In this document: piece by piece, positions 1-32,000 of the stretch
How the letters are laid out: each line of letters starts with the position of its first letter
Position numbering within the stretch: the first letter of the stretch is position 1
Source: an uncultured Bacteroidales bacterium
GTDB lineage: Bacteria; Bacteroidota; Bacteroidia; Bacteroidales; WCHB1-69
Assembly (NCBI GenBank): GCA_937901925.1
Contig: CALGTS010000016.1
Span: 1-32,000, forward strand
Direction: 5' to 3'
DNA length: 32,000 nt
Translations under genes and position numbers: made by a program
Notes under the pieces: model-generated
Databases searched by the model: none
Told to the model about the DNA's origin: nothing
The model's input: the letters and a program-made list of their open reading frames with translations, nothing else

Positions 1-34
1 ATTATAAAATTACTCGCAAATGTCAAAAAAAATA

Positions 35-42
35 TATCTTTG
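35..42 (+). promoter_or_regulatory. Bacteroidetes-type -7 promoter box (TAtcTTTG)
   Basis: Exact match to the TAnnTTTG -7 consensus of Bacteroides primary-sigma promoters, about 65 nt upstream of the ATG at 108. Confidence 0.35.
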
Positions 43-107
43 CACAAACAATTTTCACACACTTTTTGGGACAGTATCGATATTAAATTGTTAAAAATAG
101 GAAAGTT

Positions 108-923
108 ATGAGAAAAGTCACATTTGAAACTCTTAATCCTTCTTCAAAAATTTTCGAAGTGTTGAACAACAACAATTTTGCGTGGTGGGAAAGATTTAAA
201 TCGGAATCAAGTTTTTATATTGAAGTCCGCAAAGACAATCAAATTAACGTATATCATGAAGGCGGCAATGTTGTTAGATTACATTATTGCTCTAAAAGGA
301 ATGTATTACAAGCATTTACTCATTGTAAATATTTAGGGCGCGAAGAATTGAAGAATAAATACCTAAATTGTATTGATATTTTAGATGCAGAAATAGACAA
401 TATTGTATCAAGAATTAAAGGAATATATTCAGAGAAGAATGGTGTTAATAAAGAAAAATGGAGTGAAAAATATATTCAAGGTCGCCTAATTGAAAACGGA
501 CGTACAAAATATATTGATTCCGAATTTGCTTACAAAAATGAAGAAACTGATATTCGTATTGATTTGATAGAATGCGTTAATGGAGAGATTCGTTTTGTGG
601 AATTAAAAAGATTGGATGATGATAGAATGTTGAAAAAAACGGATGACAATCCTAAAGTTATTACGCAAATGAAGAACTACAAACAGTTCGCTATCAAAAA
701 TAGAGAGGATATTTTGAAATATTACAATAAGATTTATGAGATTAAACAATCATTAAAGTTGCCTTTGCCAGCACAAAAACCTGTTTCAATATGTGTAGAA
801 CCATTATTGATAATTTTTAACCGATGGGAAAAACCACATAGCAAACGAGATAATCATCGTCAGCGTATGGAGGAAAAGTTAAAAAGAGAAAAGATTGATT
901 ATATTATTATCGATGAAATTTAA
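108..923 (+). CDS. Hypothetical protein with PD-(D/E)xK nuclease-like motif
   Basis: Clean 271-aa ORF in AT-rich DNA. 'RIDLIE...RFVELKR' fits the hhhD...hhhExK nuclease pattern. The N-terminal 'LNNNNFAWW' resembles 'LNNIVWW' of the next ORF. No named family recognised. Confidence 0.75.
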   Translation: MRKVTFETLNPSSKIFEVLNNNNFAWWERFKSESSFYIEVRKDNQINVYHEGGNVVRLHYCSKRNVLQAFTHCKYLGREELKNKYLNCIDILDAEIDNIVSRIKGIYSEKNGVNKEKWSEKYIQGRLIENGRTKYIDSEFAYKNEETDIRIDLIECVNGEIRFVELKRLDDDRMLKKTDDNPKVITQMKNYKQFAIKNREDILKYYNKIYEIKQSLKLPLPAQKPVSICVEPLLIIFNRWEKPHSKRDNHRQRMEEKLKREKIDYIIIDEI

Positions 924-1009
924 GATGTTATGACACAATTTAAGTTTCTTCAAAGAGACAAAAAATTGAGTTATAGAGATTACATAATCGCTAAAGATTT
1001 TTAAGAATT

Positions 1010-2002
1010 ATGGAAAATCAAAATAATAAATATTTACAAACAGAATATAAAGCACAACAAGAAAAGAAACAGCGAAAGTTAATGAAATCCAAATCCTTTG
1101 TATTTGATAACGCAGAAGGAGAACCTTTCTATTTACAAGATGAGCAATGCTGGCGACCTTCTTCAAAGGTTATCAGTCGTCGCGAGAGTGTCAAAAATTT
1201 ATTCAAAAACATAAGAAAGGATGCTCTTTTGTATTTTGAACTAAATAATATCGTATGGTGGAAACAATACGAGGATTTATATTTCCCTAATGGAAATACT
1301 CTCTCTTCACAAATTCATTGTCTTAATCACTTGTTTGCCATACGAGCAGACCACGATGCAGTGCTTAAAATTATTCAAACAATTCTACCAGATATTGCCG
1401 AAATAGAAGTTTCGCCAATTGATGAAAAGTTTTGCATCATGGACAAATATCCATACAAAACACCTTCGTATATATCATTCGAATTCACATACAATAACAA
1501 AGAACTGCTCCGTGAGCGATGCAATCAAAGAGGTGCTAATTGCACTTCGGTAGATGCTTTTGTATATGCAGTAAACAAAGAAAAAAAACACATTCTCATT
1601 GCTATTGAATGGAAATATACAGAAGCATACAAAAAAACAAATGATAATAAAGCTGATGATGCAACTATTGAAAACCGTTACCGCTCACTTGCTGAAAATA
1701 GTTCTATTCTTGGTGGCTGGAAAGATTTGTACAATTGGGATCCTCAATATGAATTGACTCGACAAACATTACTGATGGAACAGATTATTTCTAACAAACC
1801 ATTCGATGCAGACGATTATCGACATATTGTCGTTTGTCCAAATGATAATACAGAAATGATGGAAGAAGCTAAGACTTTTAAAGATTCTTTGAAAGACAAA
1901 TCCAAATTCCTCATCATCGACCCCCAATCCCTCCTTTCCCCGCTCGAAAGCAATGCCAAATACAAAGATCTCATCACCTATCTAAAAACCCGCTACTGGT
2001 AA
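1010..2002 (+). CDS. Hypothetical protein with PD-(D/E)xK nuclease-like motif
   Basis: 330-aa ORF. 'SVDAFVYAV...ILIAIEWKYTE' fits D...ExK. The last ~30 codons lie in visibly GC-richer DNA. The stop is 4 nt before the WYL gene ATG. Confidence 0.75.
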   Translation: MENQNNKYLQTEYKAQQEKKQRKLMKSKSFVFDNAEGEPFYLQDEQCWRPSSKVISRRESVKNLFKNIRKDALLYFELNNIVWWKQYEDLYFPNGNTLSSQIHCLNHLFAIRADHDAVLKIIQTILPDIAEIEVSPIDEKFCIMDKYPYKTPSYISFEFTYNNKELLRERCNQRGANCTSVDAFVYAVNKEKKHILIAIEWKYTEAYKKTNDNKADDATIENRYRSLAENSSILGGWKDLYNWDPQYELTRQTLLMEQIISNKPFDADDYRHIVVCPNDNTEMMEEAKTFKDSLKDKSKFLIIDPQSLLSPLESNAKYKDLITYLKTRYW

Positions 2003-2006
2003 CCCT

Positions 2007-2918
2007 ATGACCCCGACCAACCTTTTCAACCGCTACCTCTGGCTTTTGGAGAAACTTTCCCCTAACCGTAGGCTCACCAAGGAGGAGATAGACCGGCTTT
2101 GGGAAATGTCTTCCCTCAACAAAAATGGCGAGAAGGTGATTCCGCGCCGCACGTTCGCACGGATGCGCGATGCCATAGATGAACTGTTCGGCATCCGCAT
2201 TGCCTGCGACCGCTCCAACAACGTCTATTACATCGCAGACAATCTGGAAGAACAGACCCAGAATGTCCGAAAGTTCCTGCTCTCCGCCTTCTCCGTGAAT
2301 CACCTGCTGCGCGAGAACCAGGACATGATGCCCCGCATCCTGATGGACAATGTGTCAACCGGTGGCAACGCTTTTCTGCAGGAGATCACAGCCGCCATGC
2401 GCGACAACCGCCGCATCGCCATTACCTACCAGAGTTTTGAAATGCGACAGGTTCGCGAGTTTGAGGTTTGCCCGTATGCCCTCCGCTACGCCAATCATCG
2501 CTGGTATCTGCTCGCCAAAACCGACTTCCACACCGCATTGCGTCTTTACGCCCTCGACCGTATGAGTGCAGTTGTGGTCACGAACAAAAACTTCAGTCTC
2601 CCCAAGGACTTTGATGCTTCATACTATTTCTCCCTTTTCTTCGGAGCGATGATTACCGATGCCAATGTAGAGACTATCCGTCTGAAAGCCAGTGATTTTC
2701 GAACGCCCTATCTCCGTTCACTACCCTTGCACCATAGCCAGAAAGAGATCCGTCCCGGTGAGTTTGAACTGCACCTTGTCCCCACCCCCGACTTTCTGCA
2801 AGCCCTGCGTTCCATCGGTCCGGACATTGAAATCACACATCCGAAATGGTTGCGGAAACAGTTCTTGGACGAGGCACGGACGCTGATAAAACGATACGGT
2901 AACAAAGAACTGCCCTAA
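2007..2918 (+). CDS. WYL-domain transcriptional regulator (paralog A), C-terminal tail apparently frameshifted
   Basis: N-terminal wHTH-like region followed by the 'ANHRWYLLAKTD...LYALDRM' WYL signature. Alignable along its length with the ORF at 12584..13552. GC-rich. A conserved tail continues out of frame (see 2890..3036). Confidence 0.8.
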   Translation: MTPTNLFNRYLWLLEKLSPNRRLTKEEIDRLWEMSSLNKNGEKVIPRRTFARMRDAIDELFGIRIACDRSNNVYYIADNLEEQTQNVRKFLLSAFSVNHLLRENQDMMPRILMDNVSTGGNAFLQEITAAMRDNRRIAITYQSFEMRQVREFEVCPYALRYANHRWYLLAKTDFHTALRLYALDRMSAVVVTNKNFSLPKDFDASYYFSLFFGAMITDANVETIRLKASDFRTPYLRSLPLHHSQKEIRPGEFELHLVPTPDFLQALRSIGPDIEITHPKWLRKQFLDEARTLIKRYGNKELP

Positions 2919-3036
2919 ACGAAGCTTGAATGTGGTACGAATTTTTCCAGAGGAAACCCATGAGTTGTTCGCCAAGACCGAGCAGTTCGCAAAACTGAGA
3001 TACGAAGGGTATAAGAAATTAAATGACGGAAAATAA
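2890..3036 (+). other. Out-of-frame conserved C-terminal coding remnant of WYL gene A
   Basis: This frame is open from 2890. Its last 23 codons (2968..3036, FAKTEQFAKLRYEGYKKLNDGK*) match 13477..13545 codon for codon, with 6 synonymous differences including aga/cgt (Arg) and tta/ctc (Leu). It contains no start codon. Confidence 0.55.
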
Positions 3037-3050
3037 AATCATCCGTGTCC

Positions 3051-3093
3051 GTAGGGGCGAATAATTGAGGGGCGAATAATTATTCGCCCCTAC
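3051..3093. repeat. REP-like element: half-site plus perfect palindrome GTAGGGGCGAATAATTATTCGCCCCTAC
   Basis: 'gtaggggcgaataattg' is followed by 'aggggcgaataattattcgcccctac'. The same palindrome recurs at 3570..3597 inside the adjacent Y1-transposase gene. Confidence 0.8.
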
Positions 3094-3157
3094 CCATCCC
3101 CAAACCGGACGTGACCGAAATTCGATCATGCCCGTTTTTTTGTGTCGGAATATTTTG

Positions 3158-3165
3158 TATGTTTG
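3158..3165 (+). promoter_or_regulatory. -7 promoter box (TAtgTTTG) for the RAYT gene
   Basis: Exact TAnnTTTG match 30 nt upstream of the ATG at 3195. It lies inside the longer GTG-started ORF (3111), which argues for the 3195 start. Confidence 0.4.
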
Positions 3166-3194
3166 CAGGGAATGAAAACAATTTTATAAACAAT

Positions 3195-3830
3195 ATGAAA
3201 ACGAAGAGATATCATCGTCGATCCATCCGTCTGAACGGATATGATTACGTCCAAAATGGGAATTATTTCCTGACCATATGTTCACGAAACAGAGAATGTC
3301 TCTTTGGGGATGTTCGCGATGGCAAAATGTATCTGTTAAATTATGGATGGCTGGTGAACGAATGCTGGCAGGAAATCCCGGCACATTTTCCGCAAATTGT
3401 TTTGCATGAATACGTTATCATGCCAAACCACGTGCATGGCATTATCGAAATCAACAACCCGCAATCCACGGGTGCAAATACGGGTATGTGTACGGATACC
3501 GTGAATGTAGGGGCGAATATCGTGGATGTAGGGGCGAATGTCGTGGATGTAGGGGCGAATGTCGTGGATGTAGGGGCGAATAATTATTCGCCCCTACGGA
3601 CCCCGCAATCCCGTCCCCATGGCACATCCCGAACGGTGGGTTCCGTGGTGCGCGGATTCAAAATCGGGGTGACCAAACAAATGGGATTTTCCCCGTGGCA
3701 ACGCAATTATTACGAACACATCATCCGAAATGATGAATCGTATCAAAACATTGTCCAATACATGGCGCAAAACCCGCTAAAATGGAAGGAGGATTATTTC
3801 TATTTTGGAATCAACGGTGCATCAATATGA
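3195..3830 (+). CDS. REP-associated tyrosine (Y1/HUH) transposase, IS200-like (RAYT)
   Basis: 'RSIRLNGYDY...YFLTICSRNRECLFG', the HUH motif 'MPNHVHGII' and the catalytic Tyr region 'WQRNYYEHIIRN' are typical of RAYT/IS200-TnpA-like proteins. REP palindromes are adjacent and internal. Confidence 0.85.
   Translation: MKTKRYHRRSIRLNGYDYVQNGNYFLTICSRNRECLFGDVRDGKMYLLNYGWLVNECWQEIPAHFPQIVLHEYVIMPNHVHGIIEINNPQSTGANTGMCTDTVNVGANIVDVGANVVDVGANVVDVGANNYSPLRTPQSRPHGTSRTVGSVVRGFKIGVTKQMGFSPWQRNYYEHIIRNDESYQNIVQYMAQNPLKWKEDYFYFGINGASI
3507..3597 (+). repeat. In-frame 21-bp tandem repeat (3 units) ending in the 28-bp REP palindrome
   Basis: Units at 3507-3527, 3528-3548 and 3549-3569 (gtaggggcgaat[a/g]tcgtggat), then gtaggggcgaataattattcgcccctac at 3570-3597. 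Together they encode VGANIVD VGANVVD VGANVVD VGANNYSPL between the HUH and Tyr motifs. Confidence 0.95.
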
Positions 3831-3831
3831 A

Positions 3832-3848
3832 TATTTTTGTTATTTTTG
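3832..3848 (+). promoter_or_regulatory. Two adjacent -7 boxes (TAttTTTG at 3832-3839 and 3841-3848)
   Basis: Exact TAnnTTTG matches. The second, 'tatttttgccg', resembles the promoter part of the repeated junction module (4179, 9229, 11811). It may drive RNA copy A. Confidence 0.3.
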
Positions 3849-3920
3849 CCGTCGAAAATATCAAATAGTATTAACGAAAAAACAACAAAAAAAAGAAAAA
3901 GACTAAAAACCAACTAAATA

Positions 3921-4106
3921 CATATTATAGATAGCGTTTGTGGCTATCCTTGAACGTCAAATTTCCACAACGTCCTCGTTGCGAGGGCAAAAACCAATCA
4001 AGGAGAGTTATAAATGCCGTAGTAATACGGCGTGGAATGACTTGTTAGATTGGTGGGGCGTGGAAACCCTGACGTTCAGGCAAGGAATAAGTTCCACGCT
4101 TTTTTT
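3921..4106 (+). ncRNA. Unclassified structured RNA, copy A (5' end uncertain), ending in an intrinsic terminator
   Basis: Highly similar to 13778..13961. Differences fall in loops or are compensatory in helices. Indels break all reading frames between copies. It ends with a GC-rich stem plus T-run. Confidence 0.7.
4058..4106 (+). terminator. Intrinsic terminator of RNA copy A
   Basis: GCGTGGAA (4058-4065) pairs with TTCCACGC (4092-4099) and is followed by T7 (4100-4106). Confidence 0.7.
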
Positions 4107-4155
4107 ATGCAATTCACGAAAAAAAACGATATGAGGCAAAAAAACATTACTAAGA

Positions 4156-4197
4156 CACTTTTTGGCAGGGTGGCGTTCTATTTTTGCCGCGTTGAAA
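4156..4197 (+). repeat. Junction module copy 1 (right hairpin arm plus -7 box TAttTTTG at 4179-4186)
   Basis: 42 nt identical to 9206-9247 ('cactttttggcagggtggcgttctatttttgccgcgttgaaa'). It precedes the ATGAAAAAA start at 4228. Confidence 0.85.
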
Positions 4198-4227
4198 CTG
4201 AAATAATAACCACTTAAAATAGGTCGT

Positions 4228-7200
4228 ATGAAAAAAGGAATGATTACATTTTTAGCGATTTTATGGGCATTCTCTCTTGCGAATGCCCAAACCGTAACGC
4301 TGACTTTCACGGGACGTGATGCCAGCAGCCAACACGTGCAACTCCATCGAGTATGTGTTACAAACCTCACAAGAGGTTGGCAAGAAACCATTTATTGGCC
4401 CGACACAACATTGTCGATGCAAAACAGTACGGGAATAAGCGAGAACGGGTTGGGAGAAGGTTTCTCTTTGGCACAAAATGTACCCAATCCCTTTTCCGGA
4501 GAAACCGAGGTGATTATGGTCACAGATGCAACTGGTGAAGTTTTTCTTACAGTGAGCGATGTTACGGGCAAGTCCGTTGCTGTTTTTTCGAGGATGTTGG
4601 AACCAGGCGGGCACCATTTTCGGATACGTTTGGCGGTTGCGCAAACCTACATCCTCACCGCCCGGCAAGGTGCAAGGAGTGCCTCCGTTAAAATGGTGAA
4701 CAAGGGTACGTCAAAGGGCAATGAAATCCTCTACGAGGGAAGTGGGAATCCCATCTCCTATACATTGAAGTCCAGCACCACGCATCCCTTCACCTTTGGC
4801 GACCAAATGGAATATGTGGGCTATGCTGTCATCAATGGCAGTGAAGAGGAGAGCCAGCGCATCACCCAGGCGCAAGGCGCTTCACAGACATTTGTGATGC
4901 AATTTCAGGGAGAGCAACACAGATTGCCGACAGTTATTACAAGTGCGGTAACGGAAATAACGGAAAACTCTGCTTTATGCGGGGGGAGTGTTACGGATGA
5001 AGGTAGCGGTGCAGTGACGGGAAGAGGTGTGTGCTGGGGCACATCTCATAATCCTACCATAAATGACAGCTTGACCGCAGAAGGTTCTGGCATTGGCTCT
5101 TTCACGAGTAATATTACGGAATTGGAATCCTCCACAACGTATTATGTCCGAGCTTACGCCACGAATAATGTGGGAACGGCGTATGGGCAAGAAATTGCTT
5201 TTACAACAGTGGATGAAATATTGCCATCAGTGACGGGAAATATCACCTATAATCAGTACACATGCGTACATATTGCAGGATCTGTTGACTATGAGGGAAG
5301 CAGCCCGGTTTTGGAAAAAGGCGTATGTTGGTCAACCTCACCTAATCCTACAATTGCCGATAACTATATGAGTTTTGGTGGTGGTGTCGGATCTTATAGT
5401 TGTTCTATAACAGATTTGAACCCTGAAACAAGATACTATTTTTCAGTGTATGCCAGAAATAATGCGGGAATAACCTGTGGACCTGTGAATGGAGGAGGCT
5501 ATGACGGATCTGTGACAACAGGTTATTATCCTACTCCTTATTTTGACAACATTAGTAATCCGACTGTTATTGATGAAAGCACCATGCAGATTTCGTTTGA
5601 TGTAACATGGTATCCAACTACTTATTGCAGAGATTCTATTGTTGAAAAAGGTTTCTGCTGGACCACTTCGAATAGTCACTACTACCAATCACCCACTCTT
5701 TCTGATAATTACATCTCATTGGGGGCTGGAGAAGGAAGTGTGACATATACCATGACAGGTCTAACGCCGAATGTTTATTATCACTTCCGTCCCTACGCTA
5801 TCACAACGGCAGGAGTGACATTTTATGGCAGCACTTTCTTCAAAAAAATAATCTTGCACACTCCGCAAGTCAGTACAGCCAGCGTGAGCGACATCACAGA
5901 TATATCGGCTGTGTGTGGCGGCAACGTAACAGGTACGGGCACAAATCAATTTGACGCTGTCGTAACGGCGCGAGGCGTATGTTGGAGCACTTCTCATAAT
6001 CCTACTATTGCAGATAGTCATACCTCTGATGGCAGTGGCACGGGCAGTTTCACAAGCAGTATTACAGGGCTTGCACCCGGCACAACGTATTATGTTCGGG
6101 CGTATGCGACAAACAGTATTGGGACAGCTTATGGAAACGAGGTGAATTTCACGACGGCTGTACCCGTCATTTTGCCTTCAGTGACAACTTCGCCCGTATT
6201 AAACATCACGGAGCATGCGGCATCTTGCAGCGGCAACGTCATTTCCGATGGGGGTACAACAGTTACGGGAAGAGGAGTATGTTGGAGCACTTCCCATAAT
6301 CCCACTATTGTAGATAACCATACTTATGGCGGCAGTGGTACGGGCAATTTTGACTGTATCATCTCAGGACTCGCATCTGGAACGACGTATTACGCACGAG
6401 CGTTTGCAATCAATAATATAGGGGTGGCGTATGGTGGTGAATTGGAATTCACTACCCTCCAGGTGCAATCATGTCCCAACATACCAACAGTTACCGACTA
6501 TGACGGTAACACATACAATACGGTACAAATTGGCAACCAATGTTGGATGAAAGAAAACTTGCGCACCACGCATTATGCAGATGGCACTGCTATCACACTT
6601 GCCCAAGGTAGTGGGAGTTCGAATACCATCCCATTTTATTACACGAACAACGGCGGCTACCACTATTATAATTGGCCGGCAGCGAAAGGATGGGGTTCTG
6701 ACGGTGTGAATTCAATATGCCCAGAGGGATGGCATGTGCCAAGTGCTGAGGAGTGGTTGCTGTTAATTCAATATGTAAGAAGCCAAAGCCAATATGCCTG
6801 TGATAATAACTATGCGTATATTGCAAAAGCATTAGCATCTACATCTTCAGTTTGGTCTAATAGTACAGATTACTGTGCAGTGGGCAACAATGAAATCCTC
6901 AACAATGGTACGGGTTTTAGTGCAATGCCTGCTGGAATTTTTGGGAATAATGGGAATAATTGGTCTTCTGTTGCAATTGCTACATTTTGGTCTGCAACAG
7001 GGGAAATAGGAACAACATCGCTTGCAAACGCCATGAAGATTTACTACAATAGCCCTACTGTAGATATTTCATCATATGATAAAAGTGTTGGTCTTGCCAT
7101 TCGCTGTCTCCGTGACGGTACTTCTTCGGCTGGATTACCCACTGTCATTACTAATTCGATGAGTGATATTTCTGAAACGACTGCCACATGTGGCGGTAAT

Positions 7201-8097
7201 ATAGTATCAGACGGTGGAACACCTGTCACCTCTCGTGGTGTATGTTGGTCAACCTCACCTAATCCTACAATAAATGACTTTCATACTAATAATGGAATAG
7301 GCATAGGGAGTTTTATTAGCAACATCACGGGACTTACTCATGGCACTACCTATTATGCACGTGCATACGCCACTAATGCTAATGGGACTTCTTACGGCGC
7401 AGAGGTGACTTTTACAACCTCCATAACATGTGGAGTACACACGGTAAGTGATTATGATGGAAACGAATATAATACAGTACAGATTGGTGACCAATGTTGG
7501 ATGAAAGAGAATATGCGAACCACGCACTTCGCTGACGGCAGGACTATTGCACAAGCAACTGTTTCCCAATATTCTTCCAGTGATCCTTATTATTACAATC
7601 CTGGCTTTGACACGGAGTACGGTTTTTTTTACAATTGGATTGCCATGACTTATGCCACATCTACCAGTGGCTGGGATCCGAGCGGTGTGCGACAAGGTGT
7701 CTGTCCGATGGGTTGGCATGTTCCAAGCGATAGTGAGTGGACAGAATTGACACAGTATGTGGGAAGCCAAAGTCAATACAGATGTGGTAACAACAACACC
7801 TATATTGCTAAAGCCTTGGCGAGTACTACTGGATGGGATGTTCACGTAACAAACACTTGTCACGTAGGCTATTTGCAAAGTGGAAACAATGCCACTGGTT
7901 TCAGTGCCTTGCCGGCAGGTAGTTACCTGCATATGGGTAGCTTTTTCAATTCATCTTATTATGCCAATTTTTGGAGTGCTACCGAAAACAGCAGTACGCA
8001 TGGAATCAGGTGGTATTTGGTATATTTTTCTCCGAATATAAACAGCGACACATGTGCTAAAGCTAATGCCTATTCCGTCCGCTGCCTCCGCGATTAA
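4228..8097 (+). CDS. Large secreted repeat protein: signal peptide, N-terminal T9SS-CTD-like domain, six ~90-aa Ig/FN3-like repeats, two FISUMP (Fibrobacter succinogenes major paralogous) domains
   Basis: Signal peptide 'FLAILWAFSLANAQ'. 'LAQNVPNPFSGETEV...LEPGGHHFRI...TYILTA...VKMV' matches the T9SS sorting-domain pattern. The repeats carry 'RGVCWSTSHNPTI...TTYYVRAYATN..GTAYG'. 'GNQCWMKENLR...GWHVPS..EW...FSA.PAG...FWSAT...RCLRD' occurs twice (about 6472-7116 and 7429-8094). Confidence 0.85.
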   Translation: MKKGMITFLAILWAFSLANAQTVTLTFTGRDASSQHVQLHRVCVTNLTRGWQETIYWPDTTLSMQNSTGISENGLGEGFSLAQNVPNPFSGETEVIMVTDATGEVFLTVSDVTGKSVAVFSRMLEPGGHHFRIRLAVAQTYILTARQGARSASVKMVNKGTSKGNEILYEGSGNPISYTLKSSTTHPFTFGDQMEYVGYAVINGSEEESQRITQAQGASQTFVMQFQGEQHRLPTVITSAVTEITENSALCGGSVTDEGSGAVTGRGVCWGTSHNPTINDSLTAEGSGIGSFTSNITELESSTTYYVRAYATNNVGTAYGQEIAFTTVDEILPSVTGNITYNQYTCVHIAGSVDYEGSSPVLEKGVCWSTSPNPTIADNYMSFGGGVGSYSCSITDLNPETRYYFSVYARNNAGITCGPVNGGGYDGSVTTGYYPTPYFDNISNPTVIDESTMQISFDVTWYPTTYCRDSIVEKGFCWTTSNSHYYQSPTLSDNYISLGAGEGSVTYTMTGLTPNVYYHFRPYAITTAGVTFYGSTFFKKIILHTPQVSTASVSDITDISAVCGGNVTGTGTNQFDAVVTARGVCWSTSHNPTIADSHTSDGSGTGSFTSSITGLAPGTTYYVRAYATNSIGTAYGNEVNFTTAVPVILPSVTTSPVLNITEHAASCSGNVISDGGTTVTGRGVCWSTSHNPTIVDNHTYGGSGTGNFDCIISGLASGTTYYARAFAINNIGVAYGGELEFTTLQVQSCPNIPTVTDYDGNTYNTVQIGNQCWMKENLRTTHYADGTAITLAQGSGSSNTIPFYYTNNGGYHYYNWPAAKGWGSDGVNSICPEGWHVPSAEEWLLLIQYVRSQSQYACDNNYAYIAKALASTSSVWSNSTDYCAVGNNEILNNGTGFSAMPAGIFGNNGNNWSSVAIATFWSATGEIGTTSLANAMKIYYNSPTVDISSYDKSVGLAIRCLRDGTSSAGLPTVITNSMSDISETTATCGGNIVSDGGTPVTSRGVCWSTSPNPTINDFHTNNGIGIGSFISNITGLTHGTTYYARAYATNANGTSYGAEVTFTTSITCGVHTVSDYDGNEYNTVQIGDQCWMKENMRTTHFADGRTIAQATVSQYSSSDPYYYNPGFDTEYGFFYNWIAMTYATSTSGWDPSGVRQGVCPMGWHVPSDSEWTELTQYVGSQSQYRCGNNNTYIAKALASTTGWDVHVTNTCHVGYLQSGNNATGFSALPAGSYLHMGSFFNSSYYANFWSATENSSTHGIRWYLVYFSPNINSDTCAKANAYSVRCLRD

Positions 8098-8127
8098 CAT
8101 AAAAATTCAATAAATATGGGAGGCAGC

Positions 8128-8154
8128 CGAAAATCCCTCAAAGAGTAGGCGAAA
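8128..8154 (+). repeat. Cassette leader repeat, copy 1
   Basis: 'cgaaaatccctcaaagagtaggcgaaa' here versus 'cgaaaatccctcaatgagcaggcaaaa' at 9746-9772. Each lies a few tens of nt upstream of a low-GC nuclease gene. Confidence 0.55.
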
Positions 8155-8172
8155 GAATAAAAATCTATTATT

Positions 8173-9168
8173 ATGACGAATAATAAATCAACCCAAAGTA
8201 ACACACCGAGTAAATTTTTTAAACTACCATACAATATGGATGGTAACAGCTGTACAACACTTTTTAAGCACGGGTATTTCAATTTCCCTATAAAAGAATA
8301 TAATGGATTGGGACGAAACAAAGAACATTGTCTTGGCAGTTATACATTATTCGTTGCAAAGGATGTAAAGGAAAAGTATGCGAAAGACGGCTTCATAAGC
8401 GAAATACTTAACATGATTGATAATGACAAGGTTCAAATAAGAATATTTACTTCTCCTTACAAAAGGGGAGGCAAGAAAGGAGAGGTCGTTCGTTGTGCTA
8501 TCGATTATATCTTTTTGCAACAAATCAAAAAACTGTTTGTCAGTACTCTGGCTTATCTATATGCAAAAAAAGATGTTCCAGAAATGGAATCCATGGAGTT
8601 TACTTTCGACTATTCGGACTTGGAAGCCAGAACAGTCTCTTTGTCTTCTTTGAATTTATATACACCATTGGACAACCCTTTTTTTGAGTATGCGAGAAAT
8701 TATGCCTCTTTCCTTTCTTTGGAAGACATCAGTTCTGGAAAACTGAAAACACAAGATGACTCTGAAAGAAACGATTTCTACAAACCCGAACTACTGTCAC
8801 CGTGGAAAACGGCGGATAACATTGACAAAGATAAATCTTATTTATTAGATATTCCAGGAATATATATGCTGTATAATTCTAACAACAACAATTTCTATAT
8901 CGGCAAATCCAAAAACCTTTTGCAACGCATCAAGAAACATTATGATGACGAAAACGATCCGTCATACGGGTTCACACATTACCGCTACAGTATAATCCAA
9001 AGCGAATATTTTGATGTTTTAGACTTGATTGAGAACGCTGCCATACATGATGTAGCATGGATTTTGAATATGCCAGAATCAAAAAGATATAAAAAAGCGC
9101 TTTCTACTTTTGCTGATATAAACAACTGCATAATGACAAATAAGATAGAACGTCAAACAAAGAAATAA
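8173..9168 (+). CDS. GIY-YIG nuclease-domain protein (C-terminal) with an uncharacterised N-terminal region
   Basis: 'IPGIYMLYNSNNNNFYIGKSKNLLQRIKKHY' gives GIY-x10-YIG plus the conserved Arg, with a downstream 'LIENAAIHD' Glu. Visibly low-GC ORF. Confidence 0.75.
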   Translation: MTNNKSTQSNTPSKFFKLPYNMDGNSCTTLFKHGYFNFPIKEYNGLGRNKEHCLGSYTLFVAKDVKEKYAKDGFISEILNMIDNDKVQIRIFTSPYKRGGKKGEVVRCAIDYIFLQQIKKLFVSTLAYLYAKKDVPEMESMEFTFDYSDLEARTVSLSSLNLYTPLDNPFFEYARNYASFLSLEDISSGKLKTQDDSERNDFYKPELLSPWKTADNIDKDKSYLLDIPGIYMLYNSNNNNFYIGKSKNLLQRIKKHYDDENDPSYGFTHYRYSIIQSEYFDVLDLIENAAIHDVAWILNMPESKRYKKALSTFADINNCIMTNKIERQTKK

Positions 9169-9247
9169 TAATCGTCAGTTTTCCACACCCCACTCGCCAC
9201 CCTGCCACTTTTTGGCAGGGTGGCGTTCTATTTTTGCCGCGTTGAAA
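9165..9247 (+). repeat. Junction module copy 2: conserved tail, perfect 12-bp GC-rich hairpin and -7 promoter box
   Basis: The tail 'ataataatcgtcagttttccacacc' (9165-9189) is identical to 11746-11770. The hairpin is GCCACCCTGCCA-ctttt-TGGCAGGGTGGC (9196-9224). TAttTTTG lies at 9229-9236. The module probably acts as a terminator followed by a promoter. Confidence 0.85.
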
Positions 9248-9284
9248 TTGAGAGAATATTTTATAACCCTTAAATTCCAAAAAA

Positions 9285-9683
9285 ATGAAAAAAAACGATC
9301 GCGCAGCATTGAGGTACCAGATACTGCTGATGCTGCAACAAAATGGACCTCTTACCGAAACGGAAATCACCCATCGGCTGGACGATATCATAGGAATGGA
9401 CGAAGAAGAACTAGACGAATGTTATGAAAATTGCCCTAACGACAAGGTGTTTTACAAATGTGTCGCAACCAACGAACAAGACCTAAAAGCGGCCGGATTA
9501 GTTGAGTTCTTCGGAAACTACGGTCTCTGCATCACAGATATCGGTGCCCGGGCACTGGTGGACAACGAGAAGACCAGACGAATTGAGTACGACTACCTTC
9601 TACAATTTCCGGAATACTGCAAATGGATAAAGAACTTCCGTGAAGGGACCAAAGGAACAAAAGAAATAATCGAAGAGTTTTAA
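9285..9683 (+). CDS. Small winged-helix protein resembling the N-terminal domain of Mrr-type restriction proteins
   Basis: 132 aa. 'RYQILLMLQQNGPLTETEI' and 'DLKAAGLVEFFGNYGLCITDIGARAL' fit the Mrr_N-like wHTH pattern as I recall it. No catalytic domain is present. Confidence 0.6.
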   Translation: MKKNDRAALRYQILLMLQQNGPLTETEITHRLDDIIGMDEEELDECYENCPNDKVFYKCVATNEQDLKAAGLVEFFGNYGLCITDIGARALVDNEKTRRIEYDYLLQFPEYCKWIKNFREGTKGTKEIIEEF

Positions 9684-9745
9684 TCATATTTTATGCACTG
9701 AAACGACAATCCAATAATGCGGATTCCGCAAACATGGACGAATAG

Positions 9746-9772
9746 CGAAAATCCCTCAATGAGCAGGCAAAA
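9746..9772 (+). repeat. Cassette leader repeat, copy 2
   Basis: See 8128-8154. A 14-nt identical core 'cgaaaatccctcaa' is followed by further matches. Confidence 0.55.
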
Positions 9773-9803
9773 AACAAGAACAAACAATAAAAAAACACTG
9801 ATT

Positions 9804-10940
9804 ATGGAACACAAATTGACAAAAACAGAAGTGAAATATGGTATTTTGGTCATTAAAGAGAAGGAAAACGGTATAGGATTGCCGTCATACTACCAACCGA
9901 TTACCATACATGATGTTGCAACAGGCAAAGAGTATAGCAAAAGAATGCATTTGTCTGTAAGAAATCGTATAGACGGCCTAACAAGCCTGTACAGAGCAAA
10001 CCTCGTTTCAGAAGGGGATGCGGTGAATCTGGAATTGGAAGGGAATGTGTTAAACGTTTCCTTTATAAAAAAGGAAGAGACCCAATTTCAGAAAAACCAA
10101 GATGAAATCGTCGAACAACGCGAGGTGTTGGAGAACCTTAAAGAAACCATTGAATCCGTCAGGGATATAATAACCAACCTGGAGTATCTTTTCTATCATA
10201 ACGAAACAAATGTGCGGATAGAAATTGTTGAACGGATTCTCAATGCTTTAAGATGGCACTTCCCCGAGCTTTCGCGGGAACAAAAAGGCAGAACAGGGAA
10301 ACGTGTCGATATTGCCCTCTATAAAAAGAACTACGACTATCTGAAATGCATGGCGCTGATTGAGGTGAAATCCATAGACAAGGATTTAGACGATGAAGAT
10401 ATTTTCCAACAGCTTCTTGGCTATTTGGATGATCCAAGATTTGATTCCGTACCGATAGGGATACTGACAAACGGGCGTATCTGGATGGCCTACGAAAGAA
10501 GCGGGGATCTGATTGGTTGTGTGGATTTTCTGTCGGACACGGATGAGGAACTCGCGAACTTTTTCGAATATTTGGAGTATGAGCGCATCGACGAGTTTGC
10601 CGATGCTAATTTTCCAGAACGGGAAAGAGACTATGATGGGAAAGACCGGCACAATATCGTGGTGGAATATGCCAAAAAGGGGAAGTTGTGTATGGACAAT
10701 TCAACTGAAACTTTCAAGGCCTTCATTATGGAGCATCTTGAAGATGTGCAGGAACTTCAAAACAACAATTATTTCCCCATTCCCATTTTGTCCGAAAAGG
10801 GAAATGAACTCCGTAATGCAAGCAAAGTAAGAGGAAAAAAACTATACATCACAGGGGATCATAGCACCTATTATAAGCTAATGCTGATCAAGCAGATTAT
10901 CAGCGATTGCGGGATAAAGGCCAAAGCATATCTTGAATAA
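9804..10940 (+). CDS. PD-(D/E)xK nuclease-motif protein with uncharacterised N- and C-terminal regions
   Basis: 'GKRVDIALYKKNYDYLKCMALIEVKSID' fits D...ExK and resembles HsdR-N/restriction-endonuclease-like cores. The ATG at 9804 is preferred because the 9717 start lies upstream of and reads through the leader repeat. Confidence 0.7.
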   Translation: MEHKLTKTEVKYGILVIKEKENGIGLPSYYQPITIHDVATGKEYSKRMHLSVRNRIDGLTSLYRANLVSEGDAVNLELEGNVLNVSFIKKEETQFQKNQDEIVEQREVLENLKETIESVRDIITNLEYLFYHNETNVRIEIVERILNALRWHFPELSREQKGRTGKRVDIALYKKNYDYLKCMALIEVKSIDKDLDDEDIFQQLLGYLDDPRFDSVPIGILTNGRIWMAYERSGDLIGCVDFLSDTDEELANFFEYLEYERIDEFADANFPERERDYDGKDRHNIVVEYAKKGKLCMDNSTETFKAFIMEHLEDVQELQNNNYFPIPILSEKGNELRNASKVRGKKLYITGDHSTYYKLMLIKQIISDCGIKAKAYLE

Positions 10941-11006
10941 AACGGCAAACATCTTCCAACAACAATAAAACAAATCAGGTTAATGTGCCTGTAAAACATC
11001 AAAACA

Positions 11007-11729
11007 ATGGAAAATCAATTTGAGCAGCATTTTTTTGAAGCAATCGGAAAGATGAACAAGGAAGCACTAAAGAATGGACTCGACACATTGGACAACACAA
11101 ACATAGGGAAAAGTCTCAAAACTTTTTCGATTATAACAGCTGAAAATCCTAAAGGAGAAAAATTGCAACGTGCCGAAAACGAAATAAGAATGTCTGAATT
11201 AAAAAAGGCACTTGAACAAGAGAGAATTTTGTTTATATCACAAAAGGGGGGTTACAAAACTGATGAAAATCCTGATGGTGCAGAAAACTCACTTATTTTG
11301 ATAAATGCGCAATCATTTGTTGCAGAATCTTTGTCTTTGAAATTTCAACAAAAGAGTTTCATTCATTGTAAATGTGAAAACAACAAAATAACAAGTTGTT
11401 ATTACGAAACAAAAGATTATAAATCATATAAACTTTTAGAAACAATAATAAATCCAATAAATAACATAGAAGAAACAGACGATTGTCATTCTATGTGCAT
11501 CTTTAATCATAATCAAATAAAATACACGATATCCTTCAAATTGTTTGAAGATATTGCTGATTTTATAGCTGATTCCATGAATATTTCACTGAACGAATAC
11601 GATGTAAGATTAAACGAAGAAAGCATAAGAATAGCTGCTTTTGGTTGTGGCTCGTCTCGTTATTATCGCAACATGACTATGTACAAAGCTATACAAGAAA
11701 ACATTAAAAGACATCTGTCAAAAGAATAA
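11007..11729 (+). CDS. Hypothetical protein (240 aa), low GC
   Basis: Clean ORF 66 nt after the nuclease gene. The 'FSIITAENPKGEKL' motif vaguely recalls the ITAxNP motif of an uncharacterised DUF family. No confident assignment. Confidence 0.65.
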   Translation: MENQFEQHFFEAIGKMNKEALKNGLDTLDNTNIGKSLKTFSIITAENPKGEKLQRAENEIRMSELKKALEQERILFISQKGGYKTDENPDGAENSLILINAQSFVAESLSLKFQQKSFIHCKCENNKITSCYYETKDYKSYKLLETIINPINNIEETDDCHSMCIFNHNQIKYTISFKLFEDIADFIADSMNISLNEYDVRLNEESIRIAAFGCGSSRYYRNMTMYKAIQENIKRHLSKE

Positions 11730-11745
11730 TGTATGTAACCTTTTC

Positions 11746-11830
11746 ATAATAATCGTCAGTTTTCCACACCTTACTCCGCCACCCAGCCGCTTTTTGGCAG
11801 GGTGGCGTCCTATTTTTGCCGCATCAAAAT
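11746..11830 (+). repeat. Junction module copy 3 (tail, imperfect hairpin, -7 box TAttTTTG at 11811-11818)
   Basis: The tail is identical to 9165-9189. The hairpin at 11778-11806 has two mismatches in the left arm. It precedes the ATGAAAAAG start at 11864. Confidence 0.85.
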
Positions 11831-11863
11831 AAAACCTTTTCATCAACAATTAAAATTCAAGAC

Positions 11864-12487
11864 ATGAAAAAGAACAATTCATCGGAAGAGATTTTCTCTT
11901 TTGCGAAAACAATAAACAAAGAGAACATCAAGAAAGGCTCTGACTTCGTCAACATTGAGGTGGGGACGTTCAGTGAAACGGAGATTGACCACATTGATTG
12001 GCCGGAAGGCGTTCAATCTATCGGTCACGACGCTTTCGCTCACTGCGGCAATTTGGAAACCGTGGTGATTCCCGACACCGTTGTGGAAGTGGGCGAACGG
12101 GCCTTCATCGAGTGCCTACTGCTGCGTTCCATCACATTCTCCAGAAACATGGTGGAGATTCCATCAGGTTGTTGTGCCGAGTGTCTCGCTTTGAAGTCGG
12201 TCGCCATTCCAGCCAATATCCGCACCATCGGCTATAGCGCCTTTGTCAAATGCCTGAGCCTGAAAAACGTGACCCTCCCGGAGGGTGTTACTACCATCGA
12301 GGATGACGCCTTCTCGTTCTGCCACCGCTTGGAAACCATCCGCCTGCCTGCTAGTCTTTCAAAAATCGGGGAAAACGTTTTCTATATGTGCGAAAATCTG
12401 AGGAATATTGTCGTACCCAAGGGCTGCAAAGAAAAGTTTTCGGAGATGCTACCGGAATGGCGGGATCAGGTTAAAGAAGTAGAATAA
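11864..12487 (+). CDS. BspA-type leucine-rich repeat protein (no signal peptide)
   Basis: Repeats of about 23 aa such as 'IGHDAFAHCGNLETVVIPDTV', 'VGERAFIECLLLRSITF', 'IGYSAFVKCLSLKNVTLPEGV' and 'IEDDAFSFCHRLETIRLP'. The ORF-track start at 11816 lies inside the promoter box, so 11864 was chosen. Confidence 0.8.
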   Translation: MKKNNSSEEIFSFAKTINKENIKKGSDFVNIEVGTFSETEIDHIDWPEGVQSIGHDAFAHCGNLETVVIPDTVVEVGERAFIECLLLRSITFSRNMVEIPSGCCAECLALKSVAIPANIRTIGYSAFVKCLSLKNVTLPEGVTTIEDDAFSFCHRLETIRLPASLSKIGENVFYMCENLRNIVVPKGCKEKFSEMLPEWRDQVKEVE

Positions 12488-12555
12488 GGATGCGTTGGGC
12501 GAGAGTTTAATATGGAATATTATAGATCTGAGGCCATTGCTGTTGGAAATAGTTG

Positions 12556-12563
12556 TATTTTTG
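12556..12563 (+). promoter_or_regulatory. -7 promoter box (TAttTTTG) for WYL gene B
   Basis: Exact TAnnTTTG match 21 nt upstream of the ATG at 12584. Confidence 0.35.
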
Positions 12564-12583
12564 CTGCATCAAAAAGTAAAAAT

Positions 12584-13552
12584 ATGGATAAGCTCAAGAA
12601 GTGCATCTGGATTGTCAACACGGTAGCGGCAGCTGGTGATGCGGGCATCACATTGACCGAACTCAACCGCAAGTGGACCGCCGACCCCGAGAAAGACCCT
12701 ATCCCATATCGCACTTTCCTCCGACTGCGGGACTACATTGCCAACGTTTTCGGCATTGACATCGATTGCGACAAGAGGTATAACGCCTACTATATCCCTT
12801 ATCGCGACGAGTTGTACGATGACAGACTGAAAATGTGGCTGCTCAACAGTTTCGCTATGCACAGTCGGCTGTCGGGCAATCTGGAACTTCGACGACGGGT
12901 GCGCTTTGAGGAAATTCCGGGTGGCAACCGATGGTTGGATCCTATCATGGAAGCTATGCAACAATTCAGCAAGATTTCATTCCTCTACCAAAAGGAGTAT
13001 GAAACAGAAAAAACTTCATACCCGAACTGTGCACCTTTGGCATTGAAACTCTTTAAGCAGCGGTGGTATCTGATAGCGGACAAGGGCGTGGGTGAAATAC
13101 GCTTTTTCGCCCTTGACCGCATAGCGGAAGTGAAATCCCTTGATGAGAAATTCCAGATACCCTCGGATTTCGATCTGGACGATCTCTTCCAGGATGCCTT
13201 TGGAATGTATGTGAATCCCGAAATCGCCACCGAACGTATTGTGGTAAAGGCAGACAGAGACCAAAGCCTCTACTTGATGAGTTTGCCGTTACACCACAGC
13301 CAGCAAATCATTGAAACAACGGATGATTACTCGATTTTCTCTTGGCGACTGAAACCTACATACGATTTCATCCAACAACTACTCACAATGAATCTACATA
13401 TTGAGGTTTTAGAGCCGTTGTCGTTGCGAACCAAGATTGCCGAATTACTGAAAAGTATGGCCAAGAAACATAACTCTTCGCCAACACCTCACAGTTCGCG
13501 AAAGCTCGTTACAAAGGCTACAAAAAACTCAATGAAGGAAAATAAAAATTGA
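12584..13552 (+). CDS. WYL-domain transcriptional regulator (paralog B), tail apparently frameshifted
   Basis: 'FKQRWYLIADKG...FFALDRI' WYL signature and 'LPLHHSQ' shared with paralog A. The last ~25 codons are out of frame relative to the conserved tail at 13477-13545. Confidence 0.8.
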   Translation: MDKLKKCIWIVNTVAAAGDAGITLTELNRKWTADPEKDPIPYRTFLRLRDYIANVFGIDIDCDKRYNAYYIPYRDELYDDRLKMWLLNSFAMHSRLSGNLELRRRVRFEEIPGGNRWLDPIMEAMQQFSKISFLYQKEYETEKTSYPNCAPLALKLFKQRWYLIADKGVGEIRFFALDRIAEVKSLDEKFQIPSDFDLDDLFQDAFGMYVNPEIATERIVVKADRDQSLYLMSLPLHHSQQIIETTDDYSIFSWRLKPTYDFIQQLLTMNLHIEVLEPLSLRTKIAELLKSMAKKHNSSPTPHSSRKLVTKATKNSMKENKN

Positions 13553-13565
13553 GTAAATAGATTTC

Positions 13566-13592
13566 GAGGAGGTGATTTCCTCCTCTTTTTTT
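13566..13592 (+). terminator. Intrinsic terminator after WYL gene B
   Basis: GAGGAGG-tgattt-CCTCCTC followed by T7. Confidence 0.7.
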
Positions 13593-13624
13593 ATTTAAAA
13601 CCAAAGGTGTATGTAAAAAAATTG

Positions 13625-13632
13625 TATTTTTG
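13625..13632 (+). promoter_or_regulatory. -7 promoter box (TAttTTTG) upstream of RNA copy B
   Basis: Exact TAnnTTTG match. It lies about 145 nt upstream of the start of the conserved RNA block, so the RNA 5' end is uncertain. Confidence 0.3.
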
Positions 13633-13777
13633 CAATCTGTAACAGATTCATTGTTACATAGAAAAAACGAATGGATAGGCTTTGCCCGACAACTACGTTC
13701 CGCTTTGCCTACCATCGAAGAGATAGAAAATAATTTAAACAAAAATAATATCGATTGAGATAAGAAACTAACATATA

Positions 13778-13961
13778 CATATTATATTAGATAGCGTTTG
13801 TGGCTATCCTTGAAGTCCAATTTCCACATCGTCCTCGAAAGAGGACACAACTCATCAAGGATTAGTTATGAATGCCGTAGTATCACGGCGTGGAATAACT
13901 TGTTAGATGAGTGGGCGTGGAAACCCGGACTTCAAGCAAGGAATAAATTCCACGTTTTTTT
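13778..13961 (+). ncRNA. Unclassified structured RNA, copy B, in the leader position of an XRE gene
   Basis: Paralog of 3921-4106. The terminator is GCGTGGAA (13915-13922) paired with TTCCACG (13948-13954) plus T7 (13955-13961). The T-run abuts the ATG at 13962. Confidence 0.7.
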
Positions 13962-14177
13962 ATGACAGGAATCAACGACATACACATTGGCAGACGCATC
14001 AAAGCGAAATTAAGAGAGCAAGGGCGCACCTCCGTCTGGTTGGCCACACAGATTCCTTGTTCCCCAAATCATCTGTACAAGGTGTATGACAAGTCCTCCA
14101 TCAACACCGACCTATTGAAGCGTATCTCCCTGATTTTGGATTATAATTTCTTTGAGGATTTTATCCAAAATGGATAG
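13962..14177 (+). CDS. XRE-family helix-turn-helix protein (71 aa)
   Basis: 'IGRRIKAKLREQGRTSVWLATQIPCSPNHLYKVYDKSSINTDLLKRIS' fits the HTH_XRE pattern. Confidence 0.7.
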   Translation: MTGINDIHIGRRIKAKLREQGRTSVWLATQIPCSPNHLYKVYDKSSINTDLLKRISLILDYNFFEDFIQNG

Positions 14178-14232
14178 GCTTTACTATCAACATTAAATAG
14201 GTTTTGCAATTTGTTTTCCAAGAAATTTACTA

Positions 14233-14240
14233 TACATTTG
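14233..14240 (+). promoter_or_regulatory. -7 promoter box (TAcaTTTG) for the exported-protein operon
   Basis: Exact TAnnTTTG match 43 nt upstream of the ATG at 14283. Confidence 0.4.
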
Positions 14241-14282
14241 TGGCGTTATTTTTTTTTAAAAATTATACTTAAATAGGTTAAT

Positions 14283-14759
14283 ATGAAATTCAATAGTTTA
14301 TTCGGAAAACTCTTGATGTTCACGATTGTCATTCTACTTTTTTCAACAAATATAAAAGCGCAAGAGTGGCATTATGAGATTTCCTGCGCTGGCATAGGAG
14401 TGAAAGGCAACTTTCTGGTGGAAGTAACCAGCTATGACAAAACTGTTGACGCAGCTCTTGCACAGATGAGAAAAGATGCGGTACACGGTGTTCTTTTTAA
14501 AGGCATGGACGGCAAGTGCATGCAGAAACCTTTGGTGAGTAAGGCAGAGTTGGAGTCCGAATACGAATCTTTTTTTTCCAAATTCTTCAGTTCATCAGGA
14601 GACTATGGCAAATATTTGGAAGATGATACGAATACGAGTATGTCTGTGGTGAAGGTGGGGAAAAAGCAATACAAAGTAACCAAAGTACTTTCCGTAAAAA
14701 AGGATATGTTGCGTAAAGATTTGGAAAAGGCCGGCATACTTAAACCTTTAGGATATTAG
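14283..14759 (+). CDS. Exported hypothetical protein (paralog of the next gene)
   Basis: Signal peptide 'LLMFTIVILLFSTNIKAQ'. It shares 'C.G.G..G', 'K.AV..V.FKG', 'PL' and 'FF...GDY..Y' with 14792..15280. Confidence 0.8.
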   Translation: MKFNSLFGKLLMFTIVILLFSTNIKAQEWHYEISCAGIGVKGNFLVEVTSYDKTVDAALAQMRKDAVHGVLFKGMDGKCMQKPLVSKAELESEYESFFSKFFSSSGDYGKYLEDDTNTSMSVVKVGKKQYKVTKVLSVKKDMLRKDLEKAGILKPLGY

Positions 14760-14791
14760 ACTTTTGTCATATTCTAAAATATTAGACAACA

Positions 14792-15280
14792 ATGGCTAAA
14801 ATGAATTGTAATATGAGAAAATTTTTAGGGACACTCGCTTTCTTGTGTGGATTGCTGGTGTCGTTCGGACAAATAGGAGAATATGGACTCCCAACTATTG
14901 AGTGTATGGGAGTGGAAGGCGATGGATCGCAAACCTTAAGAGTATGGGGAATTGGGCGCAACAAAACCGATGCCCTTGAGCAAGCCCAAAAGAATGCCGT
15001 CAAGGAAGTAATTTTCAAAGGAATTCGCACCGGCAGCAAAGAGTGTGAAATGCGCCCTCTTATTTACGAAGTGAACGCAGAAGAAAAATACCAGTATTAT
15101 TTCAATATTTTCTTCAAAGACGACGGAGATTACAAACAGTATGTTACGATGGAAGATCGTCGTCCGCTAACAAACAAAAAAGAAAACACCAAGACACAAG
15201 TCAAGTATGGTGTGACAGTGCGTGTGCTTCGCGCCGAGTTGCTGCAGCGACTGATTAACGACAAAATTATCAAACCCTAA
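14792..15280 (+). CDS. Exported hypothetical protein (paralog of the previous gene)
   Basis: Signal peptide 'LGTLAFLCGLLVSFGQ'. An alternative start at 14813 (MRKFLG) is plausible. Confidence 0.8.
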   Translation: MAKMNCNMRKFLGTLAFLCGLLVSFGQIGEYGLPTIECMGVEGDGSQTLRVWGIGRNKTDALEQAQKNAVKEVIFKGIRTGSKECEMRPLIYEVNAEEKYQYYFNIFFKDDGDYKQYVTMEDRRPLTNKKENTKTQVKYGVTVRVLRAELLQRLINDKIIKP

Positions 15281-15284
15281 TGAT

Positions 15285-16013
15285 ATGAAAAGATTTTTTT
15301 TGCTTTTTGTTTGCTGCTTTTTGTTTGCTGCATCCCTGAACGCTCAGGATGTAATTTATCTGAATAATGGTAATGTAGTGAGGGGGAAAGTGGTAAAAAA
15401 CACCGATGAGGTATCTGTTGTGTTGGGTAATGGGGAAACTTGGACTTATCGTAAAGCAGAAGTCAGGGAAGTACAGATTGGCAGTGCAGAGGTGAAGACT
15501 CCCGAAGAACCCAAAGGTGCAAAATTCGTTAACTATTCCGACTTAGACAAAGGCTGGTGGTGCGCCGCGGAAGCAGTTGCCGGTGTATCGTGGTATAAAA
15601 GCCGTAGAATGGGGATTTGCGCATTGACGTTCATCAACGGATATCGTTTCTCAGAATTTTTGAAAATAGGTGTCGGTATTGGAGCAAGATGTAACCTGAA
15701 TAACGACCACAATTATTTGCTATTCCGAAAAGAGCATAAAATCCAGGCTCCAATGAGCGTACCCCTCTTCATCAATGCAAGGGGAAATATTATTAGCCAG
15801 AAGCCACGTATGTGCGTGCCTTTCTGGAACGCTGACATAGGATACGCCATATTTGACAATTTCTTCTTTGACGCTGGCATCGGATTCAAGGTCGGCACCA
15901 AAAGAAACAACTTTGTGATGAGTGCCAATTACATGGGACAAGTAGTCCATTATGATCCTGGTAATACTTGTTTCGGCAACAGTATCTTGTTTAAAATAGG
16001 TTACGAATTTTAA
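15285..16013 (+). CDS. Putative outer-membrane beta-barrel protein
   Basis: Signal peptide 'FLLFVCCFLFAASLNAQ'. A small N-terminal beta domain ('VIYLNNGNVVRGKVV') is present. The C-terminal half shows alternating aromatic/Gly-rich patterning and ends in '...KIGYEF' (terminal Phe). Confidence 0.65.
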   Translation: MKRFFLLFVCCFLFAASLNAQDVIYLNNGNVVRGKVVKNTDEVSVVLGNGETWTYRKAEVREVQIGSAEVKTPEEPKGAKFVNYSDLDKGWWCAAEAVAGVSWYKSRRMGICALTFINGYRFSEFLKIGVGIGARCNLNNDHNYLLFRKEHKIQAPMSVPLFINARGNIISQKPRMCVPFWNADIGYAIFDNFFFDAGIGFKVGTKRNNFVMSANYMGQVVHYDPGNTCFGNSILFKIGYEF

Positions 16014-16024
16014 TTTACCCTGAT

Positions 16025-16969
16025 ATGAGACAACCCATATTGACTATCGTTTTTCTTTGTCTTGCTTTAAGTTTGACGGCTCAAGAGAAGAAGCCCACCA
16101 TCATGGTGATTCCCAGCGACGTGTGGTGCAACAGAAATGGTTATATGACCACATTCGACAACCAAGGCACTCTGCAGAAAGTGCCAGACTACAAAACCGC
16201 ATTTCAGAATGATGCGGACCTTTTATTGGTCATAGGCACTATTAACACGTTGATGGCCGACAGAGGATTTCCACTGAAGAATCTTGAGTCGGTACTGAAA
16301 TCCATTGAGCAGCGTATGGCGGAAGACAACATGACCATCAGCAAGACCTCGGGTGCGGAGTTGGCTGAATCGCCACTCGACCGCTTGCGTCGCACGGCAA
16401 AAGCGGATATCATCATGCAGATTACATGGACAGTGAACACTACTGGACCGAAAAGGTCTATCACATACAATCTGCAAGGCATTGATTCTTATACCGACAA
16501 GCAGATTGCTGGAGCACAAGGAACGGGAAATCCATCATTTAGCGCAGAAACTCCTGTGTTATTGGAAGAGGCAGTTTTGACACATATGGACAACTTCTGT
16601 TTCCAACTGCAAAGTTTTTTTGACGATCTGGTGGACAAAGGACGCGAAGTCTCTGTAGATATCAGAGTATTCGATACGGGCGAGATGGACTTGGAAACAG
16701 AGTTTAACGGCGTTGAATTGACGGAAATCATTGATGAATGGATGGATGCCAACACCGTAAACCATATCTTTAACAAGTCCGACGCCAGCGAGAATTATAT
16801 CCAATATGAACAAGTGAGAATACCTTTGTACAAGGCCAATGGTGCTACCATGGATGCGGAAAGTTTTGTGCGCAATCTGCGCACTTACCTGCGTCAAGAG
16901 TACCAGATTCAGTCAAAGGTGATGACTCGCGGTCTGGGTAGAGCTATTTTAGTCATTGGTGAAAAATAA
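16025..16969 (+). CDS. Exported hypothetical protein
   Basis: Signal peptide 'ILTIVFLCLALSLTAQ'. 'KKPTIMVIPSDVWCNRNGY' resembles a Bacteroidetes-specific DUF I recall only vaguely. Confidence 0.75.
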   Translation: MRQPILTIVFLCLALSLTAQEKKPTIMVIPSDVWCNRNGYMTTFDNQGTLQKVPDYKTAFQNDADLLLVIGTINTLMADRGFPLKNLESVLKSIEQRMAEDNMTISKTSGAELAESPLDRLRRTAKADIIMQITWTVNTTGPKRSITYNLQGIDSYTDKQIAGAQGTGNPSFSAETPVLLEEAVLTHMDNFCFQLQSFFDDLVDKGREVSVDIRVFDTGEMDLETEFNGVELTEIIDEWMDANTVNHIFNKSDASENYIQYEQVRIPLYKANGATMDAESFVRNLRTYLRQEYQIQSKVMTRGLGRAILVIGEK

Positions 16970-16986
16970 TTAAAAATCCATCAGTT

Positions 16987-17946
16987 ATGAAAAAAATCAC
17001 ATTATATTCCATGTTAGCTCTCCTATTTTTCCTAATTGTCAACAAGACAAACGCACAAAATGATTTCAAAGAAGAGGTGTCGCGAATTGCCTTGTCCGTT
17101 GTGCTGCCAGAACAAACTGAGCCGCTGCCAATAGGGGCTGAAACTTATCTGGTCAACAAACTGAAACAAGCGGCTGCCCAAAACGGACTGGCAGCGGAAG
17201 AAGGTTATTCCCGTTTTTTCATTACAGCAGTGATTACCCCAACGAGCAGAGATATTGTGGCAGGACCTCCACAGCAAATTGCACAGAATTTTGACATCAC
17301 CCTATACATCGCTGATGGCTTCGACCAGCAACTTTTTGCCACCACTACGGTAAACGCCAGAGGGGTCGGTACCAATGAGACTAAATCCTATATCGATGCG
17401 ATGAAACACATTAACACCAACTCCAAACAATTCAAGGAATTTGCGGAGACTGGCAAGGCCAAAATTATTGCCTATTATGAGACACAGTGCGACAATATCA
17501 TCAAGAAATCACAGTCGTTGGCCAAGCAGAAGAACTATGAGGCGGCCTTGTATGAGCTTACCGCCATCCCTGATGTGTGCAAGTGTTACGGTCGTGCTTT
17601 GGAAGCCACCGCTGAGATTTTTCAGCAGTATATTGACTATCTGTGCGATGTGAATTTGGCGAAGGCGCGTATGGTATGGGCAGCCGAACAGAATGCGGAA
17701 GGGGCAAAGAAAGCCGGTGAGTATTTGGCCTATATCTATCCCGATGCCAAATGCTATAAGGAAGGTATGGACTTATACCGCGAAATCAAAGGCAAGGTGC
17801 TTGATGACTGGAAGTTTGTGATGAGGATTTACGAGGACGGTGTGAACTTGGAGAAAGAACGCATCAGAGCCTGGCGCGATGTCGGTGTGGCCTACGGCAA
17901 CCACCAGCAACCCATCAGCAACTATGTGAACTGGCTGTTACGATAG
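16987..17946 (+). CDS. Exported hypothetical protein with a helical (TPR-like?) C-terminal half
   Basis: Signal peptide 'MLALLFFLIVNKTNAQ'. The C-terminal 'KNYEAALYELTAIPDVCKCYGRALEA...' looks helical-repeat-like. Confidence 0.75.
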   Translation: MKKITLYSMLALLFFLIVNKTNAQNDFKEEVSRIALSVVLPEQTEPLPIGAETYLVNKLKQAAAQNGLAAEEGYSRFFITAVITPTSRDIVAGPPQQIAQNFDITLYIADGFDQQLFATTTVNARGVGTNETKSYIDAMKHINTNSKQFKEFAETGKAKIIAYYETQCDNIIKKSQSLAKQKNYEAALYELTAIPDVCKCYGRALEATAEIFQQYIDYLCDVNLAKARMVWAAEQNAEGAKKAGEYLAYIYPDAKCYKEGMDLYREIKGKVLDDWKFVMRIYEDGVNLEKERIRAWRDVGVAYGNHQQPISNYVNWLLR

Positions 17947-17994
17947 TAAGAAAACAACTTTTCAACTTATATTATTAACCTTAAAAATATCATT

Positions 17995-18870
17995 ATGAAA
18001 AAACTTTTATCACTGGCAATTGTATTGCTTTTCTGTTATGGATTGAATGCCCAAGTTTTTGAAGGCACCTACAAAGGAAAATACTCCTTCAAGTATGAAA
18101 CTGATCAGGACAGGATGGTTGAACAATTTAAAGCCAATGTGGATAAAAATCCTGAAATTCCGGCCGCTTCCAAAGCAATGGCAAAGATGATGGCTAAAGC
18201 ACTGGTAAAGAATTATGTCACCCGTCAAGAAACAGAACAACACATCACCTCTTTCCCTGATGGAAAGTTTACCCAATATCTGTGGATTGATGGTAAAAAC
18301 AATCGTTGGGTTTCTTTCTGTCCTGAATTAGGAAGAGTCATTGTCCGTTTCCCGGGAGAAGGCAAGGATTATATCTTGTATCCGAAATTGGGCATTGGAT
18401 GTAAAGTGGAGTATGCTGCCAATGAAAGTATCAAGGAAATGTTTACGGTTAATCATTTTGTGGATCCCACAAAAGATGCGAAGAAAATCAATGGCATTAC
18501 TTGTATTCCTGCCTATAATTTATTCAAATATGAAGATGTCGGAGGTGAAATGGTTGATACTGTTACGTATAAAGGAGTGCTTTGTGTCAAATTCCCAGTA
18601 GAAGGTTATGCCCATGCCGATTATCAGTCGTTCTGTATCCAACGTAATTTGTCCAATGAGTTCTTGACCTCTACGGAAAACATTCTGAAAATGACTGAGG
18701 TCCAAATAGATGGTAAGAACTTTATTATTCCTGAAAATATAAATATCATCGATACCAAGAAATTTGTGAAACAGGTGAAGAAGATTGTGGATGGTGGTGA
18801 AGTCAATGAGAAAATGGCAATTTCTTATGATGAAGATGTTCCTGCCGTGGTTTGGGATATCGTGAAATAA
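17995..18870 (+). CDS. Exported hypothetical protein
   Basis: Signal peptide 'LLSLAIVLLFCYGLNAQ'. No family recognised. Confidence 0.75.
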   Translation: MKKLLSLAIVLLFCYGLNAQVFEGTYKGKYSFKYETDQDRMVEQFKANVDKNPEIPAASKAMAKMMAKALVKNYVTRQETEQHITSFPDGKFTQYLWIDGKNNRWVSFCPELGRVIVRFPGEGKDYILYPKLGIGCKVEYAANESIKEMFTVNHFVDPTKDAKKINGITCIPAYNLFKYEDVGGEMVDTVTYKGVLCVKFPVEGYAHADYQSFCIQRNLSNEFLTSTENILKMTEVQIDGKNFIIPENINIIDTKKFVKQVKKIVDGGEVNEKMAISYDEDVPAVVWDIVK

Positions 18871-18879
18871 TATTGTGAG

Positions 18880-19887
18880 ATGAGAAAAATATTATCTTTT
18901 TCAGTGTTATTATTGCTTGTGGGGACTGTCGTTGGACAGTCCCTTACAGCAAAAAAAGAGGGAAAGCAATGGGGTTTTGTCAATGAACGGGACTCTTTTG
19001 TGGTGGCACCTCAGTATGATGCCGTAGGCGATTTTATTGGTGCATACGCATGGGTGAATCGTGGCGGTAAGGTGAAGAAAAATAATCTGCCTGTTGGCGG
19101 AAAATGGGGCCTGATCAATGAAAAGGGAGAGCTTGTATGTCCGTTAGAGTACGATTTTGTGGCTATGCCTTCTGAAGAACTGGTGGCTGTGAATGTGGGA
19201 GGTGTGATGTCAGACAATAATATGCAGGGAGGCAAGTGGGGGTACGTGGATGTTCGTACTGGAAAACTTGTTGTTTCTGCTGAATATGACAAAGTTGGCA
19301 ATTTCTATAATGGAGCTGCCTGGGTGGTCAAAAACAAACAATATGGGTTGATTAACAATAAGGGAGAACTGACCATTGACTGTCAATATGAAAGTGTGTC
19401 TGATTGCTATAACAATAAGGTGGTATGGCTTGAAAAAAACGGCAAATATGCCTTGTCTGATCAGAAAGGGCATCTGCTGACTGATTTTGTGTATATTGAT
19501 TATAGCGGATTTGTAGAGAATGTGGCATGGGTAAAAAATGACGAGTCTTTGTTTGGACTGATTAATGGCAAAGGGGAGATATTGTTACAACCCCGCTATA
19601 TCAAAGTGATGCCTTTCTATAATAATGTGGCTGCCGTTTTTTCCAAAGCAGGTGCAATCGGTTTGGTGAACACCCAGGGTAAAGAAATTGCCAGAACAGT
19701 GTATACCAGATCTTCTCGGCGTTTCGGTGTGACACAGTTTAAAACCTCCACAAAAATATTCAGCTATCTTACTCATTCCCAACTGGGTAACAGCTGGATA
19801 GACCAAGATGGAAAAGTTATTGCCCGTGGCGTGAAAATTGTATATAAAATCACAGATGTCATTCCTGACGCCTTGTGGGATTTCTAA
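18880..19887 (+). CDS. Exported WG-repeat (KWG-type) protein
   Basis: Signal peptide, then repeated 'GKWGLINEKGELVCPLEYD', 'GKWGYVDVRTGKLVVSAEYD', 'YGLINNKGELTIDCQYE' and 'FGLINGKGEILLQPRY' units. Confidence 0.8.
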   Translation: MRKILSFSVLLLLVGTVVGQSLTAKKEGKQWGFVNERDSFVVAPQYDAVGDFIGAYAWVNRGGKVKKNNLPVGGKWGLINEKGELVCPLEYDFVAMPSEELVAVNVGGVMSDNNMQGGKWGYVDVRTGKLVVSAEYDKVGNFYNGAAWVVKNKQYGLINNKGELTIDCQYESVSDCYNNKVVWLEKNGKYALSDQKGHLLTDFVYIDYSGFVENVAWVKNDESLFGLINGKGEILLQPRYIKVMPFYNNVAAVFSKAGAIGLVNTQGKEIARTVYTRSSRRFGVTQFKTSTKIFSYLTHSQLGNSWIDQDGKVIARGVKIVYKITDVIPDALWDF

Positions 19888-19900
19888 ACAACAACTGCGT

Positions 19901-21151
19901 ATGAAAAAGAAAAGATATATTATATTGAGTTTGGCAATACTGATGTTCGTTTCGACCGTTTCAGGACAAGATAATCAGCATAAGCCATATAACAGAAGCT
20001 CTATCTATCCTTTATATGTCACACATCCTGGAACCAAGATGTTTGACGAAATATTTACCGCCTTGTGGGAGCTGCCAGTGCCGGACAAATTCAACGACCA
20101 TTGCCTGAGTTTGCGTATAGTGAATGCCGCTGACAGCAAGGATGCGGGAAAATTCGAAGAGGATATGGCCAAGTTTTTCGCCGAGAACCAGGTGGCTAAG
20201 CGTATGGTATCCAAATGGTTTAACCGTGACAAGGAGACAGGGGCTTTTGAAATCAATTTGGTGGCTGACAGGGGTTATTACAATGCTTCCCAAGCTGATT
20301 TGAACCTTGCATTGAAAACCGTCCGCGGACAAGCTATGTTGGCAGATGCCGGCGAACAACTGATACCCAATACTTTTATTGTGGTGAGTGATGTGACTTA
20401 CGTGGATAAGCAGGAAAGGGCTGAGAATGCCGCCGCGTTTTTTCAGGTTTTGGGTGCTGTGGCAGGCGCGGCTTCTGGAATTGGAGGTGGCGTTGGGAGT
20501 GGGGCAGATTTGGCAAAAAGTATTTCTGATCTGGGTGGAAGCATAAGTGATATGGTGGCTGGCTTTACAGTGAAAATAGAAAGCCACCTATTCCAGTTGG
20601 TATGGGATGATGCTACCGCCAGCACATTCTACAGTCAATATTATTACGATGCGCAAAATATTGATGAGGATAAGAAATCAGCTTACGAGGCTGATGAAAA
20701 AACTTTCAAACTGAAATATATTGGCTCGTACAAGGCTACCAGCGACAAAACTGTGATGCGTGGTGTGAAAAATGATGAAGAGGTTTTTCGTAAAGTATTG
20801 GCGCGTGCCATCGACAAAAACATCGTGGCTCTGCAAAAGGAATTTGATGTTTTCAAGGTGGTGGTTCCTGTGTACCAAGTGCAGAATAGTGATGTTCTTG
20901 TTCAGATTGGTTTGAAAGAGGGAGTGAGTGCCAATTCAAAATACGAAGTGTTAGAGCGTGTGGAAGATGCTGAGGGTAATATAAGTTATCAGCGAAAAGG
21001 TGTCATTAAACCAGTGGTCAACAAAATTTGGGATAACCGCTATATGGCTGTGGAGGAAGAGGCGGAGAACGCTTTGCTGAAATATACCACCTTCGAAGTT
21101 GTGTCGGGTAAAGGTTTTTATCCTGGTATGCTCGTGCGCGAAATCAGATAG
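19901..21151 (+). CDS. Exported hypothetical protein with an internal Gly-rich segment
   Basis: The ATG at 19901 gives the signal peptide 'YIILSLAILMFVSTVSGQ'; the ORF-track start at 19838 overlaps the previous gene. The Gly-rich segment is 'GAVAGAASGIGGGVGSGADL...LGGSISDMVAGF'. Confidence 0.75.
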   Translation: MKKKRYIILSLAILMFVSTVSGQDNQHKPYNRSSIYPLYVTHPGTKMFDEIFTALWELPVPDKFNDHCLSLRIVNAADSKDAGKFEEDMAKFFAENQVAKRMVSKWFNRDKETGAFEINLVADRGYYNASQADLNLALKTVRGQAMLADAGEQLIPNTFIVVSDVTYVDKQERAENAAAFFQVLGAVAGAASGIGGGVGSGADLAKSISDLGGSISDMVAGFTVKIESHLFQLVWDDATASTFYSQYYYDAQNIDEDKKSAYEADEKTFKLKYIGSYKATSDKTVMRGVKNDEEVFRKVLARAIDKNIVALQKEFDVFKVVVPVYQVQNSDVLVQIGLKEGVSANSKYEVLERVEDAEGNISYQRKGVIKPVVNKIWDNRYMAVEEEAENALLKYTTFEVVSGKGFYPGMLVREIR

Positions 21152-21215
21152 CAACGGTATCACTTGGCGACAAATAATGGACGCAACTTATCGTGTCTGC
21201 ATATCCCAAAAACCA

Positions 21216-21247
21216 GGCGTTGACCATCGCGGTCAGCGCCTTTTTTA
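21216..21247 (+). terminator. Intrinsic terminator closing the 8-gene operon
   Basis: GGCGTTGACC-atcgc-GGTCAGCGCC followed by T6. Confidence 0.7.
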
Positions 21248-21326
21248 TTACAAAATCAGCATAAGGTAAAAATCAATGATTGTAAAGAACAATCCCAAAT
21301 ATCATTTTCCACATCTTTATTTTGTA

Positions 21327-21334
21327 TATTTTTG
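21327..21334 (+). promoter_or_regulatory. -7 promoter box (TAttTTTG) for the GH97 gene
   Basis: Exact TAnnTTTG match 37 nt upstream of the ATG at 21371. Confidence 0.4.
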
Positions 21335-21370
21335 CCACATTAAATCTAAAAGACCATAAACTTCAGATTG

Positions 21371-23374
21371 ATGAAATTGATCTATTTTTTTATCCTATTT
21401 TTCCTTTTTCCTTTTTCAGTTTTTAGCCAATCTTATTATGATTCGCTTGCACTAAACGATTCTAAGATGCGATTCTATCTGAATATCAATCCTACTGGAA
21501 AAATTGAGTATCACATTATTCACGAACAAGATACAATAATTTATCCCTCTAAATTAGGAATGGTAATAGATGGCGAACAATGGATTGATGGATTTGAAAT
21601 GATAACGTCTAAAAATTCTATTACGGATAGCATTCGCCATCTTCCTTGGGGCGCGAACAAGCAAATTTGCGAGAAACACATTGAGAAAAATTACCACCTT
21701 ATTCATCACCCGAGCAAACGACATATAACCCTTTCCGTTCGGGCGTATGCCGAAACTATTGCCTTTCGATACATCATTACGGACACCTTTTCTCTAACAC
21801 TCAACCATGAATTGACAGAAACTCGAATTGCAGGAACGCCCACTGTTTGGTGGTGCTGGGCAGACTTCAACACCTACGAAAAAGAGTACTACCAAACCTC
21901 GTTAGATAGTGCTGCGTGGACAGCACTGCCTCTGGTAATGCGCTATCCTAACGGAAAACACCTTGCCATTCGCGAAGCTGCAACACTCAACTATCCTGAC
22001 GCTACCTTAAAAAACGAAGGAAACGGAAACTTCCATTGGTATCTTACTCCTTATAAAAATGGTGAAAAAGCGCACCTTGAAGCTCCTTTTGCCACTCCTT
22101 GGCGCGTGTTCACCATCACTGCAGATGCACCTAAACTATTAAACAACAACGATTTATTATCACTCATTCCCCCTTCTACTGCTCAAGCATACGCTGGTAA
22201 ACCAATGACCTATATTGGCATCTGGTGGAACTACCATTTAGGCACGCAAAGTTGGGAAGAGGGGAAACGCCACGGAGCCACCACTCGACGCACAAAACAG
22301 TACATTCGTTTTGCTGCCAAACATAATATCGGAGGAGTTTTAGTAGAGGGTTGGAACAAAGGTTGGGGAGATTGGGGCAATGCCCATACATTTCTATATA
22401 CGCAACCCACTAACGACTACAATTTGGAAAAAGTGGCGCGATTCGCCCAGAAAAAAGGTGTCCGCTTAATTATGCACCACGAAACTGGTGGTGATATTAT
22501 CGGCTACGAAGCCGCAATGGAAGAAGCCTTTCGTCAATGTCAAGCACTCGGAATTCACGATGTAAAAACGGGACATGCGGGCGCTATTTCTACGGGAGAG
22601 AATCACCATGGCCAACAGGTTGTTTCTCATTTTCAACGCGTTATAGAAACCGCTGCACAATATCAAATTGCGTTAGATATGCATGAACCGGTAAACGGAT
22701 CTGGACTCGAAATTGCCTATCCTAACTTTATGACGCGAGAAGGCGTTAGAGGATTGGAGTGGGACGCATGGAGCCACGGCAATTCGCCAACGCACACCAA
22801 CACCCTACCCTATACTCGCGGTCTTTCAGGTCCAATGGACTACACACCTGGAATTTTCGATCTTCTTTTCAAAAATGCAAAAAACAGAGTGGCATGGAAC
22901 TGCTCCGACAGCACCTTGAAAGCCACTCGCATTCACACCTCCCTCGCACACCAATTGGCTCTGATGGTCACACTTTATAGTCCGTGGGTGATGGCTGCTG
23001 ATGATATCCGCAATTACAAATATCACCCTATGTTCAACTTTGTGGAACAACTCAATCCCGATTACGACGAAAGCCATGTTCTACAAGGAGAAATTGGCGA
23101 ATATATTGTAGTGGCGCGCCGAAGCGGAAAAACATGGTATATTGCTGCTACTACCAACGAAAATGCACGTCCTCTTAGCATTCCACTCAATTTCCTTTCT
23201 GATAGAATCCACTATTGCGCAACCCTTTATAAAGACAATCCCGACAAAAATTGGCATACCGATAAAACAAAATATATTATTGAAAAACAGAATGTTACAC
23301 AAAACTCTACTTTTAACATAACCTTACCAGAATGCGGCGGTGTTGCTATTATCATTTCTGAAAAGCAAAAATAG
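21371..23374 (+). CDS. Glycoside hydrolase family 97 (SusB-like alpha-glucosidase/galactosidase)
   Basis: Signal peptide. 'YIGIWWNYHLG...HGATT...YIRFAAKHNIGGVLVEGWNKGW' and 'IMHHETGG' resemble GH97 catalytic-domain motifs. The ~665-aa length fits. Confidence 0.7.
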   Translation: MKLIYFFILFFLFPFSVFSQSYYDSLALNDSKMRFYLNINPTGKIEYHIIHEQDTIIYPSKLGMVIDGEQWIDGFEMITSKNSITDSIRHLPWGANKQICEKHIEKNYHLIHHPSKRHITLSVRAYAETIAFRYIITDTFSLTLNHELTETRIAGTPTVWWCWADFNTYEKEYYQTSLDSAAWTALPLVMRYPNGKHLAIREAATLNYPDATLKNEGNGNFHWYLTPYKNGEKAHLEAPFATPWRVFTITADAPKLLNNNDLLSLIPPSTAQAYAGKPMTYIGIWWNYHLGTQSWEEGKRHGATTRRTKQYIRFAAKHNIGGVLVEGWNKGWGDWGNAHTFLYTQPTNDYNLEKVARFAQKKGVRLIMHHETGGDIIGYEAAMEEAFRQCQALGIHDVKTGHAGAISTGENHHGQQVVSHFQRVIETAAQYQIALDMHEPVNGSGLEIAYPNFMTREGVRGLEWDAWSHGNSPTHTNTLPYTRGLSGPMDYTPGIFDLLFKNAKNRVAWNCSDSTLKATRIHTSLAHQLALMVTLYSPWVMAADDIRNYKYHPMFNFVEQLNPDYDESHVLQGEIGEYIVVARRSGKTWYIAATTNENARPLSIPLNFLSDRIHYCATLYKDNPDKNWHTDKTKYIIEKQNVTQNSTFNITLPECGGVAIIISEKQK

Positions 23375-23396
23375 ATGAGCAGAAAAACAATTAACT

Positions 23397-23858
23397 ATGG
23401 AAAAAACTAACGTAATGCGTATTTTGACGCAAAAAAAAGTAAACTTTACCCCTCACGAATACAATCCAGAACTTACTGATGGCGAAAGCATTGCAAAAGT
23501 ATTGCAAGAGGATCCACTGCAGGTATTCAAAACCCTAGTAACCGTTGCAAACACTGGCGAACACCTTGTTTTTATGATTCCTGTATGTGCCAATTTAGAC
23601 CTTAAAAAAGCGGCTATGGCTGCACAAGTTAAAAACGTGCTGATGATTAAGCAGAAAGAGTTGCTTCCGCTTACAGGATATATACACGGAGGTTGCTCTC
23701 CATTAGGAATGAAAAAAACTTTTAGAACCTTTGTTGAAGAGAGTGCGACACTCTATGATACTATATTTTTCAGTGCAGGGAAAGTGGGATTTCAGGTTGA
23801 GATGAATGCGGAAGATCTACTTCCCTTGGTTCCTGCCCAATATGCCGATTTAGTTTAG
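23397..23858 (+). CDS. ybaK: Cys-tRNA(Pro)/Cys-tRNA(Cys) deacylase YbaK
   Basis: 153 aa. 'TNVMRILTQKKVNFTPHEY' and 'GYIHGGCSPLGMKK' are typical of the YbaK/EbsC family. Confidence 0.75.
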   Translation: MEKTNVMRILTQKKVNFTPHEYNPELTDGESIAKVLQEDPLQVFKTLVTVANTGEHLVFMIPVCANLDLKKAAMAAQVKNVLMIKQKELLPLTGYIHGGCSPLGMKKTFRTFVEESATLYDTIFFSAGKVGFQVEMNAEDLLPLVPAQYADLV

Positions 23859-24478
23859 GATTCTATCTTAATTACGGGAGCCGCACCTTTAATTAAAAAC
23901 AATTTCCCAGAAGATAATGCACGGCAAACATAGCGTGTTCTTCGTTTTGATTGTATCTCAAAAATATCATCGGGGTGAGATTGAAGCACAAATTGATCTC
24001 CAAATGATAAATCCATCAGTAACAAGTTACTAACAACCTCCTTGTTATAGTTTTGTAGTGCACGCTCTAAATTCACAATATCAATAGAAGAGATTGGAAT
24101 TTTCCTACAATATTTCAGCACAAAGGGCCGCAACTTTTCAGGATAGATGTGCAAATATTGAAGTAGTAATTCTTGATGACACGCTTGCCACTCATGCCCG
24201 TGCGGTTTAACAGAAGATTTAAATTTTTGCCACGTCAGCAAGTGTGCTGCTTCGTGCAAAAAAACAGTCAGAAACATATATCGATTCAGATCTCCATTAA
24301 TCGAAATCTTCGGATTTAAGCATCGTGAATTAGGCGCACAAAAATCTCCAAACTTTGAATTTCTATGTGAAGTAATTTTAAACAGAACCTTATGATTAGA
24401 CAAAAAGGAGAGCACTTTTTCGACACTCTCCTCTGGTAAATAGCGTTTTAGAATTTCAATATTGTTTCCAGACCTCAT
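23855..24478 (-). CDS. SprT-like zinc metalloprotease-domain protein
   Basis: HExxH in 'FLHEAAHLLTW' and 'KPHGHEWQ'. The start is moved to the ATG at 24478 because 24485-24516 is the terminator of the upstream (minus-strand) gene. Confidence 0.65.
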   Translation of the reverse strand: MRSGNNIEILKRYLPEESVEKVLSFLSNHKVLFKITSHRNSKFGDFCAPNSRCLNPKISINGDLNRYMFLTVFLHEAAHLLTWQKFKSSVKPHGHEWQACHQELLLQYLHIYPEKLRPFVLKYCRKIPISSIDIVNLERALQNYNKEVVSNLLLMDLSFGDQFVLQSHPDDIFEIQSKRRTRYVCRALSSGKLFLIKGAAPVIKIES

Positions 24479-24484
24479 TTTTAG

Positions 24485-24516
24485 AAAATAAAAAGCGGTT
24501 GCCACAACAACCGCTT
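24485..24516 (-). terminator. Intrinsic terminator of the His/Cys-rich lipoprotein gene
   Basis: The minus strand reads AAGCGGTTG-ttgtgg-CAACCGCTT followed by TTTATTTT. Confidence 0.65.
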
Positions 24517-24541
24517 ATGTCATTTAGAAATTATCTATATA

Positions 24542-25123
24542 TTAGTGATTTCCACATCCTTCATGATTATGACCTTGGCAACCTTCGTGGTTATGTCCTT
24601 GGCAACCTTCATGTTTCTCACCTTGGCAACCTTCATGTTTTGGAGCGTGTTTCTTTTGGTGTTCTAAGACATTGTCAATTAATGCTTTTTGCTCTTCGAT
24701 AGCTAAATTTTCGAAGTTATTCCATTTCTCTTTCATTTCAGCATGTTTTTGAGCACAATCTTTCTCACCTTCACACTTATTTTGGCAACCTTCATGTTTC
24801 TCACCTTGGCAACCTTCATGTTTCTCACCTTGACAACCTTCATGCTTTTCACCTTCACATTTTGACATTTTTTCATCAAGAAAAGCTTTCATAGCTGCAA
24901 CAAGGTCAGCTTGTGCTTGAGCTTCAAGAGTTTCAAATTGTTTCCATTGCGCAAACATTGCTTTTTGTTCTTCTGTCAAACCACAGCATCCTTTACCTTC
25001 GTGATTGTGTTGACAATCTTCGTGAGTTGTTGCTGCTTCATCTACAGGAGCTTCAACTTGTTTGGTATTACAAGAAACAAAAAGGAGACAGAATGCCGCC
25101 ATTACTAAAAATAGTTTTTTCAT
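24542..25123 (-). CDS. His/Cys-rich repeat lipoprotein (putative metal-binding)
   Basis: Lipobox 'LLFVSC'. There are three metal-ligand-rich blocks, two of which contain (G)EKHEGCQ octapeptide repeats. The protein ends in 'GHNHEGCQGHNHEGCGNH'. Confidence 0.8.
   Translation of the reverse strand: MKKLFLVMAAFCLLFVSCNTKQVEAPVDEAATTHEDCQHNHEGKGCCGLTEEQKAMFAQWKQFETLEAQAQADLVAAMKAFLDEKMSKCEGEKHEGCQGEKHEGCQGEKHEGCQNKCEGEKDCAQKHAEMKEKWNNFENLAIEEQKALIDNVLEHQKKHAPKHEGCQGEKHEGCQGHNHEGCQGHNHEGCGNH
24551..24646 (-). repeat. 24-bp coding tandem repeat, array 1 (4 units)
   Basis: Units at 24551-24574, 24575-24598, 24599-24622 and 24623-24646 (ttggcaaccttc[a/g]tg...). Confidence 0.9.
24782..24853 (-). repeat. 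24-bp coding tandem repeat, array 2 (3 units)
   Basis: Units at 24782-24805 and 24806-24829 are identical. The unit at 24830-24853 differs at a few positions. Confidence 0.9.
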
Positions 25124-25278
25124 ACTTTTAAGATTTTATTTGGTTAATAATAATTGTTTCGTGGTGCAAAAATATGAATAAAAAACGAGAGATTTGAATA
25201 AAAGTTTCGTTTGCAGAGAAAATTAATCTTTTTTAAGAAAAAAAAACTCCAAAAAGATGACAGATATAATAAAATTTG

Positions 25279-25286
25279 TATCTTTG
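25279..25286 (+). promoter_or_regulatory. -7 promoter box (TAtcTTTG) upstream of pyrB
   Basis: Exact TAnnTTTG match about 60 nt upstream of the pyrB start. Confidence 0.4.
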
Positions 25287-25345
25287 CAGAATGAAATTGA
25301 GATAATTCAACACATTAATATTTACCCAAAACAAAGGAGGTTAAC

Positions 25346-26269
25346 TTGCTAAAAGGAAGACACTTAATAGACCCTTCGGATTTTACCCGCGAAGAGTTTC
25401 GCGAAATTTTTGATTTGGCACATGATATCATCAAAGATCCGGAAAAATATAGTAAGAGTTGTGAGGGAAAAATCCTAGCAACTCTTTTTTATGAACCCAG
25501 CACACGTACACGCTTCAGTTTTGAAGCAGCAATGTTACGTTTAGGCGGAAAAGTTATCGGTTTTTCTGAGCCGAACTCTAGCTCTACTGCTAAAGGAGAA
25601 AGCATTGCTGATACATTACGTACCATTGAGTGTTATGCTGATATTGCTGCGATACGTCACCCCAAAGAGGGCGCACCTCGAATGGCAAGTCGATACATCC
25701 AAATGCCTTTAATCAACGCTGGCGATGGTGGACACCAGCACCCAACACAAACGCTCACCGATATTCTAACCATTGAAAGACTCCGTGGCAACGTAGAGAA
25801 CAAAACTTATGGTTTCTGCGGTGACTTGAAGTTTGGCCGTACCGTTCACTCTTTAGTTAAATTCCTCAGCAACTACGAAGGCGTTAAATTCATTTTTATC
25901 TCCCCAGAAGAGTTGCGCGTTCCAGAATATATCCGCGAAGAGATTGTTAAAAAGAAAGGTATTCCTTTCCAAGAAGTTGACAAAATGGAACCTTATATGG
26001 GCGAGTTGGACTTCTTGTATATGACTCGCGTTCAACGTGAACGTTTCTTCAATGAAGAGGATTACATCCGCTTAAAAGACCGATTCATCTTGGATATGGA
26101 AAAGATGTCGTATGCCCGCCCCGACACATACGTACTTCACCCACTTCCTCGCGTGAACGAAATCAGCCCCGAAGTTGACAGCGATCCACGTGCGCAATAC
26201 TTCAATCAAGCCAAAAATGGAATGTACGTTCGTATGGCATTAATCTGCAAACTTTTAGGAATCTATTAA
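25346..26269 (+). CDS. pyrB: Aspartate carbamoyltransferase catalytic subunit
   Basis: '[13 protein letters not shown]', 'HPTQ' and 'HPLPR' signature motifs. TTG start as in the ORF track (start uncertain). Confidence 0.95.
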
Positions 26270-26280
26270 AATCAGAAAAT

Positions 26281-26718
26281 ATGTTAAACATTACCAGTAT
26301 AGAAAAAGGCGTTGTAATTGACCACATTAAAGCCGGTTATGGTATCACCGTTTTTAACTACTTAAACCTTGACAAGGCAGAATATAATGTAGCTTTAATT
26401 ATGAATGCCTATAGTCAAAAAATGGGCAAGAAAGATATCATCAAAATTAACAATGTTATTGATATCAATTACGACTTTTTAGGATTGATTGACCCAAATG
26501 CAACTGTCAACATCATTGAAAACGGCAAAACCGTAAAAAAAGTAAAATTAGAAGTTCCTGAAACGGTAACCAATATCATCCGCTGCAAAAATCCTCGCTG
26601 CGTATCCTCTATTGAAAACTATTTCGATCACGTTTTTCACCTAGTCAATAAAGAAAAACGCTCGTACCGCTGCGAATTCTGCGATGATATTGTGGTTCCT
26701 TATTCTCAAGATTTGTAA
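26281..26718 (+). CDS. pyrI: Aspartate carbamoyltransferase regulatory subunit
   Basis: 'IEKGVVIDHI' at the N-terminus, a C-terminal zinc site 'CKNPRC...CEFC', and a position directly after pyrB. Confidence 0.9.
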   Translation: MLNITSIEKGVVIDHIKAGYGITVFNYLNLDKAEYNVALIMNAYSQKMGKKDIIKINNVIDINYDFLGLIDPNATVNIIENGKTVKKVKLEVPETVTNIIRCKNPRCVSSIENYFDHVFHLVNKEKRSYRCEFCDDIVVPYSQDL

Positions 26719-26907
26719 AAGTAAATCTTTACAAAAAAAAAATTCTAACATACACAATTAGATTTTTGTCTAATTGAAAATGATTTCAGAAAATGATTAT
26801 TGGGAGAAATAAAATCCTGATAATCATTTTTTTATACAAACTGAATATTAACAAATTAATGTTCATTCTAAACAGAAATATCTTTAATATATATGCTCTT
26901 TTTAATG

Positions 26908-26915
26908 TACTTTTG
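26908..26915 (+). promoter_or_regulatory. -7 promoter box (TActTTTG) upstream of ftsQ
   Basis: Exact TAnnTTTG match 27 nt upstream of the ATG at 26942. Confidence 0.35.
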
Positions 26916-26941
26916 TGCAACCTAAAAAAACTTTATTTTAG

Positions 26942-27685
26942 ATGAAATTTGTCAAACCTTTGCTTAGGATTTTGTTGGTTATTGTTGTGGTTGTCGGAGT
27001 GGTTTTTGCCATTACCCAACGCGCACACCAAACCTGCAATGAGATTGACATTGAAATTGCATACGAAGGCGAAAATTTACCCGTTACAGAGGCTGAAATT
27101 GCAGAAACAATCCAGAAAGCAGATGTTGCTTTAGGAAAACAAGTAAAAGAGATTGACCTAAAAGCGGTACACAATGCTATTGCGAACAACGCTTTAATTA
27201 GAAGCATCGACCACATCGGATTTAGAGGCAGCAACCTAGTTGTAAAATTAACCCTTGAAGAGATACTAATGCAAGTCTTCTGCGCCAATGAGCAGCATTA
27301 CTTCATCACCACAAATGGGAAAGTATTACCTTACACAGAACGCATCAAAGAGCGGTTAATTATTGTGAATGGAGAATCATTACCTACACAAAAAAAAGCT
27401 TCTATTCAAAAAGGCACTATGCAAAGCATCTTTGCAATGGCAAAATATATTACACAAACTTCTGATAGAGAAGCACAATATCGTCAAATTCATCTCAATA
27501 GTAAGAAACAGATTGAGTTGGTGCCTACTATCGGAAACTATACGATATTGTTTGGGGATACCTCTCGTATGGAAGAAAAATTTGCGGCATTAGACCACTT
27601 CTTCCAACAAGTAACAACAACAGACCGAGGTGACGAATACAAACATTTAGATGTAAGATTTAAGAATAAAATCATTGCAAGTTAA
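26942..27685 (+). CDS. ftsQ: Cell division protein FtsQ
   Basis: Single N-terminal TM helix 'ILLVIVVVVGVVFAI', a POTRA-like region, and a position immediately upstream of ftsA-ftsZ. Confidence 0.8.
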   Translation: MKFVKPLLRILLVIVVVVGVVFAITQRAHQTCNEIDIEIAYEGENLPVTEAEIAETIQKADVALGKQVKEIDLKAVHNAIANNALIRSIDHIGFRGSNLVVKLTLEEILMQVFCANEQHYFITTNGKVLPYTERIKERLIIVNGESLPTQKKASIQKGTMQSIFAMAKYITQTSDREAQYRQIHLNSKKQIELVPTIGNYTILFGDTSRMEEKFAALDHFFQQVTTTDRGDEYKHLDVRFKNKIIAS

Positions 27686-27695
27686 TCAAACAGTT

Positions 27696-29030
27696 ATGGC
27701 AAAAAAGAGAGTTGAAATAGAGGAACTAGATGAAGATTACCAAGTAATCGTTGGGTTGGATATAGGCACAACCAAAATTGCTACCATCATCGGGCACAAA
27801 ACCCCAGATGGCAGGTTGGAAATTATTGGATACGGGAAAGGAGATTCTAGCGGTATTGAAGTGGGCACTATCCAAAATCTAACTAAAACCACTCAAGGAA
27901 TTAACATTTCTAAAAATTATGCTATAGATAAAGCTGGATTAACCAATATCGACAAAGCTATTGTAGGCGTTGCTGCACGTCACATCAAAAGCATTGAACG
28001 AAGATATGAAATTATCCGTCCCAATGGGAATGAGATTATTGAACAAAGAGAAATTGACGAAATGTGTCAACGTCTTCTCGAAACCACAGGAGAACCTGGA
28101 CAGAAAGTTCTTACTGTAATTCCTCAAGATTTTATCGTTGATAAAAAAGACCGCACTACGGACCCTGTAGGTTGCATCGGAGAAAGCCTTGAAGGTAATT
28201 TCCAGATTATTTATGGAGATGAAAGAGAGGTAAACAAAATTATTCGTTGTGTAAAAGATGCTCAAATTGAAACAGAAACTATTATACTAGAACCTATAGC
28301 CTCAGGGCTTTCATGCTTAAACCAAACACAAAAAGAGGAAGGAGTGCTTCTTCTTGATATTGGTGGAGGTACTAGTGATATGGTTATTTTTTATGAAGGA
28401 AACCCCGTATTTACCAAAGTAATTCCTATAGGCGGAAAAACTATCACCCGCGATATTGCAACCACTTGCAATATTTCTTACGAAATGGCAGAAACCCTCA
28501 AAACACAATGTGGTACTTGCATTGTAGAAAAAAGTAATAAAGACCACCATATCAACTTCCCAGTAAGTGGGGGCGATAGCCGACAAATTAGCGAACCTTA
28601 TTTAGCTGAAATCATTTTCTGCCGTATTAATCAAATGTTGCAATTTGTACAACAAACTTTGCAAAAATCAAAATATGCCAACATTGTAAAAAGTGTTGTC
28701 ATCACAGGCGGAGGTGCTCAACTAAAACATTTAGAAGAACTTTGCAGATATGTTTTTGGGAAACCCACTTCTGTTGGATATCCAGATGTTGGATTTGGCA
28801 AAAATTTTCCTTCTGAACTAAGAAATCCAATCTATGCAACAGGAATAGGTCTTCTAAAATATGGCTTCGAAAATCTTTATACTGATGACTTAGAAGAGGA
28901 AGAACCTGAAGAAAATGGAGATAGATTTAAGGAAAAAGTTAAAAGCATCTTTGGAAAACATCCCAAAGGAAATAAAAAAGTTTCTGCACAGAAATGGTGG
29001 GAAAATTTTCTTGGTGATACCACGGCCTAA
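27696..29030 (+). CDS. ftsA: Cell division protein FtsA
   Basis: Actin-fold motifs 'VGLDIGTTKI', 'LLLDIGGGTSD' and 'VVITGGGAQL'. The ATG at 27696 is preferred over the TTG at 27675. Confidence 0.9.
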   Translation: MAKKRVEIEELDEDYQVIVGLDIGTTKIATIIGHKTPDGRLEIIGYGKGDSSGIEVGTIQNLTKTTQGINISKNYAIDKAGLTNIDKAIVGVAARHIKSIERRYEIIRPNGNEIIEQREIDEMCQRLLETTGEPGQKVLTVIPQDFIVDKKDRTTDPVGCIGESLEGNFQIIYGDEREVNKIIRCVKDAQIETETIILEPIASGLSCLNQTQKEEGVLLLDIGGGTSDMVIFYEGNPVFTKVIPIGGKTITRDIATTCNISYEMAETLKTQCGTCIVEKSNKDHHINFPVSGGDSRQISEPYLAEIIFCRINQMLQFVQQTLQKSKYANIVKSVVITGGGAQLKHLEELCRYVFGKPTSVGYPDVGFGKNFPSELRNPIYATGIGLLKYGFENLYTDDLEEEEPEENGDRFKEKVKSIFGKHPKGNKKVSAQKWWENFLGDTTA

Positions 29031-29090
29031 GAAATAATTATCAAGTACATAAATAAGAAATAGAGTTAAAATTAAATATAAAGCACAATT

Positions 29091-30551
29091 ATGAGAGAAC
29101 AAACCAACTTCAGTCCAAATTATGGTACACAAACAGAAATCTGCAGCATTAAAGTTATTGGCGTTGGCGGTGCGGGCGGAAATGCTGTAAAATCGATGTA
29201 CACTGAAGGAATTGTTGGTGTAGATTTTTTAATCTGCAACACAGACAAAAAAGCATTGGACTCCAATCCTGTTCCTAACAAATTAGTATTGGGTAAAACG
29301 GGCTTGGGCGCTGGCGCAAAACCTGAAGTTGCGTGTCAATATGCAGAAGAGAGTATTGATGAGATTAAGAAATTGATTGGTGACGACACGAAAATGTTGT
29401 TTATCACTGCGGGAATGGGGAAAGGTACAGGTACCGGAGCAACTCCAGTTATTGCAAAAGTTGCTAAAGAGATGGGCATTCTCACCGTTGGAGTGGTTAC
29501 ATCACCTTACACTTGGGAAGGTAGAAAAATGTTAGAACGCGCAGAAAACGGAATTGCAGAACTCAAGAAATATGTTGACTCTATTATCGTGGTGAACAAC
29601 CAAAACATCTTGAAATTCTATCCTGATGATGATATTCCTACAGCTTATCTCCGCGTTGATAATGTTCTTAAAACTGCTGTAAAATGTATTGCAGAACTTA
29701 TCACCGTTAATTTGGAACAAAATATCGACTTTAACGATATTAAAACAATTCTTCAAGGCAGTGGTGCCGCAATGATGGGAATCGGAGAATCTAACTCCGA
29801 AAATCGTATGGAAGAGGTATTTACCGAAGCATTCGACTGCCCATTATTGGCTCAAGACAAAGTGGCTAATGCACGCAAATTCTTGTTCTGCATCAGTTAT
29901 GGTCCTGATAGACCTGCAAAAATGAGCGAACTTGGCGATCTTACTAGTAGATTTGATGAATTACTTAGCAAAGATGTTGACCTTATTTGGGGTAGAACCG
30001 AAGATCCTGCTTTAGGCGATAAAGTAAAACTATCCGTTATTATTACCGATTACGAAGCAAATACAGAGCAGATTAAAACTACCGACATTACTGCTACACA
30101 AAATCAAGAGGTAGTTGAAAATATCGCTCCAAAAATTAACGCCAATATCATCATCAATAATGGACCTATTGCTGGCGTAGAGGTTATTGATAGAGAAGTT
30201 GAAATAGAAGTAGAACAACCCGTAATGGAAACTTCTACTACTGAAGAGGAGCAACCTACAGACGTTTACCAGCCAGAACCTGCCGATGAAACAGAGGTTG
30301 CTACATTCGAACCTCAAGATGTACAACCTATCGAAGCACCTCTTCAAACAGATGACCTCGATGCCCTTTTTGATAACGATGATGATTTTACAACACTACT
30401 CACAACTCCTGCTATCTCAAATACAAGAGCAAATACAATGACACAAAATTCACACGTAATAACCTGCGAACCTAAAGATATTTACCAAATTTCTATGTCA
30501 AGTTCTACAGATGATAGCAGTATGCTATTTGGTAGTTCTTTAGCAGACTAA
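29091..30551 (+). CDS. ftsZ: Cell division protein FtsZ
   Basis: 'IKVIGVGGAGGNAV' and the tubulin signature 'AGMGKGTGTGATPV', followed by a long acidic C-terminal linker. Confidence 0.95.
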   Translation: MREQTNFSPNYGTQTEICSIKVIGVGGAGGNAVKSMYTEGIVGVDFLICNTDKKALDSNPVPNKLVLGKTGLGAGAKPEVACQYAEESIDEIKKLIGDDTKMLFITAGMGKGTGTGATPVIAKVAKEMGILTVGVVTSPYTWEGRKMLERAENGIAELKKYVDSIIVVNNQNILKFYPDDDIPTAYLRVDNVLKTAVKCIAELITVNLEQNIDFNDIKTILQGSGAAMMGIGESNSENRMEEVFTEAFDCPLLAQDKVANARKFLFCISYGPDRPAKMSELGDLTSRFDELLSKDVDLIWGRTEDPALGDKVKLSVIITDYEANTEQIKTTDITATQNQEVVENIAPKINANIIINNGPIAGVEVIDREVEIEVEQPVMETSTTEEEQPTDVYQPEPADETEVATFEPQDVQPIEAPLQTDDLDALFDNDDDFTTLLTTPAISNTRANTMTQNSHVITCEPKDIYQISMSSSTDDSSMLFGSSLAD

Positions 30552-30571
30552 TCAAACAGGAGGTGTAGTTT

Positions 30572-31123
30572 GTGTCCTCAAAAAAGGAAAAATTAAAATC
30601 TCTATATAACTATCTCCTCAAGGAAGGTTTTGAAAACTCCATTGAGGAGATAGCTTTACAAATTGGCGTGGTTCCAGCAACCCTTTACAATCGCTACCAA
30701 TCGAGAAAAGGAATTGAAACTGCCGCTATCCAATATTGGTTGGAAGAGATATCCCAAAAATGCGTAGAAAAACATCCTTATACCAATAACTCTATTGAAA
30801 ACCTACTTCTTTTTATTCACGAACTCAACCTACGTAAAAACGAAGCTGAACATTTTTACCAAAAAGCTATTGAAAACAACGAAATTTACGCCATAAAAGA
30901 GACGATTTTTCCCATTATAGAAGCAGGAATTGAAACAAAACATTTTAAAGAAGAAGGCAGCAGCGACGAATATCTAAACTATTTTATTTACACACTTACA
31001 AAGAGTATTTTAGTAAGTAAAAAGATAGAAAGTCGCTTCTTTTATTACCTCATCGCTCCCATATTAACCGAAATAGGAATTAAAGCGATAGAAGAGATTG
31101 ATTTAGTCGCATTTTTTAAATAG
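30572..31123 (+). CDS. TetR/AcrR-like transcriptional regulator (weak)
   Basis: The N-terminal 'SIEEIALQIGVVPATLYNRYQSRKGI' resembles the TetR HTH. GTG start. Confidence 0.5.
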   Translation: MSSKKEKLKSLYNYLLKEGFENSIEEIALQIGVVPATLYNRYQSRKGIETAAIQYWLEEISQKCVEKHPYTNNSIENLLLFIHELNLRKNEAEHFYQKAIENNEIYAIKETIFPIIEAGIETKHFKEEGSSDEYLNYFIYTLTKSILVSKKIESRFFYYLIAPILTEIGIKAIEEIDLVAFFK

Positions 31124-31129
31124 GAAAAG

Positions 31130-32000
31130 ATGTCTCTTATTGAGCAATACCAACAATATATATATATAGAAAAATCACTTTCGGCAAACACCATTGAAGC
31201 TTATATTAGTGATATTCAACAATTTACAAACTTTTTGCTTCCTGGTATTGAAGATAAAAATCTGATCGACAAAGAGTTATTAGAAGTAAAATTTCAAACA
31301 ATACAAGCCTACATAAACTTTCTATATTCTGCAGGAATTCAGGCGCGCTCGCAAGCCCGAGAAATATCGGCATTGCGCTCATTCTATAGATATTTAGTAT
31401 ATGAAAAATTGATAATCGAAGACCCTACTCAATTAATTGAATTACCCAAAATCAGCAAAAAACTCCCTGAAGTACTGAGTGTTACAGAAATTGAAAAGAT
31501 GATAGCTCAGGTTGATTTATCGAAAGCAGAAGGCGAGCGCAACAAAGCAATCGTAGAGATTATGTATGGCTGTGGTTTACGTGTAAGCGAAGTAATAGGA
31601 CTAAAAATTTCGCAACTACATTTTGAAGAAAACTATATAAGAGTAATTGGTAAAGGAAACAAGGAACGCTTAATTCCTATTGGTCAAACAGCGATAGATG
31701 CGGTAATGGCGTACCTTGAAGGTAGCCGAACGAAAGTAAAAATCAAGAAAGGAATGGAGGGAATACTATTTCTGAATCGAAGAGGAAGCGCACTTACACG
31801 AGAAATGATATTCATCATTATCAAACAATTAGCACTTTTAGCAGGAATTGAAAAAAATATTAGTCCACACACCTTGCGCCACTCCTTTGCCACACACCTT
31901 ATTGAGGGCGGAGCAGACCTGCGCGCAGTGCAAGATATGCTAGGACACGAAAGCATCACAACCACAGAGATTTACACACATTTAGACCATGATTATCTGC
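31130..32000 (+). CDS. xerD: Tyrosine recombinase XerD (3' end beyond the window)
   Basis: 'LSANTIEAYISDIQQF' at the N-terminus, 'RNKAIVEIMYGCGLRVSE', and 'HTLRHSFATHLIEGGADLRAVQDMLGHESITTTEIYTHL'. The frame is open to the window edge. Confidence 0.85.
   Translation, partial: MSLIEQYQQYIYIEKSLSANTIEAYISDIQQFTNFLLPGIEDKNLIDKELLEVKFQTIQAYINFLYSAGIQARSQAREISALRSFYRYLVYEKLIIEDPTQLIELPKISKKLPEVLSVTEIEKMIAQVDLSKAEGERNKAIVEIMYGCGLRVSEVIGLKISQLHFEENYIRVIGKGNKERLIPIGQTAIDAVMAYLEGSRTKVKIKKGMEGILFLNRRGSALTREMIFIIIKQLALLAGIEKNISPHTLRHSFATHLIEGGADLRAVQDMLGHESITTTEIYTHLDHDYL

Follow-up and report, generated by a model that had tools for sequence, protein, structure and literature searches.

Two genes with nuclease-like motifs followed directly by a gene for a WYL-domain regulator, as found near the start of a 32,000-nucleotide stretch of Bacteroidales DNA (the window), raise the question of what such genes do together when no modification methylase accompanies them. 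A sequence-only reading of this DNA had proposed an uncharacterised two-gene defence system. To assess that proposal, each protein has to be placed in a family, its associations across genomes have to be considered, and the resulting cassette has to be compared with known conflict systems.

Organisation of the cassette

The cassette comprises three closely packed genes from a gut or rumen Bacteroidales genome (Table 1), encoding proteins of 271 (ORF1), 330 (ORF2) and 303 (WYL) amino acids. When the open reading frames and the stop and start letters were read again, the gene positions and the 4-nt distance from the ORF2 stop to the WYL gene proved to be exactly as first claimed, with the TAA of ORF2 at 2000-2002 and the ATG of the WYL gene beginning at 2007. 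Junctions just as tight are present in relatives (L001, L006, L039, L048 and L049), with the genes separated by no more than 4 nt or overlapping by up to 4 nt. Translation of ORF2 and the WYL gene may be coupled. The spacer between ORF1 and ORF2 measures from 6 nt down to a 4-nt overlap in relatives.

Table 1. Features of the cassette and its surroundings (positions in the window)
Feature	Position	Strand	Description
Candidate Bacteroidetes-type -7 promoter element TATCTTTG	35-42	+	Fits TAnnTTTG, ~66 nt 5' of ORF1
ORF1	108-923	+	N-terminal beta-rich domain (~1-110); predicted C-terminal PD-(D/E)xK-type nuclease domain
ORF1-ORF2 spacer	924-1009	+	86 nt; holds the left recombination breakpoint (~933)
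ORF2	1010-2002	+	Member of Pfam REase-ARP (PF22558) and PDDEXK_13 (PF20796)
High-GC junction segment	1898-2006	+	Conserved; last 105 nt of ORF2 and 4-nt spacer
WYL-WCX transcription-factor gene (WYL gene A)	2007-2918	+	Assigned by Pfam, PADLOC and PDB relatives

Regarding transcription signals, the element TATCTTTG is the sole forward-strand match to TAnnTTTG, which we take to be the Bacteroides promoter consensus, within positions 1-3157; because such matches are not above chance over the whole window, it constitutes weak promoter evidence. Terminator-like hairpins were not found in positions 1-3300, nor was a convincing inverted repeat that could serve as a WYL operator in the 107 nt upstream of ORF1. 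The GC content is 29-35% in ORF1 and ORF2 versus 52% in the WYL gene, and the switch, located by reading the sequence, falls at ~1900, within the 3' end of ORF2.

ORF2 belongs to a described nuclease family

ORF2 matches the Pfam family REase-ARP (PF22558) over model positions 27-270 of 270 (1.2e-39, 137 bits, the cut-off being 27), as well as PDDEXK_13 (PF20796; 4e-22). Its segment 'VDAFVY..IAIEWK' supplies the residues D182, E200 and K202, which, together with E158 and a C-terminal RYW, are invariant among 41 homologues of a family that counts 644. It therefore combines a nuclease-clan profile with the invariant E...D...ExK arrangement that marks the PD-(D/E)xK superfamily. Searches with the family profile returned no sequence relatives in the PDB. 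Judged by these profiles, the ORF2 family is not new, as it falls within a restriction-endonuclease family that Pfam already describes but that is uncharacterised. From its name and description, REase-ARP appears to be the 'rapidly evolving' nuclease that was predicted in 2022 as an effector in WYL/Nudix-regulated conflict systems (PMC9503650). The C-terminal peptide 'IIDPQSLLSPLESNAKYK.LITYL.TRYW' is common to ORF2, P0180 and P0200, whose overall identity is only 45-49%.

ORF1 represents an unannotated family

The novel part of the cassette is the ORF1 family, which includes 289 close homologues and 887 clusters at 50% identity. ORF1 has no profile match above threshold in Pfam, NCBIfam, PHROGs or PADLOC, and no match in the PDB was obtained with its family profile. 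The predicted catalytic residues are E139, D152, E165 and K167, the last three lying in the segment 'RIDLIE..RFVELK', and all four are invariant in 41 homologues and in 30 additional locus-derived homologues from both architectures. Further invariant residues (Y37, E39, R41, K42, N44 and H72) belong to the N-terminal domain. The AlphaFold2 model (pLDDT 93, pTM 0.88) places D152 and E165/K167 on consecutive strands that follow a helix at 120-130, so that the conserved E...D...ExK residues would sit on an alpha-beta-beta-beta-alpha-beta core. Foldseek matches of this model are weak, all with E values above 0.001 (the best being 0.013 in the PDB and 0.003 in BFVD), and neither database pointed to a closest solved relative; the recognisable matches are mostly PD-(D/E)xK nucleases (Card1, Can2, Shedu, McrC, Cas4 and MGME1). 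The assignment of ORF1 to the PD-(D/E)xK type is thus supported by the invariant residues, the model and these nuclease matches. As to identity with proteins described elsewhere, the ARPP protein, a duplicated beta-meander with an inserted barrel that carries invariant Cys and Gln residues (PMC9503650), was rejected as a candidate, since ORF1 has no invariant Cys and its core is of the nuclease type; ARPP was compared by its description only.

The expectation that both proteins carry PD-(D/E)xK motifs and are of this nuclease type is supported, in ORF2 by the Pfam match (1e-39) and in ORF1 by the residues, model and weak matches just described. Among the 29 window ORFs, a relaxed hD-hh...hhExK pattern is confined to three, namely ORF1, ORF2 and another nuclease candidate; shuffling either protein produces it in ~3% of cases. 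The further suggestion that the two are distantly related was not supported. Specific homology between them was rejected, given a BLASTP E value of 0.04 and an hhalign probability of 0.5%, with only the catalytic strand YIDSEFAY/YISFEFTY aligned. The 'LNN..WW' element said to be shared does exist, and each family conserves its own version (W26/W27 in ORF1, W83/W84 in ORF2), but the two remained unaligned in the profile-profile comparison, even with permissive hhalign settings. ORF1 and ORF2 accordingly display no homology detectable at the sequence level beyond the superfamily.

ORF1 is recurrently linked to nucleases

ORF1 lies directly 5' of a REase-ARP gene in the window and in numerous other loci (L001-3, L006, L008-10, L016, L029, L030, L036-41, L047-48 and L051-54). 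The two are also found as single-chain fusions (L011, L012, P0213, P0230, P0242, P0243, P0256, P0265, P0285, P0300 and P0327), which represent at least 10 lineages. Across genomes, this recurrent adjacency and fusion bears out the proposed functional coupling of ORF1 and ORF2. Twenty-seven species-level loci contain a complete ORF1. In 20 of them, a nuclease of the REase-ARP, DUF6946 or c16 type is encoded within a few genes, and 18 have a WYL gene, about a third having none nearby. DUF6946, which aligns with the D..ExKxxE core of ORF2, belongs to a Pfam nuclease clan (PMC10584680). In P0258 and P0315, the ORF1 domain is instead fused to a metallo-beta-lactamase and RMMBL nuclease. Some REase-ARP genes stand alone (L044-46) or next to a HAD gene without ORF1 (L049/50).

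For the natural fusion P0213, AlphaFold2 yields a model with confident domains joined by a disordered linker; its pTM of 0.58 gives no confident interdomain geometry, and a complex of ORF1 and ORF2 therefore draws no structural support from it. Foldseek searches of the PDB with this model returned weak matches only, Nt.BspD6I among them.

A HAD_SAK_2 phosphatase gene is located upstream in many relatives (L001-3, L006, L036-41, L047 and L052/54) and is frequently a fourth member of the unit, while the window contains no phosphatase gene. Mini DnaE-like genes occur in relatives, and in L001-3 the cassette adjoins a full-length dnaE. The description as an uncharacterised two-gene system is hence accurate in one respect, since ORF1 and ORF2 each hit no PADLOC v2 family at E values up to 1. 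It has to be qualified in two others: ORF2 belongs to a described Pfam family, which touches on an outcome that the sequence-only reading had itself named as counting against it, and the unit is larger and modular, given that the phosphatase is often a fourth gene and that ORF1 also pairs with DUF6946-type and metallo-beta-lactamase nucleases.

These associations also bear on the most sceptical reading, namely that the two genes are neighbours by chance or that ORF1 is not a nuclease. It can appeal to the missing profile match of ORF1 and to Foldseek E values that all exceed 0.001, yet it has to contend with adjacency in many species, with at least 11 independent fusions, and with invariant E/D/ExK residues in a motif that arises in only ~3% of shuffles. 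The fusions largely refute it, and we consider it very improbable.

Modular exchange within the cassette

Comparisons among closely related loci reveal how the cassette has been rearranged. The window is ~97% identical to L047 and L048 up to position 933, where similarity is lost; it returns at 1898 with 89-93% identity, and the ORF2 body in between cannot be aligned. Against L052, in turn, identity is ~100% up to ~2000 and ~62% beyond. Two recombination breakpoints, at ~1898 and ~2000, can thus be placed in the junction segment. L052 and L054 carry an ORF1-ORF2 pair that is ~100% identical beside a WYL allele of ~62% identity, in another genomic context. L006 has an ORF1 protein 98-99% identical to that of the window and an ORF2 protein only 49% identical. 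In the second architecture, the nuclease slot is likewise exchanged beside near-identical ORF1 genes. At the sequence level, the three genes reassort as modules, and the ORF2 body is replaced between conserved flanks. Because one ORF1-ORF2 pair can be found beside very different WYL alleles, the WYL protein may regulate something more general.

Genomic neighbourhood

The reported absence of a methylase was confirmed, as a scan of every window ORF of 100 aa or longer, 29 in all, found no methyltransferase domain; nor was a methyltransferase found beside the cassette in related loci. Among the neighbouring genes are Mrr_N, NucS_C, GIY-YIG, HEPN-MNT, Fic and AAA_15/21 genes and a second WYL gene, and the surroundings look like a defence island. 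A REP/RAYT element adjoins the cassette. By tblastn, neither ORF1 nor ORF2 was found in GenBank phages, and the only plasmid match was a distant one to ORF2 on a Phenylobacterium plasmid, with uninformative annotation.

One way for a nuclease to operate without a methylase is to act in the manner of a type IV enzyme. The N-terminal domain of ORF1 would then recognise a modified base, or nucleic acid that is damaged or ADP-ribosylated, and bring in both nuclease sites, with the WYL protein only tuning expression, as a sub-variant of defence. The missing methylase, the layout of ORF1 (a conserved N-terminal domain followed by PD-(D/E)xK, as in many type IV enzymes) and the Mrr_N-type genes close by are in line with this, and REase-ARP seems to have been first seen in proposed ADP-ribosylation-response systems (PMC9503650). 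Nevertheless, the domain matches no known reader fold (SRA, EVE, YTH and Mrr_N, for example) in Pfam or Foldseek, rapid swapping affects the REase gene rather than the putative reader, and a constitutively safe enzyme is not obviously in need of a WYL repressor. We regard such a mode of action as unlikely.

The mobility and mosaicism of the cassette have a bearing on a different possibility, that of a selfish addiction module, in which a nuclease toxin restrained by its partner or by the WYL protein would persist through post-segregational killing or by hitch-hiking on island recombination, without protecting its host. The presence of two nucleases that could be toxic and of no methylase, a plausible need for tight repression and the adjoining REP/RAYT element would suit this scenario. 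Stable fusion of ORF1 and ORF2 would be unusual for a toxin-antitoxin pair, however, and the cassette is not found in phages and is represented on plasmids by one distant ORF2 match only. Moreover, the catalytic residues are intact in both nucleases, which makes an inert antitoxin of either one hard to see, and we give this scenario little credence.

The WYL regulator

The third protein contains a WYL domain at residues 123-190 (1.9e-16) followed by a WCX domain at 222-293 (4.5e-06) according to Pfam, and it is the sole cassette protein with a PADLOC match (WYL, 1.9e-28). No Pfam HTH match to an N-terminal wHTH was obtained in residues 1-110. Within the PDB, its sequence is closest to PafBC (1e-10) and is also related to CapW, DriD and BrxR, the similarity to CapW and BrxR being marginal (E 0.02-0.7). 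In size, it nearly equals CapW (299 aa) and BrxR (291 aa). WYL-WCX regulators of such size are reported to control defence operons and to sense single-stranded DNA (PMC11662680, PMC9122589, PMC13622015). DriD and PafBC control damage responses.

The proximity to PafBC, together with the role of DriD and PafBC in damage responses, suggests another interpretation: a WYL-controlled module for the repair of DNA damage or nucleic acids, similar to the PafBC and DriD regulons, in which the nucleases, HAD, metallo-beta-lactamase and DnaE-like proteins would process damaged ends. Relatives with HAD_SAK_2, metallo-beta-lactamase plus RMMBL or mini DnaE-like genes, and the position beside dnaE in L001-3, fit this view. 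A patchy mosaic distribution, replacement of nuclease alleles and identical cassettes in different contexts are, by contrast, hallmarks of conflict systems and not of housekeeping repair, and the atypically low GC content and the defence-type neighbours also speak against it, which makes a repair role improbable.

A putative mechanism

The reading to which we lean, with modest confidence, is that the cassette constitutes a WYL-gated, methylation-independent conflict or defence module with two nucleases, directed against phages or mobile elements. ORF1, ORF2 and the WYL gene would form one transcription unit, kept at a low level in uninfected cells by the WYL-WCX protein. A signal of infection or damage, for example single-stranded DNA, would bind the WYL domain and lead to derepression, as for CapW and BrxR-type regulators, after which both nucleases would cut invading (or host) nucleic acid. 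ORF2 would be the fast-diversifying effector or specificity subunit, and ORF1 its conserved partner in one complex, with an intact PD-(D/E)xK site of its own and an N-terminal ligand domain. Complex formation, nuclease activity and its substrate, WYL repression and its ligand, and protection against phage are steps that we infer. A broader generalisation, more tentative than the module itself, would see the ORF1 family as the conserved hub of a widespread and so far unrecognised class of methylation-independent immune modules of gut and rumen Bacteroidales, docking swappable nucleases (REase-ARP, DUF6946-type or metallo-beta-lactamase) by adjacency or fusion, with the effector exchanged at conserved junctions and expression gated by WYL.

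Comparison with known systems

Among known systems, those centred on ADP-ribosylglycohydrolase (ARG; Iyer, Burroughs, Anantharaman, Aravind, Viruses 2022, PMC9503650) share with the cassette what appears to be the same effector family (137 bits for ORF2 on PF22558), the type of regulator (a WYL one-component negative regulator), and rapid, modular evolution, and their coupled phosphatase can be likened to the HAD-type phosphatase in relatives of the cassette. They differ in that the genes for ARG, rhodanese-phosphatase, chaperone and ARPP are absent from the window and from the related loci examined; since no ARG domain was found in the window ORFs or in the Pfam lists of those loci, the cassette does not qualify as a member. 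The constant partner here is the ORF1 family, which is not described in PMC9503650, and gut and rumen Bacteroidales take the place of actinobacteria, planctomycetes or proteobacteria as hosts.

BrxR and CapW repressors (PMC9122589, PMC9122601, PMC11662680) match the WYL protein in size and in the combination of WYL and WCX domains, and their genes lie in or beside a defence operon, as the WYL gene here lies in or beside a defence-like one. On the other hand, the WYL gene is the last in the operon here and not the first, and its product is closer to PafBC, with no N-terminal wHTH detected by Pfam. KELShedu systems, too, pair a WYL-like DNA-binding protein with a nuclease whose N-terminal domain varies and whose C-terminal domain is of the PD-(D/E)xK type (DUF4263), without a methylase (PMC12577705), and the weak Foldseek matches of ORF1 include the nuclease domain of Shedu (8ti9). 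DUF4263/SduA is nonetheless matched by neither ORF1 nor ORF2 (Pfam and PADLOC, E up to 1); the cassette has a second nuclease, REase-ARP, and its WYL protein is a canonical WYL-WCX protein.

Heterodimeric restriction endonucleases (R.BspD6I, BbvCI) likewise place two different PD-(D/E)xK polypeptides side by side, plausibly cooperating. Neither ORF1 nor ORF2 has significant sequence or structure similarity to them, and a heterodimer is hypothetical here. Enzymes of the R.BspD6I and BbvCI type have cognate methyltransferases, and the cassette has none; with no methyltransferase nearby, it falls outside type II restriction-modification.

Significance

In the literature, we found no experimental work on the ORF1 family, REase-ARP, DUF6946, PDDEXK_13 or WYL-nuclease systems in Bacteroidales, and far less is known about how gut and rumen Bacteroidales defend themselves than about the defences of E. 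coli or Bacillus. Should the favoured mechanism be correct, the cassette would represent a new effector architecture, in which two different PD-(D/E)xK nucleases are under WYL control without a methylase, and it would assign a function to the large unannotated ORF1 family and to the Pfam families REase-ARP and DUF6946. It would also offer a clean natural case of a nuclease subunit swapped between conserved flanks in the manner of a cassette. Natural test material is at hand in the fused versions, in nuclease pairs that are identical but accompanied by different WYL alleles, and in identical flanks that enclose different nucleases.

Gene layout and composition of the cassette

The three adjacent genes of the cassette, ORF1, ORF2 and the WYL gene, lie on the forward strand exactly where the sequence-only reading had placed them, and both nuclease motifs quoted there were found, in columns that are invariant within each family. 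The stop codon of ORF2 is followed by CCCT and then directly by the ATG of the WYL gene. A Bacteroidetes-type -7 motif occurs once on the forward strand of 1-3157 (at 35-42, upstream of ORF1), and 1-3300 contains no terminator-like hairpin, which is weakly in keeping with a single transcript. A relaxed form of the nuclease motif appears in just 3 of 29 window ORFs and in some 3% of shuffled versions of either protein; the third ORF bearing it (9717-10940) is a further nuclease candidate. A domain scan of the 29 window ORFs with a length of 100 aa or more detected no methyltransferase domain, as that reading had claimed, so that ORFs, motifs, WYL and WCX domains and the missing methylase together confirm its observation. 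A variant of the operon in which the nucleases depend on DNA modification is considered unlikely. One feature had been missed: GC content is 29-35% across ORF1 and ORF2 versus 52% across the WYL gene and, as read from the sequence, switches around position 1900, within the 3' end of ORF2.

Coordinates of features in the window and in related genome loci (L-handles), with levels of identity to the window
Feature	Location	Strand	Details
ORF1	window 108-923	+	271 aa
ORF2	window 1010-2002	+	330 aa; stop TAA at 2000-2002
WYL gene	window 2007-2918	+	303 aa; WYL + WCX protein
REP-associated tyrosine transposase (RAYT) ORF	window 3051-3830		two pieces below NCBIfam cut-off
GIY-YIG protein	window 8173-9168		331 aa; C-terminal nuclease motif
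Mrr_N protein and 407-aa protein	window 9285-10940		132-aa Mrr_N first; 407-aa protein with VDIALY...ALIEVK motif, weak HSDR_N match
Second WYL-WCX gene	window 12512-13552		9.6 kb downstream
Second architecture, example	L022:5457-10113		also L015, L017, L019-L028; metallo-beta-lactamase + RMMBL nuclease 420 aa
DnaE-like genes	L017:93-1195; L020:5288-6399; L025:5037-6121; L036:7030-9328; L042:96-1355		
L047/L048 vs window, ORF1 region	79-933		~97% nt
L047/L048 vs window, ORF2 body	934-1897		unalignable at nt level; 45% protein
L047/L048 vs window, ORF2 3' end + WYL	1898-3194		89-93% nt
L052/L054 vs window, ORF1 and ORF2	to ~2000		each ~100% nt
L052/L054 vs window, WYL region			~62% nt; different chromosomal neighbours
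L006 vs window			ORF1 98% nt (99% protein), ORF2 49% protein, WYL region 55% protein
L001 vs window			ORF1 88% nt, ORF2 86% nt, WYL region 55% protein

The protein families

ORF2 belongs to the Pfam family REase-ARP (PF22558; 1.2e-39; 137 bits, where the cut-off is 27) and to the overlapping PDDEXK_13, and its residues E158, D182, E200 and K202 are invariant in 41 homologues. To judge from its name and description, REase-ARP is presumably the nuclease that Iyer et al. 2022 (PMC9503650) reported. Literature searches on the family turned up no experimental work; the pair had been proposed as an uncharacterised defence system, a view corrected in that ORF2 falls in a Pfam nuclease family already known, if uncharacterised.

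ORF1 has no above-threshold match in Pfam, NCBIfam, PHROGs or PADLOC, and the PADLOC v2 models match neither ORF1 nor ORF2. Its family comprises 289 close homologues and, with an E-value limit of 1e-3, 887 clusters at 50% identity; E139, D152, E165 and K167 are invariant in 41 homologues and in 30 further ones from genome loci. The AlphaFold2 model, which is confident (pLDDT 93, pTM 0.88), predicts two domains: an N-terminal one (approximately residues 1-110) of two helices and a beta-meander with an invariant YIExRKDN stretch, and a C-terminal alpha-beta-beta-beta-alpha-beta domain bearing the E/D/ExK residues. Foldseek gives no significant neighbour for this model; the best matches, all non-significant, are mostly PD-(D/E)xK nucleases and include Card1, Can2, Cdn1, the Shedu nuclease domain, McrC, Cas4, MGME1 and cap-snatching endonucleases.

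The two proteins had been described as distantly related and as sharing a WW element. No kinship between them beyond the superfamily level is detectable, either by BLASTP (E = 0.04) or by profile-profile comparison (probability 0.5%, aligning solely the strand with the first catalytic Glu). Each WW element is kept within its own family and is therefore real, but the two remain unaligned even in a permissive profile-profile run. In size and in its WYL-WCX architecture, the WYL protein corresponds to CapW and BrxR; sequence matches for it in the PDB are PafBC, CapW, DriD and BrxR, PafBC being the closest solved relative.

ORF1 as a proposed partner of interchangeable nucleases

Genomic comparison strongly links ORF1 and REase-ARP functionally. 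In the window, as in L001-3, L006, L008-10, L016, L029, L030, L036-41, L047-48 and L051-54, the gene directly downstream of an ORF1 homologue encodes a REase-ARP protein, and a single chain joins the two in L011 and L012 (582 aa) and among the homologous proteins P0213, P0230, P0242, P0243, P0256, P0265, P0285, P0300 and P0327. Recurrent adjacency and fusion thus uphold the proposed gene pairing, and the fusions essentially rule out chance adjacency, which is regarded as extremely improbable. Among the 27 species-level loci in which ORF1 is complete, 20 carry REase-ARP, DUF6946 or a c16-type nuclease at a distance of a few genes, and 18 have a WYL gene.

In a second architecture (L014-L028), the order is WYL, a DUF6946, c16, c38 or c197 protein (c labels denote proteins or protein groups neighbouring ORF1 homologues), a small protein consisting of sigma70 region 2 only, ORF1 and a metallo-beta-lactamase nuclease. 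The latter is of the same kind as the metallo-beta-lactamase and RMMBL nuclease to which the ORF1 domain is fused, in place of REase-ARP, in P0258 and P0315. DUF6946 is a member of the Pfam nuclease clan (PMC10584680); together with c16 and c177 it aligns to the D...ExKxxE core of ORF2, and c177 matches REase-ARP directly. REase-ARP is also fused to N-terminal domains other than ORF1 (P0178, P0154, P0198; approximately 150-250 aa with D...E(L/V)K motifs), so that a second, small nuclease-like domain seems to be a general companion in this family. It further occurs without ORF1, either with HAD_SAK_2 and WYL genes (L049/L050; L049:2027-4838) or entirely alone (L044-46; L044:6001-6921), which makes ORF1 a common but non-obligatory partner. 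From these comparisons, the new element here would be the ORF1 family, which apparently serves interchangeable nucleases as a hub.

Mosaic evolution of the cassette

Nucleotide comparison shows that ORF1, ORF2 and the WYL gene reassort among loci, with recombination breakpoints near 933, 1898 and 2000. ORF2 ends in 29 residues that recur unchanged in P0180 and P0200, homologues of only 45-49% identity overall. Loci of the second architecture likewise exchange the nuclease slot beside a near-identical ORF1 (for example, L024 versus L025, and L022/26 versus L027). Such a pattern, in which the REase varies most among the modules, would be expected for a diversifying immune locus. The defence interpretation of the sequence-only reading is plausible and gains strength from this comparative evidence; its fixed two-gene unit gives way to a modular family.

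Most relatives, among them L052/L054 with identical ORF1-ORF2, have a gene for a HAD_SAK_2 phosphatase ahead of ORF1 (L052:564-1560). This gene is absent from the window (1-107) and from L051 (1-186), where promoter-like sequence is found instead, and homology of the window to the HAD-containing loci begins at position 79. Neighbours of the HAD, metallo-beta-lactamase and DnaE-like types, together with PafBC as the nearest solved WYL relative, would suit a WYL-controlled module for damage or repair; the mosaic, mobile and low-GC nature of the cassette argues against it, and this possibility is held to be improbable. A selfish, toxin-type cassette appears somewhat less probable still.

Proposed mechanism and relation to known systems

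A WYL-gated, methylase-less defence operon of two nucleases is regarded, with slightly better than even confidence, as the best explanation. According to this model, the WYL-WCX protein would hold the operon repressed and let go upon a cue of infection or damage; single-stranded DNA is the demonstrated ligand of CapW and DriD. ORF1 and ORF2 may work as a single enzyme whose two PD-(D/E)xK active sites differ; in it, the hypervariable REase-ARP would supply target recognition or diversity of the effector, and ORF1 would be the conserved partner whose N-terminal domain binds a ligand. As no methylase is present, self-protection would come from repression or from the need for a non-self feature.

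The effector family and the regulator type are common to this locus and the ARG-centred systems (PMC9503650), as is the phosphatase, present here in relatives; however, the defining ARG gene is missing, which places the locus outside those systems. The likeness to BrxR/CapW-regulated defence operons would be one of mode of working. KELShedu likewise combines a WYL-type protein and a PD-(D/E)xK nuclease of two domains, whereas this locus has no DUF4263 match and has a second nuclease.

Genomic surroundings

The ORF1/ORF2 cassette is chromosomal and occurs in uncultured gut and rumen Bacteroidales and a few Firmicutes; it is absent from GenBank phages, and plasmids yielded one distant ORF2 match only. 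Downstream of it in the window lie the REP-interrupted RAYT gene, a Fib_succ_major surface protein, the GIY-YIG protein, with weak PADLOC matches to the candidate system PDC-S14, a homing endonuclease and UzuA, and then the Mrr_N gene and the 407-aa D..ExK protein, which together resemble a split Mrr-like (type IV) nuclease, followed by the second WYL gene. The RAYT ORF holds four 21-nt tandem repeats, and the 12-mer GTAGGGGCGAAT is present in 7 copies on both strands of 3051-3597, against 0.08 expected, which suggests that REP-like elements flank and interrupt the gene. In L051, a contig 96-97% identical, the stretch between the WYL genes contains Mrr_N, NucS_C and a 515-aa gene, and its window counterpart (4228-9165) contains the Fib_succ_major and GIY-YIG genes; this differing content marks the stretch as a variable island. 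Among the genes of related loci are HEPN-MNT, Fic, AAA_15/21 and NERD ones, and the remaining window genes are housekeeping ones (pyrBI, ftsQAZ, GH97).

Small, highly divergent DnaE-like genes adjoin the WYL gene in approximately 12 of the 27 ORF1-anchored loci; the window has none. PHP and C-terminal domains are missing from them, and their divergence is too great for recent dnaE debris. One type, of about 170 aa, can be aligned with the DnaE palm region (407-523) at 21-27% identity, another, of about 195 aa, has a DNA_pol3_finger domain, and a 465-aa version combines DNA_pol3_alpha with the finger domain.

Follow-up and report, generated by a model that had tools for sequence, protein, structure and literature searches.

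Introduction

Two closely similar non-coding segments are found in a 32,000-nucleotide stretch of DNA from an uncultured Bacteroidales bacterium (the window, by which we mean this whole stretch). What are these segments, does the same element occur in other genomes, and how could it act on the gene that follows it? A preliminary description, made from the letters of the window, had presented them as two copies of a structured RNA that could not be assigned to a known family. Bacteroidales are a dominant group in gut and rumen communities, and to our knowledge few regulatory RNAs are known from them. In the present study, we followed up this description by computational analysis of the fold, the family and the genomic surroundings of the element, and we weighed the roles that it might have.

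Results

Two copies in the window

Both copies of the element, which is about 190 nt long, lie on the + strand, copy A at 3921-4106 and copy B at 13778-13961, as the preliminary description had placed them. They share 85% mean identity over about 190 nt of alignment, and the likeness breaks off abruptly at either end. No third copy in the window was returned by a repeat search or by a covariance-model search, and the number of chance matches expected in the window for the three-box pattern used below is zero. The minimum free energy (MFE) was -70.4 kcal/mol for copy A (mean of dinucleotide shuffles -44.7, z -6.2) and -70.0 kcal/mol for copy B (shuffle mean -39.9, z -7.7), and none of 200 shuffles folded as well as either copy. 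The claim that the copies have no reading frame in common was also upheld: indels between them break it, and 157 of 181 distinct family members have stops in each of the three + frames. The element is non-coding rather than protein-coding, and both repeats are genuine copies of a large structured RNA.

In copy A, the fold opens with the hairpin P0 (GAUAGC-N7-GCUAUC, 3930-3948), followed by the 5' strand of the long-range helix P1 (3949-3959), whose 3' strand is at 4070-4080, and by the C1 box UUUCCAC (3962-3968), which is the 5' strand of P2 and pairs with 4060-4066. Then come the P3 hairpin (3972-3988) and the P4-P5-P6 arm (3993-4054), in which P4 joins 3993-3999 to 4048-4054, P5 joins 4005-4011 to 4037-4043 and P6 joins 4014-4021 to 4026-4033; the arm also contains an internal UCAAGGA (3998-4004) and the G1 box GGCGUGGAAU (4029-4038). 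The G2 box GGCGUGGAAACC is at 4057-4068; its positions 4060-4066 are the 3' strand of P2, and 4057-4065 could alternatively serve as the 5' strand of a putative terminator stem, here called T. The C2 box UUCCACGC (4092-4099), which is the 3' strand of this putative intrinsic terminator, is followed by a U7 tract (4100-4106), and the ATG at 4107, directly after the U7, opens an ORF of just 36 codons. P0, P1, P3 and the P4-P5-P6 arm are present in the MFE structure and show covariation, while P2 is present in the MFE structure and occurs in compensated variants. All these features are on the + strand.

Copy B is built in the same way on the same strand, and its RNA (13790-13961) scores 174.7 bits with the covariance model. 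Its helices are P0 (13790-13795 with 13803-13808), P1 (13809-13818 with 13927-13936), C1/P2 (13821-13827 with 13917-13923), P3 (13831-13846), P4 (13850-13856 with 13906-13912), P5 (13864-13869 with 13895-13900) and P6 (13872-13878 with 13885-13891), and its boxes are G1 (13887-13896), G2 (13914-13925) and C2 (13948-13955), with the U tract at 13955-13961. The ATG of a 71-aa XRE/Cro-C1-type HTH gene (13962-14177, +) abuts this U tract.

The preliminary description had given correct coordinates for P3 and P1 in both copies, for a second hairpin (4016-4031 and 13874-13889) and for four TTCCAC/GTGGAA boxes. We could also confirm the two differences between the copies in the long-range helix, a C:G pair absent from both strands and C:G in place of a terminal A:U. 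P4, P5 and the 5' hairpin P0 had been omitted from it; in the alignment of the copies, P4 holds two further compensated pairs.

A conserved fold with compensatory changes

We aligned 93 sequences with MAFFT and examined them by RNAalifold, by a column-pair scan and by pair counting, and all three led to one and the same nested fold. It consists of the P0 hairpin, the long-range P1 of 10-11 bp, P2 (UUUCCAC:GUGGAAA) and a three-way junction with P3 and the P4-P5-P6 arm. A covariance model was built from this nested fold. In the model-based alignment of 83 hits, which is fitted to the model and hence leans towards structure, 92.4% of cells are paired, compared with 35-42% when the partners are slid. 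In the same alignment, double changes occur in 32 of 52 pairs, and the covariation score (0.433; shuffles 0.167) was reached by none of 500 shuffles. The unfitted MAFFT alignment agrees, with 86.8% of cells paired against about 40% after sliding.

The closing pair of P0 covaries (G:C 37, A:U 40), and in 23 sequences U.G stands in place of an internal U:A pair, a substitution that fits a hairpin formed by RNA better than a palindrome in DNA. Double compensatory changes were seen in 7 of 10 pairs of P1 (one pair is AU in 34, CG in 28, UA in 11 and GC in 7 sequences), in all 7 pairs of P3 and in 7 of 7 pairs of P4, where 97.9% of cells are paired; for P6, the proportion is 97.1%. One clade has an extra small hairpin 5' of P0. 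In the paired columns, G.U outnumbers A.C by 730 to 249, and this asymmetry, together with the stops in all three frames, points to an RNA transcribed from the + strand. Overall, the helices are kept by compensatory substitutions beyond the level of the controls, as expected of a structured non-coding RNA, and the structured + strand RNA of the preliminary description is now borne out by the family as a whole.

These data also bear on the idea that the element works at the DNA level, as a DnaA-box-like cluster (TTTCCACA), as an operator palindrome or as folded single-stranded DNA such as an integron attC site or a single-strand origin. The boxes do resemble DnaA boxes, chance matches of the pattern in other phyla look like DnaA-box arrays, and the element is located between co-oriented, cassette-like accessory genes. 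However, long-range compensation in P1, P3 and P4 would be senseless for protein binding to double-stranded DNA, and TTACCAC weakens the match to a DnaA box, yet it is compensated by its RNA partner. Changes in C1 are matched in G2 about 90 nt away, the excess of G.U over A.C marks one transcribed strand, a U-tract follows a G+C-rich stem, and the element was not found in plasmid and phage collections. We therefore consider a role at the DNA level extremely improbable, and the DnaA-box and attC readings were rejected because the long-range compensation and the asymmetry between the strands are at odds with them.

P2, the C and G boxes and the 3' stem

Since the first search pattern fixed the boxes, box invariance in that set is uninformative, and P2 has to be judged from copies that were found without box constraint. 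The second copy of locus L080 carries UUACCAC with GUGGUAA. Four RNAs reached via an XRE neighbour include one with UUACCAC:GUGGUAA, one with AUUCCAC:GUGGAAU and two with the canonical pair, and one apparent recombinant has broken helices and a lower score. The compensated forms in these unconstrained copies establish P2 as a real helix and the second G box as the partner of the 5' C box; P2 is genuine and exists in three compensated forms. The UUACCAC/GUGGUAA version is common, being present in at least 120 loci. We discarded a count of 'independent' P2 flips on the tree as a statistic, because both search patterns forced the compensated state, and just the six copies found without box constraints are counted here.

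Mutually exclusive pairings among the boxes, as in a conformational switch, had also been proposed. The boxes are indeed capable of them, but the partner of the 5' UUUCCAC is the second GUGGAAA, in P2, and not the first, GUGGAAU. As a conserved alternative helix C1:G1 was rejected, since variants of C1 are compensated in G2 and not in G1; it was seen solely as a transient fold in prefix folding.

The 3' box UUCCACGC is constant in all versions of P2. Its rare variants (UUCCGCGC, UUCUACGC and UUCCAUGC) are transitions that keep wobble pairing with a GGCGUGG box. Conservation extends to the U-tract and the CCACGC core. C2 could pair with either G box, its complementarity to the first being at least as good as that to the second; a match of its 5' extension to the tail of G1 was seen in 128 of 172 sequences, and to G2 in 40 of 181. 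The stem GGCGUGGAA/UUCCACGCU with U7 is present and conserved. Its loop of about 26 nt explains why a simple terminator scanner does not call it, and because the stem core is invariant, it has no support from covariation.

P2 and stem T (G2:C2) share GUGG, with duplex energies of -7.3 and -13.8 kcal/mol, respectively, and P2 (C1:G2) is mutually exclusive with the terminator stem. The nested MFE structure has P2 and lacks the terminator stem in 75 of 77 members, so that termination may be weak or may need a pseudoknot. When stem T is forced in a pseudoknot-free fold, the loss of P1 entails a mean cost of 7.8 kcal/mol. In prefix folding, the transient C1:G1 is followed by P4-P6, P2 and P1, all before C2 is made. 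A pseudoknotted terminator, in which P1 would be kept while the stem forms, is possible, being sterically and energetically plausible, and it would render both states roughly iso-energetic. An RGG/CCY mini-hairpin around G2 was tried and rejected; its correlation is near-perfect, yet it goes back to about three events on the tree, and it is sterically incompatible with P2.

Distribution and novelty of the family

Homologues were searched for in two scans. The first used the three-box pattern on one genome per species and matched at least 119 loci, with about 91 true homologues among the matches listed; nearly all of them belong to metagenome-assembled genomes (MAGs) of Bacteroidales from rumen, gut and termites. 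The second scan used the variant box pair UUACCAC/GUGGUAA on metagenomes and added at least 120 more loci. Both scans together gave more than 200 homologues, almost all from Bacteroidales MAGs among the matches listed. Named groups with the element are Prevotellaceae, Tannerellaceae, Azobacteroides, Lentimicrobiaceae and Marinilabiliaceae. Several MAGs have two to four copies, and MAG RGIG3192 has at least four. Two copies are defective. In L264:1005-1206, the 5' and 3' halves belong to different RNA types and P1, P2 and P4 are broken; this copy may have arisen by recombination between paralogues or as an assembly chimera. In L080:5521-5708, the similarity ends after the G2 box.

The statement that the element is not assignable to a known family also held when covariance models were used. 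Neither copy A nor copy B has a match in Rfam 15 at the gathering score, with noise only at E<=10, and among 15 diverse family loci no Rfam model matched the element, the sole matches being to DUF805 elsewhere in the loci. The phage, plasmid and IMG/VR collections contained no true copy (the single IMG/VR match is due to chance), and the literature, searched for the box sequences and for accounts of similar elements, yielded nothing relevant. Furthermore, 200 of the 408 supplementary files of the candidate catalogue of Fremin and Bhatt contained no match. The RNA family is apparently uncatalogued.

DUF805 and DUF805b (RF03081 and RF02914) resemble the element in being candidate cis-regulatory motifs that are specific to Bacteroidales and occur in the same islands; they differ in that they are unrelated and much smaller hairpin motifs of 35-68 nt. 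In the window, Rfam places DUF805b at 8117-8151 (+, 39.9 bits), just upstream of the GIY-YIG ORF 8173-9168, and a second DUF805b-like copy (72% similar) is at 9723-9772. In L143 (10032-10099) and L085 (1054-1124), a DUF805 follows the family member at a distance of 120-180 nt on its downstream side, and a loose DUF805 pattern was seen in about 8 of 228 loci when the first 600 nt downstream were searched, roughly a tenfold excess over background. The motif can be read in frame in L085, L078 and L074, where it gives the following ORF its N-terminus, MEQRPFQKRGVSENP.

Promoters and upstream neighbours

TAnnTTTG boxes, the canonical -7 boxes of Bacteroidetes, are enriched 60-105 nt 5' of P0, with about 50 matches in 88 sequences, compared with about 14 in the 90 nt farther upstream. 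In copy A, a candidate Bacteroidetes sigma-A -7 box (TATTTTTG), read from the sequence and pointing to a putative transcription start, is at 3841-3848 (+), with a second overlapping match at 3832-3839 (+) and an A-rich leader on its 3' side (about 3856-3929, +). In copy B, a candidate -7 box of the same sequence TATTTTTG, with the same presumed role, is at 13625-13632 (+), right after the terminator of the WYL gene (13566-13585). The transcript probably starts 50-150 nt upstream of 3921 and 13778, and would then be longer at its 5' end than the interval first noted. Immediately 3' of the candidate promoter of copy B there is a perfect inverted repeat, TGTAACA-N7-TGTTACA (13638-13658), which is a possible operator for the XRE or the WYL protein.

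The link with WYL genes noticed in the window was found again, and only in close relatives of the window. WYL was accordingly rejected as a family-wide partner, its genes being confined as neighbours to this species and those relatives. The two WYL proteins of the window are 31% identical, against 85% for the RNAs. A stretch of 71 nt just beyond the first WYL gene's stop (2968-3038) is 76% similar in DNA sequence to the 3' end of the second WYL gene (13477-13547); this may reflect a frameshift or what is left of the end of another WYL gene. Between the WYL gene and copy A, the palindrome GGGGCGAATAATTATTCGCCCC occurs twice, with 21-nt tandem repeats, at 3068-3100 and 3493-3604, around and inside the ORF 3111-3830. 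This ORF matches the REP-associated tyrosine transposase NF047646 at 1.6e-14, below the cut-off, and the whole looks like a REP/RayT-type insertion. In 12 loci of the family, an MNT-HEPN pair ends about 30 nt upstream of the element.

Genes downstream of the element

The nearest downstream ORF is co-oriented with the element in 77 of 85 loci (91%) and the nearest upstream ORF in 64 of 86, so that a co-oriented gene lies directly downstream as a rule. About 38 of 93 genome hits have a 69-116 aa XRE-type ORF whose start codon follows the U-tract by 0-2 nt, and a stricter count that accepted ATG only gave an ORF start at the U-tract in 55 of 196; a start this close leaves no room for a promoter of its own. 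The 71-aa XRE protein of the window matches a 69-aa family member with an E value of 9e-19, this member matches Pfam HTH_3 at 4e-7, and an NCBI entry with 74% identity to the window protein is named XRE family regulator. The association with XRE genes proposed from the window is thus real, but it is limited to about 30-40% of the members. Some XRE homologues have no RNA upstream; one of them, in L246-L255 (69% identical), stands upstream of an 835-aa LRR_5/T9SS protein without a copy of the RNA, which shows that the XRE regulator and the RNA are separable. In public annotations, the 71-aa XRE ORF is often given as 89-125 aa, its start being placed farther upstream so that it runs through the RNA element (L266:966-1159 against gene 992-1369; proteins P0002, P0007, P0012, P0017 and others), and such an extended ORF is likely a misannotation.

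The other downstream genes are diverse, with ECF-type sigma/anti-sigma pairs, lipoproteins, TerD, GIY-YIG, Mrr_N, DUF3791 and YafQ, as well as surface proteins, which are LRR_5/Por_Secre_tail proteins of 835-2082 aa elsewhere and a 1289-aa Fib_succ_major protein in the window. In a Pfam census of 147 downstream ORFs, no family occurred in more than three, and most ORFs had no domain at all. A metabolite riboswitch is disfavoured because these genes have no common function and the 147 ORFs show no shared metabolic or transport theme. A retron or other RT-associated ncRNA was rejected, as the neighbour clusters and the Pfam matches include no RT family.

Copy A has a separate candidate promoter downstream at 4156-4208 and no abutting gene, and some other members are similar or have no nearby ORF. 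The promoter-like sequence of 53 nt, with a TATTTTTG -7 box, recurs in the window at 9206-9258 and 11788-11840 (75-94% identical), and its three copies precede the 1289-aa surface protein, an Mrr_N ORF and an LRR_5 ORF. A 31-nt repeat with TTTTCCACAC precedes two of the three (9165-9195 and 11746-11776). In another part of the window, 24-nt tandem repeats (24524-24879) lie inside a lipoprotein-like ORF on the - strand (24542-25123), which is rich in His, Cys, Gly and Lys (HEGKGCCG...) and looks like a metal-binding repeat protein.

Members such as copy A bring in the main rival explanation, that the element is a stand-alone multicopy trans-acting sRNA, always ended at the U-tract, whose exposed G1 loop or 3' tail would pair with other RNAs; its targets might include the leaders of paralogous copies, and any read-through would be incidental. 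Several copies per genome, as in the window and in RGIG3192, would be in keeping with such an sRNA, as would boxes that are invariant and complementary between copies and candidate promoters of its own upstream. The same holds for the separate promoter-like sequence behind copy A, which has no abutting gene, and for the many members with no ORF beside the U-tract. Against it stand the start codon that is tight on the U-tract in about one third of the members, with no space for a promoter, the co-oriented downstream ORFs in 91% of loci, and the lack of a local terminator hairpin, as the only stem at the U-tract must break a helix that covariation supports. Multicopy sRNAs, FopS and GibS, have been described in Bacteroides; FopS has 65-70 nt with a single-stranded seed and a terminator, and it targets susC mRNAs (PMC11697453). 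They are like the present element in being multicopy Bacteroidales non-coding families that end in intrinsic terminators, and identity with them was rejected on account of their length of 65-70 nt and the absence of any sequence or structural similarity. We hold the sRNA reading to be tentative and on the whole rather unlikely, and it is a serious one especially for members like copy A.

The large genes and gene arrays behind the element point to a further possibility, namely a recruitment or loading site for protein-dependent processive antitermination, for example by a specialised NusG paralogue, which would let this terminator and later ones in long accessory or surface-protein operons be read through. 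Known leaders of this kind are those of specialised NusG paralogues (RfaH/ops-JUMPstart, Bacteroides UpxY, LoaP), and the RNAs put and EAR also direct processive antitermination. Like these, the element heads long co-directional arrays of horizontally variable surface-structure genes, with a putative terminator to be read through; every gene of the window between 108 and 23858 is encoded on the + strand, very large surface proteins are encoded downstream, and the variety of the downstream genes fits a generic signal over a metabolite-specific one. It differs from them in having no homology and no adjacent NusG-like gene, none having appeared in the neighbourhood clustering, and the known loading sites are short hairpins or other folds, much smaller than the element. 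On balance, we regard this explanation as improbable.

Discussion

We propose that the element is the structured core of a cis-acting 5' leader, which would serve as a conditional intrinsic terminator (attenuator- or riboswitch-like) of the next gene; on the sequences at hand, we hold this with about even confidence. Such a leader would probably gate translation initiation of the following gene too. It is favoured by the tight start codon, by the co-oriented downstream genes and by the competition of P2 with the only stem at the U-tract. Transcription would start at a sigma-A type promoter 50-150 nt upstream, and the nascent RNA would fold into P0 and the three-way-junction domain closed by P1/P2, the fold that covariation demonstrates. 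As judged from sequence and energetics, UUCCACGC with the U-tract could then pair with the GGCGUGG of G2, breaking P2, or alternatively with G1, breaking the base of P6, and either stem against the U-tract would cause termination just before the start codon. A stabilised P1/P2 junction would instead leave the tail single-stranded and allow read-through into the XRE or other gene. The signal could come from a ligand, from a protein (a specialised antiterminator, for instance) or from a second RNA; the diversity of the downstream genes fits better with a generic signal, for which a protein antiterminator, an RNA or some global cue would be candidates.

In terminator/antiterminator riboswitches, for example the ON-type adenine riboswitch of pbuE, the 3' strand of the closing helix of the sensor overlaps the 5' strand of the terminator. 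The element is similar in having a conserved multi-helix domain, a closing helix whose 3' strand overlaps the 5' strand of the putative terminator, and a co-oriented gene directly downstream. It differs from them in having no Rfam match at all and incoherent downstream functions, from which no ligand can be deduced, in its two near-identical G boxes and two C boxes with two possible terminator partners, and in its unusually long closing helices (P1 and P2 with about 18 bp).

A bolder version of the conditional terminator, which we think unlikely, is a new large class of regulatory RNA that would gate variable accessory and surface cassettes by a swap of boxes, in which the terminated RNAs might act in trans on paralogous leaders. 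Pairing of C1 with G2, with G1 held in P6, would alternate with pairing of C2 to G1 or G2, and the often-flipped pair of P2 (U:A, A:U) would set which copies interact. A comparable known system is the immunity of phage P4, which depends on the CI RNA or c4 antisense RNA, the c4 family being in Rfam. Here too, short complementary boxes are repeated in one leader and would lead to premature termination before regulator genes, and a processed or terminated RNA could act on other copies. Unlike c4, the element has no match to the Rfam c4 family, is not in the phage collections, is much larger, contains a three-way junction and gives no sign of processing.

In conclusion, a familiar terminator/antiterminator logic would operate within a new and unusually elaborate RNA. 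The family is a very well supported and multicopy RNA fold of about 190 nt, with hundreds of members and without an Rfam entry. The covariance model and the alignments would enable its annotation, and would correct the public XRE ORF calls that run into the RNA. The element stands before XRE regulators, ECF sigma factors, huge T9SS/BspA-type surface proteins and toxin-antitoxin or defence-type genes. Should it prove to be a conditional terminator, it would add a new orphan sensor RNA and would provide a direct handle on the switching of variable surface and accessory genes in Bacteroidales.

What the first reader, a model, noticed from the sequence alone, without database searches (positions are those of the whole stretch)
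8098..11830. Cassette-like architecture: low-GC nuclease genes bounded by repeated leader and tail/hairpin/promoter modules
Two visibly low-GC segments are each preceded by a leader repeat (8128-8154 and 9746-9772). Each is followed by the same module: a 25-nt identical tail (9165-9189 and 11746-11770), a GC-rich 12-bp hairpin (9196-9224 and 11778-11806) and a TAttTTTG -7 box (9229-9236 and 11811-11818). A third copy that lacks the tail and left arm (4156-4197, 42 nt identical to 9206-9247) precedes the surface-protein gene. A promoter-only relic lies at 3841-3851. Each module is followed by a GC-richer gene that starts ATGAAAAA(A/G). The pattern looks like foreign cassettes dropped between a resident gene and its terminator/promoter junction, or like recombination between repeated junctions. 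No recombinase is adjacent.
Basis: seen in the sequence. Interest (0 to 1): 0.7.

Follow-up and report, generated by a model that had tools for sequence, protein, structure and literature searches.

The report
Repeated promoter junctions in defence island
An uncultured Bacteroidales bacterium keeps a row of nuclease genes separated by copies of one ~85-base junction (inverted repeat plus promoter), and related strains differ by whole units gained, lost or fused at these junctions.

Summary
The repeats are real and non-random. The architecture is not integron-like.

- **Anatomy.** Window 3.9-13.6 kb is the variable core of a chromosomal nuclease-rich island. Short transcription units are separated by one reiterated junction: a conserved "tail", a 13-bp inverted repeat (IR) with a 5-nt spacer, and a Bacteroidetes -7 box.
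- **Variation.** Ten different unit arrangements occur in about a dozen related metagenomic loci. Breakpoints lie in the junctions, inside the Mrr_N gene (domain fusions), or inside GIY-YIG (a deletion remnant).
- **Junction.** The same junction always drives the terminal LRR-WYL operon. In the most distant relative it sits in a pure promoter region, not after a gene. Its IR matches the geometry of BrxR R-boxes, and WYL2 models as a full-length DriD/CapW/BrxR-type regulator. I therefore read the junction as promoter plus probable WYL operator, which doubles as a terminator and as a substrate for homologous recombination.
- **Leader.** Copy 1 is a known Rfam motif, DUF805b. In viral contigs this motif is a reiterated element about 21 nt before start codons. 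Copy 2 is a decayed relative.
- **Extra.** A new covarying structured ncRNA always precedes the array.

No clean leader-to-tail cassette was seen in the one informative comparison.

The parts
2007..2918 (+). WYL1: WYL-WCX regulator gene upstream of the array. A 71-nt remnant at 2968-3038 duplicates the 3' end of WYL2.
   Evidence: Pfam WYL 1.9e-16 and WCX 4.5e-06. PDB sequence hit to PafBC. Repeat D9.
3864..4106 (+). Structured ncRNA copy 1 (core 3918-4106) ending in an intrinsic terminator. It always lies directly upstream of the first promoter of the array.
   Evidence: MFE -71.6 kcal/mol, z -5.97. Alifold on 6 copies gives 58 pairs, 4 of them compensatory. A further helix variant CATCTC/GAGATG occurs in L040. 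No Rfam hit.
4156..4208 (+). Junction 1: IR right arm only (4163-4175), -7 box at 4179-4186, and start of the 5' UTR.
   Evidence: 94% identical to 9206-9258. Homology with the MAG ends at 4197.
4228..8097 (+). Surface protein gene (fn3-like repeats, two Fib_succ_major domains), first cistron of unit 1.
   Evidence: Pfam Fib_succ_major 1.7e-61. Relatives carry other genes at this position.
8117..8151 (+). Leader copy 1: a DUF805b motif 19 nt after the upstream stop codon and 21 nt before the ATG.
   Evidence: Rfam RF02914, 39.9 bits against a gathering score of 35.6. The same motif passes in L001 and L009-L011.
8173..9168 (+). GIY-YIG nuclease gene (331 aa, GC 34.4%).
   Evidence: Pfam GIY-YIG 9.5e-09. 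25 homologues were found, some in a prophage and some next to McrBC.
9165..9258 (+). Junction 2: tail 9165-9189, IR 9195-9207 / 9213-9225 with spacer CTTTT, -7 box 9229-9236, and the 5' UTR of Mrr_N.
9285..9683 (+). Mrr_N-like winged-helix gene (132 aa). It is the constant 5' partner of the variable nuclease genes.
   Evidence: Pfam Mrr_N 2.4e-05, below the gathering score. It is fused to nuclease domains in the MAG, L023 and L004.
9723..9772 (+). Leader copy 2: a decayed DUF805b-like sequence with a broken stem, 34 nt before the ATG.
   Evidence: 72% identical to 8105-8154. No Rfam DUF805b match even at E<=10 in a 127-nt search.
9804..10940 (+). PD-(D/E)xK (HSDR_N-like) nuclease gene, 378 aa.
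   Evidence: Pfam HSDR_N 3.6e-04, below the gathering score. 37 homologues, most of them stand-alone proteins of 380-425 aa carrying PF13588 or PF04313.
11007..11729 (+). DUF3293 gene (GC 30.7%), an optional third cistron that is absent in L018.
   Evidence: Pfam DUF3293 1.1e-08. L018 layout.
11737..11843 (+). Junction 3: extended tail 11737-11770, IR 11777-11789 / 11795-11807, -7 box 11811-11818, and the 5' UTR of LRR. The direct repeat AACCTTTTCAT lies at both ends.
11864..12487 (+). LRR_5 (BspA-type) gene, conserved partner of WYL2.
   Evidence: Pfam LRR_5 3.9e-50. A gene of similar size (187-212 aa) sits directly upstream of the WYL gene in L006, L018, L019, L040 and L042, and DNA homology to the window LRR gene spans that position (blastn).
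12512..13552 (+). WYL2: full-length HTH-WYL-WCX transcription regulator, transcribed from junction 3.
   Evidence: Pfam WYL and WCX. AF2 model with pLDDT 81.8. Foldseek matches full-length DriD (2.9e-15), PafBC, CapW and BrxR.
13770..13961 (+). Structured ncRNA copy 2 (83% identical to copy 1, with compensatory changes).

Best explanation
The region is the variable core of a chromosomal, nuclease-rich island (probably anti-phage defence) in an uncultured Bacteroidales lineage. It is built as a row of short transcription units.

**What the junction does.** Each unit is bounded by a copy of one ~85-nt junction. That junction is the native promoter region of the terminal LRR-WYL2 operon: a tail, a 13-bp inverted repeat with a 5-nt spacer, and a TAnnTTTG -7 box.
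- On DNA it is a promoter. Most likely it also carries the operator of the flanking HTH-WYL-WCX regulator (BrxR/CapW/DriD type), so all units and the regulator itself would share one control.
- On RNA the same repeat, followed by the T-run of the -7 box, forms a strong terminator hairpin for the unit on its left.

**How the content changes.** Because the junction is reiterated, homologous recombination between copies adds, deletes, duplicates and swaps units. Illegitimate deletions also fuse the constant Mrr_N gene to different nuclease domains, or erase genes.

**The leader.** It is a DUF805b-class motif, which in viral contigs sits upstream of start codons. It probably lets a downstream cistron (GIY-YIG, and formerly the PD-(D/E)xK gene) be expressed inside a polycistronic mRNA.

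**Shown:** the repeats, the gene content, the strain-to-strain rearrangements and their breakpoints, the Rfam match, and the regulator fold.
**Inferred:** promoter activity, operator binding, termination, the recombination mechanism, and the defence role.
For: 1. **Rearrangements.** There are ten arrangements between the ncRNA and LRR-WYL.
   - Window, L001 and L009: surface protein plus GIY-YIG, then the Mrr_N / PD-(D/E)xK / DUF3293 unit.
   - L010: GIY-YIG unit joined directly to LRR.
   - L005/L006: DUF4230 genes plus GIY-YIG.
   - The MAG: three Mrr_N-type units, one of them fused.
   - L004: Mrr_N::GIY-YIG' fusion.
   - L023: Mrr_N::PD-(D/E)xK fusion.
   - L018: no DUF3293.
   - L019, L040/L041 and L042/L043: further variants.
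2. **Breakpoints.** Window-versus-MAG homology stops at 4197, just after the -7 box, and resumes at 9165, the tail start. The L010 junction is a hybrid of window junctions 2 and 3.
3. **Concerted evolution.** All three MAG junctions share left-arm variant G. Orthologous junctions in other strains carry T, C or A.
4. **Restricted distribution.** The module occurs only at this locus.
5. **Operator reading.**
   - The IR arms are 13 bp with a 5-bp spacer and abut the -7 box.
   - The right arm is invariant in about 20 instances. The left arm is variable, absent (junction 1), or lacks compensation.
   - BrxR binds an 11-bp IR with a 5-bp spacer. One repeat alone suffices, and R-BOX2 keeps only IR2 (PMC9122601).
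   - The junction precedes the LRR-WYL operon in all 7 loci where that region was read.
   - In L042/L043 two tandem copies lie in a divergent promoter region, downstream of no gene. They keep the core CCCTGCC-N7-GGCAGGG against ~65% background identity.
   - WYL2 models as a full-length DriD/PafBC/CapW/BrxR fold.
6. **Terminator reading.** dG is -28.2 and -22.7 kcal/mol with a T-rich 3' flank. It is the top hit of the terminator scan. L019 shows compensatory arm changes.
7. **Leader.** It matches DUF805b above the gathering score. There are 17 further matches in 15 viral contigs, up to 3 per contig, lying 15-39 nt (mostly 20-23) before an ATG. The 4-bp stem covaries.
Against: - No experiment shows transcription start, termination or WYL binding.
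- The TTTG in the spacer lies only 14 nt from the -7 box, not the 19-21 nt usual for a Bacteroidetes -33 element (own knowledge).
- PADLOC recognises no known defence system apart from the WYL models.
- Unit 1 starts with a surface-protein gene, or with DUF4230 genes, which are not defence genes.
- Invariance of the right arm could reflect promoter function or gene conversion alone.
- The hairpin could be only a terminator in this lineage, with the L042 copies only a promoter.
- Most comparison loci are short metagenomic contigs from unknown strains, so the order of events cannot be rooted.
Confidence: 0.6

Rival explanations
1. The junction is only a terminator plus promoter inherited through tandem duplication of an ancestral Mrr_N/LRR-WYL promoter region. 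No regulator binds it, and the strain differences are ordinary indels in a fast-evolving island. The repeats play no special role.
For: - The hairpin is a strong terminator-like structure.
- The -7 box is generic (D11).
- At least one polymorphism (L040) is an internal deletion that does not use the repeats.
- The Mrr_N fusions have different breakpoints, at window 9608 and 9658.
Against: - Several breakpoints coincide with the junctions.
- Junction copies within one genome are homogenised.
- The IR core is conserved in sequence, not only in pairing, at ~65% background identity, and at a site where no upstream gene needs a terminator.
- The right arm is kept where the left arm is missing (junction 1).
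Confidence: 0.25
2. The leader-to-tail segments are autonomous selfish endonuclease cassettes, like free-standing homing endonuclease genes. They insert between a resident gene and its terminator.
For: - Both segments encode nucleases (GIY-YIG, PD-(D/E)xK).
- GIY-YIG and DUF3293 have low GC.
- The DUF805b leader also precedes HNH and PD-(D/E)xK endonuclease genes in viral contigs.
- GIY-YIG homologues occur in a prophage and in other islands.
- GIY-YIG follows two different upstream gene sets.
Against: - The GIY-less allele retains a 3' gene remnant, so it is not an empty site.
- The downstream flank is always the same LRR-WYL junction.
- The tail belongs to the LRR-WYL promoter region in the minimal locus.
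- The cassette proteins have no PHROG match.
- Distant GIY-YIG homologues lack both leader and tail.
- The PD-(D/E)xK gene has average GC.
Confidence: 0.1
3. This is an integron-like or rAID-like site-specific cassette system. The hairpin would be the recombination site (an attC analogue), and the recombinase would be encoded outside the window.
For: - Co-directional genes are separated by a repeated hairpin-forming element, and content varies between strains.
- Bacteroidales rAID-1 arrays have repetitive intergenic sequences described as 'reminiscent of integrons' (10.1101/471110).
Against: - No tyrosine or serine recombinase lies in the 32 kb or in the flanks of the related loci. There is only a degenerate RAYT remnant with different REP palindromes.
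- No GTTRRRY/RYYYAAC core sites are present (read from the sequence).
- Each unit has its own promoter.
- Breakpoints also fall inside ORFs.
- In L042 the element is a plain promoter region.
Confidence: 0.04

Closest known systems
BrxR/CapW-type WYL-regulated phage-defence islands (Picton et al. 2022, PMC9122601; Luyten et al. 2022, PMC9122589)
   Same: - An HTH-WYL-WCX regulator is encoded in a mosaic island rich in restriction-like genes.
- An inverted repeat of 11-13 bp with a 5-bp spacer sits next to a promoter.
- One arm is conserved while the other is variable or dispensable.
- The regulator gene is itself transcribed from such a promoter.
   Different: - The IR-promoter is reiterated at least three times as the boundary of every unit, and it doubles as a terminator-like hairpin.
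- The regulator sits at the 3' end of its operon, after an LRR gene.
- No BREX, CBASS or other named system is present.
- Binding is untested.
- WYL2 is only 13-22% identical to the solved homologues.
rAID-1 arrays of Bacteroidales (Ross et al., bioRxiv 10.1101/471110)
   Same: - Both occur in Bacteroidales.
- Both are co-directional arrays of horizontally acquired, often low-GC genes.
- Both have repetitive intergenic sequences and strain-variable content.
   Different: [quoted passage not shown]
- This locus has no recombinase, and its genes are nucleases with DNA-binding partners.
Integron cassette arrays
   Same: A tandem array of genes is separated by a hairpin-forming repeat, and content varies between strains.
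   Different: - There is no IntI.
- There are no attC core sites.
- The units carry their own promoters.
- Breakpoints are not fixed.
DUF805b RNA motif (Rfam RF02914, clan CL00115; from Weinberg et al. 2017, PMC5737381)
   Same: Leader copy 1 matches the whole 35-nt model above the gathering score. It has the same 4-bp stem, the same GCCGAAAA loop and the same AAAGAGUAGGC 3' stretch.
   Different: - Here it precedes a GIY-YIG nuclease gene, not a DUF805 gene.
- Copy 2 has lost the stem and fails the model.
- The function of the family is unknown. I found it reiterated in viral contigs at a fixed distance from start codons.
Mrr-type (type IV) restriction enzymes and constant-N/variable-C polymorphic nucleases
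   Same: An Mrr_N winged-helix module is paired with a nuclease module. The same N-terminal module (92-95% nt identity) is joined to three different nuclease modules in different strains.
   Different: - In the window the two modules are separate genes with a leader between them.
- The Mrr_N match is below Pfam's gathering score.
- The 378-aa nuclease family is mostly stand-alone.

Membership tests
Integron | IntI tyrosine recombinase adjacent to the array | tested here: not met
   Pfam and NCBIfam on all large ORFs of the 32 kb found no integrase. The only hit of that kind is a partial REP_Tyr_transpos match at 3111-3830.
Integron | attC sites with R''/R' core sites (RYYYAAC ... GTTRRRY) and promoterless cassettes | tested here: not met
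   The junction sequence has no such cores (read). Each unit is preceded by its own TAnnTTTG box.
rAID-1 (Bacteroidales) | 5' XerD-like recombinase (>44% identity to BF9343_RS08045), at least 2 co-directional genes of GC <=41%, and repetitive intergenic sequences | tested here: not met
   There is no recombinase. Co-directional genes and repeats are present, but only GIY-YIG and DUF3293 are clearly below 41% GC.
BrxR/CapW/DriD-type WYL-regulated locus | Full-length HTH-WYL-WCX regulator encoded in the locus | tested here: met
   Pfam WYL and WCX in both genes. The WYL2 model (pLDDT 81.8) aligns over ~340 columns to DriD (E 2.9e-15), PafBC, CapW and BrxR.
BrxR/CapW/DriD-type WYL-regulated locus | Inverted-repeat operator at the regulated promoter, including the regulator's own | tested here: inconclusive
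   A 13-bp IR with a 5-bp spacer lies 3 nt upstream of the -7 box at every unit and before LRR-WYL2 in all related loci read. The geometry matches the R-BOX. Binding was not tested.
BrxR/CapW/DriD-type WYL-regulated locus | Regulator binds the operator and changes transcription | not testable with these tools
   Needs EMSA, ChIP or reporter assays.
DUF805b RNA (RF02914) | Covariance-model score at or above the gathering score (35.6 bits) | tested here: met
   Copy 1 (8117-8151) scores 39.9 bits over model positions 1-35. Copy 2 (9735-9769) gives no match at E<=10, so it is not a member.
Intrinsic terminator | GC-rich stem-loop followed by a T-rich tract at the 3' end of a gene | tested here: met
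   9195-9225 and 11786-11806 are listed by the terminator scan. dG is -28.2 and -22.7 kcal/mol. Function is untested. Junction 1 and the first L042 copy have no stable hairpin (for junction 1; L042 read), and neither L042 copy lies downstream of a gene.
Bacteroidetes sigma-A promoter | -7 box TAnnTTTG, with -33 TTTG about 19-21 nt upstream (own knowledge of Bayley et al. 2000) | tested here: inconclusive
   The -7 box is present at all junctions. The only TTTG lies in the IR spacer, 14 nt upstream, which is not the canonical spacing (sequence).
Free-standing homing endonuclease gene | Occupied and empty alleles with identical, clean boundaries | tested here: not met
   The only GIY-less allele found (L040/L041) keeps ~90 nt of the GIY-YIG 3' end.
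REP/RAYT system | Repeated palindrome identical to those flanking the RAYT gene | tested here: not met
   The RAYT remnant is flanked by GTAGGGGCGAATAATTATTCGCCCCTAC, which is unrelated to the junction IR (I1/I6).

The most novel reading that the evidence does not exclude
The reiterated IR-promoter junction is a dedicated 'docking and control' element. It would be the operator of an LRR-WYL sensor-regulator pair that has been copied in front of each newly acquired unit. Any nuclease gene recombined between two copies would then be expressed, insulated by the hairpin terminator, and placed under the same infection-responsive switch. The covarying ncRNA that always precedes the array, and the DUF805b leaders seen in viral contigs, would be further parts of this platform. 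This would be a recombinase-free, regulator-anchored analogue of an integron for defence genes.
Probability: 0.2. Interest if true: 0.7.

Novelty: new variant of a known kind. Interest (0 to 1): 0.5.

Why it matters
If the junction is a WYL operator-promoter that also terminates transcription and serves as a recombination substrate, it gives a concrete sequence-level mechanism for two things. The first is how a defence island stays mosaic. The second is how it stays under one regulator without a dedicated recombinase. Both are directly testable with EMSA, TSS/Term-seq and long-read population sequencing.

It also supplies three smaller leads:
- a new covarying structured ncRNA linked to WYL regulator genes;
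- a genomic context for the orphan Rfam motif DUF805b, as a reiterated element at fixed distance upstream of start codons in low-GC viral contigs;
- natural examples of one Mrr_N module joined to three different nuclease modules.

Tried and rejected
- **Rfam on the junctions and the ncRNA.** There is no family other than DUF805b. Weak hits (S15-Flavobacteria leader 18.6 bits, CrcZ, miRNAs) are far below their gathering scores and were dismissed.
- **Rfam on leader copy 2 alone.** No DUF805b match.
- **tRNA scan of the window.** None found, so there is no tRNA integration site.
- **Junction pattern in public collections.** One genome, one metagenome contig, no viral contig. The ncRNA core gave nothing in viral contigs, and the ncRNA gave nothing in plasmids.
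- **PADLOC, PHROGs and NCBIfam on the cassette proteins.** No named defence system and no phage family.
- **Pfam on the N-terminal parts of the WYL proteins, of GIY-YIG and of the nuclease.** Nothing. The HTH of WYL2 was supported only by the structure model.
- **sRNA pairing idea.** I considered that the ncRNA pairs with the tail. The tail is about 16-17 of 19-20 nt complementary to 4057-4076. I did not adopt it, because L019 and L042 keep a tail-like sequence without a detectable ncRNA, and in L042 that sequence lies in a promoter region.
- **DUF805b in the literature.** The 2017 paper's main text does not mention DUF805, and its supplements are not held.
- **Sigma-70 promoter scan.** Uninformative for Bacteroidetes.
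- **A mistyped 26-nt leader pattern** gave 0 hits and was replaced.

Full report
**1. Observation check**

- The leaders at 8128-8154 and 9746-9772 agree at 24 of 27 positions. A 22-nt consensus finds only these two sites in 32 kb, with none expected by chance.
- The 25-nt tails at 9165-9189 and 11746-11770 are identical.
- The hairpin at 9195-9225 has 13 perfect pairs and a 5-nt loop, with dG -28.2 kcal/mol.
- The hairpin at 11777-11807 has one mismatch and one G-U, with dG -22.7 kcal/mol.
- TATTTTTG follows each hairpin after 3 nt.
- A third copy, 4156-4208, is 94% identical to 9206-9258 and lacks the tail and the left arm.
- The half-site TGGCAGGGTGGCG occurs only at these three places in the window.

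The GC statement is only partly right.

| Gene or region | GC |
|---|---|
| GIY-YIG | 34.4% |
| DUF3293 | 30.7% |
| PD-(D/E)xK gene | 41.2% |
| Whole window | 40.3% |

**2. Gene content**

| Window coordinates | Product |
|---|---|
| 1010-2002 | REase-ARP nuclease |
| 2007-2918 | WYL-WCX regulator (WYL1) |
| 3111-3830 | Degenerate REP-associated tyrosine transposase, between perfect REP palindromes |
| 4228-8097 | Surface protein |
| 8173-9168 | GIY-YIG nuclease |
| 9285-9683 | Mrr_N-like winged helix |
| 9804-10940 | HSDR_N-like PD-(D/E)xK nuclease |
| 11007-11729 | DUF3293 |
| 11864-12487 | BspA-type LRR protein |
| 12512-13552 | Second WYL-WCX regulator (WYL2) |

The rest of the window is housekeeping (GH97, YbaK, pyrBI, ftsQAZ). 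No integrase or invertase is present.

**3. The leader**

Copy 1 (8117-8151) matches Rfam RF02914, the DUF805b motif, at 39.9 bits against a gathering score of 35.6. The same motif passes in three related strains. Copy 2 gives no match even in a 127-nt search at E<=10. Its stem is broken (GGAC/UCCC), so it is a decayed relative.

A pattern scan of IMG/VR returned 16 loci. Fifteen of them, searched with Rfam, gave 17 matches above the gathering score, with up to three per contig.
- The motif lies 15-39 nt before an ATG, mostly 20-23 nt, upstream of unrelated and mostly small ORFs. These include an HNH endonuclease and a PD-(D/E)xK endonuclease.
- In 9 of 15 distinct viral cases a same-strand open frame of at least 60 codons ends 0-67 nt upstream.
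- The 4-bp stem covaries: AGGA/TCCT, AGGT/ACCT, TGGC/GCCA, AAGA/TCTT.

In the window the motif starts 19 nt after the stop codon of the surface-protein gene and ends 21 nt before the GIY-YIG start. That is the spacing seen in the viral contigs. Distant GIY-YIG homologues, in a prophage and next to McrBC, have no such leader.

**4. Related loci**

The junction pattern occurs in only one GTDB species representative, the MAG 'Bacteroidetes bacterium OH_CFB_204', with three copies on one contig. It also occurs in one JGI metagenome contig and in no viral contig. More loci were reached through the proteins and compared by blastn.

The table lists the arrangements found between the ncRNA with its first promoter and the terminal LRR-WYL operon. 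P is the junction promoter, T the tail, IR the inverted repeat and L the leader.

| Arrangement | Loci | Order of elements |
|---|---|---|
| A | window, L001, L009 | P, surface, L-GIY-YIG; T-IR-P, Mrr_N, L'-PD-(D/E)xK, DUF3293; T-IR-P, LRR, WYL |
| B | L010 | surface, L-GIY-YIG; T-IR-P, LRR. The Mrr_N unit is absent and the junction is a hybrid of window junctions 2 and 3. |
| C | L005-L008 | P, 190-aa gene, two DUF4230 genes, GIY-YIG (70% aa identity, decayed leader); T-IR-P, LRR, WYL |
| D | the MAG | P, Mrr_N' (102 aa), NucS-like nuclease (249 aa); T-IR (right arm deleted)-P, Mrr_N::PD-(D/E)xK fusion (509 aa); IR-P, then as window 9195-13545; then directly GH97 |
| E | L004 | HEPN/MNT, ncRNA, P, Mrr_N::GIY-YIG' fusion; degenerate IR-P, Mrr_N' |
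| F | L023 | Zeta toxin, DUF1016, ncRNA, P, Mrr_N::PD-(D/E)xK fusion |
| G | L018 | PD-(D/E)xK (78% aa identity) without DUF3293; T-IR-P, LRR, WYL |
| H | L019 (~66% nt identity) | short IR-P, PD-(D/E)xK (51%); t-IR-P, 187-aa gene, WYL |
| I | L040/L041 | P, 190-aa gene, two DUF4230 genes; a ~90-nt 3' remnant of GIY-YIG; T-IR-P, LRR, WYL |
| J | L042/L043 (~65% nt identity) | two tandem IR-promoter copies ~120 nt apart in a divergent promoter region, then an LRR homologue and WYL, with no nuclease unit |

**5. What the comparisons show**

- **(a) Whole units come and go with breakpoints in the junction.** Window-versus-MAG homology stops at 4197, 11 nt after the -7 box, and resumes at 9165, the first base of the tail. 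L010 joins the left part of junction 2 to the right part of junction 3.
- **(b) Junction copies within one genome are homogenised.** All three MAG copies carry G at left-arm position 9. Other strains carry T, C or A there.
- **(c) Not every event uses the repeats.** The Mrr_N fusions break at window 9608 (MAG, L023) and 9658 (L004). The GIY-less allele is an internal deletion that leaves the last ~90 nt of the ORF. A clean leader-to-tail cassette is therefore not supported.
- **(d) Mrr_N is not a bystander.** The same Mrr_N sequence (92-95% nt identity) is followed by a leader-bearing PD-(D/E)xK gene, or fused to a divergent PD-(D/E)xK domain (43% aa identity), or fused to a GIY-YIG domain. 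Most homologues of the 378-aa nuclease are nevertheless stand-alone.

**6. Junction anatomy**

I collected about 20 distinct instances.
- The stretch TTTTTGGCAGGGTGGCGT(T/C)CTA(T/C)TTTTGCCGC is almost invariant.
- The left arm varies without compensation, or is absent (junction 1 in every strain), or is rebuilt.
- In the more distant L019 both arms change together: CACTGCC/GGCAGTG and CATCAC.../...GTGATG.
- In the minimal locus J the element lies downstream of no gene, so it cannot be needed there as a terminator. It still keeps CCCTGCC-N7-GGCAGGG and a tail-like T-rich stretch against ~65% background identity.
- A junction precedes the LRR-WYL operon in all seven loci where that region was read.

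WYL2 modelled with pLDDT 81.8. It aligns over its whole length to DriD (E 2.9e-15), PafBC, CapW and BrxR.

BrxR binds an 11-bp imperfect inverted repeat with a 5-bp spacer next to its promoter. One repeat alone supports binding and repression. A second box keeps only IR2 (PMC9122601). The junction has the same geometry, with 13-bp arms and a 5-bp spacer, and the same asymmetry of conservation.

I therefore infer that the junction is the autoregulated promoter-operator of LRR-WYL2, copied in front of the other units. As RNA the same repeat plus the T-run of the -7 box is a credible terminator.

**7. The ncRNA**

A 190-250-nt element (3864-4106, with a second copy at 13770-13961) precedes the first promoter of the array in every strain that has one. 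Its upstream neighbour varies: WYL1, HEPN/MNT, DUF1016, or a PolyVal kinase.
- It folds at -71.6 kcal/mol, z -5.97.
- It ends in a hairpin followed by a run of seven T.
- It has G-U pairs that only work on the + strand.
- It shows compensatory changes in several helices. One helix occurs as CCAATC/GATTGG, CTCATC/GATGAG, CTCGTC/GATGAG and CATCTC/GAGATG.
- It has no Rfam match.

Its role is unknown. The tail core resembles one strand of its long helix, and I leave that unexplained.

**8. Most likely mechanism**

Shown:
- the repeats;
- the units;
- the rearrangements and their breakpoints;
- the DUF805b identity of leader 1;
- the regulator fold.

Inferred:
- each junction starts transcription of the unit on its right and stops that of the unit on its left;
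- the WYL regulator binds the IR and co-regulates all units and itself;
- homologous recombination between junctions, together with illegitimate deletions, generates the diversity;
- DUF805b allows expression of a downstream cistron within a polycistronic RNA;
- the island serves anti-phage defence.

Confidence in the composite is 0.6. Confidence in the operator step alone is about 0.45.

**9. Rival explanations**

- **Plain terminator-promoter with ordinary indels (0.25).** It is weakened by the sequence-level conservation in locus J, by retention of the right arm alone, and by the homogenisation of copies.
- **Selfish endonuclease cassettes (0.10).** It is weakened by the remnant-bearing GIY-less allele and by the constant downstream flank.
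- **Integron-like or rAID-like site-specific system (0.04).** There is no recombinase, there are no core sites, each unit has its own promoter, and breakpoints are variable. rAID-1 is defined by a 5' XerD-like recombinase.

**10. Comparison with known systems and verdict**

The locus works like a BrxR/CapW-type WYL-regulated mosaic defence island. It differs in that the putative operator-promoter is reiterated as the boundary of every unit, doubles as a terminator-like hairpin, and marks rearrangement breakpoints. Leader 1 is a member of a known Rfam family, and leader 2 is not.

This is a new variant of a known kind. Interest is 0.5. The architecture is real and more organised than a usual defence island, and it offers testable leads. 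The central regulatory claim remains an inference from sequence.

Noticed in passing
window 3864-4106 and 13770-13961: A structured ncRNA of 190-250 nt with an intrinsic terminator and several covarying helices. It has no Rfam match and always lies just upstream of the first junction promoter. Copy 1 follows WYL1 and copy 2 follows WYL2.
   Followed up: partly
window 3044-3101, 3493-3601, 3111-3830: A degenerate REP-associated tyrosine transposase ORF (NCBIfam REP_Tyr_transpos, 54 bits against a cut-off of 80). It is flanked by perfect REP palindromes GTAGGGGCGAATAATTATTCGCCCCTAC and contains three 21-nt tandem REP-like repeats. L019 has a different REP (GTAGAGACGCGATTAATCGCGTCTCTAC) at the equivalent place.
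   Followed up: partly
window 2968-3038 vs 13477-13547: A 71-nt, 76%-identical copy of the 3' end of WYL2 lies out of frame just after the WYL1 stop codon. This suggests a segmental duplication of the block 'WYL 3' end to ncRNA'. The MAG has it too.
   Followed up: partly
window 13553-21235: A 7.7-kb segment is absent from the MAG, where WYL2 is followed directly by the GH97 promoter region. The segment holds ncRNA copy 2, a small HTH gene, and a cluster of lipoprotein-like genes that includes DUF6175 and a WG-repeat protein.
   Followed up: partly
viral loci L024-L039 (e.g. L026:564-598, 2324-2358, 5423-5457): DUF805b is reiterated in low-GC (26-46%) IMG/VR contigs at a near-fixed ~21 nt before start codons, with a covarying 4-bp stem. 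This points to a phage-type signal upstream of start codons rather than a DUF805-specific regulator.
   Followed up: partly
window 9173-9189 and 11754-11770 vs 3955-3971 and 4057-4076: The tail core CGTCAGTTTTCCACACC resembles the 5' strand of the long helix of the ncRNA. It is therefore largely complementary to the 3' strand of that helix. It could be chance, shared descent, or sRNA-mRNA pairing.
   Followed up: partly
window 11737-11747 and 11833-11843: The direct repeat AACCTTTTCAT flanks junction 3, once before the tail and once in the LRR 5' UTR. It may be a trace of the duplication that multiplied the promoter region.
   Followed up: no
window 50-85: AATTTTCACACACTTTTTGGGACAG lies in the 5' UTR of ORF 108-923. 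It looks like a collapsed tail-plus-spacer-plus-right-arm of the junction, placed downstream of a TATCTTTG box at 35-42.
   Followed up: no
window 24524-24879 (minus-strand ORF 24542-25123): Two blocks of 24-nt tandem repeats lie inside an unannotated 193-aa ORF.
   Followed up: no
L020:5661-5713 and 6876-6900: In a distant locus with a WYL gene, a different AT-rich inverted repeat flanks a DUF4143 ATPase gene next to the WYL gene. It reads GATTTTATG-N5-CATAAAATC and again has a 5-nt spacer.
   Followed up: no
window 4228-8097: The surface-protein gene contains four ~194-nt repeats and two ~950-nt-spaced Fib_succ_major modules (repeat families D1, D3, D4, D6).
   Followed up: no

Follow-up and report, generated by a model that had tools for sequence, protein, structure and literature searches.

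The gene for a 71-aa Cro/C1 (XRE)-type helix-turn-helix protein at 13962–14177 (plus strand) of the window, the 32,000-nt stretch of DNA that was analysed, is preceded by a member of a previously undescribed, structured RNA family that is common in uncultured rumen and gut Bacteroidales. Judged from sequence and comparative evidence, this RNA (copy B of two in the window) probably acts in cis as a transcription attenuator or orphan riboswitch-like 5′ leader, a reading to which we assign a probability of roughly 0.55. Leader control based on a terminator is already known as a general kind of regulation; the family itself matches no described RNA family. An attenuator or riboswitch had also been proposed for this region in a first-pass annotation of the sequence. 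The conserved and co-oriented leader, the junction between U-run and ATG, and the alternative helices, some of which covary, uphold that proposal, whereas other parts of it needed correction, in that the RNA is not specific to XRE genes, the stem before the U-run is long-range, and the transcript probably starts further upstream.

Copy B ends in seven T residues at 13955–13961, and the ATG of the 71-aa ORF follows directly at 13962–13964, as direct reading of the sequence confirmed, with the start codon abutting the U-run. Copy A spans 3930–4106, is about 175 nt long like copy B, and has the same tail with an ATG in the equivalent place at 4107, where the first-pass annotation had placed it. 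Over some 180 nt the two copies share 85–86% identity, and exactly two occurrences of the 25-mer GATAGCGTTTGTGGCTATCCTTGAA were counted where none is expected. Both copies were predicted to fold much more stably than shuffled sequences, with minimum free energies of −69.8 kcal/mol (z = −7.2) for copy B and −70.2 kcal/mol (z = −5.7) for copy A. Module A as a whole (3841–4109, plus strand) comprises the box TATTTTTG (3841–3848), an A-rich leader, the RNA (3930–4099), a U7 run (4100–4106), and the orphan ATG at 4107. The XRE gene is indeed missing from this module, since copy A is followed only by a 36-codon ORF and then by a TAnnTTTG promoter module (4164–4200) and a surface-protein gene at 4228. 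The 36-codon ORF was rejected both as a real gene and as a remnant of the 76-aa XRE subfamily: it is frame-shifted in relatives, its protein is not conserved, and no DNA similarity past the first 7–8 nt was found.

Bacteroidales MAGs and rumen-type metagenomes yielded at least 193 distinct homologs of the RNA. An internal 19-base motif, scanned against one genome per species, returned at least 119 stretches, about six of them chance matches, and a metagenome scan with a separate 5′ anchor, which did not select for the internal box i described below, returned at least 120 loci. Among the matches listed, nearly all sources were rumen or herbivore-gut and human-gut Bacteroidales MAGs, and the taxa included Ca. 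Limimorpha, Paludibacteraceae, F082, Lentimicrobiaceae, and Rikenellaceae. Some MAGs contain at least four copies. Two RNA copies were found 1.3–6 kb apart on one contig in four loci (L031, L045, L078, and L103), and in two of these (L045 and L031) each copy has an XRE gene of its own. When all loci were searched with nhmmer for copies without an exact box i, only one degenerate partial copy was recovered (L048, 4085–4192), right behind a full one. The motif had no match in the viral contigs scanned, and a phage-borne origin of the element was ruled out on this ground.

Searches against Rfam 15 gave no model for the RNA. The whole window matched only DUF805b (8117–8151) at the gathering threshold, the region 13600–14300 gave only noise of 14–16 bits at E ≤ 10, and the leaders of seven related loci had no match to Rfam models. 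No description of the RNA was found in the literature. Its length is 167–194 nt and falls in all classes modulo 3, which indicates that the region is non-coding; together with the compensatory pairing and the unrelated genes that also occur downstream, this led us to reject an N-terminal coding extension of the XRE gene. Two different and strongly folded leaders, both negative with the family HMM, were seen upstream of more distant XRE homologs, one in L265 (1318–1500, z = −5.0), in which the U-run touches the ATG, and one in L268 (1312–1470, z = −6.2), in which about 33 nt separate the U-run from the annotated start codon. The set detected by the HMM may be only part of a much broader leader family.

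The fold of the RNA was evaluated by covariation in 103 sequences, with 500 shuffles and slid-partner controls. Standard pairs occupied 98.0% of cells compared with 88.9% in the shuffles, 19 pairs were changed on both sides (a number reached by 0 of 500 shuffles), and the covariation score was 0.295 versus 0.02–0.06 for slid partners. The domain on the plus strand opens with a hairpin, P0 (GAUAGC-N7-GCUAUC, 13790–13808), which is paired in 99% of cells; its U.G/G.U pairs and GC-to-AU changes place the pairing at the RNA level and on this strand. The core fold (13809–13936) consists of P1, P2, P3, P4, P5, and P6. Covariation supports P1 (13809–13818 with 13927–13936), P2 (13821–13827 with 13917–13923), and P4 (13850–13855 with 13906–13911), which hold the bulk of the compensatory changes (both-side changes at six, three, and six pairs, respectively). 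The P3 hairpin (13831–13846) is variable and folds in 101 of the 103 sequences, and the P6 hairpin lies at about 13871–13891. Frequent G.U pairs fix the RNA strand. Unpaired loops are also very highly conserved in sequence. The conserved structured element that had been noticed directly upstream of the XRE gene is a covarying 5′ UTR domain, and it is co-oriented with the gene that it would regulate.

The 3′ end of the RNA resembles that of an intrinsic terminator, with one important departure from the simple terminator assumed in the first-pass annotation. The tail box q, AUUCCACG, together with U7 (13947–13961) is kept in nearly all of the at least 193 copies, and the tract of seven U (13955–13961) exceeds the minimum of five sought after a terminator stem. 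Nevertheless, the terminator scan flagged no local G+C-rich, short-loop hairpin before the U tract, and none is conserved; the sole local hairpin there, GGAA/UUCC, is weak and not conserved either. The stem is instead a long-range helix between box i, GCGUGGAAU (13888–13896, in the loop adjoining P6), and the complementary tail at 13947–13954. The conserved partner of the tail lies 50–65 nt upstream, and the helix comprises 5–9 bp. Two GCGUGGAA boxes are complementary to the invariant tail UUCCACGC, namely box i by P6 and box m, the P2 3′ strand (13915–13923). In the metagenome copies collected with the 5′ anchor, changes in box i were matched in the tail by paired 1-nt deletions (L158 and L226), by A-U to U.G changes (L195, L222, and L252), and by U-A to C-G changes (L194 and L212), while uncompensated single i-q mismatches occur in about six sequences. 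These matched changes identify the helix before the U-run as the long-range pairing, which is a pseudoknot relative to P1, P2, and P4. Box m and the tail were rejected as a classical terminator because a U.U mismatch is present without compensation in a third of sequences and the tail follows box i; box m itself varies in concert with the strand that it pairs with in P2, and shows no covariation with the tail. Bacteroidetes favour A upstream of the start codon (PMC7366714). A U-run is thus a poor translation context in this group, which argues that it is kept for termination, and we infer that the i-q helix plus the U-run would constitute an intrinsic terminator.

A second set of helices competes with part of the nested fold. 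The Alt helix pairs AUCCUUGA (13806–13813, plus strand) with UCAAGGAU (13854–13861), is canonical in 97% of cells, and cannot form together with P5, the base of P0, or the parts of P1 and P4 that lie at the start and the end of these helices, respectively. Two of its positions vary in a compensatory manner (GC 96, AU 43, GU 26, and AC 0 at one; CG 175, UA 12, and UG 6 at the other), although this covariation comprises few independent events and shared ancestry could explain part of it. A GGG/CCC hairpin around box m covaries too. The alternative pairings claimed earlier for the UCCUUGA and UUUCCAC segments accordingly exist, some of them with covariation. In predicted folding of the growing transcript, Alt was present in the MFE structure of 63% of members once its 3′ strand had been made, and was later displaced by P4, P2, and P1. 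Two mutually exclusive helix sets have support, P1/P2/P4 on the one hand and Alt, the GGG/CCC hairpin, and i-q on the other, but it is equally conceivable that i-q forms a pseudoknot docked onto the nested fold. The nested P0–P6 fold (−69.8 kcal/mol) was 13–14 kcal/mol more stable than folds with the terminator helix forced, and a thermodynamic switch would therefore need the pseudoknot or folding kinetics. The presence of a second covarying helix that excludes the first suggests a two-state switch, and the predicted arrangement of helices is the anatomy of a kinetic or effector-driven one.

The placement of TTTG and TAnnTTTG boxes indicates a probable transcript start some 80 nt upstream of the one given in the first-pass annotation. 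TAnnTTTG is the −7 box consensus of the Bacteroidetes primary sigma factor (PMC7366714). The presumed −7 box of module B, CCGCTTTG (13700–13707, plus strand), lies 90 nt before P0 and is a weak version of the consensus that lacks the TA; the corresponding box of copy A (TATTTTTG, 3841–3848) lies 89 nt before P0. Among the matches listed, 46 of 105 copies had an exact TAnnTTTG located 70–105 nt ahead of P0, and TTTG was present 60–110 nt upstream in 110 of 172 copies compared with 2 of 172 at 5–55 nt. In the window, an A-rich and poorly structured 5′ leader (13708–13789, plus strand) would separate the promoter from the folded domain, and the 80 nt before P0 average 53% A in 105 copies among the matches listed. 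The earlier claim that the XRE gene depends on the upstream promoter was supported, because no TAnnTTTG box occurs between the promoter of the RNA and the XRE ATG. An internal XRE promoter was rejected, given that the RNA contains no TAnnTTTG and that the TTTG in the P0 loop is wrongly spaced and absent in the GCACUUGUUGC subfamily. Homologs of the gene that lack the RNA have their own TAnnTTTG box about 20–25 nt before the ATG; where present, the RNA stands in place of the gene's own promoter.

The 71-aa protein had been called an XRE helix-turn-helix protein, an assignment that is right at the level of the fold. The protein of the window had no match above the cut-offs in Pfam and NCBIfam. 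HTH_26 is matched above its cut-off by a relative that shares 36% identity (26.2 bits versus 22), and PF13443 is found in some members of the protein family. A set of 70 close homologs was collected, a profile search extended it to more than 1,000 relatives, and the family profile matched Cro/C1 proteins in the PDB (E = 4.7e-6). The AlphaFold (AF2) model has five helices (pLDDT 77.8), and its top fold matches were ClgR, SinR, C.Esp1396I, and XRE proteins, with query-normalised TM-scores of 0.7–0.78; Foldseek gave a probability of 1.00 for these matches, but an E-value of only about 0.02. Many database entries of the XRE family are annotated with 85–126 aa and not 71 (P0002, P0007, P0012, P0015, P0017, and others). 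In the one case checked (P0015, from L017/L018), the called ORF begins inside the leader RNA. These longer entries are likely a systematic annotation error, and the RNA would explain the apparently false N-terminal extensions that gene callers give to many XRE genes.

Among the matches listed, a member of the XRE family is located immediately downstream of 47 of 110 genome copies (43%) and 36 of 79 metagenome copies (46%). The XRE subfamilies in this position are 71–127 aa long and share 31–100% identity. The junction of U-run and ATG claimed for the window is kept across several of these subfamilies, the ATG abutting the U-run in 29 of 47 and 19 of 36 XRE-linked copies and lying 12–28 nt later in nearly all others (among the matches listed). 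The expected link between homologs of the RNA and XRE genes is thus real, but it is not exclusive, as over half of the copies precede non-XRE genes, at 15–100 nt. The non-XRE clients include a signal-peptide protein family (18 copies) and Zn-ribbon/TPR proteins (10 copies) among the matches listed, as well as rare P-loop-like, TM2, TerD, kinase, and SusC-like proteins that were recognised from motifs; together, the clients do not have a coherent function that would hint at a ligand. Orientation was the same as that of the downstream gene in 86 of 96 copies and as that of the upstream gene in 56 of 94, and the distance from the U-run to the next ORF was 0–120 nt in 108 of 110 copies and 0–60 nt in 92 of 110 (all among the matches listed). 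Placement is not independent of the neighbouring genes, as it would be for a trans-acting sRNA. When the survey was made from the protein side, four of nine clusters had the RNA, two had divergent folded leaders, and three had a plain TAnnTTTG promoter. The RNA is a general 5′ leader that is not XRE-specific, with XRE genes being those that it precedes most often.

The end of the XRE gene overlaps a putative operator array, GGATAG-N5-ACTATC-N7-AATAGG (14172–14201, plus strand), the first word of which overlaps the stop codon. Arrays of the form GGATAG-N5/6-CTATY-N6/8-GGATAG recur after the 71-aa genes of many species (20 found with a strict pattern versus 0.3 expected), and the array is also present in loci that lack the RNA (L008 and L014). 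A TAnnTTTG box follows about 40–60 nt after the array in most loci. In the window, sequence reading placed the candidate promoter at 14203–14240 (plus strand; TTTG at 14203–14206 and TACATTTG at 14233–14240), ahead of a lipoprotein operon with DUF6175 and WG repeats, and elsewhere the genes after the array encode large T9SS/LRR surface proteins. The 14-mer AATGGATAGGCTTT, which covers the XRE gene end and the first operator word, is located at 14169–14182 and again at 13671–13684, upstream of the presumed promoter of copy B; the upstream occurrence resembles a relic of an earlier tandem RNA-XRE module.

Several other features of the window were recorded. Genes of defence type are abundant around the two modules (108–3830 and 8173–13552), including REase-ARP/PD-(D/E)XK, GIY-YIG, Mrr_N, and HSDR_N-like genes and those for two WYL-WCX regulators (2007–2918 and 12512–13552). 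The ORF at 3111–3830 contains internal VGANVVD repeats; its C-terminus was read from the sequence as IS200/RAYT-like, and Pfam gave no such match. The DUF805b RNA motif (RF02914, 39.9 bits) at 8117–8151 lies just upstream of the GIY-YIG gene (8173–9168), and the same motif lies on the downstream side of an XRE gene in the related locus L268 (2309–2341, 48.7 bits). A 37-nt promoter module with a TAnnTTTG box, GGCAGGGTGGCGTTCTATTTTTGCCGCGTTGAAAcTG, occurs twice, at 4164–4200 before the surface-protein gene (4228) and at 9214–9250 before the Mrr_N gene (9285), and a weaker copy may be present near 11790–11831 on the minus strand. Genes ftsQ/A/Z and pyrB/I are located at 25–30 kb, and the promoters of the window are of the TAnnTTTG type, which marks the window as Bacteroidales DNA. 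The same species from another sample (L001) has flanks 96.6% and 99.4% identical to the window. Between its copies A and B it contains a different 3.1-kb cassette (650–3777) with small ORFs, two DUF4230 genes, Mrr_N, and a NucS-like gene, compared with the 7.5-kb cassette of the window (4221–11739), which contains the surface protein, GIY-YIG, Mrr_N, HSDR_N-like, and DUF3293 genes. The strain break-point lies directly after the promoter module and not inside the RNA.

Under the attenuator reading, transcription would start at a sigma-A type promoter about 80–90 nt upstream of the fold and pass through the A-rich stretch, after which the 165-nt domain P0–P6 would be made and the 3′ tail AUUCCACG could pair with the internal loop GCGUGGAAU just before U7. 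The i-q helix and the U-run would then act as an intrinsic terminator, with the stopped transcripts forming a short RNA, and transcripts that read through would carry the XRE-type gene, with its ATG after the last U. The domain would adopt either P0/P1/P2/P4/P5 or the Alt helix with loop i free. In the terminator state, Alt, P3, and P6 would be formed and i-q would close the GGG/CCC hairpin directly ahead of the U-run, and in the other state, P0–P6, the tail would be free or docked as a pseudoknot. The balance between termination and read-through is probably governed by an effector, be it a small molecule, a protein, or the kinetics of folding. The XRE protein would then probably act on the GGATAG/CTATC array before the separate promoter of the next operon, and the outcome would be a two-step cascade onto surface or lipoprotein genes. 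The comparative evidence establishes the RNA family, its fold, the long-range helix, the linkage and orientation, and the HTH fold, whereas the transcription start, termination as such, the switch, the effector, and operator binding belong to the proposed model. A bolder and distinctly tentative form of this reading is that the RNA is a new riboswitch class sensing a small molecule, perhaps a signalling nucleotide, in which the 3′ tail docks into the aptamer core as terminator stem and gates XRE and surface-protein genes, forming an RNA-to-transcription-factor cascade for cell-surface remodelling.

The main rival is a leaky, stand-alone sRNA: the element would mainly be a multi-copy gene for a trans-acting RNA with its own promoter and terminator, and leak-through into the downstream gene would be incidental. 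We consider this unlikely overall, although much of the evidence suits it, including a promoter at fixed distance, the conserved U-run, the presence of at least four copies in some MAGs, and a very high conservation that extends to unpaired loops. Copy A and several others also precede a gene with its own promoter, as a free-standing sRNA gene might, which counts against the leader model, and both 5′-UTR-derived and intergenic sRNAs are known in Bacteroides (PMC7366714). On the other hand, the co-orientation with the next gene seen in 86 of 96 copies, the spacing of 0–60 nt in 92 of 110 (both among the matches listed), which often leaves no room for a promoter, and the fusion of the ATG to the U-run across XRE subfamilies count against this rival; moreover, no target or seed region was identified for such an sRNA.

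Control by a bound protein, antitermination, and recombination are less likely still. The leader could be a protein target, possibly for autoregulation by the XRE protein through the RNA or through the GATAG/CTATC words in the P0 DNA, with binding setting termination or blocking elongation. P0 (aGATAGC-N7-GCTATCc) does share words with the GGATAG/CTATC array after XRE genes, and the structural relatives of the 71-aa protein include restriction-modification C proteins whose PDB titles describe natural operator binding; however, G.U variants of P0 (GCUGUC and GUUGUU) break the DNA palindrome, the words are spaced by N9 in P0 versus N5–6 in the array, and over half of the RNAs among the matches listed have no adjoining XRE gene, which makes this explanation improbable. 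Very improbable is a processive antitermination element similar to EAR or put, which would modify RNA polymerase and thereby let it through terminators in the long surface-protein operons downstream. The large conserved fold with a pseudoknot is compatible with such a function, as is the fact that the RNA heads loci whose surface-protein genes are very long (1,100–2,000 aa). Against it speak three points: the RNA itself ends in the manner of a terminator, the long gene of XRE-linked loci has a separate promoter after the XRE gene, and neither EAR nor any other Rfam model matches in sequence or structure. The idea that the element is chiefly a DNA repeat, which would shuffle gene cassettes as a mobile promoter cassette or a substrate for recombination and in which the fold is secondary, has hardly any likelihood. 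It draws on the interval between copies A and B, which differs between strains with identical flanks, on the tandem modules (L031, L045, L078, and L103), and on the promoter module repeated at 4164 and 9214. Yet the compensatory pair changes across species reveal selection on RNA pairing, the element lacks terminal inverted repeats and target duplications, the viral contigs contain no copies, and the strain break-point falls after the promoter module and not in the RNA. The attenuator or riboswitch-like leader therefore remains the preferred reading.

If this reading is true, a bacterial order in which very few RNA regulators have been characterised would gain a widespread and well-defined RNA class, tied to the control of small XRE regulators, large T9SS/LRR surface proteins, and lipoprotein operons in rumen and gut bacteria. 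Nearly 200 members are aligned so far, and the RNA is a concrete orphan candidate for the screening of ligands or protein partners. Furthermore, the RNA would exemplify a terminator formed from a long-range helix, a kind that escapes standard predictors.

Comparison with known systems brings out both likenesses and differences. Like the 5′-UTR-derived and intergenic sRNAs of Bacteroides (Ryan et al. 2020, PMC7366714), the RNA described here would have a sigma-ABfr type promoter, a Rho-independent end, a length of 150–260 nt, and perhaps a 5′ end in common with an mRNA. It differs from them in being located in uncultured rumen and gut Bacteroidales and not in the B. thetaiotaomicron data, and from typical sRNAs in being far more structured and conserved and tightly fused to the next ORF. 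The 71-aa protein resembles C.Esp1396I, C.BclI, SinR, and ClgR in its five-helix fold and similar size, and its locus resembles those of C proteins in having an array of inverted words adjoining a promoter. Unlike C proteins, the protein of the window falls below the Pfam thresholds, its array is positioned after the gene and before the next promoter, its expression appears to depend on read-through, and no restriction-modification genes lie downstream. EAR, which contains a pseudoknot, and put are structured antitermination RNAs that head surface-polymer or surface-protein loci. The RNA likewise stands at the head of surface loci, but it has a U-run end of its own and no homology to either, and the long genes downstream are separately promoted. 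Among riboswitches, the c-di-GMP-I/GEMM class has numerous copies in front of a variety of surface and regulatory genes, and the ZTP and fluoride riboswitches use pseudoknots; the T-box is another terminator-based leader attenuator. The RNA differs from known riboswitches in having no Rfam match, a gene set without a hint of a ligand, a long-range stem of up to 9 bp reaching into the core, and an A-rich leader of about 80 nt before the fold. What it has in common with riboswitches and attenuators is a folded and covarying 5′ domain with conserved loops, the presence of several copies per genome ahead of differing genes, a U-run immediately upstream of the ORF that would be regulated, and, as candidates, helices that exclude one another.

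Follow-up and report, generated by a model that had tools for sequence, protein, structure and literature searches.

CsgG, PelC, FlgT and PqiC, a lipoprotein of the DUF330 family, assemble into rings on the periplasmic side of the outer membrane. The architecture of the Vibrio H-ring, which comprises FlgT and the lipoproteins FlgP and FlgO, has been described; in it, FlgP and FlgO reach into adjacent rings with their C-terminal loops (bioRxiv 10.64898/2025.12.02.691832). These systems were compared with an operon from an uncultured rumen/gut Bacteroidales bacterium, located in a window of 32,000 nucleotides (GCA_937901925.1, CALGTS010000016.1:1-32000), which is the whole stretch of DNA that was analysed. 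The operon looks like one for a cell-envelope assembly that has not been described before and that occurs widely in a phylum lacking flagella.

Eight ORFs lie co-oriented on the plus strand between positions 14283 and 21151, with starts at 14283, 14792, 15285, 16025, 16987, 17995, 18880 and 19901 (g1 to g8). According to the ORF coordinates, the intergenic gaps are, in order, 32, 4, 11, 17, 48, 9 and 13 nt. The start of g8 was set at ATG 19901 inside a TTG-initiated ORF (19838-21151); homologues begin with MKKKRY. A Bacteroidetes-type promoter (14210..14240, +) is situated 43 nt before the ATG of g1. It consists of TTTG at 14210-14213, 19 nt upstream of the box TACATTTG at 14233-14240, which agrees with the Bacteroidetes -7 consensus TAnnTTTG. 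This site was the single plus-strand match to TTTG-N17-23-TAnnTTTG in the whole window. About two matches of the combined pattern per window are expected by chance on both strands, so that the position of the promoter, not the number of matches, is informative. An intrinsic terminator 3' of g8 (21215..21247, +), with an 11-bp stem containing seven GC pairs (21215-21241) followed by a T run, was the top-scoring site of the terminator scan. The eight-gene operon proposed in the first-pass annotation, with its gaps of 4-48 nt, its promoter box at 14233-14240 and a terminator after g8, was recovered.

As read from the sequence, each of the eight N-termini had a basic n-region, a hydrophobic core and A or G followed by Q, in accordance with the earlier statement that every product carries a signal peptide ending in (A/G)Q. 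With a hyphen marking the end of the leader, the sequences for g1 to g8 are IKA-QE, SFG-QI, LNA-QD, LTA-QE, TNA-QN, LNA-QV, VVG-QS and VSG-QD. All eight products are thus predicted to be exported via signal-peptidase-I-type leaders. The (A/G)Q ends were also considered as a special property of the operon, which was rejected, as they follow the ordinary phylum-wide Bacteroidetes "Q-rule" (PMC5837995). Neither g4 nor g8 of the window is a lipoprotein; in other orders, lipoboxes were present in members of the g2 family, which are lipoproteins there, and in one g8 relative.

Co-occurrence in other genomes, one of the checks put forward with the annotation, was borne out. The genes g1/g2, g4, g5 and g8 were found together in Bacteroidales, Flavobacteriales, Chitinophagales and Saprospirales, and their neighbours always differed. 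In 20 loci encoding DUF6175, the family of g4, a g1-like match was present in all 20, g5 in 19 and g8 in 18, and a separate g2 gene occurred in 14. The same module was seen in the cultured Dysgonomonas macrotermitis, and minimal four-gene modules of Flavobacterium and Chitinophagales had no barrel or lipoprotein gene nearby. This gene content indicates that the genes are a conserved module and not a chance cluster. Scoring 8,000 candidates for each of two families (clusters at 90% identity) yielded over 6,600 DUF6175 proteins and over 2,300 relatives of g8; at 50% identity, the g1/g2 family comprised some 1,300 clusters. Judged from these searches, the component families appear restricted to Bacteroidota. 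None of them has a name, and no solved structure was found.

Searches of the eight proteins against Pfam, NCBIfam, PADLOC, PHROGs and PDB sequences returned DUF6175 and WG repeats only. Profile searches gave no sequence-level link of any product to FlgT, CsgG, PelC or LPP20, and family-wide Pfam scans at E ≤ 10 revealed no weak consistent match to LPP20, FlgT or CsgG. Profile and sequence searches of the eight products matched no characterised pathway, as the first-pass annotation had anticipated. Its view that none of the products has a known function stood insofar as no characterised family was matched, but required correction for the product of the gene at 16025, which it had listed as unknown and which is a full-length member of the named Pfam family DUF6175. 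A literature search found no publication on the module or its component families.

The resemblance to the H-ring lies in the 416-aa product of g8 (19901..21151, +). Its AlphaFold2 model (pLDDT 76, pTM 0.71) matched 8z5n_0 (E 1.6e-6) and 3w1e (E 3.5e-6) in Foldseek over about 420 columns with a probability of 1.0; these full-length matches are Vibrio FlgT and an LPHT-ring chain. The C-terminal barrel superimposed on a viral FlgT_C-annotated protein with a target-normalised TM of 0.69 and an rmsd of 3.4 Å. The whole-chain TM against FlgT was only about 0.2, so that domain orientation differs and the match rests on the 3Di alignment and on domain-level fits. A three-domain FlgT-like fold is predicted for g8 on this basis. 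Like the H-ring, the module pairs a protein of predicted FlgT architecture, over the whole length including the C-terminal barrel, with small exported proteins of about 160 aa that are lipoproteins in several lineages. In contrast to the H-ring, sequence similarity to FlgT was lacking: g8 and 55 relatives had no match to Pfam FlgT_N, FlgT_M or FlgT_C at E ≤ 10, and the g8 family profile found no PDB chain at E ≤ 10. There is also no LP-ring for g8 to encircle, and DUF6175, g5 and the proteins encoded next to g8 are without H-ring counterpart. Flagellar genes were absent from the window and from 28 related loci, and to our knowledge the phylum Bacteroidota has no flagellated members. A further difference is an extra helical or Gly-rich insertion in g8. 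In the window it is a Gly/Ala/Ser-rich hydrophobic segment of residues ~176-217 (20426..20551, +) with a pLDDT below 50. The glycine-zipper-like segment described earlier is thus present as a Gly/Ala-rich stretch, but as a lineage-specific and not a family-wide trait: it is Gly-rich in Bacteroidales only, and an ordinary helical insert takes the same position in Flavobacteriales and Chitinophagales. A glycine zipper as family-wide membrane anchor was rejected for this reason.

The most conserved component is g4 (16025..16969, +; 314 aa), which matched PF19672 (DUF6175) with E 2e-121 and 404.9 bits (cutoff 23) over profile positions 1-293 of 293; all 120 g4 homologues listed carry this domain. 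Identity across orders was 55-62% for g4 versus 26-49% for g1, g5 and g8, and the family alignment contained 73 invariant columns. Such conservation fits a hub with many interfaces. The AlphaFold2 model (pLDDT 87, pTM 0.80) matched GNA1162 (E 8e-5, target-normalised TM 0.57), CsgG (E 3.5e-4, 210-230 aligned columns), PelC (target-normalised TM 0.57-0.61) and FlgT (E 1e-3) in Foldseek; whole-chain TM-scores were low, in the range of 0.2-0.3 for the g4 and g8 models. A CsgG/PelC/GNA1162-like fold is therefore predicted for g4 at the level of domains. With the curli channel, the operon shares the alpha/beta core in the N-terminal domain of g4 and the arrangement as a set of genes for exported accessory proteins. 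It differs in that g4 is not lipidated, its leader LTA-QE being without a lipobox Cys, and has no Pfam CsgG match at the thresholds used. Furthermore, the model offers no long hydrophobic, disordered or alternating segment suited to CsgG-type transmembrane hairpins, its sole low-confidence loop (residues 106-112) being short and polar. Pfam and NCBIfam searches identified neither a CsgA/B-like amyloid subunit nor CsgE/F among the eight products. At the level of domains, the g4 model agreed best with PelC of the Pel exopolysaccharide exporter and with the Neisseria lipoprotein GNA1162, but both are without the second alpha/beta domain of g4 (residues ~207-311). The window contains no gene for a PelB-like TPR/barrel protein or for pel/polysaccharide synthesis.

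The core protein g5 (16987..17946, +; 319 aa) has an N-terminal alpha/beta region and a helical C-terminal half containing Cys; four Cys are nearly invariant in the protein, and no significant family or PDB match was obtained. The small proteins g1 (14283..14759, +; 158 aa), whose core family ends in GF/GY, and g2 (14792..15280, +; 162 aa) were confirmed as paralogs by BLASTP (29% identity over 127 aa, E 8e-15). Natural g2+g1 fusions (P0473 and P0474) lie within otherwise canonical modules. The proposed kinship with LPP20/FlgP family lipoproteins draws on their similar size, on the lipoboxes of g2 relatives and on a 59%-identical Dysgonomonas homologue labelled 'LPP20 lipoprotein' in UniRef, but found no backing in any profile search. 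The Pfam LPP20 domain was absent from 19 and from 52 members of the g1/g2 family at E ≤ 10, g1 had no Pfam, NCBIfam or PDB match, and the family profile had no match in the PDB. When 1.84 billion representatives were searched with the g1/g2 profile, the fusions emerged, and the matches listed were close relatives only, which gave no chain of intermediate homologues to LPP20. Of the curli/CsgG- or FlgT/LPP20-like analogy drawn at the outset, the parts resting on structure prediction stood, as the AlphaFold/Foldseek check of g4 and g8 returned folds of the CsgG/PelC/GNA1162/FlgT and FlgT type, respectively; the LPP20 part had no support from the profile searches. That the four core families are diverged copies of one domain was rejected, hhalign showing no relation among them beyond signal peptides.

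The product of g3 (15285..16013, +; 242 aa) is a putative small outer-membrane beta-barrel. It has conserved Gly/aromatic-rich strands and ends in KIGYEF, a terminus kept in relatives as (K/R)(I/V)G(Y/F)(E/Q)F. Its N-terminal domain, with the motif VIYLNNGNxV(R/K)G, matched NCBIfam Lepto_7_Nterm weakly and below cutoff; no barrel family was matched in Pfam, NCBIfam or PDB. A g3 gene was found in 10 of the 20 loci and in Dysgonomonas. In Bacteroidales, Alistipes and Dysgonomonas the module comes with a barrel gene, whereas a DUF3575 barrel, to which g3 has no detectable relation, adjoins the modules of Flavobacteriales.

The 3' part of the operon behaved differently from the remainder. Between loci with near-identical g1-g5, g2-g5 were 94-100% identical while the N-terminal part of g8 was 45-49% identical. 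Relatives of g6 (17995..18870, +; 291 aa) with 27-89% identity adjoin g8 in five loci (L002, L007, L026, L027 and L029), and other genes take the place of g6 in seven (L003-L006, L008, L020 and L021). The product of g7 (18880..19887, +; 335 aa), annotated as a WG-repeat protein, indeed contains six WG_beta_rep repeats (PF14903; E 3e-47, 158.7 bits versus a cutoff of 25.6), and the gene that immediately precedes g8 in L026-L029 encodes a WG-repeat protein. These otherwise different proteins have a common C-terminal tail, (V/I)PxxLWD(F/Y) or IWD(V/I)xK. It reads PAVVWDIVK in g6 (18841..18867, +) and PDALWDF-COOH in g7 (19864..19884, +), the latter tail recurring in every WG protein encoded directly upstream of g8. 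The motif was found in 15 of 2015 ORFs, and all 15 are genes of this slot; in four loci added afterwards, the tail was present each time in the product encoded directly before g8. The first ~280 residues of g8 are co-inherited with the slot genes and belong to the exchangeable part. By these comparisons, g6, g7 and most of g8 are a swappable cassette on near-identical g1-g5 backgrounds. The eight genes thus form a base (g1-g5) plus an exchangeable cassette (g6-g7-g8) and not one invariant block. In L026, the trio of g6-like, WG-repeat and g8 genes stood by itself: no DUF6175 gene was present within 8 kb of it, so that the base may be dispensable for g8.

The insertion of FlgP and FlgO C-terminal loops into adjoining rings suggests a role for the shared tails of the cassette proteins. 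We infer, with a probability of roughly 0.45, that the operon encodes a platform which lies in the periplasm, is tethered to the outer membrane and has a FlgT-like adaptor that docks tagged accessory proteins. The products would bind one another in a multi-protein assembly on the inner face of the outer membrane. Its constant base would be g4, with the alpha/beta fold of ring-forming CsgG and PelC and of GNA1162, working together with g5 and the pair of small proteins g1 and g2; ring formation is extrapolated from the fold relatives of g4 and g8. The base would be anchored by the small barrel g3 in this lineage and by lipidated g2 proteins in other orders. The exchangeable part would consist of g8 as three-domain adaptor and of g6 and the WG-repeat protein g7, which would dock via their tails, the tail serving as a docking peptide much as the FlgP and FlgO loops enter neighbouring rings. 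As to the cellular role, an envelope scaffold or a display platform for WG-repeat proteins is our guess. The most far-reaching form of the proposal, an unrecognised outer-membrane-associated machine found across Bacteroidota and structurally akin to the flagellar H-ring and to the curli and Pel collars, with a recombining polymorphic cassette of FlgT-like adaptor and C-terminally tagged WG-repeat clients, is doubtful.

The same data can be read as a curli- or Pel-like export route, in which g4 would form a channel or collar in the outer membrane together with the g3 barrel, g6 and g7 would be recognised by their tails and secreted or displayed, and g8 would be a substrate-specific adaptor. The fold of g4 and the barrel genes that accompany the module in several lineages agree with this, and a tail common to otherwise unrelated proteins resembles a sorting signal. 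The allelic replacement observed at g6-g8 is, moreover, typical of surface-exposed or antagonism-related proteins. We nevertheless regard export as unlikely: g4 is without lipobox, candidate hairpin segment or Pfam CsgG score above threshold, the barrel of about 170 residues is probably too small for a protein conduit, and four-gene modules occur without barrel or candidate substrates. It is improbable that the operon encodes co-regulated but independent periplasmic proteins with no common structure, for example binding or chaperone-like ones that act in envelope stress or cell-wall control as LpoB or TolB-N do. The g4-type alpha/beta fold does occur in proteins that form no ring, we know of no oligomeric role and no function of GNA1162, and hhalign detected no relationship among the four core families. 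However, four or five unrelated families stay linked across four orders with all neighbours changing, g2 and g1 are naturally fused, the N-terminal part of g8 is inherited with the slot genes, and g4 is more strongly conserved than is usual for exported proteins.

An envelope-level anti-phage system, or another part of a neighbouring defence or mobile island, was considered in view of the upstream REase-ARP, two WYL/WCX proteins and Mrr_N, GIY-YIG and HSDR_N-like proteins in the window. This upstream region is not the same in the window and in contig L001, which are otherwise 98.8% identical, and cassette polymorphism would suit phage pressure. Yet the eight proteins gave no meaningful PADLOC or PHROGs match, the base composition of the operon was not distinct from its surroundings, and elsewhere the module lies amid housekeeping genes with no defence genes nearby. 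The link to the adjacent island was rejected, relatives occupying unrelated neighbourhoods, and this explanation is very improbable.

The predicted folds tie two families to the outer-membrane ring fold class and so provide a concrete, testable architecture. The component families are large and appear confined to a phylum that is dominant in gut, rumen, soil and water. Genetic work and cryo-tomography are feasible in cultured carriers such as D. macrotermitis and Flavobacterium oncorhynchi. The occurrence of a FlgT-like protein in this phylum, which lacks flagella, bears on the origin of the accessory rings of high-torque flagellar motors, and the short C-terminal tag of the polymorphic cassette is a compact candidate targeting signal. 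If the machine reading were true, the module would represent a new route of protein display or secretion, or else a variable device for surface interactions that evolves under diversifying selection.

Upstream of the promoter, a small XRE-like HTH gene (13962..14177, +; 71 aa) is a candidate for a dedicated regulator. It had no Pfam match at E ≤ 0.01 and a weak PADLOC match. Relatives were detected by tblastn in nine of the ten Bacteroidales loci whose sequence exceeded 10 kb; in eight of these the gene lies directly upstream of g1, on either strand, and in L006 it lies about 6 kb away.

The eight co-oriented genes of the operon, g1 to g8, were all found on the plus strand at the positions previously claimed for them. 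The ORF list places g1 at 14283-14759, g2 at 14792-15280, g3 at 15285-16013, g4 at 16025-16969, g5 at 16987-17946, g6 at 17995-18870, and g7 at 18880-19887, with g8 at 19901-21151. The start of g8 was taken from its homologues, which begin at the ATG-encoded MKKKRY; the ORF list has an upstream TTG at 19838. Successive intergenic gaps are 32, 4, 11, 17, 48, 9, and 13 nt. The claims of a single promoter and a single terminator held up as well. The box TACATTTG at 14233-14240 (+) and a TTTG located 19 nt upstream of it conform to the Bacteroidetes promoter consensus; the combined pattern has no other plus-strand match in the 32-kb window. A hairpin followed by a T-run at 21215-21247 (+) was the top terminator-like site of the region scanned; the remaining plus-strand sites within the operon were weaker and all lay in coding sequence. 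Signal peptides were called by eye from sequence. As the first-pass annotation had stated, all eight N-termini carry a signal-peptidase-I leader ending in A or G and followed by Q. Such endings are not a special mark of the operon: they follow the phylum-wide Q-rule, by which the new N-terminal glutamine is cyclised after cleavage (PMC5837995), and thus g1-g8 are ordinary Sec/SPI substrates and no special set. Eight exported products in an unbroken row are unusual in themselves. An identical copy of g4 was found on a 300-kb metagenome contig, on which the other operon genes are 98-100% identical, and the closest named relatives are uncultured rumen/gut Bacteroidales.

Sequence methods placed no more than two of the proteins: g4 belongs to DUF6175, and g7 contains WG repeats. 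The latter agrees with the earlier reading of the gene at 18880; among the three products listed there as unknowns, g5 and g6 indeed had no sequence-family match, whereas g4 at 16025 is a DUF6175 protein. No meaningful match was obtained when the operon proteins were searched against NCBIfam, PADLOC, and PHROGs, when single proteins and family profiles were used for PDB sequence searches, or when 19, 52, and 55 family members were scanned against Pfam at E ≤ 10. Pairwise comparison of the four core families (g1/g2, g4, g5, and g8) detected no relationship between them. The small proteins g1 and g2 are paralogs, as proposed (E 8e-15). In P0473 and P0474, homologous proteins from otherwise canonical modules, a g2-like and a g1-like half are fused in a single chain, which speaks for a joint action of g1 and g2 as partners. 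Lipoboxes in g2-family members and in one g8 relative, all from orders other than Bacteroidales, fit a membrane-proximal location. g3 combines a conserved N-terminal VIYLNNGN domain with a C-terminal half ending in a conserved KIGYEF-type beta-signal; it had no family match in the databases searched and is therefore still referred to as a putative barrel.

Twenty genome loci were fetched via g4, and each was searched with all eight proteins. The core genes proved to be kept together: a g1-like gene was present in 20/20 loci, g5 in 19, and g8 in 18, one of the two loci devoid of g8 being a 3.6-kb contig. A separate g2 gene occurred in 14 loci and g3 in 10. These loci span Bacteroidales, Paludibacter, Alistipes, Flavobacteriales, Chitinophagales, and Saprospirales, and the flanking genes differ in each lineage. 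Close relatives share the order g1-g2-g3-g4-g5-[slot]-g8, where the slot denotes the genes between g5 and g8; Alistipes and the cultured Dysgonomonas macrotermitis have g1-g3-g2-g4-g5-g8, and Flavobacteriales and Chitinophagales have g8-g1-(g2)-g4-g5. The smallest module consists of four genes (g8, g1, g4, and g5), e.g. in Flavobacterium oncorhynchi. Between orders, identity is 55-62% for g4 versus 26-49% for g1, g5, and g8, and an alignment of 16 g4 sequences has 73 invariant columns. Relatives with E ≤ 1e-5 numbered at least 6,608 for g4 and at least 2,377 for g8 among 8,000 candidates scored in each case; the g1/g2 family comprises 1,310 representative clusters. Homologues are named "hypothetical", "DUF6175 family", or "WG repeat-containing" in their sources, the one exception being a Dysgonomonas g2 homologue that UniRef labels "LPP20 lipoprotein".

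Comparison of closely related loci revealed an exchangeable segment. Between loci L002 and L003, g2-g5 are 94-100% identical, but the first 280 residues of g8 are only 49% identical, and different genes lie between g5 and g8. Likewise, L006 and L007 share 94-99% identity in g1-g5 and 45% in the N-terminal part of g8. According to nucleotide alignments, the breaks fall where g5 ends and within the final 40-135 codons of g8. The type of slot, not the genomic background, predicts the N-terminal part of g8. At least three cassette types occur. One has g6 and g7, the pair found in the window; another has a 277-aa protein; and in a third, a protein of ~235 aa is accompanied by a longer WG-repeat protein. 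Judged from these alignments, the locus is made up of two parts, a constant g1-g5 and an exchangeable cassette that includes most of g8.

The slot proteins share a C-terminal tail, which reads ..DVPAVVWDIVK in g6, ..DVIPDALWDF in g7, ..YTVPEDIWDF in the 277-aa family, and ..DVIPNELWDY in the long WG proteins. When ORFs of at least 60 aa from the window and 21 loci were scanned with a regular expression for this tail, 15 of 2,015 matched, and all 15 were slot genes. The ~235-aa slot proteins of L005, L006, and L008 are without it. The tail was then tested on four further loci fetched via diverse g8 homologues. In each of them, the gene directly upstream of g8 encoded a tailed WG-repeat protein (..IPDGLWDY, ..IPEKLWDY, ..IPEELWDY, and ..VPEVLWDF); two g6-like proteins ended in ..IWDVAK, and a third had the variant end ..MPDVFW. 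A looser pattern gave two off-target matches among 522 ORFs, both in one spurious 65-aa frame. Three observations seem to be new: the division of the locus into two parts, the polymorphism of the cassette, and the C-terminal tag. In the library searched, no paper was found on DUF6175 or on this gene set. Two further arrangements were seen. L026:6710-9272 holds a lone g6-like/WG/g8 trio beside a Bat/MoxR operon; the 8 kb around it contain no DUF6175 gene. L027:3680-9221 carries two cassettes in tandem in one module, each with its own g8 paralog. It may be that cassettes are kept or traded as units in their own right.

Structure searches led from the g8 model to FlgT and from the g4 model to GNA1162, CsgG, PelC, and FlgT. 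Both proteins were modeled as monomers with AlphaFold2 (g8, pLDDT 76 and pTM 0.71; g4, pLDDT 87 and pTM 0.80). The best PDB matches of g8 were 8z5n_0, a chain from the cryo-EM structure of the Vibrio LPHT-ring, and 3w1e, the FlgT crystal structure (E 1.6e-6 and 3.5e-6, probability 1.0, ~420 columns). They were followed by the N-terminal barrels of F1-ATPase beta subunits, which matched the C-terminal ~95 residues only. In a library of viral structures, the best match was a protein labelled "Flagellar assembly protein T, C-terminal domain" (target-normalised TM 0.69, rmsd 3.4 Å). Because whole-chain TM-scores against FlgT were only about 0.2, the predicted likeness is one of domain order and domain folds, and the domains are arranged differently in the model. 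The g4 model matched the Neisseria lipoprotein GNA1162 (E 8e-5, target-normalised TM 0.57), the pre-pore form of CsgG (E 3.5e-4), PelC (target-normalised TM 0.57-0.61), the same FlgT chains as g8 (E about 1e-3), and the DUF330 protein XCC0632. The glycine-zipper-like segment ascribed to g8 is present in Bacteroidales, but the same insertion is an ordinary helical segment elsewhere. Being Gly-rich in Bacteroidales only, it was discarded as a defining feature of the g8 family.

Ring formation at the inner face of the outer membrane is common to CsgG, PelC, FlgT, and PqiC, a lipoprotein of the DUF330 family. The H-ring has FlgT as a 26-mer; its lipoproteins FlgP and FlgO assemble into 58-mer rings, and these touch their neighbours via C-terminal loops (bioRxiv 10.64898/2025.12.02.691832). 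The module agreed in neither sequence nor gene context with the H-ring, curli, or Pel systems and is not a member of them. The analogy to CsgG and FlgT drawn in the first-pass annotation is borne out by the predicted folds of g4 and g8. Because these building-block folds are common to the three systems and the g4 and g8 models, the module may act in a similar way, as a collar or platform beneath the outer membrane.

What the module does we infer throughout. Our favoured reading, to which we assign a probability of about 0.45, is an outer-membrane-proximal periplasmic assembly. g4 would be its hub, possibly a ring, g1 and g2 would be paired small subunits, and g5 would be accessory; g3, or a lipidated g2, would serve as membrane tether. 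g8 would act as a FlgT-like adaptor; its variable N-terminal two-thirds would co-evolve with the accessory proteins, which in turn would attach by their invariant C-terminal tail. Since all cassette types bear the same tail, we would expect a conserved surface to be its receptor, e.g. g4 or the conserved C-terminal barrel of g8. The main alternative, a curli- or Pel-like export route with g6 and g7 as tagged substrates, seems unlikely: allelic exchange of the cassettes would suit surface exposure, but g4 is without a lipid anchor, its model offers no candidate transmembrane hairpins, g3 is small, and minimal modules have neither barrel nor substrates. Less probable again is a set of unlinked periplasmic proteins with no common assembly, and a role in defence is very improbable; both fit the linkage, fusion, and context data more poorly than the favoured assembly does.

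The operon is preceded by a 71-aa XRE-like gene and, before it, by genes for a WYL/WCX protein, a BspA-type LRR protein, and restriction-like functions; it is followed by GH97, a tRNA_edit-domain gene, a SprT-like gene, and pyrB/pyrI. This defence-like neighbourhood looks incidental, because in other genomes the module lies amid unrelated housekeeping genes. Of the 10 Bacteroidales loci exceeding 10 kb, 9 hold a relative of the XRE-like gene. In eight it lies directly upstream of g1, on one strand or the other, and in L006 it is ~6 kb off; the XRE-like gene is plausibly a dedicated regulator of the module. Positions 4197-11736 of the window are not shared by L001, a contig otherwise 98.8% (97-99%) identical. 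This segment encodes restriction-like/nuclease-type proteins (GIY-YIG, Mrr_N, HSDR_N-like, and DUF3293), adjoins REase-ARP and WYL/WCX genes, and resembles a variable island of the defence type. Just 3' of the operon terminator, L002 (15195-16767) compared with L003 shows a second, small variable insertion, the flanks being otherwise ~90% identical.

A strongly structured RNA-like element of ~170-190 nt is located at 13790-13960 (+) (MFE -70 kcal/mol, z -6.8); the T-run at its end immediately precedes the start codon (ATG) of the XRE-like gene. It also precedes the XRE-like gene in L004, L005, and L020, and five sequences compared showed compensatory changes at five base pairs. It had no credible match in Rfam. 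The sole sub-threshold match at 13500-14300, SraG at 13564-13673 on the minus strand (E 0.32, 21.5 bits versus a gathering score of 50), does not overlap it. A second copy of the element, 85% identical, is located at 3918-4109 (+), upstream of a short ORF and directly before the gene at 4228-8097 (+) for a 1289-aa exported protein, which contains repeated Fn3-like modules and, twice, the Fibrobacter succinogenes major domain (Fib_succ_major, E 1.7e-61). Between this gene and a GIY-YIG-domain gene, the Rfam DUF805b RNA motif was detected at 8117-8151 (+) above its gathering score (39.9 bits, E 3.8e-8).
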